From positions 768,887 through 832,886 of the forward strand of contig JADKIY010000001.1 of NCBI GenBank assembly GCA_016722575.1: a stretch of DNA of 64,000 nt. Direction: 5' to 3'. This document shows positions 1-64,000 of the stretch, piece by piece. The DNA is from Elusimicrobiota bacterium (GTDB lineage: Bacteria; Elusimicrobiota; Elusimicrobia; FEN-1173). A model generated the notes under the pieces. That model saw only the letters and a list, made by a program, of their open reading frames with translations, was not told where the DNA came from and searched no databases. The position numbers were made by a program, and so were the translations under genes. Within the stretch, counting starts at the first letter, position 1. Each line of letters starts with the position of its first letter.

Positions 1-1
1 G

Positions 2-286
2 GCCGAACGGCTTGTCGTGGTCCACGCCGACGCCGTCGCCCAGGACGGCCGCGTCAGCCTGCGCCGCCTCCTGAGTTGGACGCGTTCCCAATGGGCGGGA
101 CGAACGGTGGGGACGGTTCAGATTTTCACCCGGGACCGCGACCGTATTTTGGACGACGTCCGCGGCCGCCTCGTGGATTGGATCCTCTATCTGATCGAAC
201 CCCTGGGGCTCCGGCGCCTGTCCTCGTCCCTGGAGGACGCGGCGGCCGAGGACCGCCTGCGCCGTTTCATCGCGTCGAACGCCTAA
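2..286 (+). CDS. 3' end of an unidentified protein; gene begins upstream of the window
   Basis: Open frame from the window edge to a stop at 284-286 (AERLVVVHADAVAQDG...RFIASNA). No recognisable motif. Confidence 0.3.
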   Translation, partial: AERLVVVHADAVAQDGRVSLRRLLSWTRSQWAGRTVGTVQIFTRDRDRILDDVRGRLVDWILYLIEPLGLRRLSSSLEDAAAEDRLRRFIASNA

Positions 287-336
287 GAATTCGCTAAAAT
301 GTTTTTCATCAACTTTTCTTCCAAAGGACATCTCCC

Positions 337-1410
337 ATGACCACCCACAACGTAACGCTCATTCCCGGCGACGGCACGGGGCCCGAAATCTCCGCCACGG
401 TTCAGAAAGTGTTGGACGCCACCGGCGTCAAAATCGCTTGGGACGTCGTGGAGGCCGGGGCCGATGTCGTCGAAAAATACGGCACCCCGCTCCCCGATAA
501 CGTGCTGGCCTCCATCCGGAAAAACAAAGTCGCCCTGAAAGGCCCCCTCACGACTCCCATCGGCACGGGGTTTCGCTCGGTCAACGTCGCCCTCCGAAAA
601 GAACTCGACCTCTACGCCTGCCTCCGCCCCTGCAAGTCCTACGCGGGCGTCCGGTCCCGCTACGAGAAGATCGACTTGGTCGTGGTTCGGGAGAACACCG
701 AAGATCTCTACGCCGGGGTCGAATACGAGGCCGGAACGAAGGAAGCGAAGGAAATCATCGGCTGGGCCAAAGGAAAAATTTTTCCCGACGCCGCCATCTC
801 CATCAAGCCCATCTCCCGCACGGGCACCGAACGGATCGTGAAATTCGCCTTCGACTACGCCGTGGCCCACAAACGGCGGAAAGTCACCGCCGTGACCAAG
901 GCCAACATCATGAAGTACACCGACGGCCTCTTCTTCCAGGTCGCCCAGGAAGTCGCCAAAAAATACCCCGGCATCGAATACGAGGAACGGCTGATCGACA
1001 ACATGTGCATGCAGTTGGTGCAAAAGCCCGAGCTCTACGACGTGATCTGCCTGCCGAACCTCTACGGCGACATCCTCTCGGACCTCTGCGCCGGCTTGAT
1101 CGGCGGCCTGGGCATCGCCCCGGGCGCCAATCACGGCAAGGACATCGCGCTTTTTGAGGCGGTCCACGGCTCCGCCCCCAAATACAAGGGGATGAACAAG
1201 GTGAACCCCACGGCCGTCCTGCTCTCCGGCGTTTTGATGCTGGAGCACCTGGGCGAAAAAGCCGCGGCGCAGAAACTCGAAGCCGCCATCGCCGCCGTGA
1301 TCGCCGAAGGAAAGTCGGTGACCTACGATCTCAAGCCCCAACCCACCGATCCCACCGCCGTCGGTACGAGCCAAATGGGCGATGCCATCATTCGGGCCAT
1401 GAAGAAATGA
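337..1410 (+). CDS. Isocitrate/isopropylmalate dehydrogenase family enzyme, most like NAD-dependent isocitrate dehydrogenase
   Basis: 357 aa. N-terminal [13 protein letters not shown] is the dinucleotide-binding motif of the family; also GSAPKYKG and [13 protein letters not shown] at 337 follows AAAGGA. Confidence 0.8.
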
Positions 1411-2929
1411 CCCGGGCCGCCGGGGTCCTCCCGGGTCGATCAACGCGGCGCTTCGCAATCGTTCGGGGCGCGTTCCTCGCCGGAATTGTCTGTTGGACGG
1501 CGGGGCGCCTTTGGGCGTTGCAGGACGGACAAGCCGCCTTTGATCTGTTGGGTCAGGTGGACGTATCCGGAGCCCCCGTTTTTACCCAAAGCGGGATCAA
1601 CAACAGTCAAGGGCCACGCCGAACGCCCGCGGGTTTCGGCTCGCGGCCGGACTGGCGTTGGATCCGGTCGCCCACCGTTTGTTCGTGAGCGACGCCCAAA
1701 ATCATCGGGTGCTCGTTTTTAACCTGAACGCGGAAAACGGTCTGGAAGATCGGACCGCCGACGTTGTTTTGGGGCAACCGAACTTCTCGGCGAACGCCTC
1801 CGGGAACACCGCGCATTCGATGAGCGGTCCGTGGGCCGTGGCGGTCGATTCCTCCCGGGAACGGCTCTACGTGGCCGACGCCGGCAACAATCGGGTGTTG
1901 GTGTTCAACGTGTCATCGCCGACAAACGGGATGGACGCGACGGCCGTGCTGGGACAGACGGGGTTCGGACTGTCGGGGGCCACTCGAACCGTCGATGGGA
2001 TGTCGGATCCCGAGGGCTTGGCGTACGACGCGGACGGACGTCGTTTGTTCGTCGGCGATGTCGGCAACCGCCGTGTTCTCGTTTTCGACCTGGCCGCGGT
2101 GGCCACCGGCCTTTCGGCGGCGGCCGTTTTGGGGCAATCGGATTTCGTTTCCTACACGAGCGCCGCCGATCAAGGGCATTTCGTCGCCCCGTACGGCTTG
2201 AGCTACGATTCCAAATCTCGACGATTGTTCGTTTCGGACTCGGTGGCCCACCGAATTCTGGTGTTCGACGCGGCGTCCGTGGTCAATGGGGAACCGGCCG
2301 TGGGGGTTCTGGGTCAGGCCACTTTTGCTGGGACTTCGCCCGGAGGCCCCAACCGGAATCGATTCAACAACCCCCTGGGAACGGCTTTCGACCCCGCCAG
2401 CGGTTCCCTGTTTGTCGTGGACGAAGTCAACGCGCGTGTCCTCGTCTTTGACGTTAACCGTTTGGACGATGGCGAAGACGCCGTGGGCGTCCTGGGTCAG
2501 CCGGATTTCCTTACGTCGAATTTGGCCACCTCCGCGGCGGGGGTCAGCGACCCCGTGTCTTGCTTTTTTGATGTTTCCTCCCGGCGGCTCTGGGTGGGGG
2601 AGGGTTCTCCGAACTGTCGGGTCGTCGTGCACCAGGTTTTTCCGTTCCCCTCCTACGCGGGCCCCGCGACGGTGCGGGCGTATCCCAACCCTTTTCGGTC
2701 AACGGCGGGAAATTCGTCCGTGACCATCGATCGATTGCCGGCGGGGGCTGCGGTGAAAATCCATGCCCTGGATGGACGGGAGGTCCGAGAATTGATGGCC
2801 GACGCCTTCGGTTCTTTAACCTGGGACGCCAAGGACGCCGGGGGGACCTCGGTGCCGAGCGGCGTGTATTGCGGGTTGGCGACGTCGGGCGGGGACACGA
2901 AGACCTTTAAAATCGTGATTCAGCGGTGA
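1407..2929 (+). CDS. Secreted NHL-repeat protein with a T9SS-type (Por_Secre_tail-like) C-terminal domain; apparent frameshift near 1640-1650
   Basis: ATG 1407 overlaps the upstream stop (ATGA). Frame 3 encodes a signal peptide ([22 protein letters not shown]) plus a first repeat ([13 protein letters not shown]). Frame 2 then runs from ~1650 to 2929 with five repeats of VLGQ..F...(~20)...RLFV[SAG]D and a C-terminal ...[14 protein letters not shown]...SGVYCGL...FKIVIQR tail. A single extra G in the GG run at ~1646-1650 would fuse the two frames. Confidence 0.6.
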
Positions 2930-2958
2930 GGAGAATTCCCTTGAATGAAGCCGGAACA

Positions 2959-3861
2959 ATGAGAAAACTTTTTTTAGCGACGATCGGGATGGTCCTCGGG
3001 GTGGGAGGGGCCTTCGCCGGGGACGGAAGTTCGACGGCGGGGTTTTTAAACCTGCCCTCCTCGAGTCGGCTGGCGGGGTTGGGGGAAGCGGGGCTGGCGT
3101 TGGTCGACGGATCCCAAGGCCTTGGCGTGAACCCGGCGAGTTTGGGGCGGTTTAAGGGGCAGGGAGTGGGTTTGACCCACGGGATCTACGTGGACGAAAG
3201 CGCCCTGGAAGACCTGACCTACGCCCGGGCGACGAAGGCGGGGGCGTTCGGGGTGGGGGTTCGGTATTTTTCGGCGGGGAAGATCGACGAATTGGACACG
3301 ACGGGGGCGACGGTGGGGAGCTTTACGCCAAGCGACTTGGCCCTGACGGCGGGGTATGGCCGTGCGCTGAAGTATTTGAAAGTGGGCGGGGCCGTGAAAT
3401 ACATTCGGTCGAAGCTGGTGGACAGCGCGAGCACGATCACCCTGGACCTGGGGATCGAGTCCAGGCCCCTGCTGCAAAAGAAACTGCGGCTGGCGCTGGT
3501 GGGACAGAACCTCATTGGGAGTTTGAAGTATGAGACGGAGAAAAGCGACCTGCCGCGGATGATCCGCGCGGGCGGGACGTACAGCGTGAAGGACCCCTGG
3601 GACGTGGCGTTGGATTTTGGATTTCCCAAGGACGGGGACACCGAATGGTCCCTGGGGACGGAGTATCGATTAAGAATGGCCGAGCCCTGGGGCGTGGCCC
3701 TCCGGACCGGCTACAACAGCCGCCGTGCCGACGTGAGCGGGGGGGAAGGATTCGCCTTGGGTTTGGGCGTTAAACGGAACAAAATGACGGTGGACTACGC
3801 CTACGTGCCCTTCGGCGACATCGGATCGACCCATTGGATTACGATCGGGTGGGCCTGGTGA
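2959..3861 (+). CDS. PorV-like / UPF0164-type outer-membrane beta-barrel protein
   Basis: Signal peptide MRKLFLATIGMVLGVGGAFAG, then GFLNLPSSSRLAGLGEAGLALVDGSQGLGVNPASL, typical of the PorV/LptO family. Ends with aromatic-rich beta-strand pattern. Sits directly after a CTD-bearing cargo gene. An alternative ATG at 2926 is in frame. Confidence 0.5.
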   Translation: MRKLFLATIGMVLGVGGAFAGDGSSTAGFLNLPSSSRLAGLGEAGLALVDGSQGLGVNPASLGRFKGQGVGLTHGIYVDESALEDLTYARATKAGAFGVGVRYFSAGKIDELDTTGATVGSFTPSDLALTAGYGRALKYLKVGGAVKYIRSKLVDSASTITLDLGIESRPLLQKKLRLALVGQNLIGSLKYETEKSDLPRMIRAGGTYSVKDPWDVALDFGFPKDGDTEWSLGTEYRLRMAEPWGVALRTGYNSRRADVSGGEGFALGLGVKRNKMTVDYAYVPFGDIGSTHWITIGWAW

Positions 3862-4328
3862 GCGCGGAACTGTCCTGCGTCATCGTCAAGCCCGACGGGG
3901 TGGGGAAAGCCCTGGTGGGGAAGATATTGGGCCGGCTGGAGGAGGAAGGGTTTCGCCTGTTGGCGGTCCGAATGGTTCGTCCCACGGTGCCGACCATGTC
4001 CGAATTCTACGCCGAACATCGCGGGAAACCTTTTTACGACGGTTTGATGAAGTTTATGACCTCGGGGCCCTTCGTAGTCACGGCGTGGACGGGGGAGAAC
4101 GCCATCGCCCGCATTCGGGCCCTGGTGGGCGCCACGGACCCCCGAAAAGCCGCGCCGGGAACCCTTCGGGCGACCTGGGGAACGGACAATCGCCGAAATT
4201 TGATCCACGCCTCGGACTCCCCCGCCAGCGGCCAGCGGGAAACGGCGCTCTTTTTCACCCCCGCCGAATTGGCCCCCTACGACCCCCAACGCTGGGCCGC
4301 CGAGGACATGGCGCCACCGAAAATTTAA
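3834..4328 (+). CDS. ndk: Nucleoside diphosphate kinase
   Basis: IVKPDGV...GFRLLAVRMV...NLIHASDS motifs. Start uncertain: ATG 3834 or GTG 3858. Confidence 0.9.
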   Translation: MDYDRVGLVSAELSCVIVKPDGVGKALVGKILGRLEEEGFRLLAVRMVRPTVPTMSEFYAEHRGKPFYDGLMKFMTSGPFVVTAWTGENAIARIRALVGATDPRKAAPGTLRATWGTDNRRNLIHASDSPASGQRETALFFTPAELAPYDPQRWAAEDMAPPKI

Positions 4329-4861
4329 ACCGACACCACCTGAATCTTGGGGTCCACCATCCGCTGGAGAAGGTTTTGGATGGCGTAAAGGGTTCCCGAG
4401 GTCGCGCTGGCGCAGCTTCCGCAGGCCCCCTGGTAGTGCACCGTCAACACGTTGTCCGAAAATTCCAACACTTCCAACCCCCCGCCGTCTCCGGCCAAGG
4501 CCGGGCGCACGTTCTCATCGATCACCGCGTTGATGAGGGCCAGTTTTTCGTCCGTGGAGCCCGTTGCCGCGGCCGCGCCCTCGGCGACGGTCGGCGCCGC
4601 GGTGGTTTCGATGGCGGCCACGAGCCGGGGTTTGATCAAGGGCCAGTCGGCGTCCGGAAATTTGGTGATCGTGACGAACCGGTCCATGACGAACACCGAG
4701 GCCACGGGGCCCGAGGCGAAAATCGCTTCGGCCAAGGGGTGGCCCTTGGCGGTGTCGGTCGATTCAAAGGACAGCGCGCCTTTGGCGACCAACGCGGCGT
4801 CGGTGATGAATTTGAGTGAATCGGGGTTGGGGGTGGCTTGGGTTTCAATCACGTGAACCAT
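4325..4861 (-). CDS. nfuA: Nfu/NifU-type Fe-S cluster scaffold protein (N-terminal Nfu domain + C-terminal NifU domain)
   Basis: MVHVIETQATPNPDSLKF... and C-terminal HYQGACGSCASATSGT (CxxC). ATG at 4861 is preceded by GGAG. The six-frame ORF runs to 5038 but the upstream 59 aa look non-coding. Confidence 0.8.
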   Translation of the reverse strand: MVHVIETQATPNPDSLKFITDAALVAKGALSFESTDTAKGHPLAEAIFASGPVASVFVMDRFVTITKFPDADWPLIKPRLVAAIETTAAPTVAEGAAAATGSTDEKLALINAVIDENVRPALAGDGGGLEVLEFSDNVLTVHYQGACGSCASATSGTLYAIQNLLQRMVDPKIQVVSV

Positions 4862-4932
4862 GGAGTTCTCCTTTTTTCCGTCGGTGAATTGTACCTTTTT
4901 TGTCGGCGGCGGTCCAGAACCCGGGAAAACCC

Positions 4933-4960
4933 TTGACACGGATCGTCGGGCGTGTATAAT
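4933..4960 (+). promoter_or_regulatory. Consensus sigma70-type promoter upstream of rho (TTGACA-N16-TATAAT)
   Basis: TTGACA at 4933-4938 and a perfect TATAAT at 4955-4960. The ~150-nt leader runs to the rho ATG at 5114 (RBS AAGGAG). Confidence 0.45.
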
Positions 4961-5113
4961 GAGTGCGGAAAAACCCACCGAGATGCTCTTCCCAATTCCG
5001 TTGTCCATCCCGAGGTGAACATCCCCAACGGCGCGCACGGCGCGACCGCGGGTTTTTCCGCTGTTTCATCTTAAAACACAGTCGCCCCATCCCCCAACTC
5101 TAAGGAGCGCTTC

Positions 5114-6445
5114 ATGGAGTCACACACCCACACCCCCCATCCCCACCCGGCGTCCGCCGGCGGGACCCACAAGCCCCTGAACGCCGAGGCCCTGACCAAG
5201 GCGTCCATGTCCGAAATCATCAAGATCGGCGAGGATTTGAAAATCCCCGCCGTCGCCGGCATGCGGAAACAGGAGGCCATCGCGCGCATTCTGGAAGCCC
5301 AGGCCCGGGATTCCAACAACGGCGCGATCGTGAAGGGCGGCGTGTTGGAAGTGCTTCAAGACGGTTTCGGTTTTTTGCGGAGCCCCGACTACAATTACCT
5401 GCCGGGTCCGGACGATATTTATATTTCGCCCAGCCAGATCAAGAAGTTCGGCCTGCGCAAGGGCGACACCGTCACCGGCCAGGTCCGACCGCCCAAGGAC
5501 CAGGAGCGCTTTTTCGCCTTGTTGCAGGTCCAGACCATCAACGGCGAGCCCGTCGAGAAAGCCATTCACCGGCCTCTCTTCGACAATCTGACGCCCCTTT
5601 ACCCCCAAAACCGGATCAACCTGGAAACCAAAAAAGACGAGATCAACACCCGGATTCTGAACCTCGTGACGCCCATCGGCAAAGGCCAGCGCGCGTTGAT
5701 CGTCGCCCCGCCCCGGACCGGCAAGACGATCTTTCTTCAGAAGATCGCCAACTCCATCACGGAGAACCACCCCGAAATCGACCTGATCGTCCTGTTGATC
5801 GACGAACGCCCCGAAGAAGTCACCGACATGCAGCGGAGCGTGAAGGGCGAGGTCATCAGCTCGACCTTCGACGAACCCCAGGACCGCCACGTGCAGGTGG
5901 CCGAGATGGTGTTGGAAAAAGCCCGCCGGCAGGTGGAGTGCGGCAAGGACGTTTTGATCCTGCTGGACTCGATCACCCGGCTGGCCCGGGCCTACAACTC
6001 GGTCACCCCGAGTTCCGGCCGCGTGCTGTCGGGCGGCATCGACGCCAACACCATGGAGCGGCCGAAGCGGTTCTTCGGCGCCGCCCGGAACATCGAAGAG
6101 GGCGGGTCGCTCACCATCATCGCCACCGCGCTGGTCGAAACCAACAGCCGGATGGACGACGTGATCTTTGAAGAATTCAAAGGCCGTGGGAACATGGAAG
6201 TTTATTTGGACCGGAAACTGGCCGACCGCCGCGTGTTTCCCGCCATCGACATCCACCGGTCGGGCACCCGGAAAGAAGAATTGCTCCTTTCCCCGGACGA
6301 GCTCAATAAAGTGTGGATTCTCCGCAAAGTGCTCTCCAGCCTCTCGCCGGTGGACGCCATGGAACTCCTCATCGACAAGGTGGGGGCGACGAAGTCCAAC
6401 AAGGATTTCCTGCGGTCCATGGAACTGTCCAGCATGGAGAAATAA
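5114..6445 (+). CDS. rho: Transcription termination factor Rho
   Basis: 443 aa. N-terminal RNA-binding domain ([18 protein letters not shown]), Walker A (APPRTGKT), and a Q/R-loop region. His-rich N-terminal extension. Confidence 0.95.
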
Positions 6446-6531
6446 GCGAGAACACGGCCGGTTTCGGCGGTCCCGGCCCCCCGATTTCCGTTGTAATTTT
6501 TCGAAATTCGGGGTATCCTTAACGAGAGCTT

Positions 6532-7476
6532 ATGCGTCGACAAACCGATGTCCTGGTGGGAGGCATTTTCGCGGCCGCGGCGCTGGTGGTCACCCTGGCG
6601 CCGGTGGGCGGAGCGTCGTTTCAATTCAGCGCGGGCGAATCTCCGGCGTTCTCGGAATCCTACCTGCTGACCGTGGCGCGCGGGCCCGCCGGGCCCTCCC
6701 CGGAAACCTTTCAAACCTTAAGCGATATGGGTCGCGTGGTCGTCGGCCAGTACGAAGTCCGGCCCCAGGACACTCTCGCGAGCATCGCCGCCACCTACGG
6801 TTCAACGGCGGACTACCTCCGAAGCACCAACCATTTGGAATCCACCAAGCTCCCGCCCGGCAAAACCCTGCTGGTTCACAGCGGCAAAGGCATGCTTTAT
6901 CAAGTCCGGGAGAAAAAAGGACGGCCCGAAAGCCTTCGGCAGATTGCCCAGCGTTACAATCGGTCGGCGGTGGAGATCGCCCGGGCCAATCGGCTTCCCG
7001 GGGTCGCCTTGCTCGGCGATTTCGAATTGGCGGACGGCAGCGTGCTTTTCTTGCCGGGAGTGCGCTTGCGATTCACCGATTACATGGTCCCGGTCGCCTG
7101 GGTTCCCGGTCGGCGTATGATTTCTTCCGGATTCGGCGTCCGCCGCCATCCGTTGCTCCGAACCCGGCGTTTCCACACGGGCCTCGACATGCCCCGCCCC
7201 TTCGGTTTTCCCGTCAAAGCCTCGCGGGAAGGCACCGTCATTTTTTGCGGGTGGCGGGGCGGCTACGGCAAACTCGTGATCATCAAACACCAGGGCGGTC
7301 TGCGCACCTGGTACGGCCATCTTTCCCAAATTGACGTCGCCGAGGGCCAGCGCGTGACCAAGGGCCACCCGGTGGGCCGGGTCGGCGCCACGGGGTTGGC
7401 CACGGGGCCCCACCTCCACTTCGAAGTGCGGGACCGTTTCGGCAATTCCCTCAACCCCAAAAAGTTCATTTTTTAG
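6532..7476 (+). CDS. LysM-domain M23 family metallopeptidase
   Basis: LysM-like segments ([17 protein letters not shown]; [20 protein letters not shown]). C-terminal M23 core: HTGLDM...[13 protein letters not shown]...[15 protein letters not shown]. Confidence 0.85.
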
Positions 7477-7564
7477 GTATAATAAGCCATTCCCTGACGC
7501 CCCGCGGGGCTTTGCCCGCCGGGGCTTTTTGTTGGAAACACGTCTCCCCCATAGAGAGGTTGAA

Positions 7565-7924
7565 ATGAAAGAAGGCATTCACCCCAATTACAATACCGTC
7601 ACCGTGGCCTGCGCCTGCGGGAACAGCTTTGTGACGCGGTCCACCGCGTCCCAGATCCGTCTTGAAATTTGCTCCGCCTGCCACCCGTTCTACACGGGCC
7701 GGCAAAAACTCGTGGACACCGCCGGTCGCGTGGAGCGCTTTGAGAAGCGTTACGCCGCCACCGGGGGCAAGACGATCGTCCGCAAGCCCGCCGCCAAAAA
7801 AGCGGCCGCTCCGGCCCGTCCCGCGGCCAAAAAAGCCGACAAGGTCCTCCGCACCGCGCCCAAGGCCGGCGCCAACAAACCGAAACCCAAAAGCGAAAAA
7901 ACCGCCGTTAAGGCCGGTAAGTAG
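7565..7924 (+). CDS. rpmE: 50S ribosomal protein L31 with an unusually long Lys/Ala/Pro-rich C-terminal extension
   Basis: [22 protein letters not shown]...[13 protein letters not shown]...[10 protein letters not shown] matches L31 (CxxC...C..H zinc ribbon). Followed by ~50 aa [18 protein letters not shown]... RBS AGAGAGG upstream. Confidence 0.85.
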
Positions 7925-7971
7925 CTCTCCGTCCGTCGGCCGCCCCCGGTGACCGGGGCGGCCGGGGTCTC

Positions 7972-9042
7972 ATGAACCCCAAATTCCAACAACTGGTCGA
8001 GCGTTACGCCCAGGCGCAACACCGCCTGGCCGATCCCGCCTTTCAAGGCACGCCGGAGTACAACGCGTTGGCCCGGGAGTACAAGCGTTTGGAACCGGCC
8101 GCGGCCAAAGCGGCCGAGCTCCGCCGCGTGGAATCCGACATCGAAAAATCCCAACCGCTGCTCCAATCCAACGAAGCCGATCTCCGCGCCTTGGTGGAGG
8201 AAGAGCTTCTCACCCTGCGCGGCCGCGAAGCCGCGCTCACCCGCGAGCTGGAGGAATTCCTATTGCCCCGGGACCCCCAGGACGAACGCGACGTCATCGT
8301 GGAAATCCGGGCGGGCACCGGGGGGGACGAGGCCGCGCTCTTTGCCGGCGATCTCTACCGCATGTACACCCGTTACGCCGCCGACCGGGGCCTGGCGGTG
8401 GAGCCCTATTCGTCCAGCCCCACGGGGTTGGGGGGGTACAAGGAAATAATTTTCGGACTCCGCGGATTGGGCGCCTACGGACGATTCAAAAACGAAAGCG
8501 GCGTTCACCGGGTTCAGCGCGTGCCGGACACCGAAGCGTCGGGGCGGGTCCACACGTCGACCGCCACCGTGGCCGTTTTGCCGGAGGCCGACGACGTGGA
8601 CATACAAATCAACCCGGCGGACCTGCGCATCGACGTCTATCGCGCCTCGGGGGCGGGCGGCCAGCACGTGAACAAAACCGAATCCGCCGTCCGCATCACC
8701 CACCTGCCGACGGGCGTCGTCGTGGCTTGCCAGGACGAGCGGAGCCAAATGAAAAACCGGGCCAAGGCCTTCGCCATGCTTCGAACCAAATTGTACCAGG
8801 CGCAACAGGAACGCGTGGACGCCCAGCGCCGGGACCTGCGCCGCAGCCAAGTCGGGTCCGGGGAACGCACGGAGAAAATCCGCACCTACAATTTTCCCCA
8901 GGACCGGGTGACCGATCACCGCTTGAATCAGAATTTCCACAACCTGCCCCGCATTTTGGAGGGGGGCTTGGACGACATGTTCCAGGCTCTCGCCGAAGCG
9001 GAAAAGGCCCAGAAGCTGGCCGCCTTGGAAACGCCCCAATGA
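7972..9042 (+). CDS. prfA: Peptide chain release factor 1
   Basis: PxT-type RF1 region and GGQ motif (RASGAGGQHVNKTESAVRITHLPTG). Confidence 0.95.
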   Translation: MNPKFQQLVERYAQAQHRLADPAFQGTPEYNALAREYKRLEPAAAKAAELRRVESDIEKSQPLLQSNEADLRALVEEELLTLRGREAALTRELEEFLLPRDPQDERDVIVEIRAGTGGDEAALFAGDLYRMYTRYAADRGLAVEPYSSSPTGLGGYKEIIFGLRGLGAYGRFKNESGVHRVQRVPDTEASGRVHTSTATVAVLPEADDVDIQINPADLRIDVYRASGAGGQHVNKTESAVRITHLPTGVVVACQDERSQMKNRAKAFAMLRTKLYQAQQERVDAQRRDLRRSQVGSGERTEKIRTYNFPQDRVTDHRLNQNFHNLPRILEGGLDDMFQALAEAEKAQKLAALETPQ

Positions 9043-9971
9043 CGCCCACCATCGGCGACGGAATTAAGCGCGCGACCCAGCGATTGTCGGACCGGGGCGT
9101 TTCCAACGCCGAACGGGAGGCTTTGGAGCTTGTGGCCCGCGCCGCCGCCTTTTCCAAAGACACCCTGCCCGCCCGTCTTCGGGACCCCTTGAGCCCGGAG
9201 GCTTCCATTTTTCTTGATCAGTGGACGGTCCGCCGGGTCGCGGGCACCCCGCTGGCCCATTTGATCGGGGAATGGGATTTCCTGGATTTCACCGTCACCG
9301 TCACCCCGGACGTTCTCATCCCCCGGCCCGAGACCGAAGGTCTTTTTGACTGGGCCGTCCGCGCTAGCGGCAGTCCCAGATCGTCGGATGGGGCCGTCCG
9401 CGCTAGCGGCAGTCCCAGATCGTCGGATGGGGCCGTCCGCGCCCGGGACGCCGTTTCGGGGGCCAAAGGCCCGGCGCATTGGGTCGATTGCGGCACCGGC
9501 TCCGGGGTGTTGGCTCTGGCCGCGGCCCGGCAGTGGACCGATGCGCGGGTAACGGCCATCGATCTTTCGGCCGCGGCCCTGGCCGTGGCCCGGTGGAACG
9601 CCCGCCGATTGGGCGTGGAGAACCGAATTCAATTTCGACAGGGCGATCTCTTGGACGGGATCGACGACCAATCCGTGGACGGTCTCCTGGCGAATCTGCC
9701 CTACGTGGAAGACGGGGAATGGTCCGGCCTGGCCACCGAAGTCCGCCAGGAACCCCGGCGCGCCCTGTTGGGCGGCTCCGATGGGCTGGACGTGATTCGA
9801 CGCTTTGTTCCCCAGGCCGCCCGCGTTCTTCGTTCCGGCGGGGCGGTGTACCTGGAAGTGGGGCGAGGCCAAGCCGAGGCCGTGGCCGCGCTGTTGCGCG
9901 GCTCCTTCAGCGACGTGCGATTGGAGAAGGATTTCGCCGGCATCGACCGGTACGTGGGGGGCGTGCGATGA
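9039..9971 (+). CDS. prmC: Release-factor glutamine N5-methyltransferase PrmC/HemK
   Basis: ATG 9039 overlaps the prfA stop (ATGA). VDCGTGSGVLALAAA is the SAM-binding motif and NLPYV is the NPPY-type substrate motif. The six-frame ORF from 8727 is an antisense/overlap extension. Confidence 0.9.
   Translation: MTPTIGDGIKRATQRLSDRGVSNAEREALELVARAAAFSKDTLPARLRDPLSPEASIFLDQWTVRRVAGTPLAHLIGEWDFLDFTVTVTPDVLIPRPETEGLFDWAVRASGSPRSSDGAVRASGSPRSSDGAVRARDAVSGAKGPAHWVDCGTGSGVLALAAARQWTDARVTAIDLSAAALAVARWNARRLGVENRIQFRQGDLLDGIDDQSVDGLLANLPYVEDGEWSGLATEVRQEPRRALLGGSDGLDVIRRFVPQAARVLRSGGAVYLEVGRGQAEAVAALLRGSFSDVRLEKDFAGIDRYVGGVR
9352..9442 (+). repeat. 39-bp in-frame tandem repeat (~2.3 copies) inside prmC
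   Basis: gggccgtccgcgctagcggcagtcccagatcgtcggatg occurs twice in tandem plus a partial third copy. Encodes AVRASGSPRSSDG x2. Confidence 0.8.
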
Positions 9972-11227
9972 TGCGTTTGGACGGGTTTGTTCTTCGGGGC
10001 GGCCGCCGCTTGGCGGGCCGCGTGCGGGTGTCGGGTTCCAAGAACGCCGCCCTGCCCTGCCTTTTCGCCACGTTGTTGACCGACGATCCTTGCGAATTGA
10101 CCAACGTGCCGGACCTTCAGGACATCCGAACGGCGGTGCGTCTGTTGGAACGCTTGGGCAAGAAAGTGACTTTTGAGCGGGGCACGGTGACGGTTCGCCG
10201 GCGCGGCGCTTTGCAACACAAGGCGCCGTACGATTTGGTTCGCCGCATGCGGGCCAGCGCCGTCGTCCTGGGCCCCCTCTTGGCCCGCCTGGGACGGGCT
10301 CACGTGTCCCTGCCGGGTGGGTGCGCCATCGGCGCCCGGCCCATCAATTTTCATTTAAAGGCTTTCGAAACCCTGGGCGCCAAGGTGACCGTCCAGGAAG
10401 GCTACGTGGCCGCGGCGGGACGATTGCGGGGAAAAACCCTTCGGCTTCCTTTCGCCAGCGTGGGCGCCACCGAAAACGTCCTGATGGCCGCCGCCTTGGC
10501 CCGAGGCCGAACGGTGCTCAAAAACGCCGCCCGGGAACCCGAAATCACCGATTTGGCCGACATGTTGATCGGCATGGGCGCCCGGGTGGCGGGCGCCGGG
10601 ACCGACACCCTGGTGATCGACGGACGCGAGCGCCTGGGCGGGGTCCACCATCGCGTCATTCCGGACCGGATCGAAGCCGGCACCTTTTTGATCGCCGCCG
10701 CCATCACCCGGGGAAACCTTCGGGTGATCGACGCCCGGGCGGACCATTTGACCGCGGTCCTCGCGGCGCTCCGAAAAGCCGGCCTCGGGGTGCGCGCCGA
10801 CGGGTCGGATTTGGTGGCCCGTTGGACCCGGCCGCTCCGCCCCGTGTCCATCACGACAAAGGTCTACCCCGGTTTTCCAACGGACATGCAAGCCCAGTGG
10901 ATGGCCCTCATGGCCGTCACCCGGGGCAAAAGCGTGATCACCGAATCTATTTTTGAAAACCGGTTTCTTCACGCCCAGGAACTTCAGCGCTTGGGGGCCC
11001 GGGTGGACGTGCGCGGCTCCCGCGCCACGGTGGAAGGCGTGGCGTCCCTGTCGGGTTGCCCGCTCATGTGTTCGGATTTGCGGGCCGGCGCGGCGCTCGT
11101 GCTGGCCGGCCTGGCGGCCCGGGGGGTCACCAAAGTGCTCCGGGTTTATCACCTGGATCGGGGCTACGAAGCCCTGGAAAAAAAGCTGCGCGCCGTGGGC
11201 GCCGACATCCGGCGGGCCCCCCTGTGA
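9968..11227 (+). CDS. murA: UDP-N-acetylglucosamine 1-carboxyvinyltransferase
   Basis: [37 protein letters not shown]... is the classic MurA N-terminus. Start overlaps the prmC stop. The six-frame ORF from 9479 is an extension in the prmC region. Confidence 0.95.
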   Translation: [419 protein letters not shown]

Positions 11228-12648
11228 GACGGGGCCTCGTTCTCGTTTTTGTGGCGTTGGGCGCGGGCGCCTCGGCCGTGCGGGCCGAGGACGCCGCCCC
11301 GGACGCCGGCGCCATCGCCCCCGGCGTTCAAACGACGGAGGTCATCACGTTGTCGACGGAGACCGAAACGTTGACCGAAAAGCCTTCCTGGTTGGAACGC
11401 GCCGAAAACCTTTTCCAGGAGGGTCTGGCGGCCGAAGCGTCGGGCGATATTCGCACGGCCCGTCGCCGCTACAGCCGCACGCTGAAGACCTTGGCCGACC
11501 AGGCGGACGACGCCGCCGTCCTGGACATGCGCAGCGAAATTGCGACCTTTTTGAATATGGCGGACGTGGGCCCTCTGCCCCGGCCCGGGGATTGCCCCCC
11601 GGCCACGGAAGTCCAGCCCGTGACCCAGGAGGAACTCAACGCCGCGCCGGTGGTCGAGCCCGTGGTCTCGTCCACCAAAAGCTACGCCATCCATTTGGAC
11701 CCGGAAGACCCGCTCGTGAAAAAATTCATCGGTCTCTACACGGGGCCCCTGCGCGGACGGTTTCAAGACGCGTTGCGGCGCATGGCCCGCCATCGGGGGA
11801 TGATTTTGTCGGAAATTGAAAAGGCCGGCCTTCCCCGGGAGCTTTTGTATCTGCCCATCGTGGAAAGCGAATTTCAAACCTTCGCGGTCTCCCGGGCCGG
11901 GGCGGTGGGGATGTGGCAATTCATGACGTCCACGGCCAAATACGCCGGATTGAAAATCAATTACTGGGTGGACGAGCGGCGCGACCCCGCGAAAGCGACC
12001 CACGCCGCGCTCCAAACGCTCAAAAGCCTCCACGATTGGTTCGACGATTGGCACTTGGCTCTGGCGGCGTACAACCGGGGCATGTACGGCATTCAACGCG
12101 ATTTGGAATTCACCCGTTCGACGGATTTCGCGCTGTTGTCCAAACGGCAAGGCCTCCCCATGGAAACCGAGCAATACGTGCCCAAGCTCATGGCGGCCGT
12201 GTTGGTCGGGGAGAACGCGAAGGCCTACGGATTCGACGTCGGGGCCGCCGCCGCGGCGCCCCCGCCGGACGCGGTGATCCTGGAAAAACCCCTGGACCTC
12301 AAGATCGCGGCGGCCTGCGCCAAGACGACGGAGGAGACGCTGCGGGAACTCAATCCGTCGGTCCGCCTTTGGTGCACGCCGCGGAACGAATCCCGTTTCG
12401 CCTTCAACGTCCCCGCGGGGACCCGGGCGCGCTTTTTGGAAGAACTGAACAAAGTGAAGGACTGGACGCCGTCGCCCGGCTATCTCAAATACACCGTGCG
12501 GAAGGGCGACGTGCTGGGCCGCATCGCCCGGCGTTACCGCACGACCGCGGCGGCCATCCAGCGGGAAAACAAAATACAAAACGCCCATCGACTCCGACCG
12601 GGGCAGGTGATTCTCATCCGCCCGGGCCGGGGATTTAAAGACGACTGA
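11224..12648 (+). CDS. Membrane-bound lytic murein transglycosylase (MltD-like; SLT domain + C-terminal LysM)
   Basis: GTG 11224 gives a signal peptide (VRRGLVLVFVALGAGASAVRA). SLT catalytic region LLYLPIVESEFQTFAVSRAGAVGMWQFM...AYNRG. C-terminal LysM: YTVRKGDVLGRIARRY. Confidence 0.75.
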   Translation: MRRGLVLVFVALGAGASAVRAEDAAPDAGAIAPGVQTTEVITLSTETETLTEKPSWLERAENLFQEGLAAEASGDIRTARRRYSRTLKTLADQADDAAVLDMRSEIATFLNMADVGPLPRPGDCPPATEVQPVTQEELNAAPVVEPVVSSTKSYAIHLDPEDPLVKKFIGLYTGPLRGRFQDALRRMARHRGMILSEIEKAGLPRELLYLPIVESEFQTFAVSRAGAVGMWQFMTSTAKYAGLKINYWVDERRDPAKATHAALQTLKSLHDWFDDWHLALAAYNRGMYGIQRDLEFTRSTDFALLSKRQGLPMETEQYVPKLMAAVLVGENAKAYGFDVGAAAAAPPPDAVILEKPLDLKIAAACAKTTEETLRELNPSVRLWCTPRNESRFAFNVPAGTRARFLEELNKVKDWTPSPGYLKYTVRKGDVLGRIARRYRTTAAAIQRENKIQNAHRLRPGQVILIRPGRGFKDD

Positions 12649-12671
12649 CCGACCCCAAACGAGGACCTCTC

Positions 12672-14081
12672 ATGAACCCCATCAAAATGGAACCCATACT
12701 TTTCGGCACCGACGGCTGGCGCGGCTTGATCGCCCGGGATTTTACCTTCGCGAATCTGCGGCGCGTGTCCGACGCCCTCGCCCGCGCCTTGCCGTCGAAG
12801 TCGCGCGTCGTGGTCGGCCACGATCACCGCTTCCTGTCGGAGGAGTTCGCCCGCGCCGCCGCGTCGGTGCTGGCGGTCCGGGGCCACCGCGTGATCCTCG
12901 GGCAAGGCCCGACCACGTCCCCGGCCCTGTCCTTCGCGCTCAAAGGCGCCGGCGCCCGGGCCGGCGTCATGATCACCGCGAGCCACAACCCTCCGACTTA
13001 CAACGGATTTAAAATCAAGCTGCCACCGGGCCGCTCGGCGGATCCGCTGTTTACGACCAAGGTGGAAACCCTGCTGGAACCCGAGACGCCGCGCCCTCCG
13101 ATGGTGGAGGGGGAACGGCGGGACCTGTCGAAGCCGTATCTCGCCCATTTGGTTTCGCGGTTGGACCGGGCCTTCTGGAAAAAAGCGCGTTCGACCCGGG
13201 TGGTTTTTGACGCCATGCACGGGACCGGCGGTGTTTTGTGGGCGGCCGTGGGCGCGGTGTTGGGGTTGGGCGGCGGCGCCGTCCGCGTGGAGCGGGACCC
13301 CCTGTTCGGGGGCGTTTCGCCGGAGCCCATCGAGAAGAATTTGGCGGTGTTGTCCGAAGCGGTGCGCGCCCAGAAAGCCGTGTTGGGCGTGGCCGTCGAC
13401 GGCGACGGCGACCGGTTGGGCGCCGTGGACGAAAAAGGCGTTTACCTGCCGCCCCACGCCGTGTTCCCCCTCATCCTGCGTCATTTGGTGGAGAACCGGA
13501 AAATGAAGGGGGCGGTGGTTCAGGCCGTTTCCCTGGGATATCTTTCGGAGCGTCTGGCCAAGGAATACAAGTTGCCTTTTGTTGAAGTGCCGGTGGGCTT
13601 CAAATACGTCGCCGATCAGATGGCCAAAACCCGCGTGCTCTGGGGCGGGGAAGAATCCGGCGGGTACGGCGTGGGGCTCTGGGGTCCCGAGCGGGACGGT
13701 TTGTTGACGGGCCTCTTGTTGGTCGAAGCGGTGCTGGCGGCGGGAAAGCCCCTGTCGGTGCTCCGCAAGGAACTGACGGAAAAATGCGGGGCCTCCGAAT
13801 TTTCCCGGGTGGATCACCCGCTCAAAGCGCCGGTGGTGGACAAGGCGGCCTGGGTGGCCACCGTCACCAAGCGGATCCCGGCCAAGGTGGGCGGCGTCGC
13901 GGTCAAGGAAACCCGCAACACCGACGGCCTTAAAGTGGTCCTGGTGGACGGTTCCTGGGTGTTGCTGCGACCCAGCGGCACGGAACCGCTTCTGCGCGCC
14001 TACGCGGAATCTCCCACGACGATCCTCACGCAGCAATTGCTGACCAAGGCCCAGGAGTGGGCCGGGGCCAAGAATATTTAA
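12672..14081 (+). CDS. Phosphomannomutase/phosphoglucomutase family protein
   Basis: FGTDGWRG..., active-site loop TASHNPPTYNGFK, and a GVAVDGDGDR metal-binding loop. Confidence 0.85.
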   Translation: MNPIKMEPILFGTDGWRGLIARDFTFANLRRVSDALARALPSKSRVVVGHDHRFLSEEFARAAASVLAVRGHRVILGQGPTTSPALSFALKGAGARAGVMITASHNPPTYNGFKIKLPPGRSADPLFTTKVETLLEPETPRPPMVEGERRDLSKPYLAHLVSRLDRAFWKKARSTRVVFDAMHGTGGVLWAAVGAVLGLGGGAVRVERDPLFGGVSPEPIEKNLAVLSEAVRAQKAVLGVAVDGDGDRLGAVDEKGVYLPPHAVFPLILRHLVENRKMKGAVVQAVSLGYLSERLAKEYKLPFVEVPVGFKYVADQMAKTRVLWGGEESGGYGVGLWGPERDGLLTGLLLVEAVLAAGKPLSVLRKELTEKCGASEFSRVDHPLKAPVVDKAAWVATVTKRIPAKVGGVAVKETRNTDGLKVVLVDGSWVLLRPSGTEPLLRAYAESPTTILTQQLLTKAQEWAGAKNI

Positions 14082-14172
14082 CGAGAATTTTTTCCCCGCT
14101 CCGGGAGTGATTCTGGGCCGTGCGGTTCCGCCGGCTTGTCCCGGGGCCGAACCTTGAAAAATCGAAGGCCTA

Positions 14173-14237
14173 TAGCAAAACGACTCTATTTTTAAATACG
14201 TTTTGCTATTGACCATTTCGGTATTCGGGGTATACTT
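14173..14237 (+). promoter_or_regulatory. AT-rich inverted repeat (10-bp arms, 16-nt loop) abutting a candidate promoter TTGACC-N16-TATACT
   Basis: Arms tagcaaaacg (14173-14182) and cgttttgcta (14199-14208). TTGACC at 14209-14214 and TATACT at 14231-14236. Lies upstream of the tandem GGDEF genes. Confidence 0.35.
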
Positions 14238-14306
14238 AAGTGAAGTTTAGCCGAGACCTCGACACCCATCGACATCACGATTGACAGCGACGACGCGGAT
14301 CTCCGG

Positions 14307-14371
14307 CCGGAAACGCGGCGCGTTTCCGGGCGGGGTCGCGATAGGGCCGCGCGGGGGCGGGATATTTTTTT
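14307..14371 (+). promoter_or_regulatory. Leader hairpin (perfect 11-bp palindrome ccggaaacgcg) then a GC-rich segment and a T7 tract; possible attenuator or terminator
   Basis: Palindrome at 14307-14329 and TTTTTTT at 14365-14371. Located ~80 nt upstream of the 14452 GGDEF start. Confidence 0.3.
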
Positions 14372-14451
14372 GGCGGCCGGGAATGGGAGGCCCGCCGCCG
14401 GAGGAGCTCCGATGAGCGTCCACGTCCGGGAAGGAACAACATGAGCCGACG

Positions 14452-15870
14452 GTGCCACCCATGACCCCGGCGTCTCTTCCGGAATCGCAGCCTCTGATGT
14501 TGGCGTCCTTGATGGGGCGGGGCCGTTGGGCCCCGACCGTCGTCCTTTTTTTGGGCCCGGTGGGGTTGCCCTTGTTCGGCGGGGCCATCGTCTGGGCCAT
14601 GGTACGCGGCCCCTGGCCCGCCGCCGACGTCTTTCCCCTGTTTGTCGGTCTCGAACTCCTCTTGTATTTGGGGGCCGGACTCGGCTGGAGCTTCGGCGCC
14701 GCGCTCTCCGCCACGGGTCTCGGCCTTCTCGGCTTTTTCTTTTCGACGGTGCCCCAGGCCCGCCTGCTCTTCGCCGCCCACATCGCCCTTCTTTGGACCG
14801 TTTTTGCCGTGTTAAGCCTGTTCGACCGCCGGCGTCAAACCGCGTGGAATCGATTTCACGAGGAGTGGGACGGGCTCGAGATGGATTTGACCCACACCCA
14901 GACGGACGTGGACAGCACCCGCGCCTTGATCGAAGACAGCCGCGCCCGCATCGTGGCCTTCGACCGGCTCCAGCTTTTCACCGACGATCTCATCGGTCCC
15001 TACCACCGGGAAGAACTTCTCGGCAAGGCCCAGACCGGCTTGGGCGCCATGTTCCCCCGGGCCCGGGTGTCCCTCCACATGTTTCCCAAGCCCGACGCTC
15101 CCAGTCCCGAGGACGAATTGGGCATGAAAATGCTCCAGTGGGGCCAACCGCGCCTTCTGGCCTCCCGCGCCGGCTCCGTGCCCACCTGGGACCAGGGCCT
15201 GGTCATCGTGCTGCCGGTCAAGGGAAGGGAAAATTTCCTGGGGTGGATCCTTTTGGAATCCAAAAACCCCGACGCGCCCTTTGAAATTCACGACTTGCGT
15301 TTGGCGTCCATCGCCTCGGACTTGATCGCCCTGGCCCTCGGCAACACGGAACGGTTCTCCCAGACCGAAGCCCTGGCGATTTCCGACGAGCTCACGGGCG
15401 TCTACACCCGGGGCTATTTCAACGAACGGCTTCAAGAGGAATTCGCCAAAGCCCGGCACAAAGGCCGGCCCTTCACCCTGGTTCTCCTGGACATCGACCA
15501 TTTCAAAAAAGTCAACGACCTCCACGGCCACCACATCGGCGACGAAGTGCTTCGGTGGTTGGCGCGCCTCGTGACGGGCCAGGCCCGGGAAACGGACTTC
15601 GTCGCGCGCTACGGCGGCGAGGAATTTGTCGTCCTCATGCCCAACACCCGGGGCGCCGACGCCTTTCGGTTCACCCAGCGGTTGTGCAAGACCATCGCCA
15701 CGACGCCTTTCCGGTGGGGCACCAAGAAAATCAAAATCACCTTGTCCGCCGGGGTCGCCTGCCTGAAAGACGAGGTGACGGCGGAGGAAGATTTGATCCG
15801 GCGGTCGGACGAAGCCCTCTACGCCGCGAAAAACAGCGGCCGCAACCGGGTGTGCAATTATGACGCCTGA
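14452..15870 (+). CDS. Membrane-anchored diguanylate cyclase (GGDEF domain, GGEEF active site)
   Basis: N-terminal TM helices, then a central sensory region. GGDEF core DELTGVYTRGYF...LLDIDHFKKVND..GH..GD...RYGGEEFVV. Confidence 0.85.
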   Translation: MPPMTPASLPESQPLMLASLMGRGRWAPTVVLFLGPVGLPLFGGAIVWAMVRGPWPAADVFPLFVGLELLLYLGAGLGWSFGAALSATGLGLLGFFFSTVPQARLLFAAHIALLWTVFAVLSLFDRRRQTAWNRFHEEWDGLEMDLTHTQTDVDSTRALIEDSRARIVAFDRLQLFTDDLIGPYHREELLGKAQTGLGAMFPRARVSLHMFPKPDAPSPEDELGMKMLQWGQPRLLASRAGSVPTWDQGLVIVLPVKGRENFLGWILLESKNPDAPFEIHDLRLASIASDLIALALGNTERFSQTEALAISDELTGVYTRGYFNERLQEEFAKARHKGRPFTLVLLDIDHFKKVNDLHGHHIGDEVLRWLARLVTGQARETDFVARYGGEEFVVLMPNTRGADAFRFTQRLCKTIATTPFRWGTKKIKITLSAGVACLKDEVTAEEDLIRRSDEALYAAKNSGRNRVCNYDA

Positions 15871-17203
15871 ACTCGCCCACGCGCTTTTGTTCTGGGGGGC
15901 CGCGCCCGTGCTGTGGGCGTCCATCCATTGGCGGGACGCCCGGGGCTTCCTGATCGCCGCGGTTTTCGGCGTTTTCGCCCTCTTTCACGCCTGGGGCGAC
16001 GCGGGGGCCCTCTGGGATTTGCTATTCCATTGGGGCACGTACGGCTTGGCGGCCCTCGTGCCCTATTATTTTCGGCGGTACCAGAACGGACTGGAGCGGG
16101 AATTCGCCCGCCGGAAGTCCCATTTGTCCGAACAACGCTCCAAAAGCGCCCACCGCCACGACGCCATCGTCCGGGAGAAAAACGAACTGCAGGACAATCT
16201 GGAACGCCTGCAAAACCGTTTCGCCCTGGTGCAGGTCATGGCGACGAAGCTCGAAGCGGGCGAAATTCTTCAGACCTTGGGCCACATGTGGAAAAAGCGC
16301 ACCGGCGTCAAAGGGTGCCTGATTCTGCGCCGCCAGTTGAACGGCAATTGGACCACGGCCTTCACCGACGGCATTTTTAACGCCCAGGATTGGATTCGTT
16401 TTATGACCGCGCACCCCTCCATCGCCCGTTCGCGGCGCATTCGGCGTTACGCCGCCAACGGCCGCCAGCTGTCGTTTCCCGGCCAACCCTTCGGGTCCAC
16501 GTGCCTGCTCATCCCTTTCACCTGGGACAAGGACATCCTGGCCATGGGCGTGGTCGAAGTGGAGCCCCAGCGGATGGAGGACAGCTTGGAAGGATTCAAC
16601 ATCGAACGCAAACTCGTTTCCATCGGCCTGCGGCGGGCCGATCTCTACGATTTGATGACGGAGCGCAGCCGCTACGACGCGTTGACGGGGGCGTTCCTCC
16701 GGCGAAGTCTGACCGAACGGTTGGAAGACGCCGTCCGAAAGTCCCATCGCTACAACACCCCGCTGTTTTTCGCCTTGATGGACATCGATCACTTCAAGAC
16801 GCTGAACGACCGTTGGGGCCACGTGATCGGCGATCGCGTTCTGGTCCACTTGGCCCAGATGGTCCGCCGATTGGCCCATCCCGGCGTGACCCTGGGCCGC
16901 TTCGGCGGCGACGAGTTCGCCCTCATCATGGAAATGGATTCCCAGCCGGAGGTGTTCGCCTGGTTTGAACGCCTGCGCCAGCTGACGGCGGAATCGCCGC
17001 TCCGGGACCGGGAAGCCTTGATCCGCTTCACGATCTCCGCCGGAGTGAGCGCCTACCTTCCCGGCCGGCCGGCGCTGTCCGATTTGATGGCCCAGTCCGA
17101 CCACGCCTTGTATCAGGCCAAGCGGGCCGGGCGGGACCGGGTGGTGGCCTGGCGGGCGCCCGGATCGGCCTCCTCGTCGACGGCGGCCCCGGTGAAGAGC
17201 TGA
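15860..17203 (+). CDS. Second membrane-anchored diguanylate cyclase (GGDEF domain, GGDEF active site)
   Basis: Overlaps the previous stop by 11 nt. N-terminal TM helices, then YDALTGAFLRRSL...MDIDHFKTLND..GH..GD...RFGGDEFAL. Confidence 0.85.
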   Translation: MTPELAHALLFWGAAPVLWASIHWRDARGFLIAAVFGVFALFHAWGDAGALWDLLFHWGTYGLAALVPYYFRRYQNGLEREFARRKSHLSEQRSKSAHRHDAIVREKNELQDNLERLQNRFALVQVMATKLEAGEILQTLGHMWKKRTGVKGCLILRRQLNGNWTTAFTDGIFNAQDWIRFMTAHPSIARSRRIRRYAANGRQLSFPGQPFGSTCLLIPFTWDKDILAMGVVEVEPQRMEDSLEGFNIERKLVSIGLRRADLYDLMTERSRYDALTGAFLRRSLTERLEDAVRKSHRYNTPLFFALMDIDHFKTLNDRWGHVIGDRVLVHLAQMVRRLAHPGVTLGRFGGDEFALIMEMDSQPEVFAWFERLRQLTAESPLRDREALIRFTISAGVSAYLPGRPALSDLMAQSDHALYQAKRAGRDRVVAWRAPGSASSSTAAPVKS

Positions 17204-17205
17204 CC

Positions 17206-18318
17206 ATGTCGCGCGTCGTCCTTCAAAACGTGTCCAAGTGGTACGGCCTGGTTCCCGCCGTGCAGAACGTCAGCCTCGAAGTCGAGGACCGGGAATTGTT
17301 CGTCCTGGTGGGCCCCTCGGGGTGCGGCAAAACCTCCTTGCTCCGGTTGATCGCCGGCCTGGACGACGTGTCCGACGGCAAAATTCTCATCGACCGCCGC
17401 GTGGTGAACCACGACGCGCCCAAGTCCCGAAACATCGCCATGGTTTTTCAGAATTTCGCCCTCTACCCCCACATGACCGTTTTCGACAACATGGCCTTCG
17501 GCCTGCGCATGCGCGGCTATTCCGACGAAGAGGTCTCCGCGCGGGTGCGCCAGGCCTCCGACATGCTGGAGCTGACCCCGCTTTTGGACCGCAAGCCCAA
17601 CGAAATCTCCGGGGGTCAACGACAGCGGGTGGCGGTGGGCCGGGCGATCGTTCGAAAACCTCGGGTGTTCCTTTTCGACGAACCTTTTTCCAATTTGGAC
17701 GCCAAGATGCGCGCCGAAACCCGGGGCGAGCTTCTGCGCCTGCACCAACGGTTGCAGACGACCATGATCTACGTGACCCACGACCAGGTCGAAGCCATGA
17801 CCCTGGGCGACCGCATCGGGGTTTTAAAGGACGGCGCCGTTCAGCAGGTGGGGACGCCCTTGGATCTTTACCGGCGACCCAAAAACCGGTTTGTGGCGGA
17901 GTTCATCGGAAGCCCGTCCATGAATTTTTTCCACGTCACCGTGCTGGACCGGGGCGACAGCTTGTGGCTCGACCAAGGGCATTTCCAAATCAAACTGCCG
18001 CCGCGCTACCGGCGGTCGGGGTTTCTAAAGGACGGACAGGAAATTCTTTTGGGCATCCGGCCCGAGGACATTCACGACCGGCTTTTCCAGTCGGGGGGTG
18101 TCACGGAGGGCAATTCGGTCATCGCCATCGTCCAACTTCTGGAACCCATCGGGGCCGAGACCCACGTTCACTTGGACGCGGGGGGGTCTCGCTTTTTGGC
18201 CCGGGTGCATCCGGACAACCCTTTGGAAATGAATCAACCGATGGAAGTGGTTTTTGATTTGGACAAGTTGCACTTGTTCACGAAGAACGGGAAGGAACGG
18301 CTGCACTCGGAAGTTTAG
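17206..18318 (+). CDS. ABC transporter ATP-binding protein, MalK/UgpC-like (sugar-type ATPase with C-terminal regulatory domain)
   Basis: Walker A GPSGCGKTS, Q-loop, signature LSGGQRQRVAVGRA, Walker B FLFDEPFSNLD. No permease or SBP gene adjacent. Confidence 0.85.
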   Translation: MSRVVLQNVSKWYGLVPAVQNVSLEVEDRELFVLVGPSGCGKTSLLRLIAGLDDVSDGKILIDRRVVNHDAPKSRNIAMVFQNFALYPHMTVFDNMAFGLRMRGYSDEEVSARVRQASDMLELTPLLDRKPNEISGGQRQRVAVGRAIVRKPRVFLFDEPFSNLDAKMRAETRGELLRLHQRLQTTMIYVTHDQVEAMTLGDRIGVLKDGAVQQVGTPLDLYRRPKNRFVAEFIGSPSMNFFHVTVLDRGDSLWLDQGHFQIKLPPRYRRSGFLKDGQEILLGIRPEDIHDRLFQSGGVTEGNSVIAIVQLLEPIGAETHVHLDAGGSRFLARVHPDNPLEMNQPMEVVFDLDKLHLFTKNGKERLHSEV

Positions 18319-18330
18319 GCGGTGTTTTCA

Positions 18331-18574
18331 GTCTGGGATTTTATCCCAGGCCAGCGGCCGTGAACCCCCCGCTATCGCTGTGGGTATCGTGCAAGGGGTA
18401 CGCGGGTTTTAAATTGGTGCCGGAGGGGGGACGACGCCAGAAACGGGCGTGGCGGCAGGGACTGGACTTTTAAGCCTGGAACACTGTTCCAGGCCGGCCG
18501 CTGTGAACCCCCACTTTCGCGGTGGGTTTCGTGCTGGAGGTACGCGGGTTTTAAATTGGTGCCGGAGGGGGGAC
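18331..18574. repeat. Two ~102-bp direct repeat copies (period 142 bp); the second runs into the tRNA-Leu 3' end, so the first carries a partial tRNA 3' end plus the same flank
   Basis: Copy A is 18331-18432 and copy B is 18473-18574, ~85% identical. Each starts with a short palindrome (ctgggattttatcccag / cctggaacactgttccagg). Both contain gtacgcgggttttaaattggtgccggaggggggac. Confidence 0.7.
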
Positions 18575-18644
18575 TTGAACCCCCACGTGGCCTAAGCCAC
18601 TTGAGATTTTGAGTCTCACGCGTCTGCCATTTCGCCACCCCGGC
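18557..18644 (-). tRNA. tRNA-Leu (anticodon CAA), CCA encoded
   Basis: Reverse complement GCCGGGGTGGCGAAATGGCAGACGCGTGAGACTCAAAATCTCAAGTGGCTTAGGCCACGTGGGGGTTCAAGTCCCCCCTCCGGCACCA folds as a cloverleaf: 7-bp acceptor (one G-U), D-arm, anticodon stem TGAGA/TCTCA with loop CTCAAAA, long variable arm, T-arm GGGGG/TTCAAGT/CCCCC. Confidence 0.85.
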
Positions 18645-18707
18645 AAGGGCGCTGCCAAAACCGAACAATAACATTTTCTCTTTTCCGTCGAGGATTGTCA
18701 ACAAACC

Positions 18708-19604
18708 ATGCGCCTTGGACTCCACGTGTCGGTCAGGAACGGTCCCGTGACGGCTCTCCGTCGGGCGGCGGGGCTGGGCGCCCAAACCCTGCAGATGTTC
18801 GCGCGACATCCCCGGCGGTGGCGGGGGCCCGGGTGGGACGACGACACGGTGTCCGTCTTTCGCCGCCTTCGGGAATCCCTGGGTCTTTCGCCCCTCCTCA
18901 TTCATTCCGCCTTTGTTCCCAATCTTTCCGTGTCGGAGGAAAAGTCCCACCGGCGGTCCATCCTTCATTTGGCGGAGGAGCTGCGACGGTCCGAGGCCCT
19001 GGGAGCCGACGCCTTTGTGATTCACGCGGGGGCGGCCTCGCCGGGGCGGAAGCCGGCGGAAGGGGTGGAACGGTTTCGGGCCGCCGTCCGCGAAGCGACC
19101 GTTTTGGCGCCCGGCCGGGTGTCGATTTTGTTGGAGAACGTGCCCGGCGGCGGCCGCCGCCTGGGGGGGGATTTCGGGGAGGTGGCGGCGCTCTTAAACG
19201 CGCTCCCTTCCGATCGCCGTCCCGGCCTCTGCTTCGACACCGGCCACGCCTGGGGCGCGGGTTGGGATCTTTCCACCGCCTCGGGCATTGAGAGGACGGT
19301 GACCGCCCTGGAACGCTCGGTGGGCCTTTCCGCGATTCGCGTGTTCCACGTCAACGATTCGGCGGCGCCCCGGGGAAGCGGACTGGATTGGCACAACCAT
19401 CTGGGAAAAGGGCTCATTGGGATCGACTCGCTTCGGGCCTTTTTTGCCCGGGCCGGGCGCCGCGACGCCGCCTACATCATGGAAACCCCCCGGGACGCCA
19501 TCGACGCCGACGAGCAAAATTTCAAGGCGATGACCCGCGGGCTCGCGGGCTTGTTTGACGGCGAACCTTCCGATAAAATGTCGCCGAATGACCTCCTCCT
19601 CTAA
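18708..19604 (+). CDS. nfo: Endonuclease IV (AP endonuclease family 2, TIM-barrel)
   Basis: MRLGLHVSV...AQTLQMF...LIHSAFVPNLS...FVIHAGA...FDTGHAW... carries the conserved metal-binding His/Asp/Glu pattern. Confidence 0.85.
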   Translation: MRLGLHVSVRNGPVTALRRAAGLGAQTLQMFARHPRRWRGPGWDDDTVSVFRRLRESLGLSPLLIHSAFVPNLSVSEEKSHRRSILHLAEELRRSEALGADAFVIHAGAASPGRKPAEGVERFRAAVREATVLAPGRVSILLENVPGGGRRLGGDFGEVAALLNALPSDRRPGLCFDTGHAWGAGWDLSTASGIERTVTALERSVGLSAIRVFHVNDSAAPRGSGLDWHNHLGKGLIGIDSLRAFFARAGRRDAAYIMETPRDAIDADEQNFKAMTRGLAGLFDGEPSDKMSPNDLLL

Positions 19605-20271
19605 TTCCGCCGGTCATCGCGCCCGCCTGCGGGAGCGATGGCGCCAAACCGGTCCCGCTGGGTTCCCCGACTACGAACTGCTGGAGCTCTTGTTGACCCA
19701 GGCGGTGCCCCGGCGGGACACCAAGCCCTTGGCCAAAGAGCTGCTCCGCCGGTTCGGAACCCTCAAAGGGGTGCTGGACGCCTCGGCGGTGGAGCTGGAA
19801 TCCGTTCCGCGCATCGGCCCCGGGGTTTCTTTTTTCTTTTCCATCCTCCGGGGAACCATGGAACGCTATTTCGAATCCGAGGCCCGAAAAACCGATCTGC
19901 TCAATTCTCCGGAGGCGGTGATCCGCTACTGCCGGGCGTCCCTGGAAGGGCTTAAGAACGAAGTCTTTGACGTGATTTTCGTTTCGACCAAAAACCGGGT
20001 TCTGGGCCGGGAACGCCTTTCGGAGGGGACCATCGACCAGGCCGCCGTCTACCCCCGGCGGGTGGTGTCCTCCGCTCTGGCGGCCAACGCGGCCTCCCTC
20101 ATATTTGTTCACAACCACCCCTCCGGGGACCCCACGCCCTCGCCGGAGGACAAGCAGTTGACCCGCCGCCTGGAGGAAGCCGCCCAGACCGTCGGAATCC
20201 CCGTGTTGGATCATTTGATCGTGGGGAACGGCGCCCACTTCAGCTTCCGCGAACAAGGCCTCCTGGCGTGA
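19588..20271 (+). CDS. radC: RadC-family (JAB/MPN domain) DNA repair protein
   Basis: C-terminal JAMM-like motif LIFVHNHPSGDPTPSPEDKQLT. N-terminal HhH-like region. Start overlaps the nfo 3' end; ATG 19555 is an alternative. Confidence 0.85.
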   Translation: MTSSSNSAGHRARLRERWRQTGPAGFPDYELLELLLTQAVPRRDTKPLAKELLRRFGTLKGVLDASAVELESVPRIGPGVSFFFSILRGTMERYFESEARKTDLLNSPEAVIRYCRASLEGLKNEVFDVIFVSTKNRVLGRERLSEGTIDQAAVYPRRVVSSALAANAASLIFVHNHPSGDPTPSPEDKQLTRRLEEAAQTVGIPVLDHLIVGNGAHFSFREQGLLA

Positions 20272-20656
20272 CGGCCCGGGGATGGTGGGCCGCGGCGGCG
20301 GTGTGGTGCGGGATTATTTTTGCCCTTTCGGCCATCCCGGATCGAAGCCAGGGCGGGGCGCCCCTGCCCGCCACGATGTCCCGAAAAATGGCGCATTTGA
20401 TCGAATATGGTTTTTTGGCTTTTTTGACCGCCCAGGCCCTTCGGGCGGGGAATCGTCCCCGTCGGGTCGTTCTGGGGGGCGCCCTGCTTTTTTGCGTTCT
20501 CTACGCCGCTTCCGATGAATTTCACCAATCTTTCGTGCCGGGTCGGTACGCCAAAGTGCGGGACGTGGCCCTGGACGCCCTGGGGGCCGCTTTGACCCTC
20601 TCCATCTACCACCGCCGGGTTTTGGTTTTAACGAGCGGGAAGGAAACACGGAACCC

Positions 20657-20660
<4 letters not shown>
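20268..20660 (+). CDS. VanZ-like family membrane protein
   Basis: Small multi-TM protein with [11 protein letters not shown]...DV.LDALGA, characteristic of VanZ-like proteins. Confidence 0.55.
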
Positions 20661-21121
<461 letters not shown>

Positions 21122-21164
21122 GGCGTCGGGTCGTTTTCCGACGAGGCTGTGGTATAATGGGGAC

Positions 21165-21884
21165 ATGGAACCCCGCCCCGATGATTATTTCAAAGGGATC
21201 AACTTCGACAAATCCTGGGAAGAAGAGGATTGGGAGAAGTTTTTTGACGCCCAGGAACGCCTGATCCGGGATTACCATTGGGTGGGCACCCCCCCGGAGC
21301 GCCCCGCCGCCGATCCGTCCCTGTCGTTCCGCCAGGTCCTCCGCCGCTTCGGCATGGATCCGGACAGCCCCAACACCCCGCCGCGGTCCTTTTACTACAC
21401 CGGGGAAGAGCCTTCGGAGGAACCGAACACCCCGCCGGGCCTTAAATTCTGGCAACAGGGCGCCGATCACGAATCCCTCCCGATGTATTGCCAGGCCAAG
21501 TGCTACGCCTACCGCGTGGTGCTCCTGATCGACGCGCGTTTTTCCAAATTTTTGGCCAAGACCTACAAAAGCCGCTCCCATCGGGAATTCCAAAAAGCCC
21601 TGACCGAATGGCGCCGCGTGGCCCAGGCCATTCCCCGCTTGGTGGCCGAAGGGCACCGCCTGGGCTACGACCCCGCCGGGGTCAAGGGAAACATCGTGTT
21701 CTGCCGGCGGGCCCTGGCCCGAACGGACGTCTGCGTTGGCCTCCTTTCCAAGATCCCCGTCCGCCATTGGTCCCGGCCGGACCACCAGCGATTCACCCAG
21801 GAAACCCTGCGGCTTCGAAACGCCCTGCACCGGTGGATTGATTTGTTGCGGGACCGGTTCGCCCCGCACCGCTCCCAACCTTAA
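21165..21884 (+). CDS. Hypothetical protein
   Basis: 239-aa ORF with protein-like composition. No recognised motif. Confidence 0.45.
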   Translation: MEPRPDDYFKGINFDKSWEEEDWEKFFDAQERLIRDYHWVGTPPERPAADPSLSFRQVLRRFGMDPDSPNTPPRSFYYTGEEPSEEPNTPPGLKFWQQGADHESLPMYCQAKCYAYRVVLLIDARFSKFLAKTYKSRSHREFQKALTEWRRVAQAIPRLVAEGHRLGYDPAGVKGNIVFCRRALARTDVCVGLLSKIPVRHWSRPDHQRFTQETLRLRNALHRWIDLLRDRFAPHRSQP

Positions 21885-21888
21885 CTTT

Positions 21889-22998
21889 ATGTCCCTCCCC
21901 GTGACGGCGTTGGTCGTTGTGACGGTCCTCCTGGCCGTCGGGCTCCTCTGGGCCCTTTGGGGGCGCCGGCCTTCGCCGCCGGACAACGGTTTAACCCTTC
22001 TTCAACAACAGTTGGATCTCCTGCGCCAACAATCGGCGGAATCCAGCCAATCCCAGTCCCGGGCCCTCGCCGAAAACCTGTCGCGCCTGACCTCCGAGGT
22101 CAACCGGCAAATGGAAGCGGTGTCCCGGCAGGTGTTGGAAGGCCAAAAGTCCGTGGGCGACCGCCTGGACAACGCCGCGCGCGTTGTGGGCGAGGTTCAA
22201 AAGAACCTGGGGGCCCTGGGCGAAGCTTCCGAAAAGATTTTCGAGGTGGGCAAGGACATCGCCGGGTTGCAGGACATCTTGCGGGCGCCGAAACTTCGGG
22301 GCGGCCTGGGGGAGTATTTCCTAACGGACCTCCTTTCCCAAATCCTCCCCGCCCGGAACGTCACCTTTCAATACGCCTTCCGGTCCCGGGAAACCGTGGA
22401 CGCCGTCATCCGCCTGGGCGAACGCCTGGTCCCGGTGGACGCCAAGTTTCCCCTGGAGACCTTCCGCAAGGTGCTTGACGCCAAGTCCGACGAGGATCGA
22501 CTCGCGTTCCGCCGGAAGTTCACCCAGGACGTGCGCAAGCACGTGGACGCCATCGCCGCCAAATACATTCTGCCCGACGAAGGCACCTACGATTTCGCCC
22601 TGATGTACATCCCCGCCGAAAACGTGTATTACGAATGCATCGTGAAAGACGACAACGCCGGGTCCGACAGCGCCCTGGTGGAATACGCCCTAAAACGCCG
22701 CGTGGTTCCCGTGTCCCCGGGGAGCTTTTACGCCTACCTCCAGGCCATCGCCATGGGGTTGCGGGGGTTTCAGATCGAAGAGAACGCCCGCCGCATCATG
22801 GACGACCTGGGGCGTCTTCGGGTGGATTTTGAACGATTCGCCGAGGAATTCGAGGTGCTGGGCAAGCACTTGTCCAACGCCAAGGTGAAGCACGACGACG
22901 CGGGTCGGCGGCTCGACCGGTTTCAAGAAAAACTGGAACGGGTGCAAGACGCCCCCGCGTTGGCCAAAGACCCTTCCGAACCCGCCGCCCTCCCTTAA
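21889..22998 (+). CDS. rmuC: DNA recombination protein RmuC
   Basis: N-terminal TM helix, a long coiled-coil, and the RmuC C-terminal nuclease-like region (FLTDLLSQILP...VDAKFPLE...YILPDEGTYDFALMYIPAENVYYE). Confidence 0.8.
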   Translation: MSLPVTALVVVTVLLAVGLLWALWGRRPSPPDNGLTLLQQQLDLLRQQSAESSQSQSRALAENLSRLTSEVNRQMEAVSRQVLEGQKSVGDRLDNAARVVGEVQKNLGALGEASEKIFEVGKDIAGLQDILRAPKLRGGLGEYFLTDLLSQILPARNVTFQYAFRSRETVDAVIRLGERLVPVDAKFPLETFRKVLDAKSDEDRLAFRRKFTQDVRKHVDAIAAKYILPDEGTYDFALMYIPAENVYYECIVKDDNAGSDSALVEYALKRRVVPVSPGSFYAYLQAIAMGLRGFQIEENARRIMDDLGRLRVDFERFAEEFEVLGKHLSNAKVKHDDAGRRLDRFQEKLERVQDAPALAKDPSEPAALP

Positions 22999-23140
22999 TC
23001 GTTGGCCGACCGCTAAAAAACCCTATCGTACGCCATTCCGGAATGATCGTGTCCGGAATCCATGTTTTTCTCCGACGGAAGAGAACCCCTGGATTCCGGC
23101 CAGAGGCATGCCGGAATGACGGGCCCTTGGGTTTGTCAGA

Positions 23141-23170
23141 GAAAAAAAATCCCCGCGGAGGGCCGCGGGG
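23141..23170 (-). terminator. Rho-independent terminator downstream of the giant-locus last ORF
   Basis: Minus strand reads CCCCGCGGccctCCGCGGGG followed by TTTTTTTTT. Lies 40 nt past the stop at 23210. Confidence 0.6.
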
Positions 23171-23209
23171 ATCGGGGTGAATCGGTTTACCGTTTGATCG
23201 GCGGTGGAA

Positions 23210-25795
23210 TTACGCCTGGGTCATGATCTTGAGCATCGTCGCGATGTCGTTGGCGATGGCTTCGGAAAGCTTTTGCAGGCCGATGATCAGGAAACCCGCG
23301 GCTTTGGTGACGCTCTCGGCGTTCCGGGCGATGATCCGGGTTCCTTTCATCATTCCCGCTTTCTGGTTTTCCGGCCGGTTGATCCAGGCCACCACTTCCG
23401 ACATGACCACGCGGCCCTCGGCGTCCACCAGCCCCGGCACGCGGCCGGGCGTCAGCACGTGGACCACCGCTTCTTTTTGCACGGCATTGGCGAAGACATC
23501 GTTCAAGGGGTTGGCGCCTTCGGCCGCGACGATTAAATTGGTTCCCGGTCGGACCGCTTCGGCCAGCCCCGTGAGGAAAATCCGCATGTCCTTCTGTTCC
23601 CGGGCGCTCCAACCCATGTAACCAACCAAATTGACGTGGAGGGTGGTGGCCGAATCCTGGGCGGCCCGGGCCCCCGCGGCCAGCAGAGCGCCTTCGGCCA
23701 ATTGTTCCTGACGGGCGGGTTCGTTGATCAGCCGCCGGGCGGCGGCGCGGTCGTTGGAAAGGAGCTGGACGAGGCTTTCGAAACCGCTCAGCCGGGTGGC
23801 GTCGTCCACCGACGTGTATTCCGAACGAAGGTCGTTGAAGTTTCGCGCGGTCCAATAATCGCCGCTTCCGACCGGGGTCGGAATCGTGAAATTGAAGGGT
23901 TCCGCTTTGGAACCCAAAAGCGTTTCCATGAGGGCCAATCGCGCCCAGGCGTTAAAGTCTTCCTCGCCCGTTCCGGGGGACCGGCGGCCGTTGGGCCCCT
24001 TGGGCGTTTCGACGCCCGCGGGCAGACCGAGGGTCGGCGATTTGGGGGTGGCCGGGATCCCCAGGTCCACGGGGAAGGACCGGTTCCGGGCGTCCACAAA
24101 CGTGAGGGTGACCCGTCCGTCCGTCACGCCGACCGTGTAGGTGGTCAACCCGTAGACCGCTTGAACCCGGAAAACCCGTTGGCCGATCAAGGGAACCAGC
24201 CGATTGATTTCGGCTTTGACGGCGCTGTGGTTGGGGCTTAAGAGCGCGGGCGTCGGGGATTCGCGAAGAAGGAAGGACACCACGGCCGGAACGACGTCGT
24301 ACCGCAGCCAGAAGGCGTTTCGCGGAGACAAATTCGTCGCGCCCAGAACGCCCAGGGCCTGGGGATTGTAAAACTCCAGGGCGGCCGGCAATCCGAACCG
24401 TTCGCGAACGCCCGGCCAGTCTTTGGCGGCGGCGTCGATGTAGGGAAGCAGGGAGGAGGCGATCCGGGAATCCTCCGCCAAGGTGTCGGCTTCGGCCGTT
24501 TGGCGGTTGTCCCGGGCGATGTGCCCCGCCTCGTGGCCCCAGGTGTTCAAAAGGCCCACGGCCGTGTTGTTGCGGTCCAAATAAACGACCCGCTTGGCGT
24601 CGGCGTCCGATTCGCCCTTCTTTTTTAAATCGTTGAACAATCCCAGGGCCGGCAAATTGGAGGTGATCACCACCGCGCCGACCTTGGAGGTGTCCAGTTT
24701 CCAGGTGTGGGTCACCTCCAAAAGCCAGGCCAAAATCTTGGCGTCGTCGGCCGTGTTCGCTCCCTCCAAATTAATTTTTTGAAGTTGAGCCGAGGCCTGC
24801 AGAAGCGGGTTGGACTTTGCCATCCATTGCTCGGCCCGCTTGATCGACGCCTCGCTGGGCGCCAACTGGGACATGTCCAGGCGGGCCACTTGGGCCCGTT
24901 CCAGCGTGGCCAGGGGCAGGTTCGGGGTTTCCACGTTGGCTTGGGAAAGGGCCAGGGGGACGCTCAAAAGGTTGAGGGACAGGAGGGCGGCGGTGGCCAG
25001 GCCTTTGACGAAGCCGGTGCGATCGGCCATCCATCGCGCGACGGAATCGCGTACGTTGAGAAGCGCGTGGGCCGCGACCCCGGCGGCCGCCGCCGCGGCG
25101 GTCATCCAATGGGACACGCCGCCGGTCATAAACAGGTCCAGCATCATGAGAGGGACGAAGGTAGTGGACGCGATGGCCGTGGCCCCCACGGCGCGCCCAA
25201 AGGTTCCCGGGGCGGGCTCAAACCGTTTCGTCGCCGGGTTGTAATTCAGAATGCCGCTCACGTAGTGGGCGCCGAAAAGGGCTACTCCCAACGTGGCGTC
25301 GTTCAGCAGATCGGAGCCTTCCGCGTAGCCGGTGAAGGGAAGAAGGAAGTTCACCGCCAGGAGGAGCACCGATTCCAGGGCGCCGAAAAGGGCGAAGGAA
25401 AGGTTTCGGGAATTCCCGAGGGACGGGAACCGGTCCAAAAGGGCGTTGGCCACCGGCGCCCACCAGCCGACGGCGCCGCGGGTCGGGCCGTGGGCGGGGG
25501 CCGCGGCGGCGGGTTTCGTGGCCGAGAAACCAAGGCCGGTTAGCACTTCCGTTTGAATAAACTGGGTCAATTTCGGCCAAAGGGTGTCCGGTTCTTCGTC
25601 GGGCATTTCGATAACGACGAGCTTGTCCTCAAATCCAAGCTTTTTGGCCTGGGCCTTGAGCACCGCGAGGGCCGTGGCGGCGGGACGACCGTCCGGCCGA
25701 AGGGCCTTGGTGTCGACGAAGGCGATCAGGAAGTCGGGTTTGCGGGCGCGCAGGGTGTTCTCGTCGAATTTCGTCGTCGCGGGCGGGATATACAC
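23210..25795 (-). CDS. Giant-locus ORF3: polytopic membrane protein with an M48-like HEAGH zinc-metalloprotease motif
   Basis: 861 aa from GTG 25795. TM-rich region at aa ~130-285. NNTAVGLLNTWGHEAGHIARDN maps to 24521-24556 and resembles the M48 active site. The frame is open upstream to 25964 with no start codon, so it may be fused to ORF2 by a frameshift. Confidence 0.6.
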   Translation of the reverse strand: MYIPPATTKFDENTLRARKPDFLIAFVDTKALRPDGRPAATALAVLKAQAKKLGFEDKLVVIEMPDEEPDTLWPKLTQFIQTEVLTGLGFSATKPAAAAPAHGPTRGAVGWWAPVANALLDRFPSLGNSRNLSFALFGALESVLLLAVNFLLPFTGYAEGSDLLNDATLGVALFGAHYVSGILNYNPATKRFEPAPGTFGRAVGATAIASTTFVPLMMLDLFMTGGVSHWMTAAAAAAGVAAHALLNVRDSVARWMADRTGFVKGLATAALLSLNLLSVPLALSQANVETPNLPLATLERAQVARLDMSQLAPSEASIKRAEQWMAKSNPLLQASAQLQKINLEGANTADDAKILAWLLEVTHTWKLDTSKVGAVVITSNLPALGLFNDLKKKGESDADAKRVVYLDRNNTAVGLLNTWGHEAGHIARDNRQTAEADTLAEDSRIASSLLPYIDAAAKDWPGVRERFGLPAALEFYNPQALGVLGATNLSPRNAFWLRYDVVPAVVSFLLRESPTPALLSPNHSAVKAEINRLVPLIGQRVFRVQAVYGLTTYTVGVTDGRVTLTFVDARNRSFPVDLGIPATPKSPTLGLPAGVETPKGPNGRRSPGTGEEDFNAWARLALMETLLGSKAEPFNFTIPTPVGSGDYWTARNFNDLRSEYTSVDDATRLSGFESLVQLLSNDRAAARRLINEPARQEQLAEGALLAAGARAAQDSATTLHVNLVGYMGWSAREQKDMRIFLTGLAEAVRPGTNLIVAAEGANPLNDVFANAVQKEAVVHVLTPGRVPGLVDAEGRVVMSEVVAWINRPENQKAGMMKGTRIIARNAESVTKAAGFLIIGLQKLSEAIANDIATMLKIMTQA

Positions 25796-28700
25796 TTCCG
25801 GGGGTACGGCCGATACGTTGGCTTTCAGGGCTTCGGCGCGGTAATGCCGCGTCCGCCCAAAACCGTTGGCTCCCAGGCCGGCGGAGAAGAACCGAATCGT
25901 CTTCAGGGCTTCGGGGTCCGGGGCCCAGCAGGACTTTGTTTGCGTCCTCCGGGAAGTCCAGTTTCATCCCGCTGCGCATGGTCAGGGTCGTGACGGTCCC
26001 TTCGGGGGACGTCACTTCCAACCGGGGCAGAATGGCGTTGATGGAGGATTGGAACTGATCCCGCTCGGCGGCCGGGACCAGGGAACTGTTGAATTTGAAG
26101 AGCGCCTTGCGCGCCAGAATTTCGGCGATGGCGCTTCGGCTTTCGTTGTTGGAGCAAATGAACATGCCCGTGACGTGATCGTCCTCGGTCAGCCGCCCGC
26201 CGCGGCGCAATTTTTCGACGCTCGCCCGGAGTTTCGCTCCCGCCCGGGCCAGGACCGCTTTTCCTTCCGCGTCGATGTATTTGGGGGCCGCCGGACCGGC
26301 GGTGGGCGCGTGTCCGGCGGTCAAGGCCGTCCAACCGAAGCGGGCGGCGGCCCGGTTGTGGACGGCGTGGAGGGCCACGCTAGCCAGCGCGCCCAGGGGG
26401 GCCAGGAACAGCCCGCCGAAAGGGTCCATGAAGGCCAGGAGCAAAGGCGCGTGAATGGCCATGCCCCGCAGGGCCAAGTTCCACCGGGTTTGCCGGGTGG
26501 CGGGGGCGGGTTCCAATTCCCATCGGCCCAAACGGTCAACCCCCGACTCCGCGGGCTTATAGCGATAGACCGACCGGTGGGAAAAGCCGAAGGCCACGTT
26601 AACGAGGGCGAAGAGGCCGGTGGCCGCGAAGAAGGAATGATCGATGGAGACGCCGAAGAAGGACCCCAGGGCGCTCATCAAGCCCACGGAGGCGTAGAAG
26701 AAGACGCCCGTAGCGAGGGATTCCACCAAGGGGGCCTTTTCGTTGACAATGCGGTTGAGGTCGGCCGGATTATTCTTGTCGAGGTTGAAGACCCAGGCGA
26801 TCAGGGGCACCAGCCCCGGAATCGTCGCGGCAAGCGGTTTCTGTTCAAAATCAGCGGCTCTGACCAAATTGATGGCGACGCCATGGTAGCCGCCCCAATC
26901 CGCCGGCGGCGTCGATAGGAGAATTTTGTGGACGGTTGGCCGGCTACGCACAAATCGCCGAATGATCTCCGGGGTGGCCAGCGGTGTGGGATCGGTTGCA
27001 CCTGTCACAGCGGCGATCAACTTAAGGGCCTTGCGCTGGACGTCGGGGTGGTTCCTTAGGTATTCAAGGTATTCAGAGACAGCTTGTTCCCCGGGCGATA
27101 CGGGGGCGACGGAATGAGCGAAAGTTGTCACAAGCTGAAGGGGCGAGTCCTCGGGCCGCTGAGCGATGCGAGCCATAATCACTTTTAAATCATCGTTGTT
27201 CATCGGGCGGCCGGTGATTTCCTGGAAACGAGCCCGCCAGGCCTGAATATCTTGAGGCGTGAAAACTCTTACGTTGTTGGTAACAGGCTTCGGTTCCGTC
27301 GCGCGCAGGCGCCCCTCCAATTCGGTGCGCAGGGGCTCCGAGGGGAGGCTCTTGTCGATCGCCGGTCCCATGAGGTCTCTGATGTCGTCGGCGCTCAGCG
27401 TGGCTTTGATTTCAGAATGTTTGTATCGCTCTCTTTCGTCCGGGACGATTTCGCCGTTGGGCAATGCGACCTCCCGGCCTTCAAAGGCCCCATACCGGTA
27501 GCCGAGGCGTCCATGTGAGCGATCGCTAAAACGTTTGTCGCCCCCTGTCCCGAGCTCATGAAACTCAAGCCCCGGGACCTCTCCTATTCCCGCATCGGCC
27601 AGTCTCTTTTCCAGCAACATCCCCAGGAAGATGGCCGAAATCTCGTAAGGTTCAACCGACTTCCCTTTCAATTCGTTCAAACGGAATTTCTCATAGATTT
27701 GAGCTGCAATGGATTGATGCAGGTAGATGGTGATGCCTTTGGCGGCTTGAGTCTCATAATCCTTCAGAAACTCCAGCATTTCAAGGCCGTCGGCGACCTT
27801 GTGCGGTATGTTAAGGTCCCAAAGTACCGGCAGTATTGCGTCCAACACACGATCGGCGTCATCCGGCGTCAGGCTGATATGGAATTTCCAGCCCTGTTTG
27901 TCGCGCGGCAGTTCTCCCATTCGAACATCTGCATATCGCCATCCCCGCATCGGAACATATTTATCCTGCGGGGTTTTGAGGCGGATGGGGTCAGTCCCGT
28001 CCTCGCCCTTCCCGGGGCCCTTTCGGGCGGGCGCGTGCCCGGCGGTCAAGGCCGTCCAGCCGAAGCGGGCCGCGGCCCGGTTGTGGACGGCGTGGAGGGC
28101 CACGCTGGCCAGCGCGCCCAGGGGGGCCAGGAACAGCCCGCCGAAGGGATCAACGAAGGCCAGGAGCAAAGGCGCGTGAATGGCCATGCCCCGCAGGGCC
28201 AAGTTCCACCGGGTTTGCCGGGTGGCGGGGGCGGGTTCCAATTCCCATCGGCCCAAACGGTCAACCCCCGGCTCGGCGGGCTTGTAGCGGTAGAAGGAGC
28301 GGTGGGAAAAGCCGAAGGCCACGTTAACGAGGGCGAAGAGGCCGGTGGCCGCGAAGAAGGAATGATCGATGGAGACGCCGAAGAAGGACCCCAGGGCGCT
28401 CAAAATCCCGACGCCGGCGTAGAAGGCGAGGCCGGTGGCGACGGATTCGACCAGGGGGGCCTTCTCGTTGACAATGCGGTTGAGGTCGGCCGGATTGTTC
28501 CTGTCGAGGCCATAGACTCTGGCGATGAGGGGCACCAGCCCCGGAATCGTTGCGGCCGGCGGTGTCGCGGAACTTTCATTTAAGAAGGCATCCAATTGAC
28601 GTTTAACGTTTTTGTTTAACTGCTGCCAGTAGGAAAGACTTTGTTCCCACTCGTTGTAAACCTTGTCGTTGGCGAGGACGTCGGCCACGGCGTCCCCCGT

Positions 28701-28805
28701 GGCTTCAATGTATTTTTGAACGGAAACAAGGAAATCGCGACCGGCTTCGGATTGAATGGCGGAAAGGATTTCCCGATCAACGGTGCGGTCGTCGATCATT
28801 CCCAA
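25629..28805 (-). CDS. Giant-locus ORF2: membrane protein with two near-identical copies of a ~170-aa His-rich four-TM module flanking a ~420-aa soluble region; CX5R(S) motif near the C-terminus
   Basis: 1058 aa from TTG 28805 or ATG 28799. Modules at aa ~85-257 and ~660-832 are ~95% identical. CSNNESRS (C-x5-R-S) maps to ~26150. The last ~60 aa are Arg/Pro-rich and look like an out-of-frame tail. Confidence 0.6.
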   Translation of the reverse strand: MGMIDDRTVDREILSAIQSEAGRDFLVSVQKYIEATGDAVADVLANDKVYNEWEQSLSYWQQLNKNVKRQLDAFLNESSATPPAATIPGLVPLIARVYGLDRNNPADLNRIVNEKAPLVESVATGLAFYAGVGILSALGSFFGVSIDHSFFAATGLFALVNVAFGFSHRSFYRYKPAEPGVDRLGRWELEPAPATRQTRWNLALRGMAIHAPLLLAFVDPFGGLFLAPLGALASVALHAVHNRAAARFGWTALTAGHAPARKGPGKGEDGTDPIRLKTPQDKYVPMRGWRYADVRMGELPRDKQGWKFHISLTPDDADRVLDAILPVLWDLNIPHKVADGLEMLEFLKDYETQAAKGITIYLHQSIAAQIYEKFRLNELKGKSVEPYEISAIFLGMLLEKRLADAGIGEVPGLEFHELGTGGDKRFSDRSHGRLGYRYGAFEGREVALPNGEIVPDERERYKHSEIKATLSADDIRDLMGPAIDKSLPSEPLRTELEGRLRATEPKPVTNNVRVFTPQDIQAWRARFQEITGRPMNNDDLKVIMARIAQRPEDSPLQLVTTFAHSVAPVSPGEQAVSEYLEYLRNHPDVQRKALKLIAAVTGATDPTPLATPEIIRRFVRSRPTVHKILLSTPPADWGGYHGVAINLVRAADFEQKPLAATIPGLVPLIAWVFNLDKNNPADLNRIVNEKAPLVESLATGVFFYASVGLMSALGSFFGVSIDHSFFAATGLFALVNVAFGFSHRSVYRYKPAESGVDRLGRWELEPAPATRQTRWNLALRGMAIHAPLLLAFMDPFGGLFLAPLGALASVALHAVHNRAAARFGWTALTAGHAPTAGPAAPKYIDAEGKAVLARAGAKLRASVEKLRRGGRLTEDDHVTGMFICSNNESRSAIAEILARKALFKFNSSLVPAAERDQFQSSINAILPRLEVTSPEGTVTTLTMRSGMKLDFPEDANKVLLGPGPRSPEDDSVLLRRPGSQRFWADAALPRRSPESQRIGRTPGSVYPARDDEIRREHPARPQTRLPDRLRRHQGPSAGRSSRRHGPRGAQGPGQKAWI
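26309..26828. repeat. ~520-bp direct repeat, copy 2 (encodes a four-TM His-rich module)
   Basis: Near-identical to 28034-28553; the six-frame side ORFs 26321-26539 and 28046-28264 translate almost identically. Copies are separated by 1725 bp. Confidence 0.8.
28034..28553. repeat. ~520-bp direct repeat, copy 1 (encodes a four-TM His-rich module)
   Basis: See 26309-26828. Confidence 0.8.
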
Positions 28806-31800
28806 GTTGCGAGGGGCGTTCTTTCAGGCCGGGGCCCTCCCAGTGGCGCGCAATATCAAACAAGGTTTTAACGGTTTGCCGGGCCAGGCCGGGATCCATC
28901 CGGCCATGGGCTTTGATCTCGTGGAGCGTTTGCCCCTCGACAAATTCTTCGACGTACCATTGGATCTGCTCTTTGCCGTCGGGCGTTTCAATGAAATCGG
29001 CAAGGCCGAAGCGGGGCGTTCCGTGGCCTCCGATGGATTTCAGGGCATCAAGCTCTCCACGTGCGGGTCTTGAAGGCACAGGTTTTCTTTGGGAATTACG
29101 GACATCTTTTCCTTCCGCGACATAGGCGATGTCGAATTGGTCGGTCAAGTCGGTGGACGAAAGGGGAACCTCCAGGATCCGGCGAATCAGCATGGCGGCC
29201 GTCCCCTTGTCGACTTTCGTCAGAATTTCGCCGGCGGTGGTGGATAGGTCCGCCAGGCGCCGAGCCGTATCGGCCGGTTTTTCTCCGGGTTGCGTGGCGT
29301 AACGTCCGGCGATGGCGAACCGTCTAAAAGCACCGGCGGAGGACGAGGCCGGCCCTCCCGCCGTCATCGCCCGCCAGCCGAAATGGGAGGCCAGTTCGTT
29401 GTGGACGATGTGCAGGACGACGGAGGTGGCGGCGCCCAGGATCGTCACGAGGGGGCCTAGAAGGGGGAAGAGGTTTGTCCAGAGCAGCGGGGAGTGAATG
29501 GCCATTCCGCGCACGGCCAAGCTGAGGCGGGTGCCCCAGGAGGCAAATTTCGGTGTGCCGTCGGGGTTCGACTCGACTTCCCATTGGCCGTCCCGGTAGG
29601 TGTACACCCGGGCGTGAAGGGCGCCGAAGGCGAGGTTCGCCAGGGCGAAGAGCGAGTATTGGTTGAAAATCGTCGGATTCAGGGAAACCGGGACTCCGAG
29701 GAAACCGGAGACGATGACGTCCAGGTTGGACATCAGCACCATGGCCCCGAAATAGAAAAGACCGAAAAGGGCGGATTCGACGAAGGGGGCTTTTTCCGTC
29801 ACGATCTTGTTCAGGTCTTCCGGGCTGTTGGGGTTCAGCCGGTAGAGGCGGGCGATCAGCGGGACGAGGCCGGGGATGGTCGCGGGCGGGCCGCGATCCC
29901 GGTGGACGTTGGGGGCCGCGCCGGTTTTTAGAATGGGGATTTCGCCCCGGCCGAACCGGACGGCTTGATTGTAGAGGGTCAAGGATTGGTAGGCCAACGA
30001 AAGCAGTTTGGTCGGATTGGTTTTGACCCCGAACATGGGGAAATGCGAATTCGCGTTGTGAACGGCGGCGTATTGGAACGGCCAATAAAGGTCCAAGAAG
30101 GCCTTTTCCCGGGTGTCAACGGCGTAAATATCCGAAAGTTCGGGTTGGGACAAGGACACGTGGTTCGACCGTCCCAGGAGAACGTCGACCTTGAACGGGG
30201 TCGATTCACGCCCCCGTTCCCTGGTGGCGAAATATTCAATGACGGATTTGACGAACAGCGCGGATTTCCCGGACCCGTAAGTGTCCACCACGACAAAGGA
30301 CCGAGTCATCGGCAAGCCGCTGGAGCGGAATTGGCGATAAATTTGATTCGCGTAGTCGGCGAAAAGCGCGTCGCCTTCGATGAGAGCCGCTGTTTTTTGC
30401 TTGAATTTTTCCTCGATCCCCTCCCGAACGGCCGCCGATTTAATGCCCAATTGATCGAAGGGGAATAGACCTTCGGCGACGATTTCCCTAAAACTCTCGT
30501 CCATGATGTTCTTGATGGATTTGATGATTTGCGACAATTCTTTGTCGTCGTTGCGGCGATTGGGGCCCACCGGCGTGAATATGCCCGGATGGTAAACCAC
30601 GGCGGCGGCCGACGTTTGGTCGTTCAGTTGGTCCGTGTAGCGACGGAATTCGTTAATGGACAAGGCGTCGCGGGCCAGGAAGATCGGCACCTGCCCCGTT
30701 TCCTGAAGGCGCGCCACGACGTACGGCGCGAAGGCGACATGACTGTCGACGGCTTCCTGGTCCCGGGTGACGACGTCCGGGGCCAGCAATTGCCGCAATT
30801 CTTCCCGGGCGTGCAGGAAGGAGTCCCGGTTGACCTGGTTCGACCCGCCCATGAGCATCAGCCAGCCGGAGAGAATTTGATTGATTTCGTTGTCGGTGAA
30901 GACCCGGGGGCGTCCTTCGGCGTCCTTGGGAAACTGGTCCGCGTCCAAGGCCCAAGGCAAAGCCGCCAAGTCTTTCAACTGGAAAAGGCGCTCCTTTCCA
31001 AAAAACCGCTGGTGGTTGGCGAACAAACTCTGGGCCACGGGATGGGGGGTGAGCACAATGATCTTGGTGGATTGGAAAAAGCTTTCAATGCTCCCGGCCT
31101 TCCACCAATTCCGCATTTCGGGTTGGCGAATCAAGGACGCGTCGTGGATGGGGATGTTCCCGGGGGCCCATTGTTCGCCCGGCGTTCCCCGGCCCCGCAC
31201 TTGAATGAGTTCCGTGCCCTCAAAGGCGCGGCCCAGACGTTTGACGACGTTGCGGATGGCGATGTCTTGTAGGTGGCGGGCCGGCGTGTCGCCCTGCTTG
31301 GTGTAGTCCCCGCCGCTGGCCACGTTGGACGGAGCGGTGTCGTAGACGTCGCGCGCCATTTTAACCAGGCGGTCCAGTTCGTCGGGATGGGACTTGAAAT
31401 ATTGATAGTAGCCTTCTTCGTAAAATTCGTAGGCCCTTGATTCGTCCACGATTTGGTCGTTAATGACGTGCTTGATGGACCAGCCGCTGGGGCCGAACCA
31501 TTCGTCCAGCCGCGCCCGAATCGCCGGGGCGTTGTAGCCGAAATATCCGGGGCGAAAGAAGTCCTCCTTGGCGTATTCTTGTAAGAAATCCGCCAAGGAC
31601 ATTTTGACCAGGCGCTTGGCGTTGCTGGGGGGGCCTTGGTCCCCGTTGGCCGCGGTGGCGGCCGTCCAGCCGAACCGGGCGGCCAATTGGTTGTGGACGA
31701 CATGGAAAGCGACGCTGGTCAGAGCCCCCAGGGGGGCCAGGAAGAGGCCGCCGAGGGGGTCCATGAAGGCCAACAAGAGGGGGGTGTGAATGGCCGCGCC

Positions 31801-34800
31801 CCGGAGAGCCAACGCCCAACGATCGCGGAGGGACGCGGGGGCCGGTTCGGCCTCCCAGCGGCCCGTTCGGGTGACGCCCGGGAGGGGCGGCTTAAAGCGA
31901 TAAACCGACCGGTGGGAAAAGCCGAAGGCCAGGTTGACCAGGGCGAAGAGGCCCGTGGCGGCAAAGAAGGCGTGGTCGATGTGAAAGCCCACCGCGGAAC
32001 CCAGGGCGCTCAGGAGTCCCACGGCGGCGTAGAAGAAGACCCCCGTAACGACGGTTTCGACGAGGGGGGCTTTTTCGTTGATAATGCGGTTCAAATCCGC
32101 CGGGTTGGCGGGATTGAGTCCGTAAAGCCGGCCAATCAGGGGAACCAACCCCGAAATCGTCGCCGCCGGAGGCCCCCGGGGCGCCCCGGTGGACGTGGGG
32201 GCCAAGGTCCCGTTGGCGGACTGTTCGTCCAAGAGGACGACGTCGTTGCCAACGATGGATAGAGAGAATTGGTTGCGGGAAATGCCGCTGGTCGGGCCGA
32301 CGCCCAGGTCCTCCCGGCCGAATTGAAGGGTTGCGCCGGTCCGTCGATGGCCGTTCGGGAGAAGCAGAGACAATCCCCCTTCGGGGGTCGACTCCAGCAC
32401 TAGGTGGACGCCATTGACGACGAGGGGCACGGGCAGATGTTTTCGGGGGATGTTGACGGCCCCCGCGTTTTGGGACGGGCCGCCCAGGAGTGCCGTTGCC
32501 CGGACGTTCCTCCAGGCGTCAACGAGGGCGGTCAGATACTCGGCGGAGAAGGCTTCGATTCGCCCCGGGGTTTGATTGCGTTGGAGGGAAGAGACGGTCT
32601 GCTCGAGGGCATACACCTCATCGGACAACGGTTCGTTGGCCAATGGCCGGCCGAGCGCCGCCAAGTGGTCGTTCAAACGAGTGTCCAAGTGAAGCCGGAC
32701 GGTCCGCATTTGGGCCAGGTCGTCTCCCAGCTCCAAGTTCCCGGAATCTCCCCGGCGCAGGGTCCCGGCGGCCGACACACGCTGCCCCGCTTCGTCCCGA
32801 ATATCCGAAAGGGTGTAGCGGGCCGATCTCCCGCCCTCCGAGGCTTCGATGTCCACGGCCACGGCAAAGGCGGCGGCGTTTTGGATGTCGCTTAGGACGA
32901 CCGCCCCGTCTTGGGGGACGACGCGAATTTTGTCGCCTTTAATGTAAACGTCCAGGGGGATCCGAAGGGCGCGGCCCTGGGCCAAGATTCCCAAATCCCC
33001 CCGGACCGAGGCCAGAAGGGTCGATTCCAATCGTTCCCGGCCGGAATTTCCCTCTTCAGCGGGGCTCACGTCCACCGTGGTGTTGTTGGGTGAAAAGTTT
33101 TCCACCGTGGCTTCGCTGCCCGACCAGGCCAGGGCGGCGTGTTTGCGGGAAACTTCCACGCCGCTCAACCGGAGCGTGCGTCCCTCGGCGGCGGTTTGGC
33201 GGCCCAGAGTCAAGGATTCCCCGGGTTGAAGGACTTCCCGGCCTTCGGGGCCGGTGGCGATCAATCGGTTTCCCTCGAGCGAGAGGGAAACGCGGTTTCC
33301 GCTCAACACCAGGACCGAGGGGAAAGTGCCCAGCCGGCGGGGCCCCGACGTTGGCGTGAGAATCGTGTTCCCCGTGATGGCGGGGACGACCGGCGCGACC
33401 GGGGTCTCGACGACGGGTTCCGCCGGCCGGGTGATCCGCAGGGCGTTGTTCAGGAAGAAGTCGGCCGTTCCCTGCCGTTCGTTGGTGACGCCGAAATCGA
33501 AGTAGGCTTCCGGGATGACGTTCCAGGTTTTTTTAACGGTCTCATTGTTGAATTCCGCCGCGCCGTCCCCCGGCTGAAAACGGGCGCGTCCCGCGGAGGC
33601 GGGGGCCAAAATCACGCCGGGGGTGAGGCGGGCGAGCTGTTCCCAGGCGGCCTTCCAAACGGGACTCAAATCGTAGCCCGAGGCGTTGTAGTCGCCGAAA
33701 ACGAGAACGCCCTGATCGGTCATCACCAGCACCACGTTGGCGATCATGGCCCCGGTGGCTTCGTCGTAGGCCATGGCGAAGGCGGAGTTGGATTCCAGGG
33801 CGTGGGCCACGGGCATTTCCTGGTGGCCGCCCCCGAAGGGATTGAAGCACCCCGGAACCCGGTGCCCGGCGGCCACTTCGTCCAGGAGGCTTTTCTGGAT
33901 TTTCACCGAGACCCGGGCCCGGGCGTCGTCTTTTAGTTTCTGCGTGGCCAAGAGGGACCGGAGGGCGATGAGGATTTCGTTGAAGTGGAGTTGAATTTGG
34001 AGGAACCGTTCCTCGGGGTTTTCCACGCCGTCCCGGGAGAGGCGGTCGATGGCCTCGTCCCGTTGGCCGAGGATCCGCTCGTTCACGAATTGTTCGGCGG
34101 CGGCGTAGGTGTCCAGGGCGTCGGCCGTTTGCGCGGCTTCGGCCGCCTTGACCAGTCCCAGGGATCGGGCGATCTGGACCAACTGTTCGGTTTGCCTCTG
34201 AACCTGGACAATCCGTTCCTGGGCCGACAGCGGGGCCACGTCCTGGGCCGGGACGACGATTCCCCGGTCCCACAACGCGGGGGAATAGCCCGCCGCCAGA
34301 AGCGCGGCCTTGGCCTCGCCGTTGCCGGGGATTTGGGCGAGGTTGTGCGCCGCGGCGGCGGCGTTCGCCGCCTCGGCCGTCCCACCGTTGCGGAGCGTCT
34401 CCAGCCAGGTCGTGACGGCCGACTTCAGCCGGTCCGCCAACCCCGCCGTTTCCCCGGTCGGGGCGCGCTCCGGCCGCAACGACGTGGTCAAGGACGTGGC
34501 CACGATCAGTTGCGTCAATTGCCGCTGGTCCAGCTTCTCCAAAATGGGAGCGTTTTCCTCGCCGAAAACCTCCAGAACCGCCTGCCGCTCGGCGGCGGCG
34601 ACGACCGCCTCGACCGTCCTAGCCAGATTTTTCGGTCGGAGCGACCCGCCGGCGAAAGCGGCCGCCAAGGCGCGCATGGCTTCCAGGGAAGGTTCGAGTT
34701 TTTCCCGGGAATTGGCTTCCGCGTGAAGTTTAAGAAGCAGACTCCAACGGTAAAAGGTTTCGATCAAACGGTAATAGTCGATGGCCGGGTCGGTGCGTCG

Positions 34801-37800
34801 AAGGAATTCGAAAAACGGATCCCTTTCGCTCCAATAGGGAAGGCCCGCCAGGGCCTCGTCCAACAGTCCCACGCTGGGAACGCGGTTTTTCTCCGCCAGG
34901 AACATCAATAAATCCAGGGAAGCCGCGGGGCCGATGTGGCGGGAAAGGGCCCCGTCCACGTGATTGATGAGATGACCCTCTTCCGGCACGCTCCATCGCT
35001 CGGCGATTCCCCGAAGCCGCTCGGCCAGGGCCGCCATGCGCTCGGGGCGGGCCGTTGAGCTTCCGGTGTTCCGTGCCGTCGTGGCCAGGGCCCGGGCGGC
35101 AAAACCCATGAAGGATCCCTCGCTGGAGCGGATTTTTCTCGGATCGACTCGGACGCCGAGGGTTCCCAGCAAAGCGATTTCCTCCGGGGACAGGGCGCCA
35201 AGGTGTTTCAGGTCGTCGCTGGGAATGTTCAGGGCCCGCAAGGTTTTGGTCCGCTCGAAGGCCTGGACGAAGGCCGGGGCCTGGGCCAGGGGGCCTTTGA
35301 GCGGGCGATCCCGGGTGTCCTCCCAGGGGCTGAACGCCGATTCCAGGGCTCTTTCCACTTCGCTCGACAAATTGAAGCGCGCGCTCTGACCGGCCACGGC
35401 CAAATCCGCCAACAAGGGTTTTTGAAGATCCGGGTAGACCAACCCGAGCAGCAACAGGCCCACCGCGGCCTTTTCCTCCGTTTGGTATCGGGAGGGTTTA
35501 TCCCCTTCAAAGAGCAGTTCGGAAAGACCGGTAAAAAATTCCAGAGGCGCCGTTTCACTTTCGCGGCCCACGGGGGATCGGGCCAGCAATTCCAGGAAGT
35601 GGACCTTGGTGAGGCCGAAAATCATGCCCTCGTTTTCCCGTACAAATTGCGATTTGAGAACCCGCTCGATGGCCGCCGCGCTTTCCCCGGGGTCGGGGGA
35701 GGACAGCAGTCGGTTGCCGAGGGTGTTTTGAATCGTTTGTGATTTTGTCTGATCGAAAACCTCCCCCAGGAGGAAGGAGATTTTCCAGAGAGTCTGGGCG
35801 TCCGGTCCCTCGGTCAACAATTTGGGGGAGTCCGCCACGCGCTGGAAATAGAGTTGACGGAATTCCCGGTGGAGGCGTTGTAGGTCGGCGGGGGCGGACA
35901 GAAGAGCCTGGGTGGCGGCGCCGAAATCGGCCCCCTCTTTAACCAGAACGTGTCCCGCGAGGGCGATCATGGCCCGCTCGGACCGGTCGTAGGCGTCCAT
36001 GCGGTCGAAAAATTCACCGAGTCGAACCAGCGCCTCCGGATTGGATATCGCGTGGTGGACGATCCTCTCGGCCATGACCTCCCCGGGGACGGGCACGTCT
36101 TGGGTGGAAGTTCCCGCGCCTTGGCGGGCCATGTTCAGAAGCCGGTTCAAGGCCAGGGCCAGTTCGGGCTTTTCGTTCAGCCGTTGGTCGGGGGCCAGAA
36201 GGCGATCGAGTCCGGCGAGGGCCGTGGGCGAGGTGAATTTTCCGTACCTTCGGAGATTGGACAGGCCGGCCAGGTGGTCTTCCGTTGATCCCGTCAAAAA
36301 GGCGCCACCGCCGCGGCGTTGGGCCCAGTTGACCCCCGCGTGGCCCAAAACGCCTACCGCAAAGCCCCCGACGACGGGACCGAGAACGGAAGACGAGACC
36401 CCCGCCAGTTCTTGCAAACCTTGAAGGGGCGCGGCCCAGAAATGGGATGTTCCGAGGGAAAGAAGCGTGTTTCCCAATTCCCGAACGAGGAGGGGAAGGT
36501 TTTGAATGATTTCGGTTGGGCCGAAGGCGGCAAAGGAGGGGACAAAGGCGCCTGTCAAAAAGACCGTGACGGCCAAGGACGCGACTCCGAAAGCCGTGAA
36601 CAGGGAAAAGATGCCAAGTCGATCGAGGGGGGTGGCTTCGCGTTGTTGAAGAGCTCCGTCTTTCCCGTAGTAGTAGACCTGTTTGTGCGTTGCCAACGTG
36701 ATTTTGGCCGCGACGACCAAGGCGGCGGTCAGGGACCAAGCGGGAGAACCCGCCAGGAGAAGAATGGGGTAAACGTACAGGAGAAACCGGGCGTTCTCGC
36801 CGAAGGGGGCGGACCATAAAACCGTGCGGGCGGGATCGGTGCGCATCGATCCGGCGTAGTTCCCGGAGAAAAGCGGCCGACGCGCCAAGTCGCTCAAAGC
36901 GGAGCGGGCGCGGACCACGACCGATTCGGTCAGAGCGCCGGGGAGGGCCGCCGCACGGGCGAATAAGCCCGACATTCGGGAGGCCAAACCGCCGACCAAA
37001 GCGCCGAAGGCGGCCACGACCGATCCCGTTCTCCGAACCATGTCCACGGCGTGGCCGTTGCCCAGATCGACGTGGCGGTCGGCGGCCCCGTGGACGTTGT
37101 CGCAGGGCTCCAGGGCCTCGGCGGCCGATACGGATACCGCGCGGACGCCGTTTTGCAGGACTTCCTGGGCGCCGTGAATAAACCGGGGGGTTTCGCCCGT
37201 CGCGTCGGCCAGGGCGATGGGGTGGGAAAGATAAATGCGGTCGCCGGCGACCAATTTTTCCAGGGGAACGGGGTCGTGGGCCAGGATGTCCAGGTAATCG
37301 CTCTCGCCGGGGACGTCCGTGATTTTAGGCGTGACCACGACGTAGGAAATTTGTTTTTGCCGGAGAAGGCCGGTCAATCCCTCGGTGTGGAAGCCGCCGG
37401 CCACGAGCACGCCGGTGGTGGTGCCTTTTTCGGCCATTTTAGCCAGGAGGTTGGCCACCAGGGCGTCGTTTCGACGGACGGCGTAGGAGCAGAAATCCTC
37501 AAAGGGCTTGAGCGTTTCAACCGTCAGGGACGGGAGCCGGGCCACCGTCGGATCCAGGGCCGCCAGGCGGTCCCGAAGGGCCAGAATCTCGGGCCGGCGC
37601 TTTTCGTAGGCCACCCAGTCGGGCATGGCCATTTCGTGCCGGAGCATTTTTTCCAACAGGGCCAGGTCCCGGGCGATGTTCATTAAGGCGGTTTCGGCGG
37701 GGGTTTTGGCCAGGGAATTTTGGGCGGCGATTTCCAACTGGTCCAGTTCGGCCACGAGCTCGTTGCGGCTGATCTTCTCCGCCAGCAGGACGTAGGTGAT

Positions 37801-39099
37801 GTAGCTGGAGAGTTGGCCGAAATCGTCCAGGCGAATTTTGTTGTCGGCGCAGACCTGGCGCAGGTGGCGGTGGTAGTCGCCGTAGCCCATCCGGCCCGTG
37901 CGGTAATCGATGCTTCGGGCCACCAAGTCCTGGAGGGCCGGTTTCGACAGGCGGCGGACCAAAACTTCCACCAGGCGTTGGCGCTCGGTTTCCACGGCCT
38001 TGAAATCGAGGTTTTCCTCCCAATCCAGGGCGTTCAGCATCAGGCGGACGTTGGGAATGTCCAGGCGCCCGTCCCGGCCGCCGGGGGTTTTGACCAGGGC
38101 CCGGACGTAGTCGCCCAACTTTTCCCGCTGGGCCTTGTAGGCTTCAAAATGCCGGTCGAAGTTCTTGAGGCCTTCGGAGAAGGTTTTTTTCTTTTCCTGG
38201 TCGGCGACGGCCCGCAGGGTGGCCAGGGTGGCGAGGAGGGTGGTTTTGGTCTTGAAAGCGGTTTTGAGGGCTTTGACGTTCCCTTCGTAGAGGGCCGAGT
38301 CTTCCGCGCCGTAGAAGGCCGGGGCCTGGGGCAGGGTGAGTCCGGCGTACTCGGGCCCCGCGATCAGGCCTTTAATCAAAAGGAAATCGGCGATGTCTTT
38401 GGTGATGGACGAATCGGGGTAGGTGCGGTAGGGGTCCAGGGTGAAGGAGCCCGAGGCGCCTTCCAGTCCCACCAGGTTGACCCGGCGTTCCTGCATGAGC
38501 GCCCCGAGCATGGCGGAGATGTTTCGCTGGGCTTCCTCGATGCCGTGGGCGTCTTGGATGTGAACGACCACCGGGGCGTTGGCTTTGGGGGAGAGGTAGA
38601 CGTCCCGCACCCAGCCGTAGGGCGTGACCAGCTTGCCCAGCCAGTCCTGGGGGGCCGTTTTGGTGGGGGGGATCTTGGCCAATTCTCCGGGGGTGGAGGA
38701 AATGGCGGATCCGCCGGCCGAGCCCAGGTCCATCCGGACCGCCTGGGGGATTTGGGACAAGAGCATGTTGCCCTCTTGCCCCAGGTCGATCCCCTCGGAT
38801 TCCGGCGGCTGCATTTTGCGCGCCGCGACCCGACGAGCGCTCCAAAAGTTTTGCTCCTGGGCGTAGACGCCGAGGACGTTGCAGAAAAAGAAGGAGGCCG
38901 CCAAGGCGCCGCCCAGGGCGGACCGAAGGCCCGCCGAAGGTCGGAGGAGCCGTCGCTCCTTTGGAGCGCCGACTGTCCCCGGAGCTCCGCGAAGGGGGCG
39001 GAGGAGCCGTCGCTCCTTTGGAGCGCCGACTGTCCCCGGAGCTCCGCGAAGGGGGCGGAGGGACGGGAGAAAGCGAAGTAAGGCTTTGGTTTTCGTCAT
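28777..39099 (-). CDS. Giant-locus ORF1: 3440-aa multidomain membrane protein (signal/TM, possible TraB/GumN-like domain, TM block, long helical regions, 2x FHA, 2x four-TM His-rich module)
   Basis: Uninterrupted 10.3-kb frame with protein-like composition throughout. FHA signatures are LTLGRQ...VSRKHAALAWSG...NFSPNNTTVD and LQFGRED...ISRNQFSLS...LLDEQSANGT. Modules ATI[PS]GLVPLI...IDH[SA]FF...FGFSHRS...H.VHN are at ~31645-32165 and ~29350-29910. VHIQDAHG and VLVAGGFHTEGL resemble TraB/GumN family motifs (weak). Confidence 0.7.
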   Translation of the reverse strand: MTKTKALLRFLPSLRPLRGAPGTVGAPKERRLLRPLRGAPGTVGAPKERRLLRPSAGLRSALGGALAASFFFCNVLGVYAQEQNFWSARRVAARKMQPPESEGIDLGQEGNMLLSQIPQAVRMDLGSAGGSAISSTPGELAKIPPTKTAPQDWLGKLVTPYGWVRDVYLSPKANAPVVVHIQDAHGIEEAQRNISAMLGALMQERRVNLVGLEGASGSFTLDPYRTYPDSSITKDIADFLLIKGLIAGPEYAGLTLPQAPAFYGAEDSALYEGNVKALKTAFKTKTTLLATLATLRAVADQEKKKTFSEGLKNFDRHFEAYKAQREKLGDYVRALVKTPGGRDGRLDIPNVRLMLNALDWEENLDFKAVETERQRLVEVLVRRLSKPALQDLVARSIDYRTGRMGYGDYHRHLRQVCADNKIRLDDFGQLSSYITYVLLAEKISRNELVAELDQLEIAAQNSLAKTPAETALMNIARDLALLEKMLRHEMAMPDWVAYEKRRPEILALRDRLAALDPTVARLPSLTVETLKPFEDFCSYAVRRNDALVANLLAKMAEKGTTTGVLVAGGFHTEGLTGLLRQKQISYVVVTPKITDVPGESDYLDILAHDPVPLEKLVAGDRIYLSHPIALADATGETPRFIHGAQEVLQNGVRAVSVSAAEALEPCDNVHGAADRHVDLGNGHAVDMVRRTGSVVAAFGALVGGLASRMSGLFARAAALPGALTESVVVRARSALSDLARRPLFSGNYAGSMRTDPARTVLWSAPFGENARFLLYVYPILLLAGSPAWSLTAALVVAAKITLATHKQVYYYGKDGALQQREATPLDRLGIFSLFTAFGVASLAVTVFLTGAFVPSFAAFGPTEIIQNLPLLVRELGNTLLSLGTSHFWAAPLQGLQELAGVSSSVLGPVVGGFAVGVLGHAGVNWAQRRGGGAFLTGSTEDHLAGLSNLRRYGKFTSPTALAGLDRLLAPDQRLNEKPELALALNRLLNMARQGAGTSTQDVPVPGEVMAERIVHHAISNPEALVRLGEFFDRMDAYDRSERAMIALAGHVLVKEGADFGAATQALLSAPADLQRLHREFRQLYFQRVADSPKLLTEGPDAQTLWKISFLLGEVFDQTKSQTIQNTLGNRLLSSPDPGESAAAIERVLKSQFVRENEGMIFGLTKVHFLELLARSPVGRESETAPLEFFTGLSELLFEGDKPSRYQTEEKAAVGLLLLGLVYPDLQKPLLADLAVAGQSARFNLSSEVERALESAFSPWEDTRDRPLKGPLAQAPAFVQAFERTKTLRALNIPSDDLKHLGALSPEEIALLGTLGVRVDPRKIRSSEGSFMGFAARALATTARNTGSSTARPERMAALAERLRGIAERWSVPEEGHLINHVDGALSRHIGPAASLDLLMFLAEKNRVPSVGLLDEALAGLPYWSERDPFFEFLRRTDPAIDYYRLIETFYRWSLLLKLHAEANSREKLEPSLEAMRALAAAFAGGSLRPKNLARTVEAVVAAAERQAVLEVFGEENAPILEKLDQRQLTQLIVATSLTTSLRPERAPTGETAGLADRLKSAVTTWLETLRNGGTAEAANAAAAAHNLAQIPGNGEAKAALLAAGYSPALWDRGIVVPAQDVAPLSAQERIVQVQRQTEQLVQIARSLGLVKAAEAAQTADALDTYAAAEQFVNERILGQRDEAIDRLSRDGVENPEERFLQIQLHFNEILIALRSLLATQKLKDDARARVSVKIQKSLLDEVAAGHRVPGCFNPFGGGHQEMPVAHALESNSAFAMAYDEATGAMIANVVLVMTDQGVLVFGDYNASGYDLSPVWKAAWEQLARLTPGVILAPASAGRARFQPGDGAAEFNNETVKKTWNVIPEAYFDFGVTNERQGTADFFLNNALRITRPAEPVVETPVAPVVPAITGNTILTPTSGPRRLGTFPSVLVLSGNRVSLSLEGNRLIATGPEGREVLQPGESLTLGRQTAAEGRTLRLSGVEVSRKHAALAWSGSEATVENFSPNNTTVDVSPAEEGNSGRERLESTLLASVRGDLGILAQGRALRIPLDVYIKGDKIRVVPQDGAVVLSDIQNAAAFAVAVDIEASEGGRSARYTLSDIRDEAGQRVSAAGTLRRGDSGNLELGDDLAQMRTVRLHLDTRLNDHLAALGRPLANEPLSDEVYALEQTVSSLQRNQTPGRIEAFSAEYLTALVDAWRNVRATALLGGPSQNAGAVNIPRKHLPVPLVVNGVHLVLESTPEGGLSLLLPNGHRRTGATLQFGREDLGVGPTSGISRNQFSLSIVGNDVVLLDEQSANGTLAPTSTGAPRGPPAATISGLVPLIGRLYGLNPANPADLNRIINEKAPLVETVVTGVFFYAAVGLLSALGSAVGFHIDHAFFAATGLFALVNLAFGFSHRSVYRFKPPLPGVTRTGRWEAEPAPASLRDRWALALRGAAIHTPLLLAFMDPLGGLFLAPLGALTSVAFHVVHNQLAARFGWTAATAANGDQGPPSNAKRLVKMSLADFLQEYAKEDFFRPGYFGYNAPAIRARLDEWFGPSGWSIKHVINDQIVDESRAYEFYEEGYYQYFKSHPDELDRLVKMARDVYDTAPSNVASGGDYTKQGDTPARHLQDIAIRNVVKRLGRAFEGTELIQVRGRGTPGEQWAPGNIPIHDASLIRQPEMRNWWKAGSIESFFQSTKIIVLTPHPVAQSLFANHQRFFGKERLFQLKDLAALPWALDADQFPKDAEGRPRVFTDNEINQILSGWLMLMGGSNQVNRDSFLHAREELRQLLAPDVVTRDQEAVDSHVAFAPYVVARLQETGQVPIFLARDALSINEFRRYTDQLNDQTSAAAVVYHPGIFTPVGPNRRNDDKELSQIIKSIKNIMDESFREIVAEGLFPFDQLGIKSAAVREGIEEKFKQKTAALIEGDALFADYANQIYRQFRSSGLPMTRSFVVVDTYGSGKSALFVKSVIEYFATRERGRESTPFKVDVLLGRSNHVSLSQPELSDIYAVDTREKAFLDLYWPFQYAAVHNANSHFPMFGVKTNPTKLLSLAYQSLTLYNQAVRFGRGEIPILKTGAAPNVHRDRGPPATIPGLVPLIARLYRLNPNSPEDLNKIVTEKAPFVESALFGLFYFGAMVLMSNLDVIVSGFLGVPVSLNPTIFNQYSLFALANLAFGALHARVYTYRDGQWEVESNPDGTPKFASWGTRLSLAVRGMAIHSPLLWTNLFPLLGPLVTILGAATSVVLHIVHNELASHFGWRAMTAGGPASSSAGAFRRFAIAGRYATQPGEKPADTARRLADLSTTAGEILTKVDKGTAAMLIRRILEVPLSSTDLTDQFDIAYVAEGKDVRNSQRKPVPSRPARGELDALKSIGGHGTPRFGLADFIETPDGKEQIQWYVEEFVEGQTLHEIKAHGRMDPGLARQTVKTLFDIARHWEGPGLKERPSQLGNDRRPHR
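32180..32420 (-). other. FHA domain 2 within giant ORF1
   Basis: ...LQFGREDLGVGPTSGISRNQFSLSIVGNDVVLLDEQSANGTLAP carries the G-R...S-R/H...N-G-T FHA signature. Confidence 0.6.
33060..33330 (-). other. FHA domain 1 within giant ORF1
   Basis: ...LTLGRQTAAEGRTLRLSGVEVSRKHAALAWSGSEATVENFSPNNTTVD carries the same FHA signature. Confidence 0.6.
38944..39057. repeat. 57-bp in-frame tandem duplication near the 5' end of giant ORF1
   Basis: gaggagccgtcgctcctttggagcgccgactgtccccggagctccgcgaagggggcg x2, with a partial copy upstream. Encodes LRPLRGAPGTVGAPKERRL x2, just before the predicted signal/TM segment. Confidence 0.8.
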
Positions 39100-39213
39100 G
39101 GATGAGCTGCGGCGCGGGGCTCTCTCCCCTCGGCGCGGCTTAATAGAAGAATAGGGGAAGAAGGGCGAAAAAGCCCTTAAGGGATGGTAAATTTATTGTA
39201 ACGGGTTTTTGGG

Positions 39214-39558
39214 TTAAACGCCGAAGGATTCGCCGCAGGAGCAGGTGGCGGTGGCGTTGGGGTTCTTGAAGAGAAATCGGCGGGAAAACATCTTGTCTTC
39301 GTAGTCCAGGGTGGTGCCGGCCAGGTAAAGCAGACTTTTTTTGTCCACATAAACCGTGACGCCGTGGGCGTCCACCCGGTGGTCGGTTTGGGGGGCGGGG
39401 CCCACCAGGGGTTCCAGGGAGTAACTGAACCCCGAGCAGCCGCCCGCCGTGACTTTCACCCGCAGGGCCTCGGCGCCTTGGCCTTTTTCGGCCAAAAGCT
39501 TTTTGGCGCGCTGGGCGGCGCGTTCGGTTACGTCAAAGAGGGCTTGGGTTTCGATCAC
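39214..39558 (-). CDS. HesB/IscA-family Fe-S cluster insertion protein
   Basis: ...VTAGGCSGFSY...C-terminal TCSCGESFGV (Cys-x-Cys motif). GTG start. Confidence 0.85.
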   Translation of the reverse strand: MIETQALFDVTERAAQRAKKLLAEKGQGAEALRVKVTAGGCSGFSYSLEPLVGPAPQTDHRVDAHGVTVYVDKKSLLYLAGTTLDYEDKMFSRRFLFKNPNATATCSCGESFGV

Positions 39559-39882
39559 TTAGGCGTCGAAGGATTTGCCGCAGCCGCAGCTTTTTTTGGC
39601 GTTGGGGTTGGAGATGGCGAAGCCGCCGCCGGAGAAATCCTCTTTGTAGTCGATGACGGCGCCCGCCAAAAGCGCGGCGCTCGGCTCGTCGATCACCAGG
39701 TTCAGTCCGCTCAAATCCAGGGCGGTGTCCCCGTCTTTTTTGTCGTCGAAGGTGAACCCGTATTGGTAGCTGGAGCAGCCGCCTTTTTCGACGTAGACGC
39801 GCAGGGCTTTGCCGGCGAGTCCCTTGTCGTTGGCGTAAAATTCCTTGACCTTTTCCACCGCGTTCGGGGTCATTGTGAGCAT
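39559..39882 (-). CDS. HesB/IscA-family Fe-S cluster insertion protein (tandem paralog)
   Basis: ...VEKGGCSSYQY...C-terminal SCGCGKSFDA. Directly abuts the downstream paralog. Confidence 0.85.
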   Translation of the reverse strand: MLTMTPNAVEKVKEFYANDKGLAGKALRVYVEKGGCSSYQYGFTFDDKKDGDTALDLSGLNLVIDEPSAALLAGAVIDYKEDFSGGGFAISNPNAKKSCGCGKSFDA

Positions 39883-39934
39883 GGTTCCTCCGGGATTCTT
39901 GATTTCGATCTAATTATGCCAAAAAAGTCATATA

Positions 39935-39963
39935 TTGTCAACGACGGAAAAGAGCGGTATAAT
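39935..39963 (+). promoter_or_regulatory. Near-consensus promoter TTGTCA-N17-TATAAT placed so the def mRNA would be leaderless
   Basis: TTGTCA at 39935-39940 and a perfect TATAAT at 39958-39963. The def ATG at 39970 is only 6 nt after the -10. No SD sequence. Confidence 0.45.
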
Positions 39964-39969
39964 ACTTCC

Positions 39970-40500
39970 ATGTCCACCGCCGCCGAGTCCCCGACCCTGT
40001 TGGAAATCCGCAAATTCGGGGACCCCGTGCTTCAACGCCCCGCCAAGCCCGTCGAAAAAATCGACGAAAAGCTTTTGCGCCTCGTCGCCGCCATGTTCCG
40101 CACCATGTACGCGGAGCCGGGCATTGGCTTAGCCGCGCCTCAGGTGGGCGTCTCCCTTCGCCTGATGGTGCTGGACGTGGCCCCCGAAGGCCAAAGCCGG
40201 CCCCTGGCCCTTCTCAATCCGGTCTTTTTGGAAAAGAAGGGGAAGATTCGTTCCGAGGAAGGATGCCTTTCTTTTCCGGGAATCCAAGTGACGGTGCCCC
40301 GGGCGGCCCGGGTCAAGGTGTCGGGCATCAACGAACGCGGCCTGCCCGTGACCGTCGAGGCCGAAGGCCTCTTGTCCCGCTGCCTTCAGCACGAAATGGA
40401 CCATTTGGACGGGGTCGTCATGATCGACCGCCTCCGTCTTCCCCAGAGGCTCAAGGTCCTCTGGGACATTCGCCAGCGTAAAAAAGCCGGGCTCTGGTAG
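39970..40500 (+). CDS. def: Peptide deformylase
   Basis: GIGLAAPQVG, EGCLSFPG and HEMDHLDG are the three PDF motifs. The six-frame ORF from 39364 is an antisense extension over the iscA genes. Confidence 0.9.
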   Translation: MSTAAESPTLLEIRKFGDPVLQRPAKPVEKIDEKLLRLVAAMFRTMYAEPGIGLAAPQVGVSLRLMVLDVAPEGQSRPLALLNPVFLEKKGKIRSEEGCLSFPGIQVTVPRAARVKVSGINERGLPVTVEAEGLLSRCLQHEMDHLDGVVMIDRLRLPQRLKVLWDIRQRKKAGLW

Positions 40501-40516
40501 CCCCCAAGGACCTCCC

Positions 40517-40852
40517 GTGACCGAACCCGCCGCTCCGCCCTCCGCGCTTTTAAAGATGGTTCGCGCTTCCCGCCATCTCATCACCGCCGTGTGCGTCGTT
40601 TTGGTTTTTGTCACCATCGTTTCTCTTTTCCGAAACGCTCTGGCCCCCTCCGGTTCCTGGCGACTCCTGGCCGAAAGCGGCCAGGTGTTCCTCCCCGCCG
40701 TTTTTCTTTTCGTCCTTTTCAATAATCTCGCCCACCGTTACCCGGTCAGCGAGGCGGCCAAGGCCCGTTTAAAAACGGCTTCCCGGGTTTGTCTCGGCCT
40801 GGCGGTCCTGGGGTTTGTGATGGGTTACCTGTATCTCCGGCGTTCCGCCTGA
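40517..40852 (+). CDS. Small hypothetical membrane protein (2-3 TM)
   Basis: 111-aa ORF filling the def-fmt gap. Two strongly hydrophobic helices. Confidence 0.4.
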   Translation: MTEPAAPPSALLKMVRASRHLITAVCVVLVFVTIVSLFRNALAPSGSWRLLAESGQVFLPAVFLFVLFNNLAHRYPVSEAAKARLKTASRVCLGLAVLGFVMGYLYLRRSA

Positions 40853-40855
40853 GAA

Positions 40856-41785
40856 TTGATGCTTAAATCGGTTTTCTTCGGCACCCCGTCGGTGGCGGTG
40901 CCTTTTTTAGAGCGGTTGGCCAAAACCACCCGCGTGGTCGGCGTGGTGACGAGTCCCGACAAACCCGCCGGCCGCGGCTATCAACTGGCGGCCCCCCCGG
41001 TCAAAATCGCCGCCGAAAAACTGGGCCTCCCCGTCCACCAACCCCCTTCCCTGAAGACTTTTTCCCTTCGGGCCGCCCTGGGCGAAACGCCCGACCTGGG
41101 CATCGTCGTGGCCTACGGCCACCTGATCCCTTCGGCGGTCTTCGACGCCCCGCGGTTCGGCCTGGTCAACGCGCATTTTTCCCTGGTGCCCCGTTACCGC
41201 GGGGCGGGGCCCATGCAATGGGCCCTCATCCGGGGGGAAACCGAAACCGGGGTTTCCCTGTTCCGCATCGACCAGGGGCTGGACACGGGCCCCGTGTTCC
41301 TCCAACGGGCCGCCCCCATTCTTCCGTCGGACAACGCCGCCACCCTCCGGGAACGATTGGTGGCCCTGGGCGTCGAACTTCAAGACGAGCTGATCCGTAA
41401 GTTAGAGGCGGGCCCCTTTGAACCGACGCCCCAGTCCGGCGAGGTCAGCCAGGCGCCCCTCCTAAAGAAGGAAGACGGCGAAATTTTCTGGGACCGGTAC
41501 ACCGCCGACCAGGTGGCCAATCTCGTTCGTGGAACCTACGAATGGCCCGGGGCTTTCGCTCGAATGAAGGGCCAGCGGATTAAAATCCGCGCGGCGGAAC
41601 CCCGGTCCGGCGGCAACGGCCGCCCCGGCGAAGTGATCGCCGTCGAGAAGGGGCGCGGATTTTTGGTAAAATGCCTGTCGGACAGCGTCCGGGTGACCCG
41701 GGTTCAGCCCGACGGGAAAAAGGAAATGGACGCGGAAAGCTTTTGGAACGGCGCGCGCCTTTCCGTCGGCGACACGTTCGAATAA
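40856..41785 (+). CDS. fmt: Methionyl-tRNA formyltransferase
   Basis: FFGTPS.AVP.L..L......VVGVVT.PDKP.GRG; ...NAHFSLVPRYRGAGP is the formyltransferase core. Confidence 0.9.
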   Translation: MMLKSVFFGTPSVAVPFLERLAKTTRVVGVVTSPDKPAGRGYQLAAPPVKIAAEKLGLPVHQPPSLKTFSLRAALGETPDLGIVVAYGHLIPSAVFDAPRFGLVNAHFSLVPRYRGAGPMQWALIRGETETGVSLFRIDQGLDTGPVFLQRAAPILPSDNAATLRERLVALGVELQDELIRKLEAGPFEPTPQSGEVSQAPLLKKEDGEIFWDRYTADQVANLVRGTYEWPGAFARMKGQRIKIRAAEPRSGGNGRPGEVIAVEKGRGFLVKCLSDSVRVTRVQPDGKKEMDAESFWNGARLSVGDTFE

Positions 41786-41800
41786 CGGAGGAATGATTTT

Positions 41801-42688
41801 ATGGGTTTTATGAGACGCATCGTTTTGTTCATGGCCGTCAACCTGTTGGTAGTGGTGACGATTTCCATCGTCCTGCAACTCTTGGGGGTCCACGGTTACA
41901 TGACCGCCCGGGGGTTGGATTACCAGGCGCTCATGTTTTTCTGTCTGATTTGGGGCATGCTCGGCGCTCTGATTTCCCTGGCGTTGTCCCGGATCATGGC
42001 CAAATGGATGATGGGCGTCCGGGTCATCGATCCGGCCCAGGCCACCGGCGACGCCGCCTGGCTCGTTCAAACGGTGCACACCCTGGCCCGGGCCGCGGAC
42101 CTGCCCGAAATGCCCGAGGTCGGCATCTACGCCAGCCCCGAATTGAACGCCTTCGCCACGGGCCCGACGAAAAGCCGCGCCCTGGTGGCGGTGTCGGCGG
42201 GTCTTCTGGGGTCCATGGACCGGCGGCAGGTGGAAGGCGTTCTCGGCCACGAAATCACCCACATTTCCAACGGGGACATGGTGACCATGACCTTGATCCA
42301 GGGGGTGGTCAACGCCTTCGTCATGTTCTTCTCCCGGGTGATCGGTTTCCTCGTCAGCCAGCAGGTGAAGGAGGAAGCCCGCCGAAGCATTCAATTCCTG
42401 GTCACCATCGTCACGCAGATCCTTTTCAGTCTTCTGGGCATGGTGGTGGTCGCCTCCTTCTCCCGGTGGCGCGAATACCGCGCCGATGCGGGCGGGGCGC
42501 GCTTGGCCGGCCGGGAAAAAATGATCGCCGCCTTGGAAGCCCTGGGTCAATCCCGCGCTCCCATCGACACCCGGCAGGCCTCCGTGGCCGCCTTGAAAAT
42601 TTCCGGCCGGCGGGGCCTTTTGGCCCTGTTGTCCACGCACCCGCCCCTGGAAGACCGCATCGCGCGCCTGAAACGGGCGGACTACTGA
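41801..42688 (+). CDS. htpX: Zinc metalloprotease HtpX (M48 family)
   Basis: Four TM segments; HEITHISNGD (HExxH); typical HtpX length and layout. RBS GGAGGA. Confidence 0.9.
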   Translation: MGFMRRIVLFMAVNLLVVVTISIVLQLLGVHGYMTARGLDYQALMFFCLIWGMLGALISLALSRIMAKWMMGVRVIDPAQATGDAAWLVQTVHTLARAADLPEMPEVGIYASPELNAFATGPTKSRALVAVSAGLLGSMDRRQVEGVLGHEITHISNGDMVTMTLIQGVVNAFVMFFSRVIGFLVSQQVKEEARRSIQFLVTIVTQILFSLLGMVVVASFSRWREYRADAGGARLAGREKMIAALEALGQSRAPIDTRQASVAALKISGRRGLLALLSTHPPLEDRIARLKRADY

Positions 42689-42725
42689 TCCCCGCGCTCC
42701 GCCGACCTCGGCGGACCGCCCGTCC

Positions 42726-43790
42726 ATGACCGAATCCCCTTCGGCGCTTCTCGATATTCCCTTCGACCGGTGGACCGCCGCCCTCGGCCTCGAGGGCGCC
42801 AACCTTTTTCGCGCCCGCCAGGTGCAGACCTGGGTGTTCGAAAAGCGTGCCGCCTCCTTTTCCGAAATGACGGATTTGCCCGCCGATCTTCGCACGCGCT
42901 GGGAATCCGCTTTTCGCCTTCGCACGGCCTCCTTCCTCCGTCAGGACACCTCCGCCGAAGACGGCACCGCCCGCCTTTTTTTTAAGGCGGCCGACGGCCG
43001 GGATTTCTCGACCGTTTACCTCCCCGCTCGGAAGGAAACCGAGGACCGGGCCTCCTTGTGCCTGTCCACCCAGGTCGGTTGCGCCTGGGGGTGCGTGTTT
43101 TGCGCCTCGGGCCGGGTGGCCTACGAGCGAAACCTCACCCCGTCGGAAATCCTGGAGCAGATCTTCGGCGCCGAAAAAGCCACGGGCCGCCGGGCCCAAA
43201 GCCTGCTTTTTATGGGCATGGGCGAACCCCTGGCCAATTTGGACAATTTGCGGGTGGCCCTGGCCGCCATTCGTTCGCCCCTGGGCCTCAACATCGGCGC
43301 CCGACACGTGACGGTGTCCACCTCGGGGCTCGTGCCGGCGATCCGGAAACTGGCCCAGGAAGGGCCCCGGGTCAACCTGGCCATCAGCCTTCACGCCGCC
43401 GACGACGAAACCCGGCGGAAGGTCCTGCCCAAAAGTTCGGCCTGGACCATTAAAGACCTCTTGAGCGCCGCCTGGGATTACCAGAAACTGGCCGGCGGCG
43501 GCGGGCGCGTGACCTTTGAATACATCCTTCTGGCCGGGATCAACGATTCCATCCGGGAGGCCCAACGCTTGTCCAACCTCTTGCGGGGGAAAAAGGCCTG
43601 GGTCAACTTGATCGCCTACAACCCCGTGGCGGGCCTCCCCTACAAGCGTCCCGACGACGAAACGGTCCGCGCCTTCGGCAAAGTGCTGGAGGACCGGGGC
43701 CTCTTCGTTCGATTGCGAAAACCCCAGGGGACCGATATCGAGGCGGGTTGCGGCCAATTGGGCCGCCCCCGAACCCTTCCGGCGGTTTGA
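42726..43790 (+). CDS. rlmN: 23S rRNA/tRNA adenine C2-methyltransferase RlmN (radical SAM)
   Basis: CLSTQVGCAWGCVFCASG (CxxxCxxC) and the conserved C-terminal region. Confidence 0.9.
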   Translation: MTESPSALLDIPFDRWTAALGLEGANLFRARQVQTWVFEKRAASFSEMTDLPADLRTRWESAFRLRTASFLRQDTSAEDGTARLFFKAADGRDFSTVYLPARKETEDRASLCLSTQVGCAWGCVFCASGRVAYERNLTPSEILEQIFGAEKATGRRAQSLLFMGMGEPLANLDNLRVALAAIRSPLGLNIGARHVTVSTSGLVPAIRKLAQEGPRVNLAISLHAADDETRRKVLPKSSAWTIKDLLSAAWDYQKLAGGGGRVTFEYILLAGINDSIREAQRLSNLLRGKKAWVNLIAYNPVAGLPYKRPDDETVRAFGKVLEDRGLFVRLRKPQGTDIEAGCGQLGRPRTLPAV

Positions 43791-43842
43791 AAGGCCCCCC
43801 CGGTCGATATGGTAAGATGAGTTTTCTGTTTAATTCCAAACC

Positions 43843-44874
43843 ATGACCGACCCCACTTCCTATTCCAACAACCCCTCGGCCGGCCGTCTGGAGGCCCTCG
43901 CGAGCCGCGTCGGCCCCTCGGCGGAGGCCATTCGGCGCCACCCCTGGGCCTTTTTGGCCGCCGCTTTTCTGGCCGCCGCGATTTCCACCGCCTTGGCCAC
44001 CTATTGGATCATCGGGGGATTGATTCACAGCCGCCAGGCCGTCACCGTGCCGGACTTGACGGGCAAAAACCTGGAAACGGCCTTGGACCTTCTGGGGCCC
44101 CTTCGTTTGTCCCTGGCCAAAGACGCCGTCCAAATCGACGAAAATTTTCCGCCCGGCGCCATCCTGCGCCAGGTGCCTCCCGCGGGCATTAAAGTCCGGG
44201 AGGGGAAAGTGGTCCACGTCACGCTTTCCTCCGGTGGCCAAGTGCTCTTCGTCCCCGAATTGACCGGCACGACGTTGACGGAGGCCCAGAACCGTCTCCG
44301 CTCCGCGGGGCTCGTGCTCGGGGCCATGTCCCAGGCCTATTCGACGCAAAGAGAAGCCGGGTGGGTCATGGAGCAATCCCCGCCCATCGGGGCCGTCATC
44401 AAGCCCGGGTCCATGGTGGATTTGAAGGTGTCCAAGGGACCGCCCCCCGAAGGCACCACCCTCATGCCGGATTTCATCAACCGGCCATTCGGGTTGGCGC
44501 GCCAATGGGCCAAAGACGCGGGCGTGGAAGTGAAATCGACGGAGGAATTGTCGCCCACCCTGCCCGGACTCGTGTTGAATCAGACCCCCGCGCCGGACAC
44601 GCCGCTCGCCGAAAAGGCGGCCGTGACGTTCGTGGTGGCCAAGTCGAGCTCGACCGCCGCGGCCGACGTGAAGTTGATCCGCTACGAGATTCCCCCTGGA
44701 ACCGAGCGCGTGCAGGTGCGCATCGTGCTGCGGGACGACGACGGGGAAAAAGAGGTTTACCAGTCCCAGCAGAACGCGGGGTCCGCGGTGGAAGTCGCCG
44801 TGGCGCCCAAGGGCGCCGCCCGGGCCCGTATTTTCGTCGACGGCGTGTTGATCGAAGAACGCCCCCTGCCGTAA
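43843..44874 (+). CDS. PASTA-domain protein with no kinase domain (TM anchor + three PASTA repeats + C-terminal beta-rich domain)
   Basis: TM helix (WAFLAAAFLAAAISTALATYWIIG) then three units of ..VPDLTG.....A...L........, the PASTA pattern. No Ser/Thr kinase catalytic motifs. Confidence 0.8.
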   Translation: MTDPTSYSNNPSAGRLEALASRVGPSAEAIRRHPWAFLAAAFLAAAISTALATYWIIGGLIHSRQAVTVPDLTGKNLETALDLLGPLRLSLAKDAVQIDENFPPGAILRQVPPAGIKVREGKVVHVTLSSGGQVLFVPELTGTTLTEAQNRLRSAGLVLGAMSQAYSTQREAGWVMEQSPPIGAVIKPGSMVDLKVSKGPPPEGTTLMPDFINRPFGLARQWAKDAGVEVKSTEELSPTLPGLVLNQTPAPDTPLAEKAAVTFVVAKSSSTAAADVKLIRYEIPPGTERVQVRIVLRDDDGEKEVYQSQQNAGSAVEVAVAPKGAARARIFVDGVLIEERPLP

Positions 44875-45557
44875 TGCCCCGCCCGCCGTTCCCCGCTCTG
44901 GCCCCGTCCATCCTCTCGGCCGATTTCGCCCATCTGGCCGACGACGTTCGCACGGTGGAAAAGGCCGGCGCCGACTGGCTGCACGTCGACGTCATGGACG
45001 GCCATTTCGTGCCCAATTTGACCATCGGTCCCGTGGTCGTGCATTGGCTGAAGAAATGCACCCAACTCCCCCTGGACGTTCACCTGATGATCGAACACCC
45101 GGAAAAATACATCCCCGCCTTCGCCCAGGCCGGGGCCTGGAACATTACGGTCCATCGGGAAGCCTGCCGTCGCCCCGCCGAGGTTTTGCGCCTCATTAAA
45201 AAGCACGGGTGCCGGGCGGGGATGTCCGTCCGCCCGAAGACCCCCATTCGGGAGGTTGCCCCCTACTTGAAAAATTTGGACGTGGTCCTGGTCATGACCG
45301 TGGAGCCCGGCTTCGGCGGACAGTCCTTCATGCCGGACATGTTGCCGAAAGTCCGCTGGCTTCGGGAGCATTGGCGCGGGAAACGGAAAGAAGGCCCCTG
45401 GATCGAAGTGGACGGGGGCATCAACGCCGACACCGCGCCTTTGACCGTGCACGCCGGCGCCAACGTGTTGGTGGCCGGCAACGCCATTTTCGGCGCCCCG
45501 AACCCGGGCCGCGCTCTTCAAAACATCCGCCGCCGGGCCGCCGCGCCCGTCCTTTGA
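44875..45557 (+). CDS. rpe: Ribulose-phosphate 3-epimerase
   Basis: LAPSILSADFA...HVDVMDGHFVPN...MTVEPGFGGQ.F....L.KV matches Rpe. ATG overlaps the upstream stop. The six-frame ORF from 44361 is an upstream extension. Confidence 0.9.
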
Positions 45558-46309
45558 CCCTTCCGAAGTTCCTTTCTTCCCCGAGCGATTTAATCCTATT
45601 CCCGGTTCGGGGGGCGCCGCTGTGGGCCCTCGGTTTATTCGTTCTCGGATGCGGTCCCTCGGAGCCGCCGGAACCCGCACCCCGGGCGGTGGCGACCTTG
45701 ACCGCCGAGGAGCGGGATTCCGCGTCGATCATTAAAGAGGAATCCCGGGAATGGTATTTGTGGCACACCCACGGGAATCGGATTCAGCGGGAAGGAAAAT
45801 TCGACGAGGCCCTCTACTGCTACAACCAAGCCCAGGCGGCGTGGCCGAAGACGGGCGAATCCACCGACACGGCCCTTCAAAAGGCCTATTTGTACCTCCG
45901 CCTCAAGGAACCCGCCTGGGCTCTGCGTTACGCCGACCGGTTCGCGGCGCATTTTCCCCGGGACAGCAACCCGCCCTACGTCCGGGCCTTCGCCTATTAC
46001 GATTTGGGGAAGGACGAGGCCGCGCTGGAAGAGGCCGGTCGGTTGGGCAAGGACGATATGGCTCGGCGGATGGTCCAGGGGTTGGTTCAAGCGCGGAAGG
46101 GCGATGCGGCGGCGGGGAACGCCGCGGTGATCGCCGCGTGGACGGACTATTTAAAACGGCACCATCGCTACCCGTCGCCCCCCCGGCCCGAGGACATGGT
46201 TCAAATCAAGTTTTTGACCTGGCCGCTCCTGCCCTTCGACGCCCAGAAAATATTGATTGACGCGCGTTTGGATCCCATCCCCCTCGAAGCCGGCCCGGCC
46301 GCGCGCTGA
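45554..46309 (+). CDS. Putative TPR-like lipoprotein
   Basis: TTG 45554; lipobox LFVLGCG; helical repeat region (ALYCYNQAQAAWP...AYLYLRL...AFAYYDLG). Start codon uncertain. Confidence 0.45.
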   Translation: MTLPKFLSSPSDLILFPVRGAPLWALGLFVLGCGPSEPPEPAPRAVATLTAEERDSASIIKEESREWYLWHTHGNRIQREGKFDEALYCYNQAQAAWPKTGESTDTALQKAYLYLRLKEPAWALRYADRFAAHFPRDSNPPYVRAFAYYDLGKDEAALEEAGRLGKDDMARRMVQGLVQARKGDAAAGNAAVIAAWTDYLKRHHRYPSPPRPEDMVQIKFLTWPLLPFDAQKILIDARLDPIPLEAGPAAR

Positions 46310-46333
46310 TTTTACCGTCGGGCGCGGACGCGC

Positions 46334-48358
46334 CTACCGTTGGACGGCCAGCCTCCCCCGCTGGATCTCACCGCCCGCCTCCACCACGAAATAATACACC
46401 CCCGACCCGACGGGACGTCCGTCGTCCCCCAGCAGGTCCCATTGGGCGGGGCCCCCCTCCACCCGGATTTCCCGAACGCGGTTCCCCGAAACCCCGTAGA
46501 CGCGGATCACGCTTCGGTCGGGCACGTTTCGGAAAAGCATGGGAAGGCCGCCGTGGTCGCCTCCGCGCCAGGGGTTTGGAAAGGCGTCGGCGACGTTCCG
46601 CGGTTCCCCGGGAACGGTGAGCGTCGCGAAGACCCCCTGGCTGAGATTCGTGTAGGAACCGGTGGGTGTGGTTTCCAATTTCAAGGCGCGGACCATATAC
46701 GTGTACGTGTGCCCGGCCTGGGCCCCGTTGTCCCGCCAGCGATGGGCGGCGGTTCCGCCCTCGGGCGTCAGCCGGGCGAAAGGCCCCCGGGGGGTGTCGC
46801 CCCGGAAGACGGCGTATCCCGAAACGGCCGCGTCCGACGAGGGCGTCCAGGTCACCGACCACCGGCCGTCGCTCCGATCGCCCCCCGCGTCGGCGGGGGG
46901 GGCGACCGTGTTCGCTCGAAGAGTGGGATCCCCCAACAACGCCACGTGGATTTGGCCGTGGCCGACGTCCGGGGCGTTTTGGGAAAATCGCGCGCTTTCG
47001 CCCAGGGTTTCCCCCAGGGACATGGCGTGGAATTGCCAATTGGGACGGCCCGGCCAGGCCGACGCCAATCCGTACGAGGGCGTGGCCAAGGGCGCCCGAA
47101 GAAAATTGTTGGCGTTGTCCCAGTCGCCGAAGTAGCTCCCGAACAAAAGGGTAAAAACGGTTTTGGGATCGCCCACGGCGAACCCCGCCGTCGTGGTCCC
47201 CACCCCGCTCGCGCTTTGGTAGGTCCCGCCGCCGCAGGCGTAGGTCCACAGATAGGCGTCGCTGGCCAGGGTGGGGAAATATTGATCCGTCCCGACGGCG
47301 GTGATGGACGCGGTGCCCAGGAGGGCGGTGAAGTTGCGCCACCCGTTGGCGGCGAAGGCTTCGCCGCCGAAAACGCCGAACCCGTCGCGGATCAGGCCCC
47401 GTTGGGGCACGGCGGCAAACACCCCGCGGTGGTGGCGGTAATCGTGGTCCTTGTTGAGATAGCCCCGAAGGAGCTCGGTTTCGGTGTGCGGGAAGGCCGG
47501 CAGATTGGAAAGGTCCACGCGCCCGACGCCCAGTTCGACGGCGTCGCCGGACCCGTCGGCCGGCACGATCGTTTGGTCGAATTTCCCGTCCCCGGGCCGG
47601 TTCGTTAACCGGGCGTTGCCGGGCTGGACATAGTTGGCCGTTGCGTCCGTCCAGAGGCCGTCCACGTCCCCGTAATACACGTCCGCCGGCCAGGCGCCCA
47701 GGTGGTTGGAATGTCCGTCGGGGTTGATCGCCCCGGCGTAAGGGATGGGCGCCCGGCCGAACAGAAAGACCTCTTTGACGTGCGAGGGGTCCGCCGTGTA
47801 ATCCTCGACAATCAGGGCCTTCACCTGCCGTTGGAGGGCCCCCGAGGAGGCGAAGGCATCGTCCCGGGGGACGTCGTGGCGGATCACCTTCCACCCATCG
47901 CCGATCAAGTCCTCTTCCAGCCGCGCCAGTTCGCTCGACAGGGGGGACGCCTGGGTTTGGTCAACCACCAGGAGAACGGTCCCGCGGTGTTCCACGGGGG
48001 GAAGGTCGAACCCCGCTCGGGCTTCGCCGTATCGGTTGTAGAGGTCGGTTTCAATCGTGTAATCGTAGACGGTTCCCTCCGGGGCGTTGTCGTCCACGAA
48101 CTGCGTGGCGCTCCCGGCGAGGGTGGCGATGGACGGGCCGCGCCCCGTCCCGCTGGTTTGGCGGCGAACGTTGTAACTGCCGGGAGCGGCCGTGGGAGTC
48201 GGCCAGGAAAGGGTGATCTGGCGGGGGCCGGTGCGCCGCGCGGTGACCTGGACGGCGTAGTCCCGGGTGGTGAGCGCCTCCGCGGGCGTCGCGGTCCCCC
48301 AAAGAAACAGGGCAAGGACCGAAAGCGGGCGTAAAAAGGCGGGGGCCGGTGATTCCAT
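46334..48358 (-). CDS. Secreted protein with FN3-like domains and a T9SS-type C-terminal sorting domain
   Basis: Signal peptide (LSVLALFLWGTATPAEA). C-terminal ...FPNPWRGGDHGGLPMLFRNVPDRSVIRVYGVSGNRVREIRVEGG...GSGVYYFVVEAGGEIQRGRLAVQR parallels the CTD of the 1407-2929 protein. Confidence 0.7.
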   Translation of the reverse strand: MESPAPAFLRPLSVLALFLWGTATPAEALTTRDYAVQVTARRTGPRQITLSWPTPTAAPGSYNVRRQTSGTGRGPSIATLAGSATQFVDDNAPEGTVYDYTIETDLYNRYGEARAGFDLPPVEHRGTVLLVVDQTQASPLSSELARLEEDLIGDGWKVIRHDVPRDDAFASSGALQRQVKALIVEDYTADPSHVKEVFLFGRAPIPYAGAINPDGHSNHLGAWPADVYYGDVDGLWTDATANYVQPGNARLTNRPGDGKFDQTIVPADGSGDAVELGVGRVDLSNLPAFPHTETELLRGYLNKDHDYRHHRGVFAAVPQRGLIRDGFGVFGGEAFAANGWRNFTALLGTASITAVGTDQYFPTLASDAYLWTYACGGGTYQSASGVGTTTAGFAVGDPKTVFTLLFGSYFGDWDNANNFLRAPLATPSYGLASAWPGRPNWQFHAMSLGETLGESARFSQNAPDVGHGQIHVALLGDPTLRANTVAPPADAGGDRSDGRWSVTWTPSSDAAVSGYAVFRGDTPRGPFARLTPEGGTAAHRWRDNGAQAGHTYTYMVRALKLETTPTGSYTNLSQGVFATLTVPGEPRNVADAFPNPWRGGDHGGLPMLFRNVPDRSVIRVYGVSGNRVREIRVEGGPAQWDLLGDDGRPVGSGVYYFVVEAGGEIQRGRLAVQR

Positions 48359-48598
48359 GATGGATTTAGGGGATGCAACATTGTGGCCACGGAGGGGAAG
48401 GGCCCCGGGTTAATCACAAGGCGGTTTAGGTAAGGAAATACCCTCTGGAAATCAATTTGTTTTTGCCGTCTCCCCGGCGAAAGCCGGGGCCCGGTTTGAA
48501 AAACCGCTCTCGAAGACTGTGTCACTGACCGGATTCCGGCTTTCGCCGGAAGGACGAACTTATCGACGGAAAATGCCCTTATCTAAACGGCACTGGGA

Positions 48599-49216
48599 TT
48601 AATCGGGCGCCGGGCCCGAAGGAGGTTTTTGAAACCCGCTCGAATATTTTTTCGGCGCGCCCAGGGAGGCGTATCGAGTTTTCAGGGCCGCCAGGGCTCG
48701 CGCGGCCTCCTCGGCGTTGCCGGCCGAACAGAACCGGACCGTTTTCCCGTCGACGTCGAAGGCCAGCCGTCCCGTTTTTCCCAACTTCGAGCGAACCCCC
48801 GCGGGCGGGGTTCCGGTGGGGTCCTCCGCCGCCAAGCGCAGGTTCTTGATCTTCGCCATTTCGTATTCCCGAACCCACCCCTTGCCGAAAAGTTCGTAGG
48901 CCACCTTTATTCGAAGCGCGTCGGCGGTGATTCGCTCCCGCCCGCCCAACATCCAAAGCCAAAGGGCCAGGGCGAAACCGCCCCCGGCCGTCCAGCCCGT
49001 CAACCACAACAGGAGGAACAGCCGGGCCGGGATCGGCGTTTTGGAGTGGAAGAGCGCTTTGACGGCCGCCGCTTCCCCCGCGGCCCATCCGCACAGCCAA
49101 AAAGACAGAAAGAGAAGGAGGGGCCACACTCGCTGGACGGAAACGACGATTTCCAAGCCCAGGGGCGTGTCGTTGATTTGAAGTCGTGCGGCGGTCGAGG
49201 CGGCGGGGGTGTCCAT
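48599..49216 (-). CDS. Hypothetical membrane protein
   Basis: 205 aa with two TM helices (WPLLLFLSFWLCGWAAG; LFLLLWLTGWTAGGGFALALWLWML). Last gene of the AsmA-like operon. Confidence 0.5.
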   Translation of the reverse strand: MDTPAASTAARLQINDTPLGLEIVVSVQRVWPLLLFLSFWLCGWAAGEAAAVKALFHSKTPIPARLFLLLWLTGWTAGGGFALALWLWMLGGRERITADALRIKVAYELFGKGWVREYEMAKIKNLRLAAEDPTGTPPAGVRSKLGKTGRLAFDVDGKTVRFCSAGNAEEAARALAALKTRYASLGAPKKYSSGFQKPPSGPAPD

Positions 49217-49263
49217 GGCGTTTTAAGGATAGACCGGGAACGGCGAACGGCCAACCCCCGGGG

Positions 49264-51645
49264 TCACTTTTTTTTGAATAGTTTTTGAAGGGATTTCAGG
49301 CCTTGATCGACGGCTTTGTCCACGGCGTTGGACCCTCCGTTGTCGCCCGCGCCCGGCGCGCGGTATTTTTCGAGGCTTTTCTGAAGAAGGTCCTTGGCGG
49401 CGTTTTTGGCCGCCTGGGAGAAATCCACGGAAATCTTGGGGTCCGTGAGGGGCCCCGTGATTTTGGCGGTCAAGGTCGGACGGCCGTCGGGGCCGGAGGT
49501 CCAGTCGCCCAAGCTCCCGCCCAGGGACCCGGCCGGCAATTTGATCGTGGCCCGAAGGTCCGAATCGTAATCCGTCAAACGAACCCGGCCTTTGGCCGAG
49601 AGATCCGTTTGGTCGCTTTCCACGGCCAGGTCCTCGGTGGTCAACAGGCCCCGGTCGATTTTCAAATGCCCCCCGAGGGTTTTGTAAGTCAGATCGGCGG
49701 AATCTTTTTTCATGAGCTTGTTGATTTTTTCCGCCAGGGGGAGGTTGCGGATTTTTCCGTCGGAGGCAGAGAGCGTCAGGGCGCCGCTCAGTTGCCCCAG
49801 GTCGGGGCCGAGATCGGTCAACAGCCCCTTGAGTTGGAAGTTTTTCCCCAGGTAATAGGGGTGGGTTGCCTCGCCGATTTTGATGGACCCTTCGGCCCGG
49901 GCAATGGGCGCGGGACCCGAGGGACCGGCGGGGGCCGCGGAGGATTCCGTCGTAGCGGTCGAGCTGAAAATTTCCTGAACCTTGGCCAGATCCAGTCGGT
50001 CCAACTTAAAGTCGTACGTCAATTCCGGTCGGGAGAAGCGCCGGGCGGTGAGGGCCAGGGAAAAAGGAGACCCGAGAAATTTTCCCTTGAAATCCTTGAG
50101 AGTCGCGTCGTCCTCTGAAAAGGCGACCGATCCGCCCAGGCTTTCCAGGGAGGCGCCGGGAAGCGGAGTCAGGCCCACGCCGGACAGGACGGCGTTCCCC
50201 TTGGCCTGGGGGGCCGCCGTGGTGCCCTGGATTTTTGCGTTCAGGGAAATTTTTCCCCGGGGGGAGTAGTCCCGGAGGGCCGGGACGAGGGCCGCCGCGG
50301 GACCCAAATCCAGGGCGGGGGCGCTGACGGTGAAATCCAGAAGGGATTGGTTCTTGGAGGCCCGCAGAGCCCCTTGGCCGTCAATCGCGCCCACGGGGCT
50401 TTCCAATTTAAAGGACTTGAGAACGGTGGCCGCGGCGTCCCAGGCGCCGGCGGCCGTGATTTTCAATAGGGATTTGGCCGGCTTCACAAAGGAATCGCCG
50501 TAGCGGAGCTCGGCCTCGCTTAAGTCCAGGTTGACGGAGAAACCCAGGCGGTCCGCCGTGCCCTGGGCCGCGAGGGACCCCGACAGGGGGCCCGTGAGCC
50601 CCGCGCCGCCGTTTTGCGAAGGGTATTGGAGGCGTGTGGGGGACGCTTTGGCGTCGAAGGAAAGGGGCGTGGCCTGGGGTTTCGCCCGGGCGTCGATCGT
50701 GAAGTCCAAGTCGAGGTCCTTGGTGTGGACGGTCAATGGCCCCGTCAGGGCGACATTCTCCAGGGATCCATTGACCTTCAAATCGCCTTTGACCGAAGCG
50801 CCCTTGGCTTCGGCCGGCAGGGCCACCCAGGGGGACAGGGAATCGGCCAAAAAGGGCGAGAGCCCCAGGGCGATGTCGAATTGGGGGGCGGCGAAATGTT
50901 GGACGGTTCCCGCCAGGGTCACGGTGGAATCTCCCAGGCCCAGGACGGTTTTTCGGAGTCGAAGGCTCTCGCCCGGCAGGTCCAGGCGGCTGTCGACGGA
51001 AACGCGCGCGCCGACGGCCTTGCCCTGGGTCTGGCCGGTGAGCTCGGCGGAGAGGACGATGTCAAAGGGGGTGGCCAGGGAGACGTTGGTGAGGTCCAGC
51101 GTGAGATCCTTCACCGTCAGGTCGTCGCCGCGAACCGCGTCGTCCCAGCGAACCTGCCCTCGCCGAAGGGTGACCTTGCGGACGAAGAAGGCCGCCCGGG
51201 AGGGTTCCACCGCCGGGGTGGGCCGGGGCGCGGGGGCCGGGGCGCTGGAGGCGGTCAAATCGTCGATGCTTAAAACGCCGTCGGCCCGCCGGTGGAGGAC
51301 CACCCGGGGGGATTCGATGAAGACGGAACGGACCACGATCCGGCCCGACAGAAGCATGAAGAGATTGGGTTGAACCGACAGGCGCTCCGCCGAAAAGAAA
51401 ACCCCGGCCGGAAATCCCGCCCGTTCCTGGATCGAAAGTTTGGAAACGTCCAGTCCCGAGAGGCCCAGGTGGATTTCCCCCAAGTCCACTTGGCGGTGGA
51501 GGTTGTCCCCGGCCCACTTCAGGGCCAGGGCGCGGAGCTTCTCCGGCGGGTAGCGCAATTTGATGAACACCGCCGCGGCGGCCAGCAGGACCACCGGCGT
51601 CAGGAGCACGGCAATCAATACGGTGCGAAATCGAGGGAACTTCAT
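49264..51645 (-). CDS. AsmA-family outer-membrane assembly protein
   Basis: N-terminal anchor (TVLIAVLLTPVVLLAAAAVFI) then an extended beta-rich repeat architecture with ...LSGRIVV.SV.IESPRV.L.R..DG... motifs typical of AsmA-like proteins. Confidence 0.7.
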   Translation of the reverse strand: MKFPRFRTVLIAVLLTPVVLLAAAAVFIKLRYPPEKLRALALKWAGDNLHRQVDLGEIHLGLSGLDVSKLSIQERAGFPAGVFFSAERLSVQPNLFMLLSGRIVVRSVFIESPRVVLHRRADGVLSIDDLTASSAPAPAPRPTPAVEPSRAAFFVRKVTLRRGQVRWDDAVRGDDLTVKDLTLDLTNVSLATPFDIVLSAELTGQTQGKAVGARVSVDSRLDLPGESLRLRKTVLGLGDSTVTLAGTVQHFAAPQFDIALGLSPFLADSLSPWVALPAEAKGASVKGDLKVNGSLENVALTGPLTVHTKDLDLDFTIDARAKPQATPLSFDAKASPTRLQYPSQNGGAGLTGPLSGSLAAQGTADRLGFSVNLDLSEAELRYGDSFVKPAKSLLKITAAGAWDAAATVLKSFKLESPVGAIDGQGALRASKNQSLLDFTVSAPALDLGPAAALVPALRDYSPRGKISLNAKIQGTTAAPQAKGNAVLSGVGLTPLPGASLESLGGSVAFSEDDATLKDFKGKFLGSPFSLALTARRFSRPELTYDFKLDRLDLAKVQEIFSSTATTESSAAPAGPSGPAPIARAEGSIKIGEATHPYYLGKNFQLKGLLTDLGPDLGQLSGALTLSASDGKIRNLPLAEKINKLMKKDSADLTYKTLGGHLKIDRGLLTTEDLAVESDQTDLSAKGRVRLTDYDSDLRATIKLPAGSLGGSLGDWTSGPDGRPTLTAKITGPLTDPKISVDFSQAAKNAAKDLLQKSLEKYRAPGAGDNGGSNAVDKAVDQGLKSLQKLFKKK

Positions 51646-52001
51646 TTGATCTTTTCCTCCGTGATTTTGAGCGAGGCGTCCAGGTCGGCCAGGGCGGCTT
51701 CAGCGTCGTCCTGGGCCCGGGGCCGGTGGGTTTGGTTGGCGGCCCTCAGGGTTTCCAATTTCATGGCCGCCACGGTGCGGAACTCCTCCAAGTCGTCCAG
51801 GGCCCGGTTGATTTCCCGGCGATTGCGGTGGGCCGTGTTGTCCGCGCGCTGGCGGAGGCGTTCGGCTTGCTGGGTCCGGGCCTTCAAGCGCAAATCCAAT
51901 TCCGCCACGCTGGCCCGCGCGGGGGGCGCCGGTTGAGGGGCCCGGCATCCCGACGGGGCCAGGAGGCTTAGGGCAAACCAAAAGATCCGTCGACGCTTCA
52001 C
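51642..52001 (-). CDS. Coiled-coil lipoprotein, hypothetical
   Basis: Lipobox LLAPSGC; overlaps the AsmA-like start by 4 nt. Confidence 0.5.
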   Translation of the reverse strand: MKRRRIFWFALSLLAPSGCRAPQPAPPARASVAELDLRLKARTQQAERLRQRADNTAHRNRREINRALDDLEEFRTVAAMKLETLRAANQTHRPRAQDDAEAALADLDASLKITEEKIK

Positions 52002-52933
52002 GGGGTCCGTCGGGGCCGGGGGGTCAGGCCGATTTTCTTAAGTTGGGCCTCAAACCCGGGCCCGTTCATCTGCCAATAGGCGAGCCGGTCCGCCCCCCGC
52101 AGCTCCCCCTTTTCCCCGTCGGAAACCGTCCATTGGACGAGGCGCCGGGCGCCGGTGCTTTCCACGCAAAAAGTCCATTTTCGTCCTTCCGGGAGATCGG
52201 CGGTGAGGACGTCAACGGTGAAGGTCCCGGCGGGAACCGTGACGCGCCGCGGCGCCGACCCTCGGGCCAGAGTGCCGGCCCCCCACTCCACGGGTTTGTG
52301 AAATAGCCGCGCCGTCGCCAGGGAACGGAGCACCGGAAGGGTTTTTCGTTCCCCCGGTTGGAGGAAGGGCGCCGCCAAGCCCCGGGCCCAAAGGGGCAAG
52401 ACGTCTTCGCTCAGTCCCCCCGGGGGAATTTGATGGCGGTGTTCCCCGTCGCCCTCCCCGTCGAAATAACTGCGCCAGCTTTCGTCCACAAAGCCGTCCC
52501 GGAAATTCAGCTGGTGGAACACCTGGCCGCACCATTCCTGGGCGGAAAACGCGATCTTGGCCGGGGCCCCGGCCGGGCGACCGCCGGCGGGGGCCAGCCC
52601 GACGAAGGCGCTGGTCATTAAATTGTAATCGTAAAGGCCGGTGGAAAAATCCCGCATTAAGTTGAGTTTCATCACCTGGAATTCATCGGAGGCGGGATGT
52701 CGCCCGGGGTCGGCTTTGACCTGAAGGGATTCGGAAAAGGGTTCGGTCACGAAGACCGCCACGGCCACGCCCCGGCGTGGGTGCCCATAGCGGGGGAAAA
52801 CCAAATCGTAGCCCGCCACCTCGGCCTTGCCGTCGCCCCAGGTTTTCCAAAAGGCGTCGTTGTCGGGGGAGTTCCCGGCCCGGGCCACCGGGAGGGCGAA
52901 CAAGGCGGTCAGCAAAAGCGCGGCCTGTTTCAT
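51998..52933 (-). CDS. Secreted hypothetical protein
   Basis: Signal peptide MKQAALLLTALFALPVARA. First gene of the four-gene minus-strand operon. Confidence 0.5.
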   Translation of the reverse strand: MKQAALLLTALFALPVARAGNSPDNDAFWKTWGDGKAEVAGYDLVFPRYGHPRRGVAVAVFVTEPFSESLQVKADPGRHPASDEFQVMKLNLMRDFSTGLYDYNLMTSAFVGLAPAGGRPAGAPAKIAFSAQEWCGQVFHQLNFRDGFVDESWRSYFDGEGDGEHRHQIPPGGLSEDVLPLWARGLAAPFLQPGERKTLPVLRSLATARLFHKPVEWGAGTLARGSAPRRVTVPAGTFTVDVLTADLPEGRKWTFCVESTGARRLVQWTVSDGEKGELRGADRLAYWQMNGPGFEAQLKKIGLTPRPRRTP

Positions 52934-53151
52934 CGACGGAATTTTATCATTTTGGACCGCCGATCGAAGGCCCCGGCGGGAAGGGAGGGACGGCGACGTT
53001 GTCCCGGATCAACGGCGGTTTCCCCTTGCCGTCACTCCATTTTCCCTTTACTCTTTAGGAACGCCCCCGGAGCGATTCCCGGGGCCGGGGTTATAAAAAT
53101 AGGATCGGTCTGTAATCGTTTTTTTCCGGAGATCGATGATAGAATCCCCCC

Positions 53152-53733
53152 ATGAAGAAAAGGCCCAACGAAGGGACAAGTTCTTACGAAATGCTTCGCC
53201 GAGCTCTTTCGGGATTGGGGATAAAAAGAGTCGCCCGGGAGTTGAGAATTTCCGCGGCCCTCCTGTATAAATGGTGCCAACCGCCGCGCGCCAACGCCGA
53301 GGGGTTGGAGGGGAGCGGGGCCTTGAACCCCCTGGACCGTCTGGATCAAATCATCGGGTTGACCCGCGACGACGAATTGCTGGCGTGGTTGTGCCAACGG
53401 TCCGACGGGTTTTTTGTGACGAACCCCTCCCCGCCGAAGCGGGAGCAATCCCTGGAATTGATGACGGAGATTCAACGTCTGGTCAAGGAATTCTCCGATA
53501 CCCTGGACGCCATATCCCGGTCCTGCCTGGAGGACAAGGAAATCGACGGAACGGAAGCCCGCCGGATTCGCCGGGAATGGGAGCCGCTCAAGCGGGTCGG
53601 GGAAAGCTTTGTGCGGTCTTGCGAATCCGGACGATATTTTAAAAACGGGAAACGGAAGAACGTGAAAAGACCGGGATCCGTCGAGTCCGGGGGGCCCGGC
53701 CGGAAACAAAGCGGTGGCCCGGGGCGGACATAG
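53152..53733 (+). CDS. Putative HTH DNA-binding protein
   Basis: GIKRVARELRISAALLYKWCQ looks like a helix-turn-helix. Basic C-terminal tail. Confidence 0.45.
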   Translation: MKKRPNEGTSSYEMLRRALSGLGIKRVARELRISAALLYKWCQPPRANAEGLEGSGALNPLDRLDQIIGLTRDDELLAWLCQRSDGFFVTNPSPPKREQSLELMTEIQRLVKEFSDTLDAISRSCLEDKEIDGTEARRIRREWEPLKRVGESFVRSCESGRYFKNGKRKNVKRPGSVESGGPGRKQSGGPGRT

Positions 53734-53743
53734 GAGGCGTGCG

Positions 53744-53953
53744 ATGTTTCTGAGAGCCGCGGAATGGGTGGGGTCGGTGTTGATCGTCTGTGTTTTCGCC
53801 ACGCAGATCTTTTTGCCCCTGGTCCGGGGCACGCCGTTCTTTCCCTTTTTTAGGCGAGAGAGATCCCTGGAAGGGGCGTTGAAGGACGCCCGGCAGGAAG
53901 CGGCGGAAAAGCGCGTGGAATCGGAAATCGAAAAAATCAAGAAAGATCGGTAA
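53744..53953 (+). CDS. Small single-TM membrane protein
   Basis: ATG 53744 with AGGAGG 7 nt upstream. MFLRAAEWVGSVLIVCVFATQIFL... Immediately precedes the SPFH gene. Confidence 0.45.
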   Translation: MFLRAAEWVGSVLIVCVFATQIFLPLVRGTPFFPFFRRERSLEGALKDARQEAAEKRVESEIEKIKKDR

Positions 53954-53967
53954 AAGGAGAAATCGAA

Positions 53968-55146
53968 ATGGACGGTGTGACCAATGTGCGTCGGGTGGCG
54001 TTCGGCCTGGTGGCCTCGGCGGTGATGGTGTTCTGTTTGGCCTTTGCGGGGAAATTGTTTCAAAACGTCGATGCCGATGAGATCGTTTGCATCCAGAGCC
54101 CGGTGTCCGGCAAATTGAACTGGCACACCACGGCGGGCGTGAAATGGCAGGGGTTCGGCAAGGTGACGAAATATTTCAAATTGGACACCTACGAGTTCAA
54201 AGTTCCGGTCCGGTTCAACGACGGCGGTCACGGCACCATCGTCGGATCCTTGAACTACGAAGTGCCCTTGACGCCGGAACAGCTGACCCAAATTCACATG
54301 AAATACGGCAGCCAGGAAGCCATACAGAAGCAATTGGTGGAGACCGTCACCAACAAATGCGTCTACATGACCGGTCCGTTGATGTCTTCCAAGGAATCCT
54401 ACGCGGAAAAACGGACAAGCCTGATCCTTTATATTGAAGACCAAATACAAAACGGCGTGTATAAAACAACCCAGAAGGACGTCAAAACGCGGGATCCCAT
54501 CACCGGCTCCGAAAAAACCGTGGCCGTGGTGGAGATCGTCAAAGACGAAAACGGCCGTCCCGCCCGCCAGGAGGACGCGGTGCTGAGCGGTTACGGCATC
54601 AACACCTCCAACTTCGCCGTGACGAAGCTCGATTACGAAGACGCCGTTGAAAAACAAATTCAACAACAACAGGAATTGACGATGAAGGTGCAAACCGCGG
54701 TGGCCTCTTCGAAAGAAGCCGAACAGCGGGCCATCACCGTGGCGAAAGAAGGCGAAGCCAACGCCGCCGCGGCCAAGTGGGCCCAGGAGGTTGAAAAGGC
54801 CAAGGCCGTCACCCTCGCTCAGCAACAATACGAAGTGGCCACCCTGGAGGCCAAGGCGGCGGAACAAAAGAAACGGGCCGAAATTCTTTTGGGAGAAGGC
54901 GAATCGACGCGCAAGCGCCTGGTCATGCAGGCCGACGGCGCCCTGGAGAAAAAATTGCAGGCCTATGTCGAAACCCAAAAATATTGGGCCGACGCCATGG
55001 CCCGGATGACCCAGCCCGTGGTCCCCGGCGTTTCCATGGGAGGCGCGGACGGGAAGGGCGGCAATGGGGTCACCCAAATGATGGAGATCATGGCCGCCAA
55101 GGCGGCGCGTGATTTGCAATTGGACCTCAAAGCCTCCAAGCCTTAA
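53968..55146 (+). CDS. SPFH/band-7 (prohibitin/flotillin-like) domain protein
   Basis: N-terminal anchor, SPFH-like beta/alpha core, then a long Ala/Glu/Lys/Gln-rich coiled coil. Confidence 0.75.
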   Translation: MDGVTNVRRVAFGLVASAVMVFCLAFAGKLFQNVDADEIVCIQSPVSGKLNWHTTAGVKWQGFGKVTKYFKLDTYEFKVPVRFNDGGHGTIVGSLNYEVPLTPEQLTQIHMKYGSQEAIQKQLVETVTNKCVYMTGPLMSSKESYAEKRTSLILYIEDQIQNGVYKTTQKDVKTRDPITGSEKTVAVVEIVKDENGRPARQEDAVLSGYGINTSNFAVTKLDYEDAVEKQIQQQQELTMKVQTAVASSKEAEQRAITVAKEGEANAAAAKWAQEVEKAKAVTLAQQQYEVATLEAKAAEQKKRAEILLGEGESTRKRLVMQADGALEKKLQAYVETQKYWADAMARMTQPVVPGVSMGGADGKGGNGVTQMMEIMAAKAARDLQLDLKASKP

Positions 55147-55215
55147 GACGTTCGGCGGGCCGCGGGGCGATCGAAAAAATCCCCCCTCCGGGCCTTTGGT
55201 TTCCGTCGTTTTTCG

Positions 55216-55255
55216 CCCCGCTCCCCGGCCGATGCCGGGGAGCGGGGTTTTTATT
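55216..55255 (+). terminator. Rho-independent terminator after the SPFH gene
   Basis: CCCCGCTCCCCGGC-cgat-GCCGGGGAGCGGGG followed by TTTTTATT. Confidence 0.6.
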
Positions 55256-55298
55256 GGTCCGCCCGGACGCCCGTCTCTTTTCCGCCATGGCCGGGGGG

Positions 55299-55328
55299 TT
55301 GACCTTTTTACCATACAAATGTATGGTA
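55299..55328 (+). promoter_or_regulatory. lexA promoter (TTGACC ... TATGGT) with an overlapping perfect 20-bp palindrome TACCATACA-AA-TGTATGGTA; candidate SOS box
   Basis: Palindrome at 55309-55328, 9 nt upstream of the lexA ATG; TTGACC at 55299-55304. Confidence 0.5.
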
Positions 55329-55336
55329 TCCCGGCC

Positions 55337-55936
55337 ATGAACGGTTTAACCCCTCCCCAGAAGAAAATTTTCGATTTCATCGTCCACCAGGTTCACGAGA
55401 TCGGCGTGCCGCCCACGGTGCGGGAAATCGCCCGGCGTTTTGATGTCGCCATCGGCACCGTCCAGGGCCATTTGGCGGCCCTGGATCGGAAGGGGGCTGT
55501 TCGGCGGATGCGGGACCGGGCCCGGGGCTTGGCCCTGGCGGTCAAGCGGGATTGGGCGGGGGGGGTCCGCTTGCCGGTCTTGGGACGGGTGCCGGCGGGG
55601 CTTCCCGTTGAAGCCGTGGCCCTCGCGGACGAGCATTTCCCCGTGCCCGGGGAGATCGCCCAGGGCGCCAATTTTATTTTGCGGGCCAAGGGGGACAGCA
55701 TGTCCCCCAAAATCGAGGACGGCGATTTGTTGCTGGTCCGGCTTCAGGAAGAGGCCCTGGAGGGCGATATTGTGATCGCCTACGTGGGGGACGAGGGCGA
55801 AGCCACGGTCAAACGGTTCCGTCGAAAGGGGACACGCGTCTTTCTTCAGGCCGACAACGCCAAATACGCCCCCATTCTCAAACCTTTTAAAGTGGCCGGT
55901 CGGGTGACGGGATTGATACGAACGGGGTTGAGGTGA
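55337..55936 (+). CDS. lexA: LexA repressor
   Basis: N-terminal wHTH (PTVREIARRFDVAIGTVQGHLAALDRKG). Cleavage site AG in VKRDWAGG-like region. S24 peptidase GDSM...KRF motifs (Ser/Lys dyad). Confidence 0.9.
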   Translation: MNGLTPPQKKIFDFIVHQVHEIGVPPTVREIARRFDVAIGTVQGHLAALDRKGAVRRMRDRARGLALAVKRDWAGGVRLPVLGRVPAGLPVEAVALADEHFPVPGEIAQGANFILRAKGDSMSPKIEDGDLLLVRLQEEALEGDIVIAYVGDEGEATVKRFRRKGTRVFLQADNAKYAPILKPFKVAGRVTGLIRTGLR

Positions 55937-55939
55937 ACG

Positions 55940-56647
55940 ATGAGTTGGCTTCGCGATCAGATTCGGCAGGCGGCGGGGGCGGTGGAGGACGCGGGGGGCA
56001 CCGTCCGGTTTTTCCGGCGGGCCATCGACGAACGGTTGGCGGAACTGCCGCTCACCGAGTGGGAAACGCTCTTTTGGACCCGGGGACTGAAACGCGGGTT
56101 GATCCAACTCAACAGCCACTGGTTCCGGCTCGGCTCGGGACGGCAAACTTCCTTTAGTTTCTTCGTCCGGAACGAGGCCGGCCTGCTGGTGGGCCTTCGT
56201 CGGGAGTCGGTGACCCAGGCGGCGGTGTACGTGGCCCTGGTCACCCATTACGGTTATCCCCGGGCCCGGGTGCGGTTCGAAATCGATTTCCTGGACGTGG
56301 CCCTGCGGGACGAATCCGGCGACGTGTCGCTCTACGCCGAAACCAAAGCCTCGGACCGGGTGCTGGAGCGCCTGGTCAACGAATTGTCCGCCTCATTCGC
56401 CGAGGGCCTCCCCCGGCTGGAACTTCCCGAAGGCAAACCGCCGCCGGACGCTCACCAAAAAGCCGCCCATATTTTGCGAACCCGCCCCTTGTTCTTTTGG
56501 GCCGTGTCGCCGGGGCGTCGGTTGGCCTATTCGGTCCACTTCCTGGGCGACGGCTTCCGCCTGAGTCCCCGCTCGGACATCCCCTTCCACCGGGACGTGG
56601 ATTTGTTTTCCGGTCTTTCCCCGCAACCTTTGCCCGCGGCGGTCTGA
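55940..56647 (+). CDS. Hypothetical protein immediately downstream of lexA
   Basis: 235-aa ORF starting 4 nt after the lexA stop. No recognisable motif. Confidence 0.45.
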   Translation: MSWLRDQIRQAAGAVEDAGGTVRFFRRAIDERLAELPLTEWETLFWTRGLKRGLIQLNSHWFRLGSGRQTSFSFFVRNEAGLLVGLRRESVTQAAVYVALVTHYGYPRARVRFEIDFLDVALRDESGDVSLYAETKASDRVLERLVNELSASFAEGLPRLELPEGKPPPDAHQKAAHILRTRPLFFWAVSPGRRLAYSVHFLGDGFRLSPRSDIPFHRDVDLFSGLSPQPLPAAV

Positions 56648-56666
56648 TCCGCTTTCCCGGGAAGGC

Positions 56667-57194
56667 TTAGCGATTCAAAAGAAATCGAGCCGCCGCGGCG
56701 AGGGCCCTCCCGACTCCGTAAAAAACAGCCGTGTCGGTCGCCAAAAACAGCGGATACAATAAAATTCGAAAGCCGCCGGGGGCGTTCCACCGATCAAAGA
56801 GCAGGGACCCGGGCATCGTATAAAGCAGCAAAGCAAAGTCCGTACTGAAAAAATCGCCGCGCCGCTTCAGGATCACCGCCAGGACGTAACGCCCCCACAA
56901 AACCGCGCCCGGGAGGAGATACGCCAAGGCCAGGCTGGCCGGGAATCCGGCAACGCGCCAACGTTGGGTCAGCCAGATTCCGATCCAATAGAGAATCGAC
57001 GCGTTGAGGAGGAAAAAGGGTCCCGCGAAATAATTCATGACCCCGTTGTGGTGGCGATACCACGGGCGAATGAGAATCGACCAGGGGGAGGACAAGGCAT
57101 ACCAATCGGCGTCACCCGCCTTGACGAGGGCGCTCAGGCAGACCAAAAGATAGATCCCGGCGAAAAGAGATCCTGGAAGAGAGAAATATTTCAT
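56667..57194 (-). CDS. Hypothetical polytopic membrane protein
   Basis: 175 aa with four or five hydrophobic helices and Trp/Tyr-rich segments. Confidence 0.5.
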   Translation of the reverse strand: MKYFSLPGSLFAGIYLLVCLSALVKAGDADWYALSSPWSILIRPWYRHHNGVMNYFAGPFFLLNASILYWIGIWLTQRWRVAGFPASLALAYLLPGAVLWGRYVLAVILKRRGDFFSTDFALLLYTMPGSLLFDRWNAPGGFRILLYPLFLATDTAVFYGVGRALAAAARFLLNR

Positions 57195-57368
57195 GGCGAA
57201 GGTCGATTTCGGGGTCGTGTGGCCAAGCCGTCGGACCCTCCCCCGCTCTGAGGCCGTCGAAAGGGTCGCCCGGCTATTGTAATAAAAAAGCCCCGACTCC
57301 CTTCGGTCCCTTCAAGAGAGCGTGCGAAAATCAAATAATGAATCCCTGAAGAAGAAACGGCAAAATCA

Positions 57369-59351
57369 ATGAATTGCAAATACGCGTTGATCGGTTTAAT
57401 TCTGGCGGCCCCCCGTTACGGTTCGGGCGGGGAGGACGACGTTATCGTTCTTCCGCCGCTGGTGATCAGCGCGGAACGGGACAAAGACCCCGTGACCAAG
57501 CGGGACGTCACGAAGGAGGATCTTCGGCTGGTCCCCGGAACCCAGGGGGACCCGTTAAAGGTGCTTCAATCCCTCCCCGGCGTGGCGGTCGGGTCCGACG
57601 GGTCCAGCGACCCGGCGGTCCGCGGCACGGCGCCCATTGATAATTCTTACTACATTGACTTCCAGACGGTGGGGTATCTTTTTCACACCGGGGACCTGCT
57701 CAGCGTTTTGAACGGCGACCTGGTGGATTCCTTTTCCATCTACCCCTCCGCCTTCGGGCCCGAATACAACAGCGGCCTGGGGGCCGTGATCGACGTGCGT
57801 TTGCGGGACCCCCGACGGGACCGGTGGGGCGCCAAACTGAACTTGAGCGCTTTTGAATCCGACGCCCTGGTGGAAGGCCCCGTGGGACCCCGCCAGGCGG
57901 TTTACGTCGCGGCCCGCCGGAGCTACCTGGACTTCCTGCTCTCCAAATTCCCGGGCACCAGCGACATCGACGTCGTGCAATTTCCGGAGTTCTACGATTA
58001 CCAGGGGAAATGGTTGTGGCAGAACCCGACCCACCGATTGGTTTTCCAGACCAACGGCGCCTGGGACAAAGTGGCCCTGGACATCAAGAGCGATTCGGCC
58101 ATCGCCAAGCGGGACCCCGCGTTGGGCGGTCGCTTTGCTCAAATCCAGGATTACCACCAGGAGGGCCTCGCCTGGACGTGGAGTGGGCCGTCGGTGACCA
58201 ACGCGGTGGCCCTTTCCCACACTCAGACCATTCTGGACAATCGGGTGGGCGGGTTGGGCGTCGTTCGCCTCAACAACCGCTGGTGGGACGTGCGGGACGA
58301 TCTGGCGTGGCGGCTGCCGGCCGGAAACACGCTGTCGTTGGGCGCCCACCACATTTACGTGCCCGTGGTCTTGAACGTGGACGTCCGGGTGGATTTTCCG
58401 TCGGAATTCGACCCTCCGCCCGATTTTACGAGCGCGCCTCCCCGCAGCGAGTTCGGCACGCTTTACATCAACGAAACCCTGGTGTATTTGAAGGACCGTT
58501 GGTCGCCCACGGCGGACCTCACGCTTTCGGCCGGCGGCCGGTGGGGTCGAAACGGCTATTTGAAGGAAAATTACGGCGAACCCTGGGCCGCGGGGGAATG
58601 GCGGTTTTTGGGCGAGACCGCTTTCACCACCGCCTGGGGGCGCTACCACCAGTTTCCGGAGGGGCACCAAACCACGAAAAATTTCGGCAACCCGGACCTG
58701 ACCGCCCTGCGGGCCGAGCACGCGGTGGCGGGGCTTAAACGGAAATTGCCCGACGGATGGTCCCTGAATGTGGAAGTGTATCGGAAACGCCTGTGGAATC
58801 TGCCGGTGGAGGACCCGGTGCTGAATTTCGTGAACGGCGCCCGGGGGCTGGCCCGGGGGGTGGAGTTGTTGGTGAAGAAGGACCGCACGGCCCGGTGGGC
58901 CGGGTGGTTCGCGGTTTCCCAATCCCATTCCACGCGGAAAAACGAACGGACCGGGCAGGAAGTCAATTTCAGCCAGGACCAACCCTGGGTTCTGAACCTC
59001 GTGGCCACCCGCCGGGTCGACCAATTTTATTCCGTTGGATTGCGCGCCCAGTATCACAGCGGCGCGCCGGACACGCCCATCACCGGGACGTATGTCGATG
59101 GTACGGGTCGGGTTCGGCCGGTGTACGGGCCCACCGGTTCCGTCCGGCTGCCGGACTACCATCGAATCGACCTCCGGTTCAGCCGGGACTTTAAAATGAA
59201 AGCGGGGTTGGGCAATTTCTACCTCGATTTGATCAACGTCCTCAACCACAAAAACGTCGCCGGTTATTCCTATTCGGATGATTATTCCGGCCGGGAGAAA
59301 GTCACTCAACTCCCCTTCTTCCCATCGGTCGGCGTTCAGTTGTCTTTTTAA
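57369..59351 (+). CDS. TonB-dependent outer-membrane receptor
   Basis: Signal peptide; plug-domain motifs (VLQSLPGVAV; DPAVRG); long beta-barrel region; C-terminal aromatic terminus (...VGVQLSF). Confidence 0.75.
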   Translation: MNCKYALIGLILAAPRYGSGGEDDVIVLPPLVISAERDKDPVTKRDVTKEDLRLVPGTQGDPLKVLQSLPGVAVGSDGSSDPAVRGTAPIDNSYYIDFQTVGYLFHTGDLLSVLNGDLVDSFSIYPSAFGPEYNSGLGAVIDVRLRDPRRDRWGAKLNLSAFESDALVEGPVGPRQAVYVAARRSYLDFLLSKFPGTSDIDVVQFPEFYDYQGKWLWQNPTHRLVFQTNGAWDKVALDIKSDSAIAKRDPALGGRFAQIQDYHQEGLAWTWSGPSVTNAVALSHTQTILDNRVGGLGVVRLNNRWWDVRDDLAWRLPAGNTLSLGAHHIYVPVVLNVDVRVDFPSEFDPPPDFTSAPPRSEFGTLYINETLVYLKDRWSPTADLTLSAGGRWGRNGYLKENYGEPWAAGEWRFLGETAFTTAWGRYHQFPEGHQTTKNFGNPDLTALRAEHAVAGLKRKLPDGWSLNVEVYRKRLWNLPVEDPVLNFVNGARGLARGVELLVKKDRTARWAGWFAVSQSHSTRKNERTGQEVNFSQDQPWVLNLVATRRVDQFYSVGLRAQYHSGAPDTPITGTYVDGTGRVRPVYGPTGSVRLPDYHRIDLRFSRDFKMKAGLGNFYLDLINVLNHKNVAGYSYSDDYSGREKVTQLPFFPSVGVQLSF

Positions 59352-59360
59352 AGGAAACCC

Positions 59361-60923
59361 ATGGACCCGTCGTTCGTTCCTCCTGTTTCGGAATCAACAA
59401 AACCCCCGTCGTCGCCCACGGCGCTGGAGGTGCTTCGGGGCACCTTCGGTTATGAATCCTTCCGCCCGGGGCAGGAAAAAATCATTAACGCGGTCCTGGC
59501 CGGGCGGGACTGCATCGGCGTTCTGCCCACGGGCGGGGGGAAATCCCTGACGTTTCAAATCCCCGCCAAGCTCTTGGGCGGCACGGTCCTGGTCATCTCG
59601 CCGTTGATCTCGCTCATGAAAGACCAGGTGGACGCGTTGATTCAATCGGGTTTCCGGGCGGCGGTCATCAATTCCACGCTCAAGGCGGAGGAACGGCGCG
59701 AGCGGATGGAGGGCCTTCGCCGGGGCGACTTCGAATTGGTTTACGTGGCGCCGGAAGCGCTGGAGGAGGGGTTCCGCCAATTTTTGGCGGCGTGTCCCGT
59801 TCGTTTGTTGGTCGTGGACGAGGCCCACTGCATCAGCCACTGGGGGCATGAATTTCGGCCGTCCTATCGAAATCTGCGGGGCCTGAAGGCCTTGCTGGGC
59901 AACGTCCCGGTCTTGGCGCTGACCGCCACGGCCACCCGGGCGGTGGCCCGGGACATCCTTCAACAATTGAGCATGGTCAAACCGGAAGGGTTCAAGGGGT
60001 CTTTTTTCCGGCCCAACCTGAGAATCACCTGCCAAAAGAAAGGCGGCGGCCGTGACACGAAAAAAGACCTTTTGCGTTTTGTTCAGGGGCGCCCCGGCCA
60101 GTGCGGCATTGTTTATTGTTTGAGCCGAAAAACGGTGGAGTCGACGGCGGCGTTCTTGAATTCCCGCGGGGTTCGGGCGGCGCCTTACCACGCCGGGCTC
60201 TCGGACGAGGAGCGGCAACGGAACCAAAACGCCTTCGCCCGGGACGAAATCGACGTGGTCGTGGCCACGGTGGCCTTCGGCATGGGCATCGACAAGTCCA
60301 ACGTGCGCTACGTGATCCACCGGGACATGCCGAAGAGCCTCGAAAATTATTCCCAGGAAATCGGCCGGGCCGGGCGGGACGGGTTGCCCGCCGAGTGCGT
60401 TCTTTTATTCCTGGGCGGACGTCATGGCCTACGAACGTTTCGCGGCCCTGGGGGGGGACGCCTCGTTGACCGCGGCCGCGAAACAGAAAACCGTGGAGAT
60501 GTTTCGCTGGGCCGACCGTCCGGCCTGCCGCCACCGGGGGCTCTCAGCGGTTTTTGAGGAGGAACTGGCGGATTGCGGGCAATCCTGCGACGTCTGCCGG
60601 AAAACAATCCTGGACGATTTGTTGCCCACCGTGTCCGCGCGGGCGGGGGGGACCGGACCCCGCCCCCCCGGCCGTCGGGCGGAAGTCGACGGGGGGAATC
60701 TGGACGATCCGTTGTTTTTGCGGCTCAAGGCCCTGCGTCGCTCCCTGGCGGACGCCCAGGGCGTTCCCGCCTACATCGTATTCAGCGACGCCGTTCTTTT
60801 GCGATTGGCGGAGCGGCGCCCCGGACGCCCGAGGAATTTCTGGGGATCGCGGGCATCGGTCCGGCCAAGCAGGCCCGTTACGGCGACGCCTTCCTTCGGG
60901 CGTTAAACGACTCCGAGGCCTAA
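59361..60923 (+). pseudogene. recQ: ATP-dependent DNA helicase RecQ interrupted by two apparent single-base frameshifts (pseudogene or assembly errors)
   Basis: Frame 1 (59361-~60415) has helicase motifs I-VI (LPTGGGKS, DEAH, ...) and the Zn-binding region. Frame 3 (~60412-~60825) continues ADVMAYERF... through the Cys4 and HRDC start. A third frame (~60822-60923) gives ...RTPEEFLGIAGIGPAKQARYGDAFL. Shifts lie in the T4 run (~60410) and the C4 run (~60822). Confidence 0.8.
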
Positions 60924-60925
60924 AG

Positions 60926-60953
60926 GCAAGGCCCACCGTCCTTCGACGGTGGG
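60926..60953. terminator. GC-rich hairpin between the convergent recQ and 60974-61552 genes; possible bidirectional terminator
   Basis: GGCCCACCGTC-cttc-GACGGTGGGCC. No clear U-tract. Confidence 0.35.
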
Positions 60954-60973
60954 CCCGCCGCGGGTGGCCGAAT

Positions 60974-61552
60974 TCAGGGTTGCTTGAGGCTGTCCCGTTT
61001 GGCCTTGTTTTCCGCTTTCTGTTGTTCGAAGTGGGCCTGGGTGGCCGCTTTCACCTCGTCCCGATGGGCTTTAATGGCGGCTTTCTTCTGTTCCTGGGTC
61101 AGGGAGCCGTCGGTCGCGATCTTTTCAAAAAACGCGACGCTTTCCTGGTAGCGGGTTTCCCGGTAGGCGTCGTTCTCCTTCCATTGGTTTTCGTGGAAGG
61201 CAATGAGGTCGGCTTTTTGAGTGTCGGTCAGCTTCGTGTTGGCGGCCAAGCGCTGGGTCAGGAAGGCCCGGCGTTTTTCGGTTTGTTCAGCGGCGAAGGC
61301 CGCGTTTTCCTTGTGCTGGGTCTCCCGGTGATCTTTTACCGCGGCCTTTTTTTCCTCCGGGGATTTGCCCTGAAGGCCGTCCCGAAAGGTTTTGTTCTCC
61401 GACTGTTGCTGTTGGCGATGGTTTTCCCAGGCGGTCTTCTGTTGGGTCCGGAACGCTTCGCGATCGTCTCGCTTTTGGCCGGGATCGGCCCGCAAAAACC
61501 CGGAAGGGGCCAGGCAGGCGAATCCGAAGAGGAAAACCATTGTTTTTTTCAT
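60974..61552 (-). CDS. Secreted, internally repetitive, Lys/Glu/Gln-rich periplasmic protein
   Basis: Signal peptide MKKTMVFLFGFACLAPSGFLRA. Repeated units (...TDTQKADLIAFHENQWKEN...; ...TQEQKKAAIKAHRDEVKA...). Confidence 0.55.
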   Translation of the reverse strand: MKKTMVFLFGFACLAPSGFLRADPGQKRDDREAFRTQQKTAWENHRQQQQSENKTFRDGLQGKSPEEKKAAVKDHRETQHKENAAFAAEQTEKRRAFLTQRLAANTKLTDTQKADLIAFHENQWKENDAYRETRYQESVAFFEKIATDGSLTQEQKKAAIKAHRDEVKAATQAHFEQQKAENKAKRDSLKQP

Positions 61553-62551
61553 GGGTTGCTCCTTTTGAACTTAATGGCACGCCTTGGCGCGTGGCGTGGG
61601 CCTTCGAACGTTTGGACGACCGCCGGTTCCAGAAAGTGTCGATTCGACGGATTCCTCCCCGGGTGCGCGGTTGATTTTTTGTGTTTTTGGACCCATCCTT
61701 GAATCGGAAGTCCTGCTCAAGAGCGATCAATGAAAACAGTTCTGCGCGTTGCCGGATGCGATCTCGGGAAGTCCTCGGCCCAATTCGTACTCGTTCGCGT
61801 GAGTCCGACGGGTTCGTCCGTGGAATCCCGGGAGACGCAGGCCCACGACGGCCGGCCCATGGCGGTTTTTGAGGAATGGCACCGGGGGCGGCACCGCTTC
61901 TCTCAACAAGGAATTGATCCCGGTGGCCAACCCGAAGGCAATGGACGTCGGCGACGTATTCATCCGGGGCAGGTTCCTGGCCATGCCGTCTGAATTGTCG
62001 ACTTGGCGGAAAATGCGAAGGGGGACCGGGTTTTTTGCTGGTCCAAAGTTATATGCCGGCCCAGGAGATTCACGTGCTGAATAATCCCGATCGCCGTTTA
62101 AGTCCGTGGTGTCGAGCGGGCGACTTGGACAAACTTGACACCCCGGAATGGATTTTTCATTGGTCCGACTTGAAACGTTTCGCCGAAAAGGGGTGTCCTT
62201 GACGAGGTTCCCCCTCTCGATCCTTGGGATCCGTTGGCTTGCGCTCCCGGCCTTTGGGGTCCTTCCATCGGTCCAGGATTGGATGGATTTTGAGGCGGCC
62301 GTCCGAAGCGGTAAAATCGATAAACGCGAAGCGCGGGAAAGGCTTCCCGGCGCACGCCTGGCAAAAAGACCGCGAAGTTGACCGGTGGGCGGAAGAATGA
62401 GTGGAATGTTGGCCATCGGTGCGTTGGATGGAAAAATGTTTGGCTCGATGGGCGGGGGGACTTTGTTTTGTGGGGCGCATTGGGAAAAAAGTAAGCTGTC
62501 CCTCGTTGCGGGGGATGGCGGGGCGGGGCGGCCCAACTTTGAGGAGATGAA

Positions 62552-63466
62552 ATGCTGATTACCAACGCGCACGTTCACTTGATCGAGCTTCAAAAGATGA
62601 TTGAACTTCAGGGGGATGTGCGACTGCCGGCGTCCATCTCCGTCCTTAAAGATTTGGAATCCACGCTGCCTCTGTTGGCCCCGGAAGTCGCGCTTCGGCA
62701 AATGGACGAGGCGGGAATCGCGCGCTCCGTTCTCTACGCGGTGGAGGCGCCCATCGTCTACTCTTCGAACGAATACGTTTCCCTGTTGTGCAAAAAATAT
62801 CCCGACCGATTCATCGGTTTCGCGTCGGTGAATCCCCTGGACCCGGCGGCCCCGGAGAAGCTGGAGCACGCGGTCAAAAATTTGGGCCTCAAGGGTTTGA
62901 AGCTGCATCCGCCCCTTCAGGGCTTTTCGGCCAACGACCCGCGCGCCTTCTCGACCTACGAGAAGGCCCAGGCGTTGAACGTCCCCATCGTCTTTCACGT
63001 GGGCAGCACCCCCTTCGGTTGCCTGTGCCGGTTGGAACACGCCTCGCCGCTCCTCCTGGATGAAGTCGCGGTGACCTTCCCGAAGCTCCGCCTCCTGATC
63101 ACCCATCTCGGCACGTTGTGGCACAACGAGTCTTTTATGGTGGTCGAGAAGAATCCGAATGTCTACATCGACACGGCCGCCTACGTGACGGAAATCAAAA
63201 CCATATTGACCCCGGACATCATCACGCGAATCGGGCCGGACAAAATCATCTTCGGCACCGACTACCCCATGCCCTACGCGGGGAAAGTGCACCGCATGAA
63301 AGAGTTCGTGGACGTCGTGAAATCCATCGAGGTGGGGGCCGACGTTCTGGCCGATATATTCCACAACAACTTCCTTCGACTGCTGGAGGGGGACGCTGCC
63401 GCCGGGCAAACGATCAACGCCAAGGACATGCTGGCGCGCCTGGCGGGGCCAGGGCGTCCCGGCTAA
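62552..63466 (+). CDS. Amidohydrolase-2 family (TIM-barrel metal-dependent hydrolase)
   Basis: MLITNAHVHLIE (His-x-His metal site) and a conserved ...THLG... / ...FGTDYP... pattern. RBS GAGGAG. The overlapping 584-aa minus-strand ORF is judged spurious. Confidence 0.75.
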   Translation: MLITNAHVHLIELQKMIELQGDVRLPASISVLKDLESTLPLLAPEVALRQMDEAGIARSVLYAVEAPIVYSSNEYVSLLCKKYPDRFIGFASVNPLDPAAPEKLEHAVKNLGLKGLKLHPPLQGFSANDPRAFSTYEKAQALNVPIVFHVGSTPFGCLCRLEHASPLLLDEVAVTFPKLRLLITHLGTLWHNESFMVVEKNPNVYIDTAAYVTEIKTILTPDIITRIGPDKIIFGTDYPMPYAGKVHRMKEFVDVVKSIEVGADVLADIFHNNFLRLLEGDAAAGQTINAKDMLARLAGPGRPG

Positions 63467-63479
63467 GGGGCTGGCCCCC

Positions 63480-64000
63480 ATGTCGATTTTCTCCGCCCTC
63501 CGCCACCGATTGGTTCGGTGGGAGTACCAACGCCTGGCGGATTACCTCTCGAACGTCGACCCCGAGGCCATTGAAAAAGAAAGCGAACAACGGGTTTTGA
63601 CGGCGTTTCGCCGCTGGACGCGCGCCGTTCCGGCCTATCGGGAACTGGCGTCGTTGGCGGCCACCCTGGCGGACTTCAAAAGGAACGTCCCCGTGTGCGA
63701 CAAGGAGTCCCACTTTCAGGGGCACGATTTGCGGAGTCTTTGTCCCGACGGGGACCTTTCCCGCGTTCGGCTTTTTTATTCCAGTTCGGGTTCGTCGCGG
63801 GTTTTCTCCTACGGGGCGGAATCGTGGCAAGACCCCCGGCGGTCGGCCCTTGAACTGGAGTTCGTTCTGCACGACAGCCTCTCGGTCTTTGACCGGAAAA
63901 CGCTGATCGTCAACGGCCTGCCGATGGGGGTGAAGGTCCACACCCGGACGATTCCGTTGATCGAAAGCGGGACGCGCGCGGATGTCGTGTGGGCGCTTTT
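63480..64000 (+). CDS. Phenylacetate-CoA ligase (PaaK/CapK/F390-synthetase)-like adenylate-forming enzyme, 5' part; gene continues beyond the window
   Basis: ATG 63480. ...FKRNVPVCDKESHF...RLFYSSSGSSRVFSYG (P-loop-like SSSGSS) typical of the PaaK-like family. No stop before the window end. Confidence 0.6.
   Translation, partial: MSIFSALRHRLVRWEYQRLADYLSNVDPEAIEKESEQRVLTAFRRWTRAVPAYRELASLAATLADFKRNVPVCDKESHFQGHDLRSLCPDGDLSRVRLFYSSSGSSRVFSYGAESWQDPRRSALELEFVLHDSLSVFDRKTLIVNGLPMGVKVHTRTIPLIESGTRADVVWAL

Follow-up and report, generated by a model that had tools for sequence, protein, structure and literature searches.

The window analysed here is a stretch of 64,000 nucleotides (64 kb) of DNA from an Elusimicrobiota bacterium. 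It contains an intact open reading frame on the forward strand (43843-44874) that codes for a PASTA protein of 343 amino acids. The gene belongs to a co-directional string, whose upstream part (39970..42688, +) is formed by def (39970-40500), an ORF for a hydrophobic membrane protein of 111 amino acids without Pfam match (40517-40852), fmt (40856-41785) and htpX (41801-42688). Next on the same strand are rlmN (42726-43790; TIGR00048, 331 bits), the PASTA gene and rpe, the gene for ribulose-phosphate 3-epimerase (44874-45557; TIGR01163, 275 bits); rpe is followed by a gene for a TPR/YfiO-like protein. An initial annotation of this DNA had given the order as def, fmt, htpX, rlmN, PASTA gene and rpe. 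Pfam and NCBIfam profiles, which also identified def, fmt and htpX, confirmed this order, with the 111-aa ORF between def and fmt as an addition. Among the loci examined, a counterpart of this ORF was found only in the closest relative (L009).

The start codon of the PASTA gene lies just 52 nt behind rlmN. At its 3′ end, the stop codon TAA (44872-44874) overlaps the ATG of rpe by one base, which reads as TAATG in the sequence (44872..44876, +). That the PASTA gene is so tightly linked to rpe seems to reflect an operon structure passed on by descent, and the linkage says nothing about function. A strong promoter-like site (TTGTCA-17-TATAAT, 39935-39963) lies 5′ of def. The region 39913-39963 holds two back-to-back promoter-like sites, each with 11 of 12 consensus positions, between def and divergent iscA-like genes on the reverse strand (39214-39882). 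On the other side of rpe, the reverse strand encodes a secreted-looking protein of 674 amino acids (46334-48358), for which weak matches to fn3, FlgD-Ig and Peptidase_C25 were obtained, all below the Pfam cut-offs.

The PASTA protein is composed of a short cytoplasmic tail, a single transmembrane helix, three PASTA repeats and a C-terminal beta-sandwich. Pfam detected the three repeats with an E-value of 1.1e-36. The sole NCBIfam match was to the extracellular half (positions 329-562/563) of NF033483, the model of the Stk1/PknB PASTA kinases, with a score of 113.4 bits that lies below the curated cut-off of 450. Hydropathy reaches its maximum at aa 34-58, with the residues RRH just before. In the AlphaFold model (mean pLDDT 83.6), the transmembrane helix comprises aa 34-62 (pLDDT 79-93), three alpha/beta PASTA units follow at aa 66-267, and a six-strand beta domain forms the C-terminal end (aa 277-342). 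The protein is an N-in bitopic inner-membrane protein, and everything after the helix, including the PASTA repeats, is extracytoplasmic. Cultured members of the Elusimicrobiota are diderm.

The individual parts were delimited as follows, all on the forward strand. The cytoplasmic N-terminal tail (aa 1-33; 43843..43941) was defined by the alignment of relatives; it is modelled with low confidence and carries the clade-specific motif RLxALAxRVGPS. Hydropathy, AlphaFold and conservation place the signal-anchor helix with its juxtamembrane end at aa 34-62 (43942..44028). PASTA repeat 1 (aa 66-134; 44038..44244) is membrane-proximal, contains a VREGK motif and was located by Pfam (PF03793), the model and conservation. 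Model and conservation also support repeat 2 (aa 135-203; 44245..44451), in which the best Pfam stretch lies (aa 137-198). For repeat 3 (aa 204-268; 44452..44646), we used Pfam, the model and the alignment to PASTA3 of S. aureus PrkC. Behind repeat 3 lies an Ig-like beta-sandwich of the PrkC/Stk1 subtype (aa 276-343; 44668..44871), which is homologous to the C-terminal domain of Stk1/PrkC-type kinases. These results match the architecture that had been read from the sequence at the outset, namely a membrane anchor, three PASTA repeats and a C-terminal domain with no kinase. The structure prediction that had been suggested for the C-terminal domain yielded a beta-sandwich that is closest in structure to the Ig-like domain of S. 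aureus PrkC. With PASTA repeats, a membrane anchor and no catalytic domain, the protein falls into the COG2815-type class.

Relation to the PrkC/Stk1 kinases

The initial annotation had stated that the protein has no kinase or phosphatase partner. A Hanks-kinase HMM was built from PASTA kinases and run on the six-frame ORFs of the 64-kb window, where it matched none. The PASTA protein itself has no Pkinase match in Pfam. In tblastn searches of the window, PP2C, RsgA, priA, DUF116, rsmB and kinase residues 1-360 (P0198) gave no match. From the complete Negativicutes cluster used as query (L093), def, fmt, rlmN, PrkC residues 361-648 and rpe were found in collinear order at window positions 40000-45530. 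Since the gap behind rlmN measures 52 nt, a hidden kinase would not fit there. An N-terminal Hanks-type Ser/Thr kinase domain is thus missing according to Pfam, the six-frame HMM, tblastn and the size of this gap. The last three of these also rule out a hidden kinase upstream or in another frame, which had been raised as an objection to the initial reading; within the window, the statement on missing partners stands.

The sequence homology reaches over the whole extracytoplasmic part. A family profile (alignment A1) covered the entire ectodomain of S. aureus PrkC (3PY9) with an E-value of 1.8e-33 (query 73-347 against chain 9-289); the same profile matched M. tuberculosis PknB more weakly (80 bits). 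In a Foldseek search with the full AlphaFold model, the top match was again 3PY9, over 288 columns, and matches to PASTA-bearing penicillin-binding proteins (PBPs) were much weaker (E-values of 1e-5 to 1e-3). By BLASTP, aa 31-342 of the window protein are collinear with aa 347-648 of a Stk1 kinase of the Phascolarctobacterium type (Negativicutes), with 27% identity and an E-value of 6e-29. This alignment extends from the basic residues ahead of the membrane helix through the last residue. Taken together with the matches of the C-terminal domain described below, the end-to-end collinearity identifies the PASTA protein, at the level of sequence, as PrkC minus its first ~346 residues.

We tested the C-terminal domain separately because a profile of this domain fails by sequence alone to reach the Ig-like domain of S. 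aureus (3PY9). A profile restricted to the C-terminal domain (A3, 72 positions) was used in a HMMER search over 1.84 billion protein representatives. At an E-value of 1e-3 or lower, 518 matches were obtained, most of which are PASTA-only proteins of about 315-340 amino acids. Among the 18 matches longer than 370 amino acids that were scanned with Pfam, 11 carry both Pkinase and PASTA, and in 15 of the 18 the domain sits at the extreme C-terminus. The named kinases among the matches include the 'Stk1 family PASTA domain-containing Ser/Thr kinase' of Phascolarctobacterium faecium as well as kinases of a Negativicutes bacterium and of Armatimonadetes. The link to the S. aureus domain is made by the modelled fold and by these intermediate kinases. 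Against a word-indexed database, the C-terminal-domain profile returned short gene fragments only. In the second-best match of A3 (P0101, 543 aa, E-value 1e-35), the domain is present in two stretches together with a DnaJ domain at the N-terminus, and PASTA repeats are missing; the Ig-like domain therefore also exists outside PASTA proteins.

The genomic position of the gene is also that of prkC. Two full-length kinases with this C-terminal domain sit between rlmN and rsgA-rpe. In the first locus (L093), the order is priA-def-fmt-DUF116-rsmB-rlmN-PP2C-PrkC-rsgA-rpe. The second (L095), whose kinase has the best-scoring kinase C-terminal domain against the Elusimicrobiota family, reads rsmB-rlmN-FhaA-FhaB-PP2C-(83 aa)-FtsW/RodA-bPBP-PrkC-rsgA-rpe-ribD. 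As these two reference loci demonstrate, rlmN is the upstream flank also of the prpC-prkC module in Firmicutes. The same gene order surrounds PrkC in B. subtilis (PMC8359813). The window holds this Firmicute-type slot, def-fmt-(rsmB)-rlmN-...-(rsgA)-rpe, without rsmB and rsgA. An Armatimonadetes kinase with the C-terminal domain lies in a different genomic context, outside the rlmN-rpe slot. In the word-indexed search, the nearest kinases (P0063, P0068) had unrelated surroundings that are uninformative on the slot. The second locus (L095:620-11419) is a hybrid string, in which the Firmicute-type slot is combined with an fhaA-fhaB-pstP-rodA-pbpA-pknB module of the actinobacterial type. In M. 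tuberculosis, the PknB locus has the order fhaA-fhaB-pstP-rodA-pbpA-pknA-pknB and lies away from rpe.

Distribution and constraint in Elusimicrobiota

Related loci were collected with one genome per GTDB species. All 80 loci retrieved belong to Elusimicrobiota, including Endomicrobiales and Elusimicrobiales, although the search pattern was family-specific and this figure says little about other phyla. The proteins are 30-93% identical to that of the window, and a fusion of PASTA to a kinase was found in 0 of the 80 loci. The gene directly 3′ of the PASTA gene is rpe in all 79 loci with enough downstream sequence (median projected gap -1 nt). On the upstream side the neighbours differ: most loci have fmt there, an Endomicrobia clade has ilvC, and rlmN is confined to the clade of the window. 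Gene calls in the relatives also confirm the context of the PASTA gene. Chance synteny, with PASTA-only genes at random places in relatives, had been considered as a possible objection and is ruled out by the constant position in these 80 loci. Together, the collinear ectodomain, the kinases found in the same slot and this constant position uphold the view of the initial annotation that a kinase-less PASTA protein stands in the place of prkC.

A kinase, PP2C or FHA gene adjoins the PASTA gene in a single one of the 80 loci (L038), and searches for PP2C and FHA in the other related loci were negative; a cognate phosphatase gene (prpC/stp) is likewise missing next to the PASTA gene in the window. 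At L038:3834-9696, genes for a CHASE2-TPR-Hanks kinase (855 aa), a PP2C and an FHA protein take the place of def-fmt and immediately precede the PASTA-only gene and rpe. Compared with the PrkC cluster of L095, identity amounts to 43% for the kinase domain and 39% for the PP2C. This set of genes could be a coincidence or a relic of an ancestral module.

Further loci deviate in other ways. A metagenome relative with 37% identity (P0052, loci L006/L007) has kept the PASTA-rpe pair, which is flanked there by a group of FtsX-like, M23 peptidase and large peptidase genes and by the mraZ-rsmH-PBP-murE-murF (dcw) cluster. In L046 (7053-8978), fmt and the PASTA gene share one frame with no intervening stop (660-codon stop-to-stop ORF), which is possibly a fmt-PASTA fusion or a sequencing error. 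A PASTA-only protein of 389 amino acids (P0071, L091:528-1697) is encoded on a contig that carries genes for Rpb4, ribosomal protein L21e, SRP54 and TFIIB and looks archaeal.

To assess selection, dN/dS was determined. A value of 0.06 was obtained for the window gene and its 93%-identical relative, with 0.03-0.11 for the individual domains and 0.03-0.10 in six other pairs; the cytoplasmic tail gave 0.11 against L009. Because these values are low (about 0.03-0.10), the gene is not decaying. The term remnant, which the initial annotation had offered, is hence valid in an evolutionary sense and fails as the description of a decaying gene, since purifying selection acts on it.

These data also bear on the reading that the gene is a non-functional remnant, or that an assembly or frameshift artefact hides a kinase. 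Frameshift-split PrkC genes do exist in metagenome contigs. At L092:471-4218, rsmB and PP2C are followed by a Pkinase ORF of 325 amino acids and a separate PASTA ORF of 325 amino acids in another frame. A frameshift or a sequencing error has broken this PrkC in two, which illustrates that 'PASTA-only' gene calls can be artefacts. The PASTA gene of the window is unlike this split gene. Its ORF is intact, with about 315-350 amino acids, in nearly all of roughly 80 independent genomes; the dN/dS range given above opposes a remnant, and the short gap behind rlmN and the absence of any six-frame kinase signal oppose an artefact. We regard this reading as already refuted and as almost certainly wrong.

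Conservation differs between the parts of the protein. PASTA1 and PASTA2 rank highest, followed by the C-terminal domain, PASTA3 and the transmembrane helix; the juxtamembrane segment is on a par with the C-terminal domain, which itself is missing in one sub-clade. A tryptophan at the helix end and juxtamembrane segment, then [VI]H-x-[RK] and then VPD are conserved phylum-wide (W55, H62 and R64 in the window protein). No such phylum-wide conservation is seen for the cytoplasmic tail. It measures about 35 amino acids with the RLxALAxRVGPS motif in the clade of the window, 23 amino acids (MGFKEFYQRHFSSSDEKIVSPGF) in a large clade, and 13 or fewer elsewhere.

The conserved tails of these two clades and the phylum-wide W, H and R/K at the membrane would fit a split PrkC or co-receptor, in which the PASTA protein senses wall fragments and signals via the membrane or its short tail to a separate Hanks kinase or other transducer. 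The gene order of L038, with CHASE2-TPR-Pkinase, PP2C and FHA ahead of the PASTA-only gene and rpe, points in the same direction. However, such genes adjoin in only this one locus, and its kinase has a CHASE2 sensor of its own. In addition, the tails vary between clades and are 13 amino acids or shorter in many members, and the 64-kb window contains no kinase, PP2C or RsgA. We consider this explanation unlikely, and the suggestion of the initial annotation that the protein signals through another partner is not favoured, given the varying and often short tails and the single occurrence of a kinase/PP2C/FHA module.

The opposite direction of evolution was considered as well. The kinase-less form might be ancestral, such that a PASTA membrane protein stood beside rpe first, a Hanks kinase was fused to it later and the Elusimicrobiota protein survives from before the fusion. 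It is in line with this that no Elusimicrobiota locus has a fused kinase, that the PASTA-rpe pair is an invariant core with varying genes upstream, and that the C-terminal domain is mobile and occurs without PASTA, as in the DnaJ protein with two copies (P0101). On the other hand, in Negativicutes and in a second lineage this slot is taken by full-length kinases whose ectodomain is the same, accompanied by PP2C and rsgA, and B. subtilis shares the gene order (PMC8359813). One truncation is simpler than repeated identical fusions, and the clade-variable N-terminal tails look like secondarily acquired starts. An ancestral kinase-less form therefore appears quite improbable.

A broader formulation combines the two preceding ideas. 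The protein might be one half of a PASTA signalling pair acting in trans, with the ectodomain sensing lipid II or muropeptides and the transmembrane and juxtamembrane segment switching an unlinked membrane partner, such as a kinase like that of the CHASE2-kinase/PP2C/FHA set in L038 or a SEDS-bPBP pair as in L095, or the protein might be the surviving pre-fusion ancestor of all PASTA kinases. We hold this to be decidedly doubtful; if true, it would show how PASTA sensing became coupled to, or uncoupled from, phosphorylation.

Proposed role of the PASTA protein

Domain architecture, homology and syntenic slot are observed here, as are the missing kinase, the retention throughout the phylum and the purifying selection. 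To explain them, we lean, with somewhat better than even confidence, towards a kinase-less orthologue of PrkC/Stk1 that works as a phosphorylation-independent periplasmic scaffold binding peptidoglycan or lipid II, for which we infer the ligand, the partners and the direction of evolution. The gene would originate from a prpC-prkC-rsgA module within the conserved def-fmt-(rsmB)-rlmN-...-rpe string. Anchor and ectodomain would have been kept, still joined to the transcription unit of rpe, after loss of the kinase domain, the phosphatase and rsgA. The periplasmic part corresponds to a complete PrkC ectodomain with three PASTA repeats and the terminal Ig-like domain. Its repeats may bind the stem peptide of un-crosslinked peptidoglycan, either in lipid II at the membrane surface or in muropeptides, and ligand binding would recruit the protein to the places where the wall is made. 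With no phosphorylation involved, it could serve there as a scaffold for proteins that build or cut the wall, or help to position them. Contacts to such partners would be made via the ectodomain and the conserved transmembrane/juxtamembrane segment.

Phylum-wide retention of a kinase-less form under selection argues for a selectable job of the ectodomain that needs no kinase. Since no cytoplasmic module is conserved across the phylum, a conserved cytoplasmic output is unlikely. The clade-variable tail, the constraint on the ectodomain and outer helix end, and the known docking roles of PASTA domains are the reasons why we prefer the scaffold. The high conservation of the membrane-proximal repeats would fit a ligand presented at the membrane surface. 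Precedents exist for the individual properties: PASTA4 of StkP docks the hydrolase LytB, a role of PASTA that is independent of the kinase (PMC10434722), the PASTA domains of PBP2B strengthen the binding to DivIB (PMC7654742), and the ectodomain of PknB binds lipid II (PMC6428115). Several observations count against the scaffold. The neighbours rpe, rlmN and fmt (ilvC in Endomicrobia) provide no hint of a cell-wall function, the conserved tails in two clades could be docking peptides, and in L038 the kinase, PP2C and FHA genes lie directly upstream of the PASTA gene.

Among known systems, Stk1/PknB of S. aureus (3PY9) and PrkC of B. subtilis (NF033483) are the most alike, with one transmembrane helix, three PASTA repeats and a terminal Ig-like domain that are collinear to the last residue, and with the same slot between rlmN and rpe. 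In contrast to both, the Elusimicrobiota protein lacks the Hanks kinase domain, the long juxtamembrane region, and an adjoining PP2C and rsgA/cpgA, and its host stands outside Firmicutes and Actinobacteria. PASTA kinases are usually described from these two phyla (10.1101/2023.06.12.544644). StkP of S. pneumoniae resembles the functional model proposed here, in that docking by its PASTA ectodomain is independent of catalysis (PMC10434722), but it differs by an active kinase, a fourth PASTA repeat and the lack of an Ig-like domain at the end. The PASTA repeats of M. tuberculosis PknB bind lipid II and muropeptides (PMC6428115) and are similar in sequence (80 bits, as above); PknB differs by four repeats, the missing Ig-like domain and the presence of the kinase. 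In class B PBPs (PBP2x, PBP2B, SpoVD and S. aureus PBP1), extracytoplasmic PASTA domains aid localisation and protein contacts (PMC7654742). These proteins possess transpeptidase and PBP dimerisation domains, for which the Elusimicrobiota protein has no Pfam match, and it is not a class B PBP by TIGR02214 either (15 bits against a cut-off of 688).

Relatives are already labelled 'PASTA domain-containing protein' or COG2815 by NCBI and JGI, and a COG2815 protein has been listed in Leptospira (PMC1664576). Such a label gives neither function nor orthology, and it omits the PrkC-type C-terminal domain, the slot and the retention across the phylum. Our literature searches on Elusimicrobia and PASTA, on kinase-less PASTA and on 'PASTA-only' returned nothing relevant, and no paper was found that reports such proteins from Elusimicrobiota or points out the orthology and the slot. 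The present data refine this label and extend the PrkC lineage past Firmicutes and Actinobacteria. PASTA kinases have been studied as sensors with phosphorylation as output, and the role of the ectodomain alone is still debated. By keeping the full PrkC ectodomain and anchor without a fused kinase, at the ancestral position and with strong purifying selection acting on the gene, the phylum offers a natural separation-of-function variant. The Elusimicrobiota PASTA protein is also a simple subject for tests of ligand binding and partner recruitment.

The initial annotation had further pointed to FHA and possible kinase-like elements in the giant locus of the window. An FHA match is present, although weak (23.3 bits, E-value 9e-5); kinase-like elements were not detected by the HMM. 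A connection of the PASTA protein to this locus was rejected, as the locus contains only this weak match and a RamC_N match in the next ORF, and no kinase. The giant genes lie on the reverse strand (23210-39099) and comprise ORFs of 3440 (28777-39099), 1058 (25629-28805) and 861 amino acids (23210-25795), which are almost annotation-free. In a related locus (L001), a gene for 2521 amino acids without Pfam matches lies upstream of def. The FHA match is located in the 3440-aa ORF, and the RamC_N match in the 1058-aa ORF around the motif GWKFHIS. A membrane module that starts with ATIPGLVPLIARVYGL..NPADLNRIVNEKAPLVE is repeated about four times across these two ORFs, and at the N-terminus of the 3440-aa ORF a tandem duplication of LRPLRGAPGTVGAPKERRL was observed.

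Follow-up and report, generated by a model that had tools for sequence, protein, structure and literature searches.

LexA is a textbook case of phylum-to-phylum drift in the DNA motif of a regulator, and each new LexA motif fills in how recognition changes. The GAAC-N4-GTTC motif serves Firmicutes and Actinobacteria, with variants in Cyanobacteria and Chloroflexi, and the Verrucomicrobia motif is TGTTC-N4-GAACA (PMC4951493). In Balneolaeota the motif is a direct repeat (PMC7739468), and Bacteroidetes use GGA-N5-TCC and CTAA-N5-TTAG (PMC8565304). The Verrucomicrobia, cyanobacterial and Chloroflexi motifs have been defined by comparing the promoters of lexA, recA and imuA, and in the O. terrae operon the gene right behind lexA shares its operator and carries a box of its own when located elsewhere (PMC4951493). 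Endonucleases too can be placed under this control, as in Caulobacter crescentus, where BapE is SOS-regulated and LexA-controlled (PMC4211646). Our literature search returned no LexA motif for Elusimicrobia and no description of an ATAC-N4-GTAT LexA box. Here we analyze a window of 64 kb, by which we mean the whole stretch of Elusimicrobiota DNA under study, in which lexA is preceded by a palindrome that, judging from its conservation, very probably serves this lineage as its LexA operator.

The lexA promoter and its palindrome

The features of the locus are as follows, with positions numbered along the window.

55215-55248, + strand: intrinsic terminator of the upstream SPFH gene, a 15-pair stem (13 G-C pairs) followed by TTTTATT
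55299-55304, + strand: -35 hexamer TTGACC of the lexA promoter (consensus scan)
55309-55328, no strand: candidate LexA operator (SOS box), the inverted repeat TACCATACA-AA-TGTATGGTA
55322-55327, + strand: -10 hexamer TATGGT, within the right arm of the candidate operator (consensus scan)
55337-55936, + strand: lexA, 199 aa, stop codon at 55934-55936 (Pfam, NCBIfam)
55930-55935, + strand: Shine-Dalgarno-like GAGGTG for ORF235, overlapping the lexA stop codon (read from the sequence)
55940-56647, + strand: ORF235, predicted PD-(D/E)xK (HsdR-N-like) nuclease-fold protein, presumably co-transcribed with lexA

The product of the lexA gene matches Pfam LexA_DNA_bind (PF01726, 1e-18) and Peptidase_S24 (PF00717, 4e-26) and scores 165 bits against NCBIfam TIGR00498, the cut-off of which is 111. 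A87-G88, S121 (in GDSM) and K159 are invariant in an alignment of 20 relatives. The closest named relatives come from MAGs of Elusimicrobiota. With a winged-helix and an S24 domain, the cleavage site and the Ser/Lys dyad, the gene is by its sequence a genuine lexA.

As a strong terminator closes the SPFH gene upstream, lexA has its own promoter, which the consensus scan resolves into TTGACC, a 17-nt spacer and TATGGT. The perfect 20-bp palindrome that the sequence-only reading had placed between TTGACC and the lexA ATG is confirmed at 55309-55328, where TACCATACAAATGTATGGTA consists of two 9-nt arms that are 100% complementary around a 2-nt centre; the conserved core of the candidate operator, ATAC-N4-GTAT, occupies 55313-55324. 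Since the scan puts TATGGT at 55322-55327, the right arm contains the -10, and the operator covers the distal promoter spacer and the whole of the -10 upstream of the lexA ATG (55337). TACCATACAAATGTATGGTA is present once in the 64-kb window and was matched in 0 of 100 shuffles. Perfect palindromes with 9-nt arms occur at seven loci in the window against ~3.6 in Markov shuffles; as they are not rare here, the significance of this one derives from its conservation across genomes. On an 18-bp weight matrix built from 13 related boxes the palindrome scores 31 bits and the runner-up in the 64 kb scores 7.6 bits, no second strong matrix site being found in the window.

The -10 ends 9 nt 5' of the lexA ATG, so the lexA mRNA would be almost without a leader. 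A distance of only 6-9 nt from -10 to ATG is seen in the window (55327-55339) and in the related loci L009 (5990-6003) and L011 (5990-6003), and no Shine-Dalgarno sequence is visible before lexA in these three; from such spacing, several lineages probably have a lexA mRNA that is leaderless or almost so. Relative to L006, the window appears to have exchanged its -35 hexamer (55283-55310). Where L006 has cgccTTGACAgggggACCATAC, the window has cgccATGGCCggggg-GTTGACCTTTTT-ACCATAC, in which the old -35 is mutated and a 12-nt insert brings in another TTGACC, its distance from the box being unchanged.

ORF235, the gene coupled to lexA

The ATG of ORF235 (55940) lies four bases past the last base of the lexA stop codon (55936), as first read. 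Between lexA and ORF235 the scan showed neither a promoter nor a terminator, and the lexA-ORF235 operon is kept where LexA is 61-92% identical, which supports the proposed co-regulation of ORF235 with lexA. The family is small: close homologues number only 30, all of them unnamed proteins from Elusimicrobiota, the full profile search gave 187 clusters among 1.84 billion representatives, and a genome scan with the ORF235 alignment returned 8 loci only. The ORF235 sequence has no match in Pfam, NCBIfam, PADLOC, PHROGs or the PDB sequences. The genes behind lexA in L011 and L009 were considered as further homologues and rejected by comparison.

The structure prediction that had been proposed for ORF235 gave a confident AlphaFold2 model (pLDDT 91, pTM 0.86). 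It comprises an uncharacterised N-terminal region, predicted as three helices, and a core with a helix at 88-103, strands at 111-113, 120-123 and 129-135 and a helix at 139-152, in the alpha-beta-beta-beta-alpha-beta order of the PD-(D/E)xK type. D119 does not vary in 60 relatives (20-74% identity), and conservation at E89, E134 and K136 is 90% or higher. E89 falls in helix 1, D119 at strand 2 and E134-T-K136 in strand 3, and this conserved pattern is therefore a PD-(D/E)xK signature in a protein that had been read as having no recognisable motif. Fifteen of the 60, all distant relatives, match HSDR_N_2 below its curated threshold (best E-value 6e-5). The nearest folds are restriction-enzyme nuclease domains, those of HsdR, BpuSI, DrdV and BsaXI, and a Foldseek search of PDB and viral structures gave nothing significant beyond BsaXI.

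The HsdR N-terminal nuclease domain (Pfam HSDR_N / HSDR_N_2) belongs to type I restriction enzymes. Unlike HsdR, ORF235 is a stand-alone protein of 235 aa that lacks a helicase motor and has neither a methyltransferase nor a specificity partner, and ORF235 itself does not match the Pfam HSDR_N model. In lexA-imuA-imuB-dnaE2 cassettes the gene right behind lexA shares the operator, as ORF235 does, and imuA- or sulA-like effectors had been named as frequent neighbours of lexA. ORF235 is unlike ImuA or SulA, as it matches no Pfam or NCBIfam family, adopts the predicted PD-(D/E)xK fold and has no similarity to the RecA-fold gene of L011. To BapE the putative nuclease is alike in being an endonuclease gene that would be under LexA control, and yet the ORF235 family is treated as a separate one and has no Pfam model. 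From sequence and model together we conclude that ORF235 is a predicted SOS-controlled endonuclease-like protein, for which repair and degradation are both possible roles.

One homologue has an informative neighbour. In L105 (10001-11240) an ORF235 homologue, 61% identical and without a box, overlaps by 8 nt the downstream 3-methyladenine DNA glycosylase I gene tag (Adenine_glyco), which links the family to DNA repair. This coupling bears on the possibility that ORF235, although SOS-controlled, is a toxin or defence nuclease that, once the SOS system is on, degrades the chromosome or the DNA of incoming or induced phages in an apoptosis-like or abortive response. Such a role would agree with the closest folds, all restriction-enzyme nuclease domains (HsdR, BpuSI, DrdV, BsaXI), with the rare and patchy distribution of the family at 187 clusters in 1.84 billion representatives, and with the precedent of BapE, the SOS-regulated endonuclease of Caulobacter (PMC4211646). 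In addition to the tag linkage, it is at odds with the absence of a PADLOC match for ORF235 and of any methyltransferase, immunity gene or defence-island context in the ORF235 loci examined, and we regard it as unlikely.

The box at the lexA promoters of relatives

The boxes found at related lexA promoters are given below by the identity of the encoded LexA to that of the window.

LexA 92% identical, L006 and L014: ACCATACAAATGTATGGT
LexA 72% identical, L107: ACCATACAAATGTATGGT
LexA 61% identical, L109: ACCATACATTTGTATGGT
LexA 58% identical, L009: TCCATACGGGTGTATGGT
LexA 50% identical, L011: ACTATTCTTTTGTATAGT
LexA 44% identical, L026: TCTATACCCATGTATAGT
LexA 42% identical, L024: ACCATACATATGTATGGT
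LexA 37% identical, L054: ACCAGACAAATGTATGGT

The half-sites ATAC and GTAT are present in 13 of 13 distinct boxes and stay fixed while the spacer between them varies freely (AAAT, ATTT, GGGT, ATAT, CCAT). The arms differ among lineages, being ACCATAC/GTATGGT in some and ACTATAC/GTATAGT in others, and the consensus is ACYATAC-N4-GTATRGT.

The matrix was run over the upstream regions of all lexA loci analysed, and the outgroup and control set came from a metagenome scan with the LexA alignment, in which the matches listed are mostly distant LexA proteins. Among the loci analysed, a box of at least 16.8 bits no more than 65 nt from the start precedes lexA at 11 of the 14 distinct loci whose recognition helix reads (V/I)Q(D/G)HL; two of the other three score 11-12 bits and one is without a box. 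The ~50 lexA loci with a VH(A/K)HL helix among the matches listed reach at most 11 bits on the same matrix, and most of them bear CGAACA-NN-TGTTCG at the equivalent place in the promoter. The presence of the box at 11 of the 14 loci with a related helix supports the earlier suggestion of a lineage-specific SOS operator, which the palindrome very probably is.

The box takes two registers relative to the promoter. In the first, that of the window, TTGAC is followed by six bases and the box, the right arm of which is the -10; the TTGAC hexamer is equally far from the box in L006, L009, L011, L005, L015, L107 and L109. In the second (L024, L026, L054 and L103) the box lies directly behind TTGACA and exactly fills the 17-nt spacer, and a separate -10 follows. 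As the box occurs in two registers with respect to the -35, conservation of the -10 alone cannot explain it.

With the Cheo box (GAAC-N4-GTTC) this element has in common the dyad, the 4-nt spacer, the ACA-NN-TGT centre and the overlap with the lexA core promoter. The regulators are alike as well, both being canonical LexA with a winged helix and an S24 peptidase, although binding is presumed here. The outer two bases of each half-site, in contrast, give ATAC/GTAT and not GAAC/GTTC, and the conserved flanks (ACY...RGT) differ. Thus, of the departure from the Gram-positive motif that had been noticed, the outer half-site bases stand, while the N4 spacing and the centre are shared. Comparison of these sequences indicates that the outer-base change of the half-site goes with a change in the LexA recognition helix, (V/I)Q(D/G)HL accompanying the Elusimicrobiota box, whereas VH(A/K)HL accompanies the GAAC-type box. 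The Verrucomicrobia, cyanobacterial and Chloroflexi variants are precedents for a change of the N4 dyad at the level of a phylum, yet their half-site sequences differ from those of the Elusimicrobiota box, which is apparently an undescribed sequence variant of the N4-spaced LexA dyad.

Other lexA promoters carry further dyads, of N4 or similar spacing, paired with other recognition helices; the lexA or LexA-like loci in question are L071, L076 and L078; L048, L066 and L084; L022; and L104. ACCACACAAATGTGTGGT pairs with the helix GTVRDYL, AGTGTTCATATGTGCACT with FGVKRHL and TTACAAATGTAA with GGLQKQI, and CCGTAAGTCCTTACGG is located 5' of a LexA-like gene whose surroundings look mobile or defence-like (Mrr_cat, DUF5131, SocA_Panacea). 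The database LexA entries P0001 and P0003 (L006 6001; L107 1328) start at an ATG within the operator (aATGTATGGTAT...), and these internal starts give them the false N-terminal extensions MYGMPA and MYGISM.

The box at genes other than lexA

ORF235 homologues of 67-74% identity that have no adjacent lexA carry the box at their own promoter (L001-4, L005, L015 and L106). L005, with ORF235 alone, shares its upstream neighbours, an AsmA-like gene and two small genes, with L006, in which the lexA-ORF235 pair is present. A second gene behaves in the same manner: a 202-aa RecA-fold gene is situated directly 3' of lexA in L011, and in L102 a homologue (E-value 2e-14) is found on its own, beginning 7 nt downstream of a perfect TCTATACAAATGTATAGT. 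Both RecA-fold proteins bear a weak resemblance to Rad51/RadA, and although the match is weak this gene is a better candidate for an ImuA analogue than ORF235. In L103, TTGACA-GGTATACATTTGTATAC-TATAAT is found 5' of an operon of ORF6N, a small gene, lexA, DUF6504 and a Y-family polymerase, the last of which passes one NCBIfam cut-off for DNA polymerase IV (dinB).

Strong matches in the ~570 kb of sequence analysed are confined to promoters of the lexA, ORF235 and RecA-fold type. The box is absent before the dinB-like gene near ORF235 in L001 and before ORF235 homologues of 43-63% identity, which sit behind unrelated genes, and a tblastn search of all the loci analysed with an approximate E. 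coli RecA query found no recA. Recurrence of the box at other DNA-damage genes, which the sequence-only reading had set as the check on its proposal, is therefore seen in related genomes (at lone ORF235, the RecA-fold gene and the lexA-dinB operon) and not at the dinB-like gene of L001 or in the rest of the window. Judged from these loci, the box travels with its predicted target genes, inside and outside the lexA operon; the regulon of the predicted box is known only in part.

As the box precedes ORF235 in genomes where no lexA is adjacent, and as ORF235 has an uncharacterised N-terminal three-helix region, it is conceivable that some regulator apart from LexA binds the palindrome, be it ORF235 through this helical domain or an unlinked factor, and that the position of the palindrome at lexA reflects co-regulation by that factor. 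We consider this improbable, since lexA promoters with no ORF235 nearby have the box (L009, L011, L024, L026, L054 and L103), since the presence of the box follows the type of the LexA recognition helix, and since outgroup lexA promoters have the canonical LexA box in a like geometry and position. That the palindrome is mere promoter sequence, a -10 whose symmetry is accidental, or has arisen by chance and plays no operator role is scarcely credible. It is true that TATGGT lies within the right arm and that palindromes with 9-nt arms are about as frequent in the window as after shuffling. Against this, conservation extends to both arms over LexA proteins of 37-92% identity, the box of four lineages is wholly inside the spacer with a separate -10 after it, and the window box reaches 31 bits where the next site in the window has 7.6.

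In L102 one strand (4577-10594) carries in succession a box, the RecA-fold gene (183 aa), an 86-aa DUF8156 gene, PolB and lexA; the family-B DNA polymerase has 953 aa and contains an intein, and the array may be an SOS cassette around PolB. A scan of viral contigs for the box gave 42 matches, judged to be chance or unrelated hairpins, nearly all in AT-rich contigs and with no LexA or ORF235 nearby. The phage-like contig L146, of 62% GC, has at 3500-3710 an AT-rich island of ~200 bp dense with TATACATTTGTATA-like repeats, which adjoins a thymidylate synthase gene and could be an origin or an operator array.

A proposed lexA-ORF235 SOS operon

Based on our data we propose that LexA and ORF235 are encoded by a two-gene SOS operon in which LexA binds the ATAC/GTAT dyad and ORF235 acts as an endonuclease-like effector, a reading that we hold to be likely. 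A LexA dimer would bind the dyad ACCATAC-N4-GTATGGT, and, as the dyad takes up the downstream half of the spacer and all of the -10, bound LexA would block RNA polymerase. Upon DNA damage, RecA would stimulate LexA to cleave itself at Ala87-Gly88 through its Ser121/Lys159 dyad, the promoter would become free, and lexA and the translationally coupled ORF235 would be expressed together. ORF235, a putative metal-dependent PD-(D/E)xK endonuclease-like protein, would then be made only upon SOS induction and would most likely cut or process damaged or stalled-fork DNA.

More broadly, and here we see about as much reason to expect it as to doubt it, Elusimicrobiota and related uncultured lineages with a (V/I)QDHL helix may use the undescribed operator ACYATAC-N4-GTATRGT for a small, fluid regulon of genes that shuttle in and out of the lexA operon, among them an unrecognised family of stand-alone HsdR-N-like PD-(D/E)xK endonucleases acting as a new SOS effector that processes damage or degrades the chromosome. 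The half-site change from GAAC to ATAC is found beside a change from His to Gln at one position of the recognition helix, and the link between the two is testable by mutagenesis. With the box motif, the SOS regulon can be predicted for a phylum of which little is known outside metagenomes, and the ORF235 family is a further candidate SOS effector, unannotated in databases and yet with clear catalytic residues.

Other features of the window

Relative to the syntenic L006, the window has at 52956-55280 an insertion of ~2.3 kb between a 311-aa gene and lexA. It contains a phage CII-like HTH gene (53152-53733; Pfam Phage_CP76, phrog_101) and the SPFH/Band_7 gene (53968-55146; phrog_11908) with its terminator. 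Another perfect palindrome, GCCTGGAACA-C-TGTTCCAGGC at 18474-18494, resembles GAAC-N3-GTTC and lies between an ABC ATPase gene and the row AP_endonuc_2 - RadC - VanZ - UPF0047, with RmuC beyond these; the spacing is unlike that of a LexA box, and the palindrome is probably a hairpin. On the minus strand, positions 28777-39099 are taken up by one open reading frame (3440 aa), the GC3 of which is coding-like.
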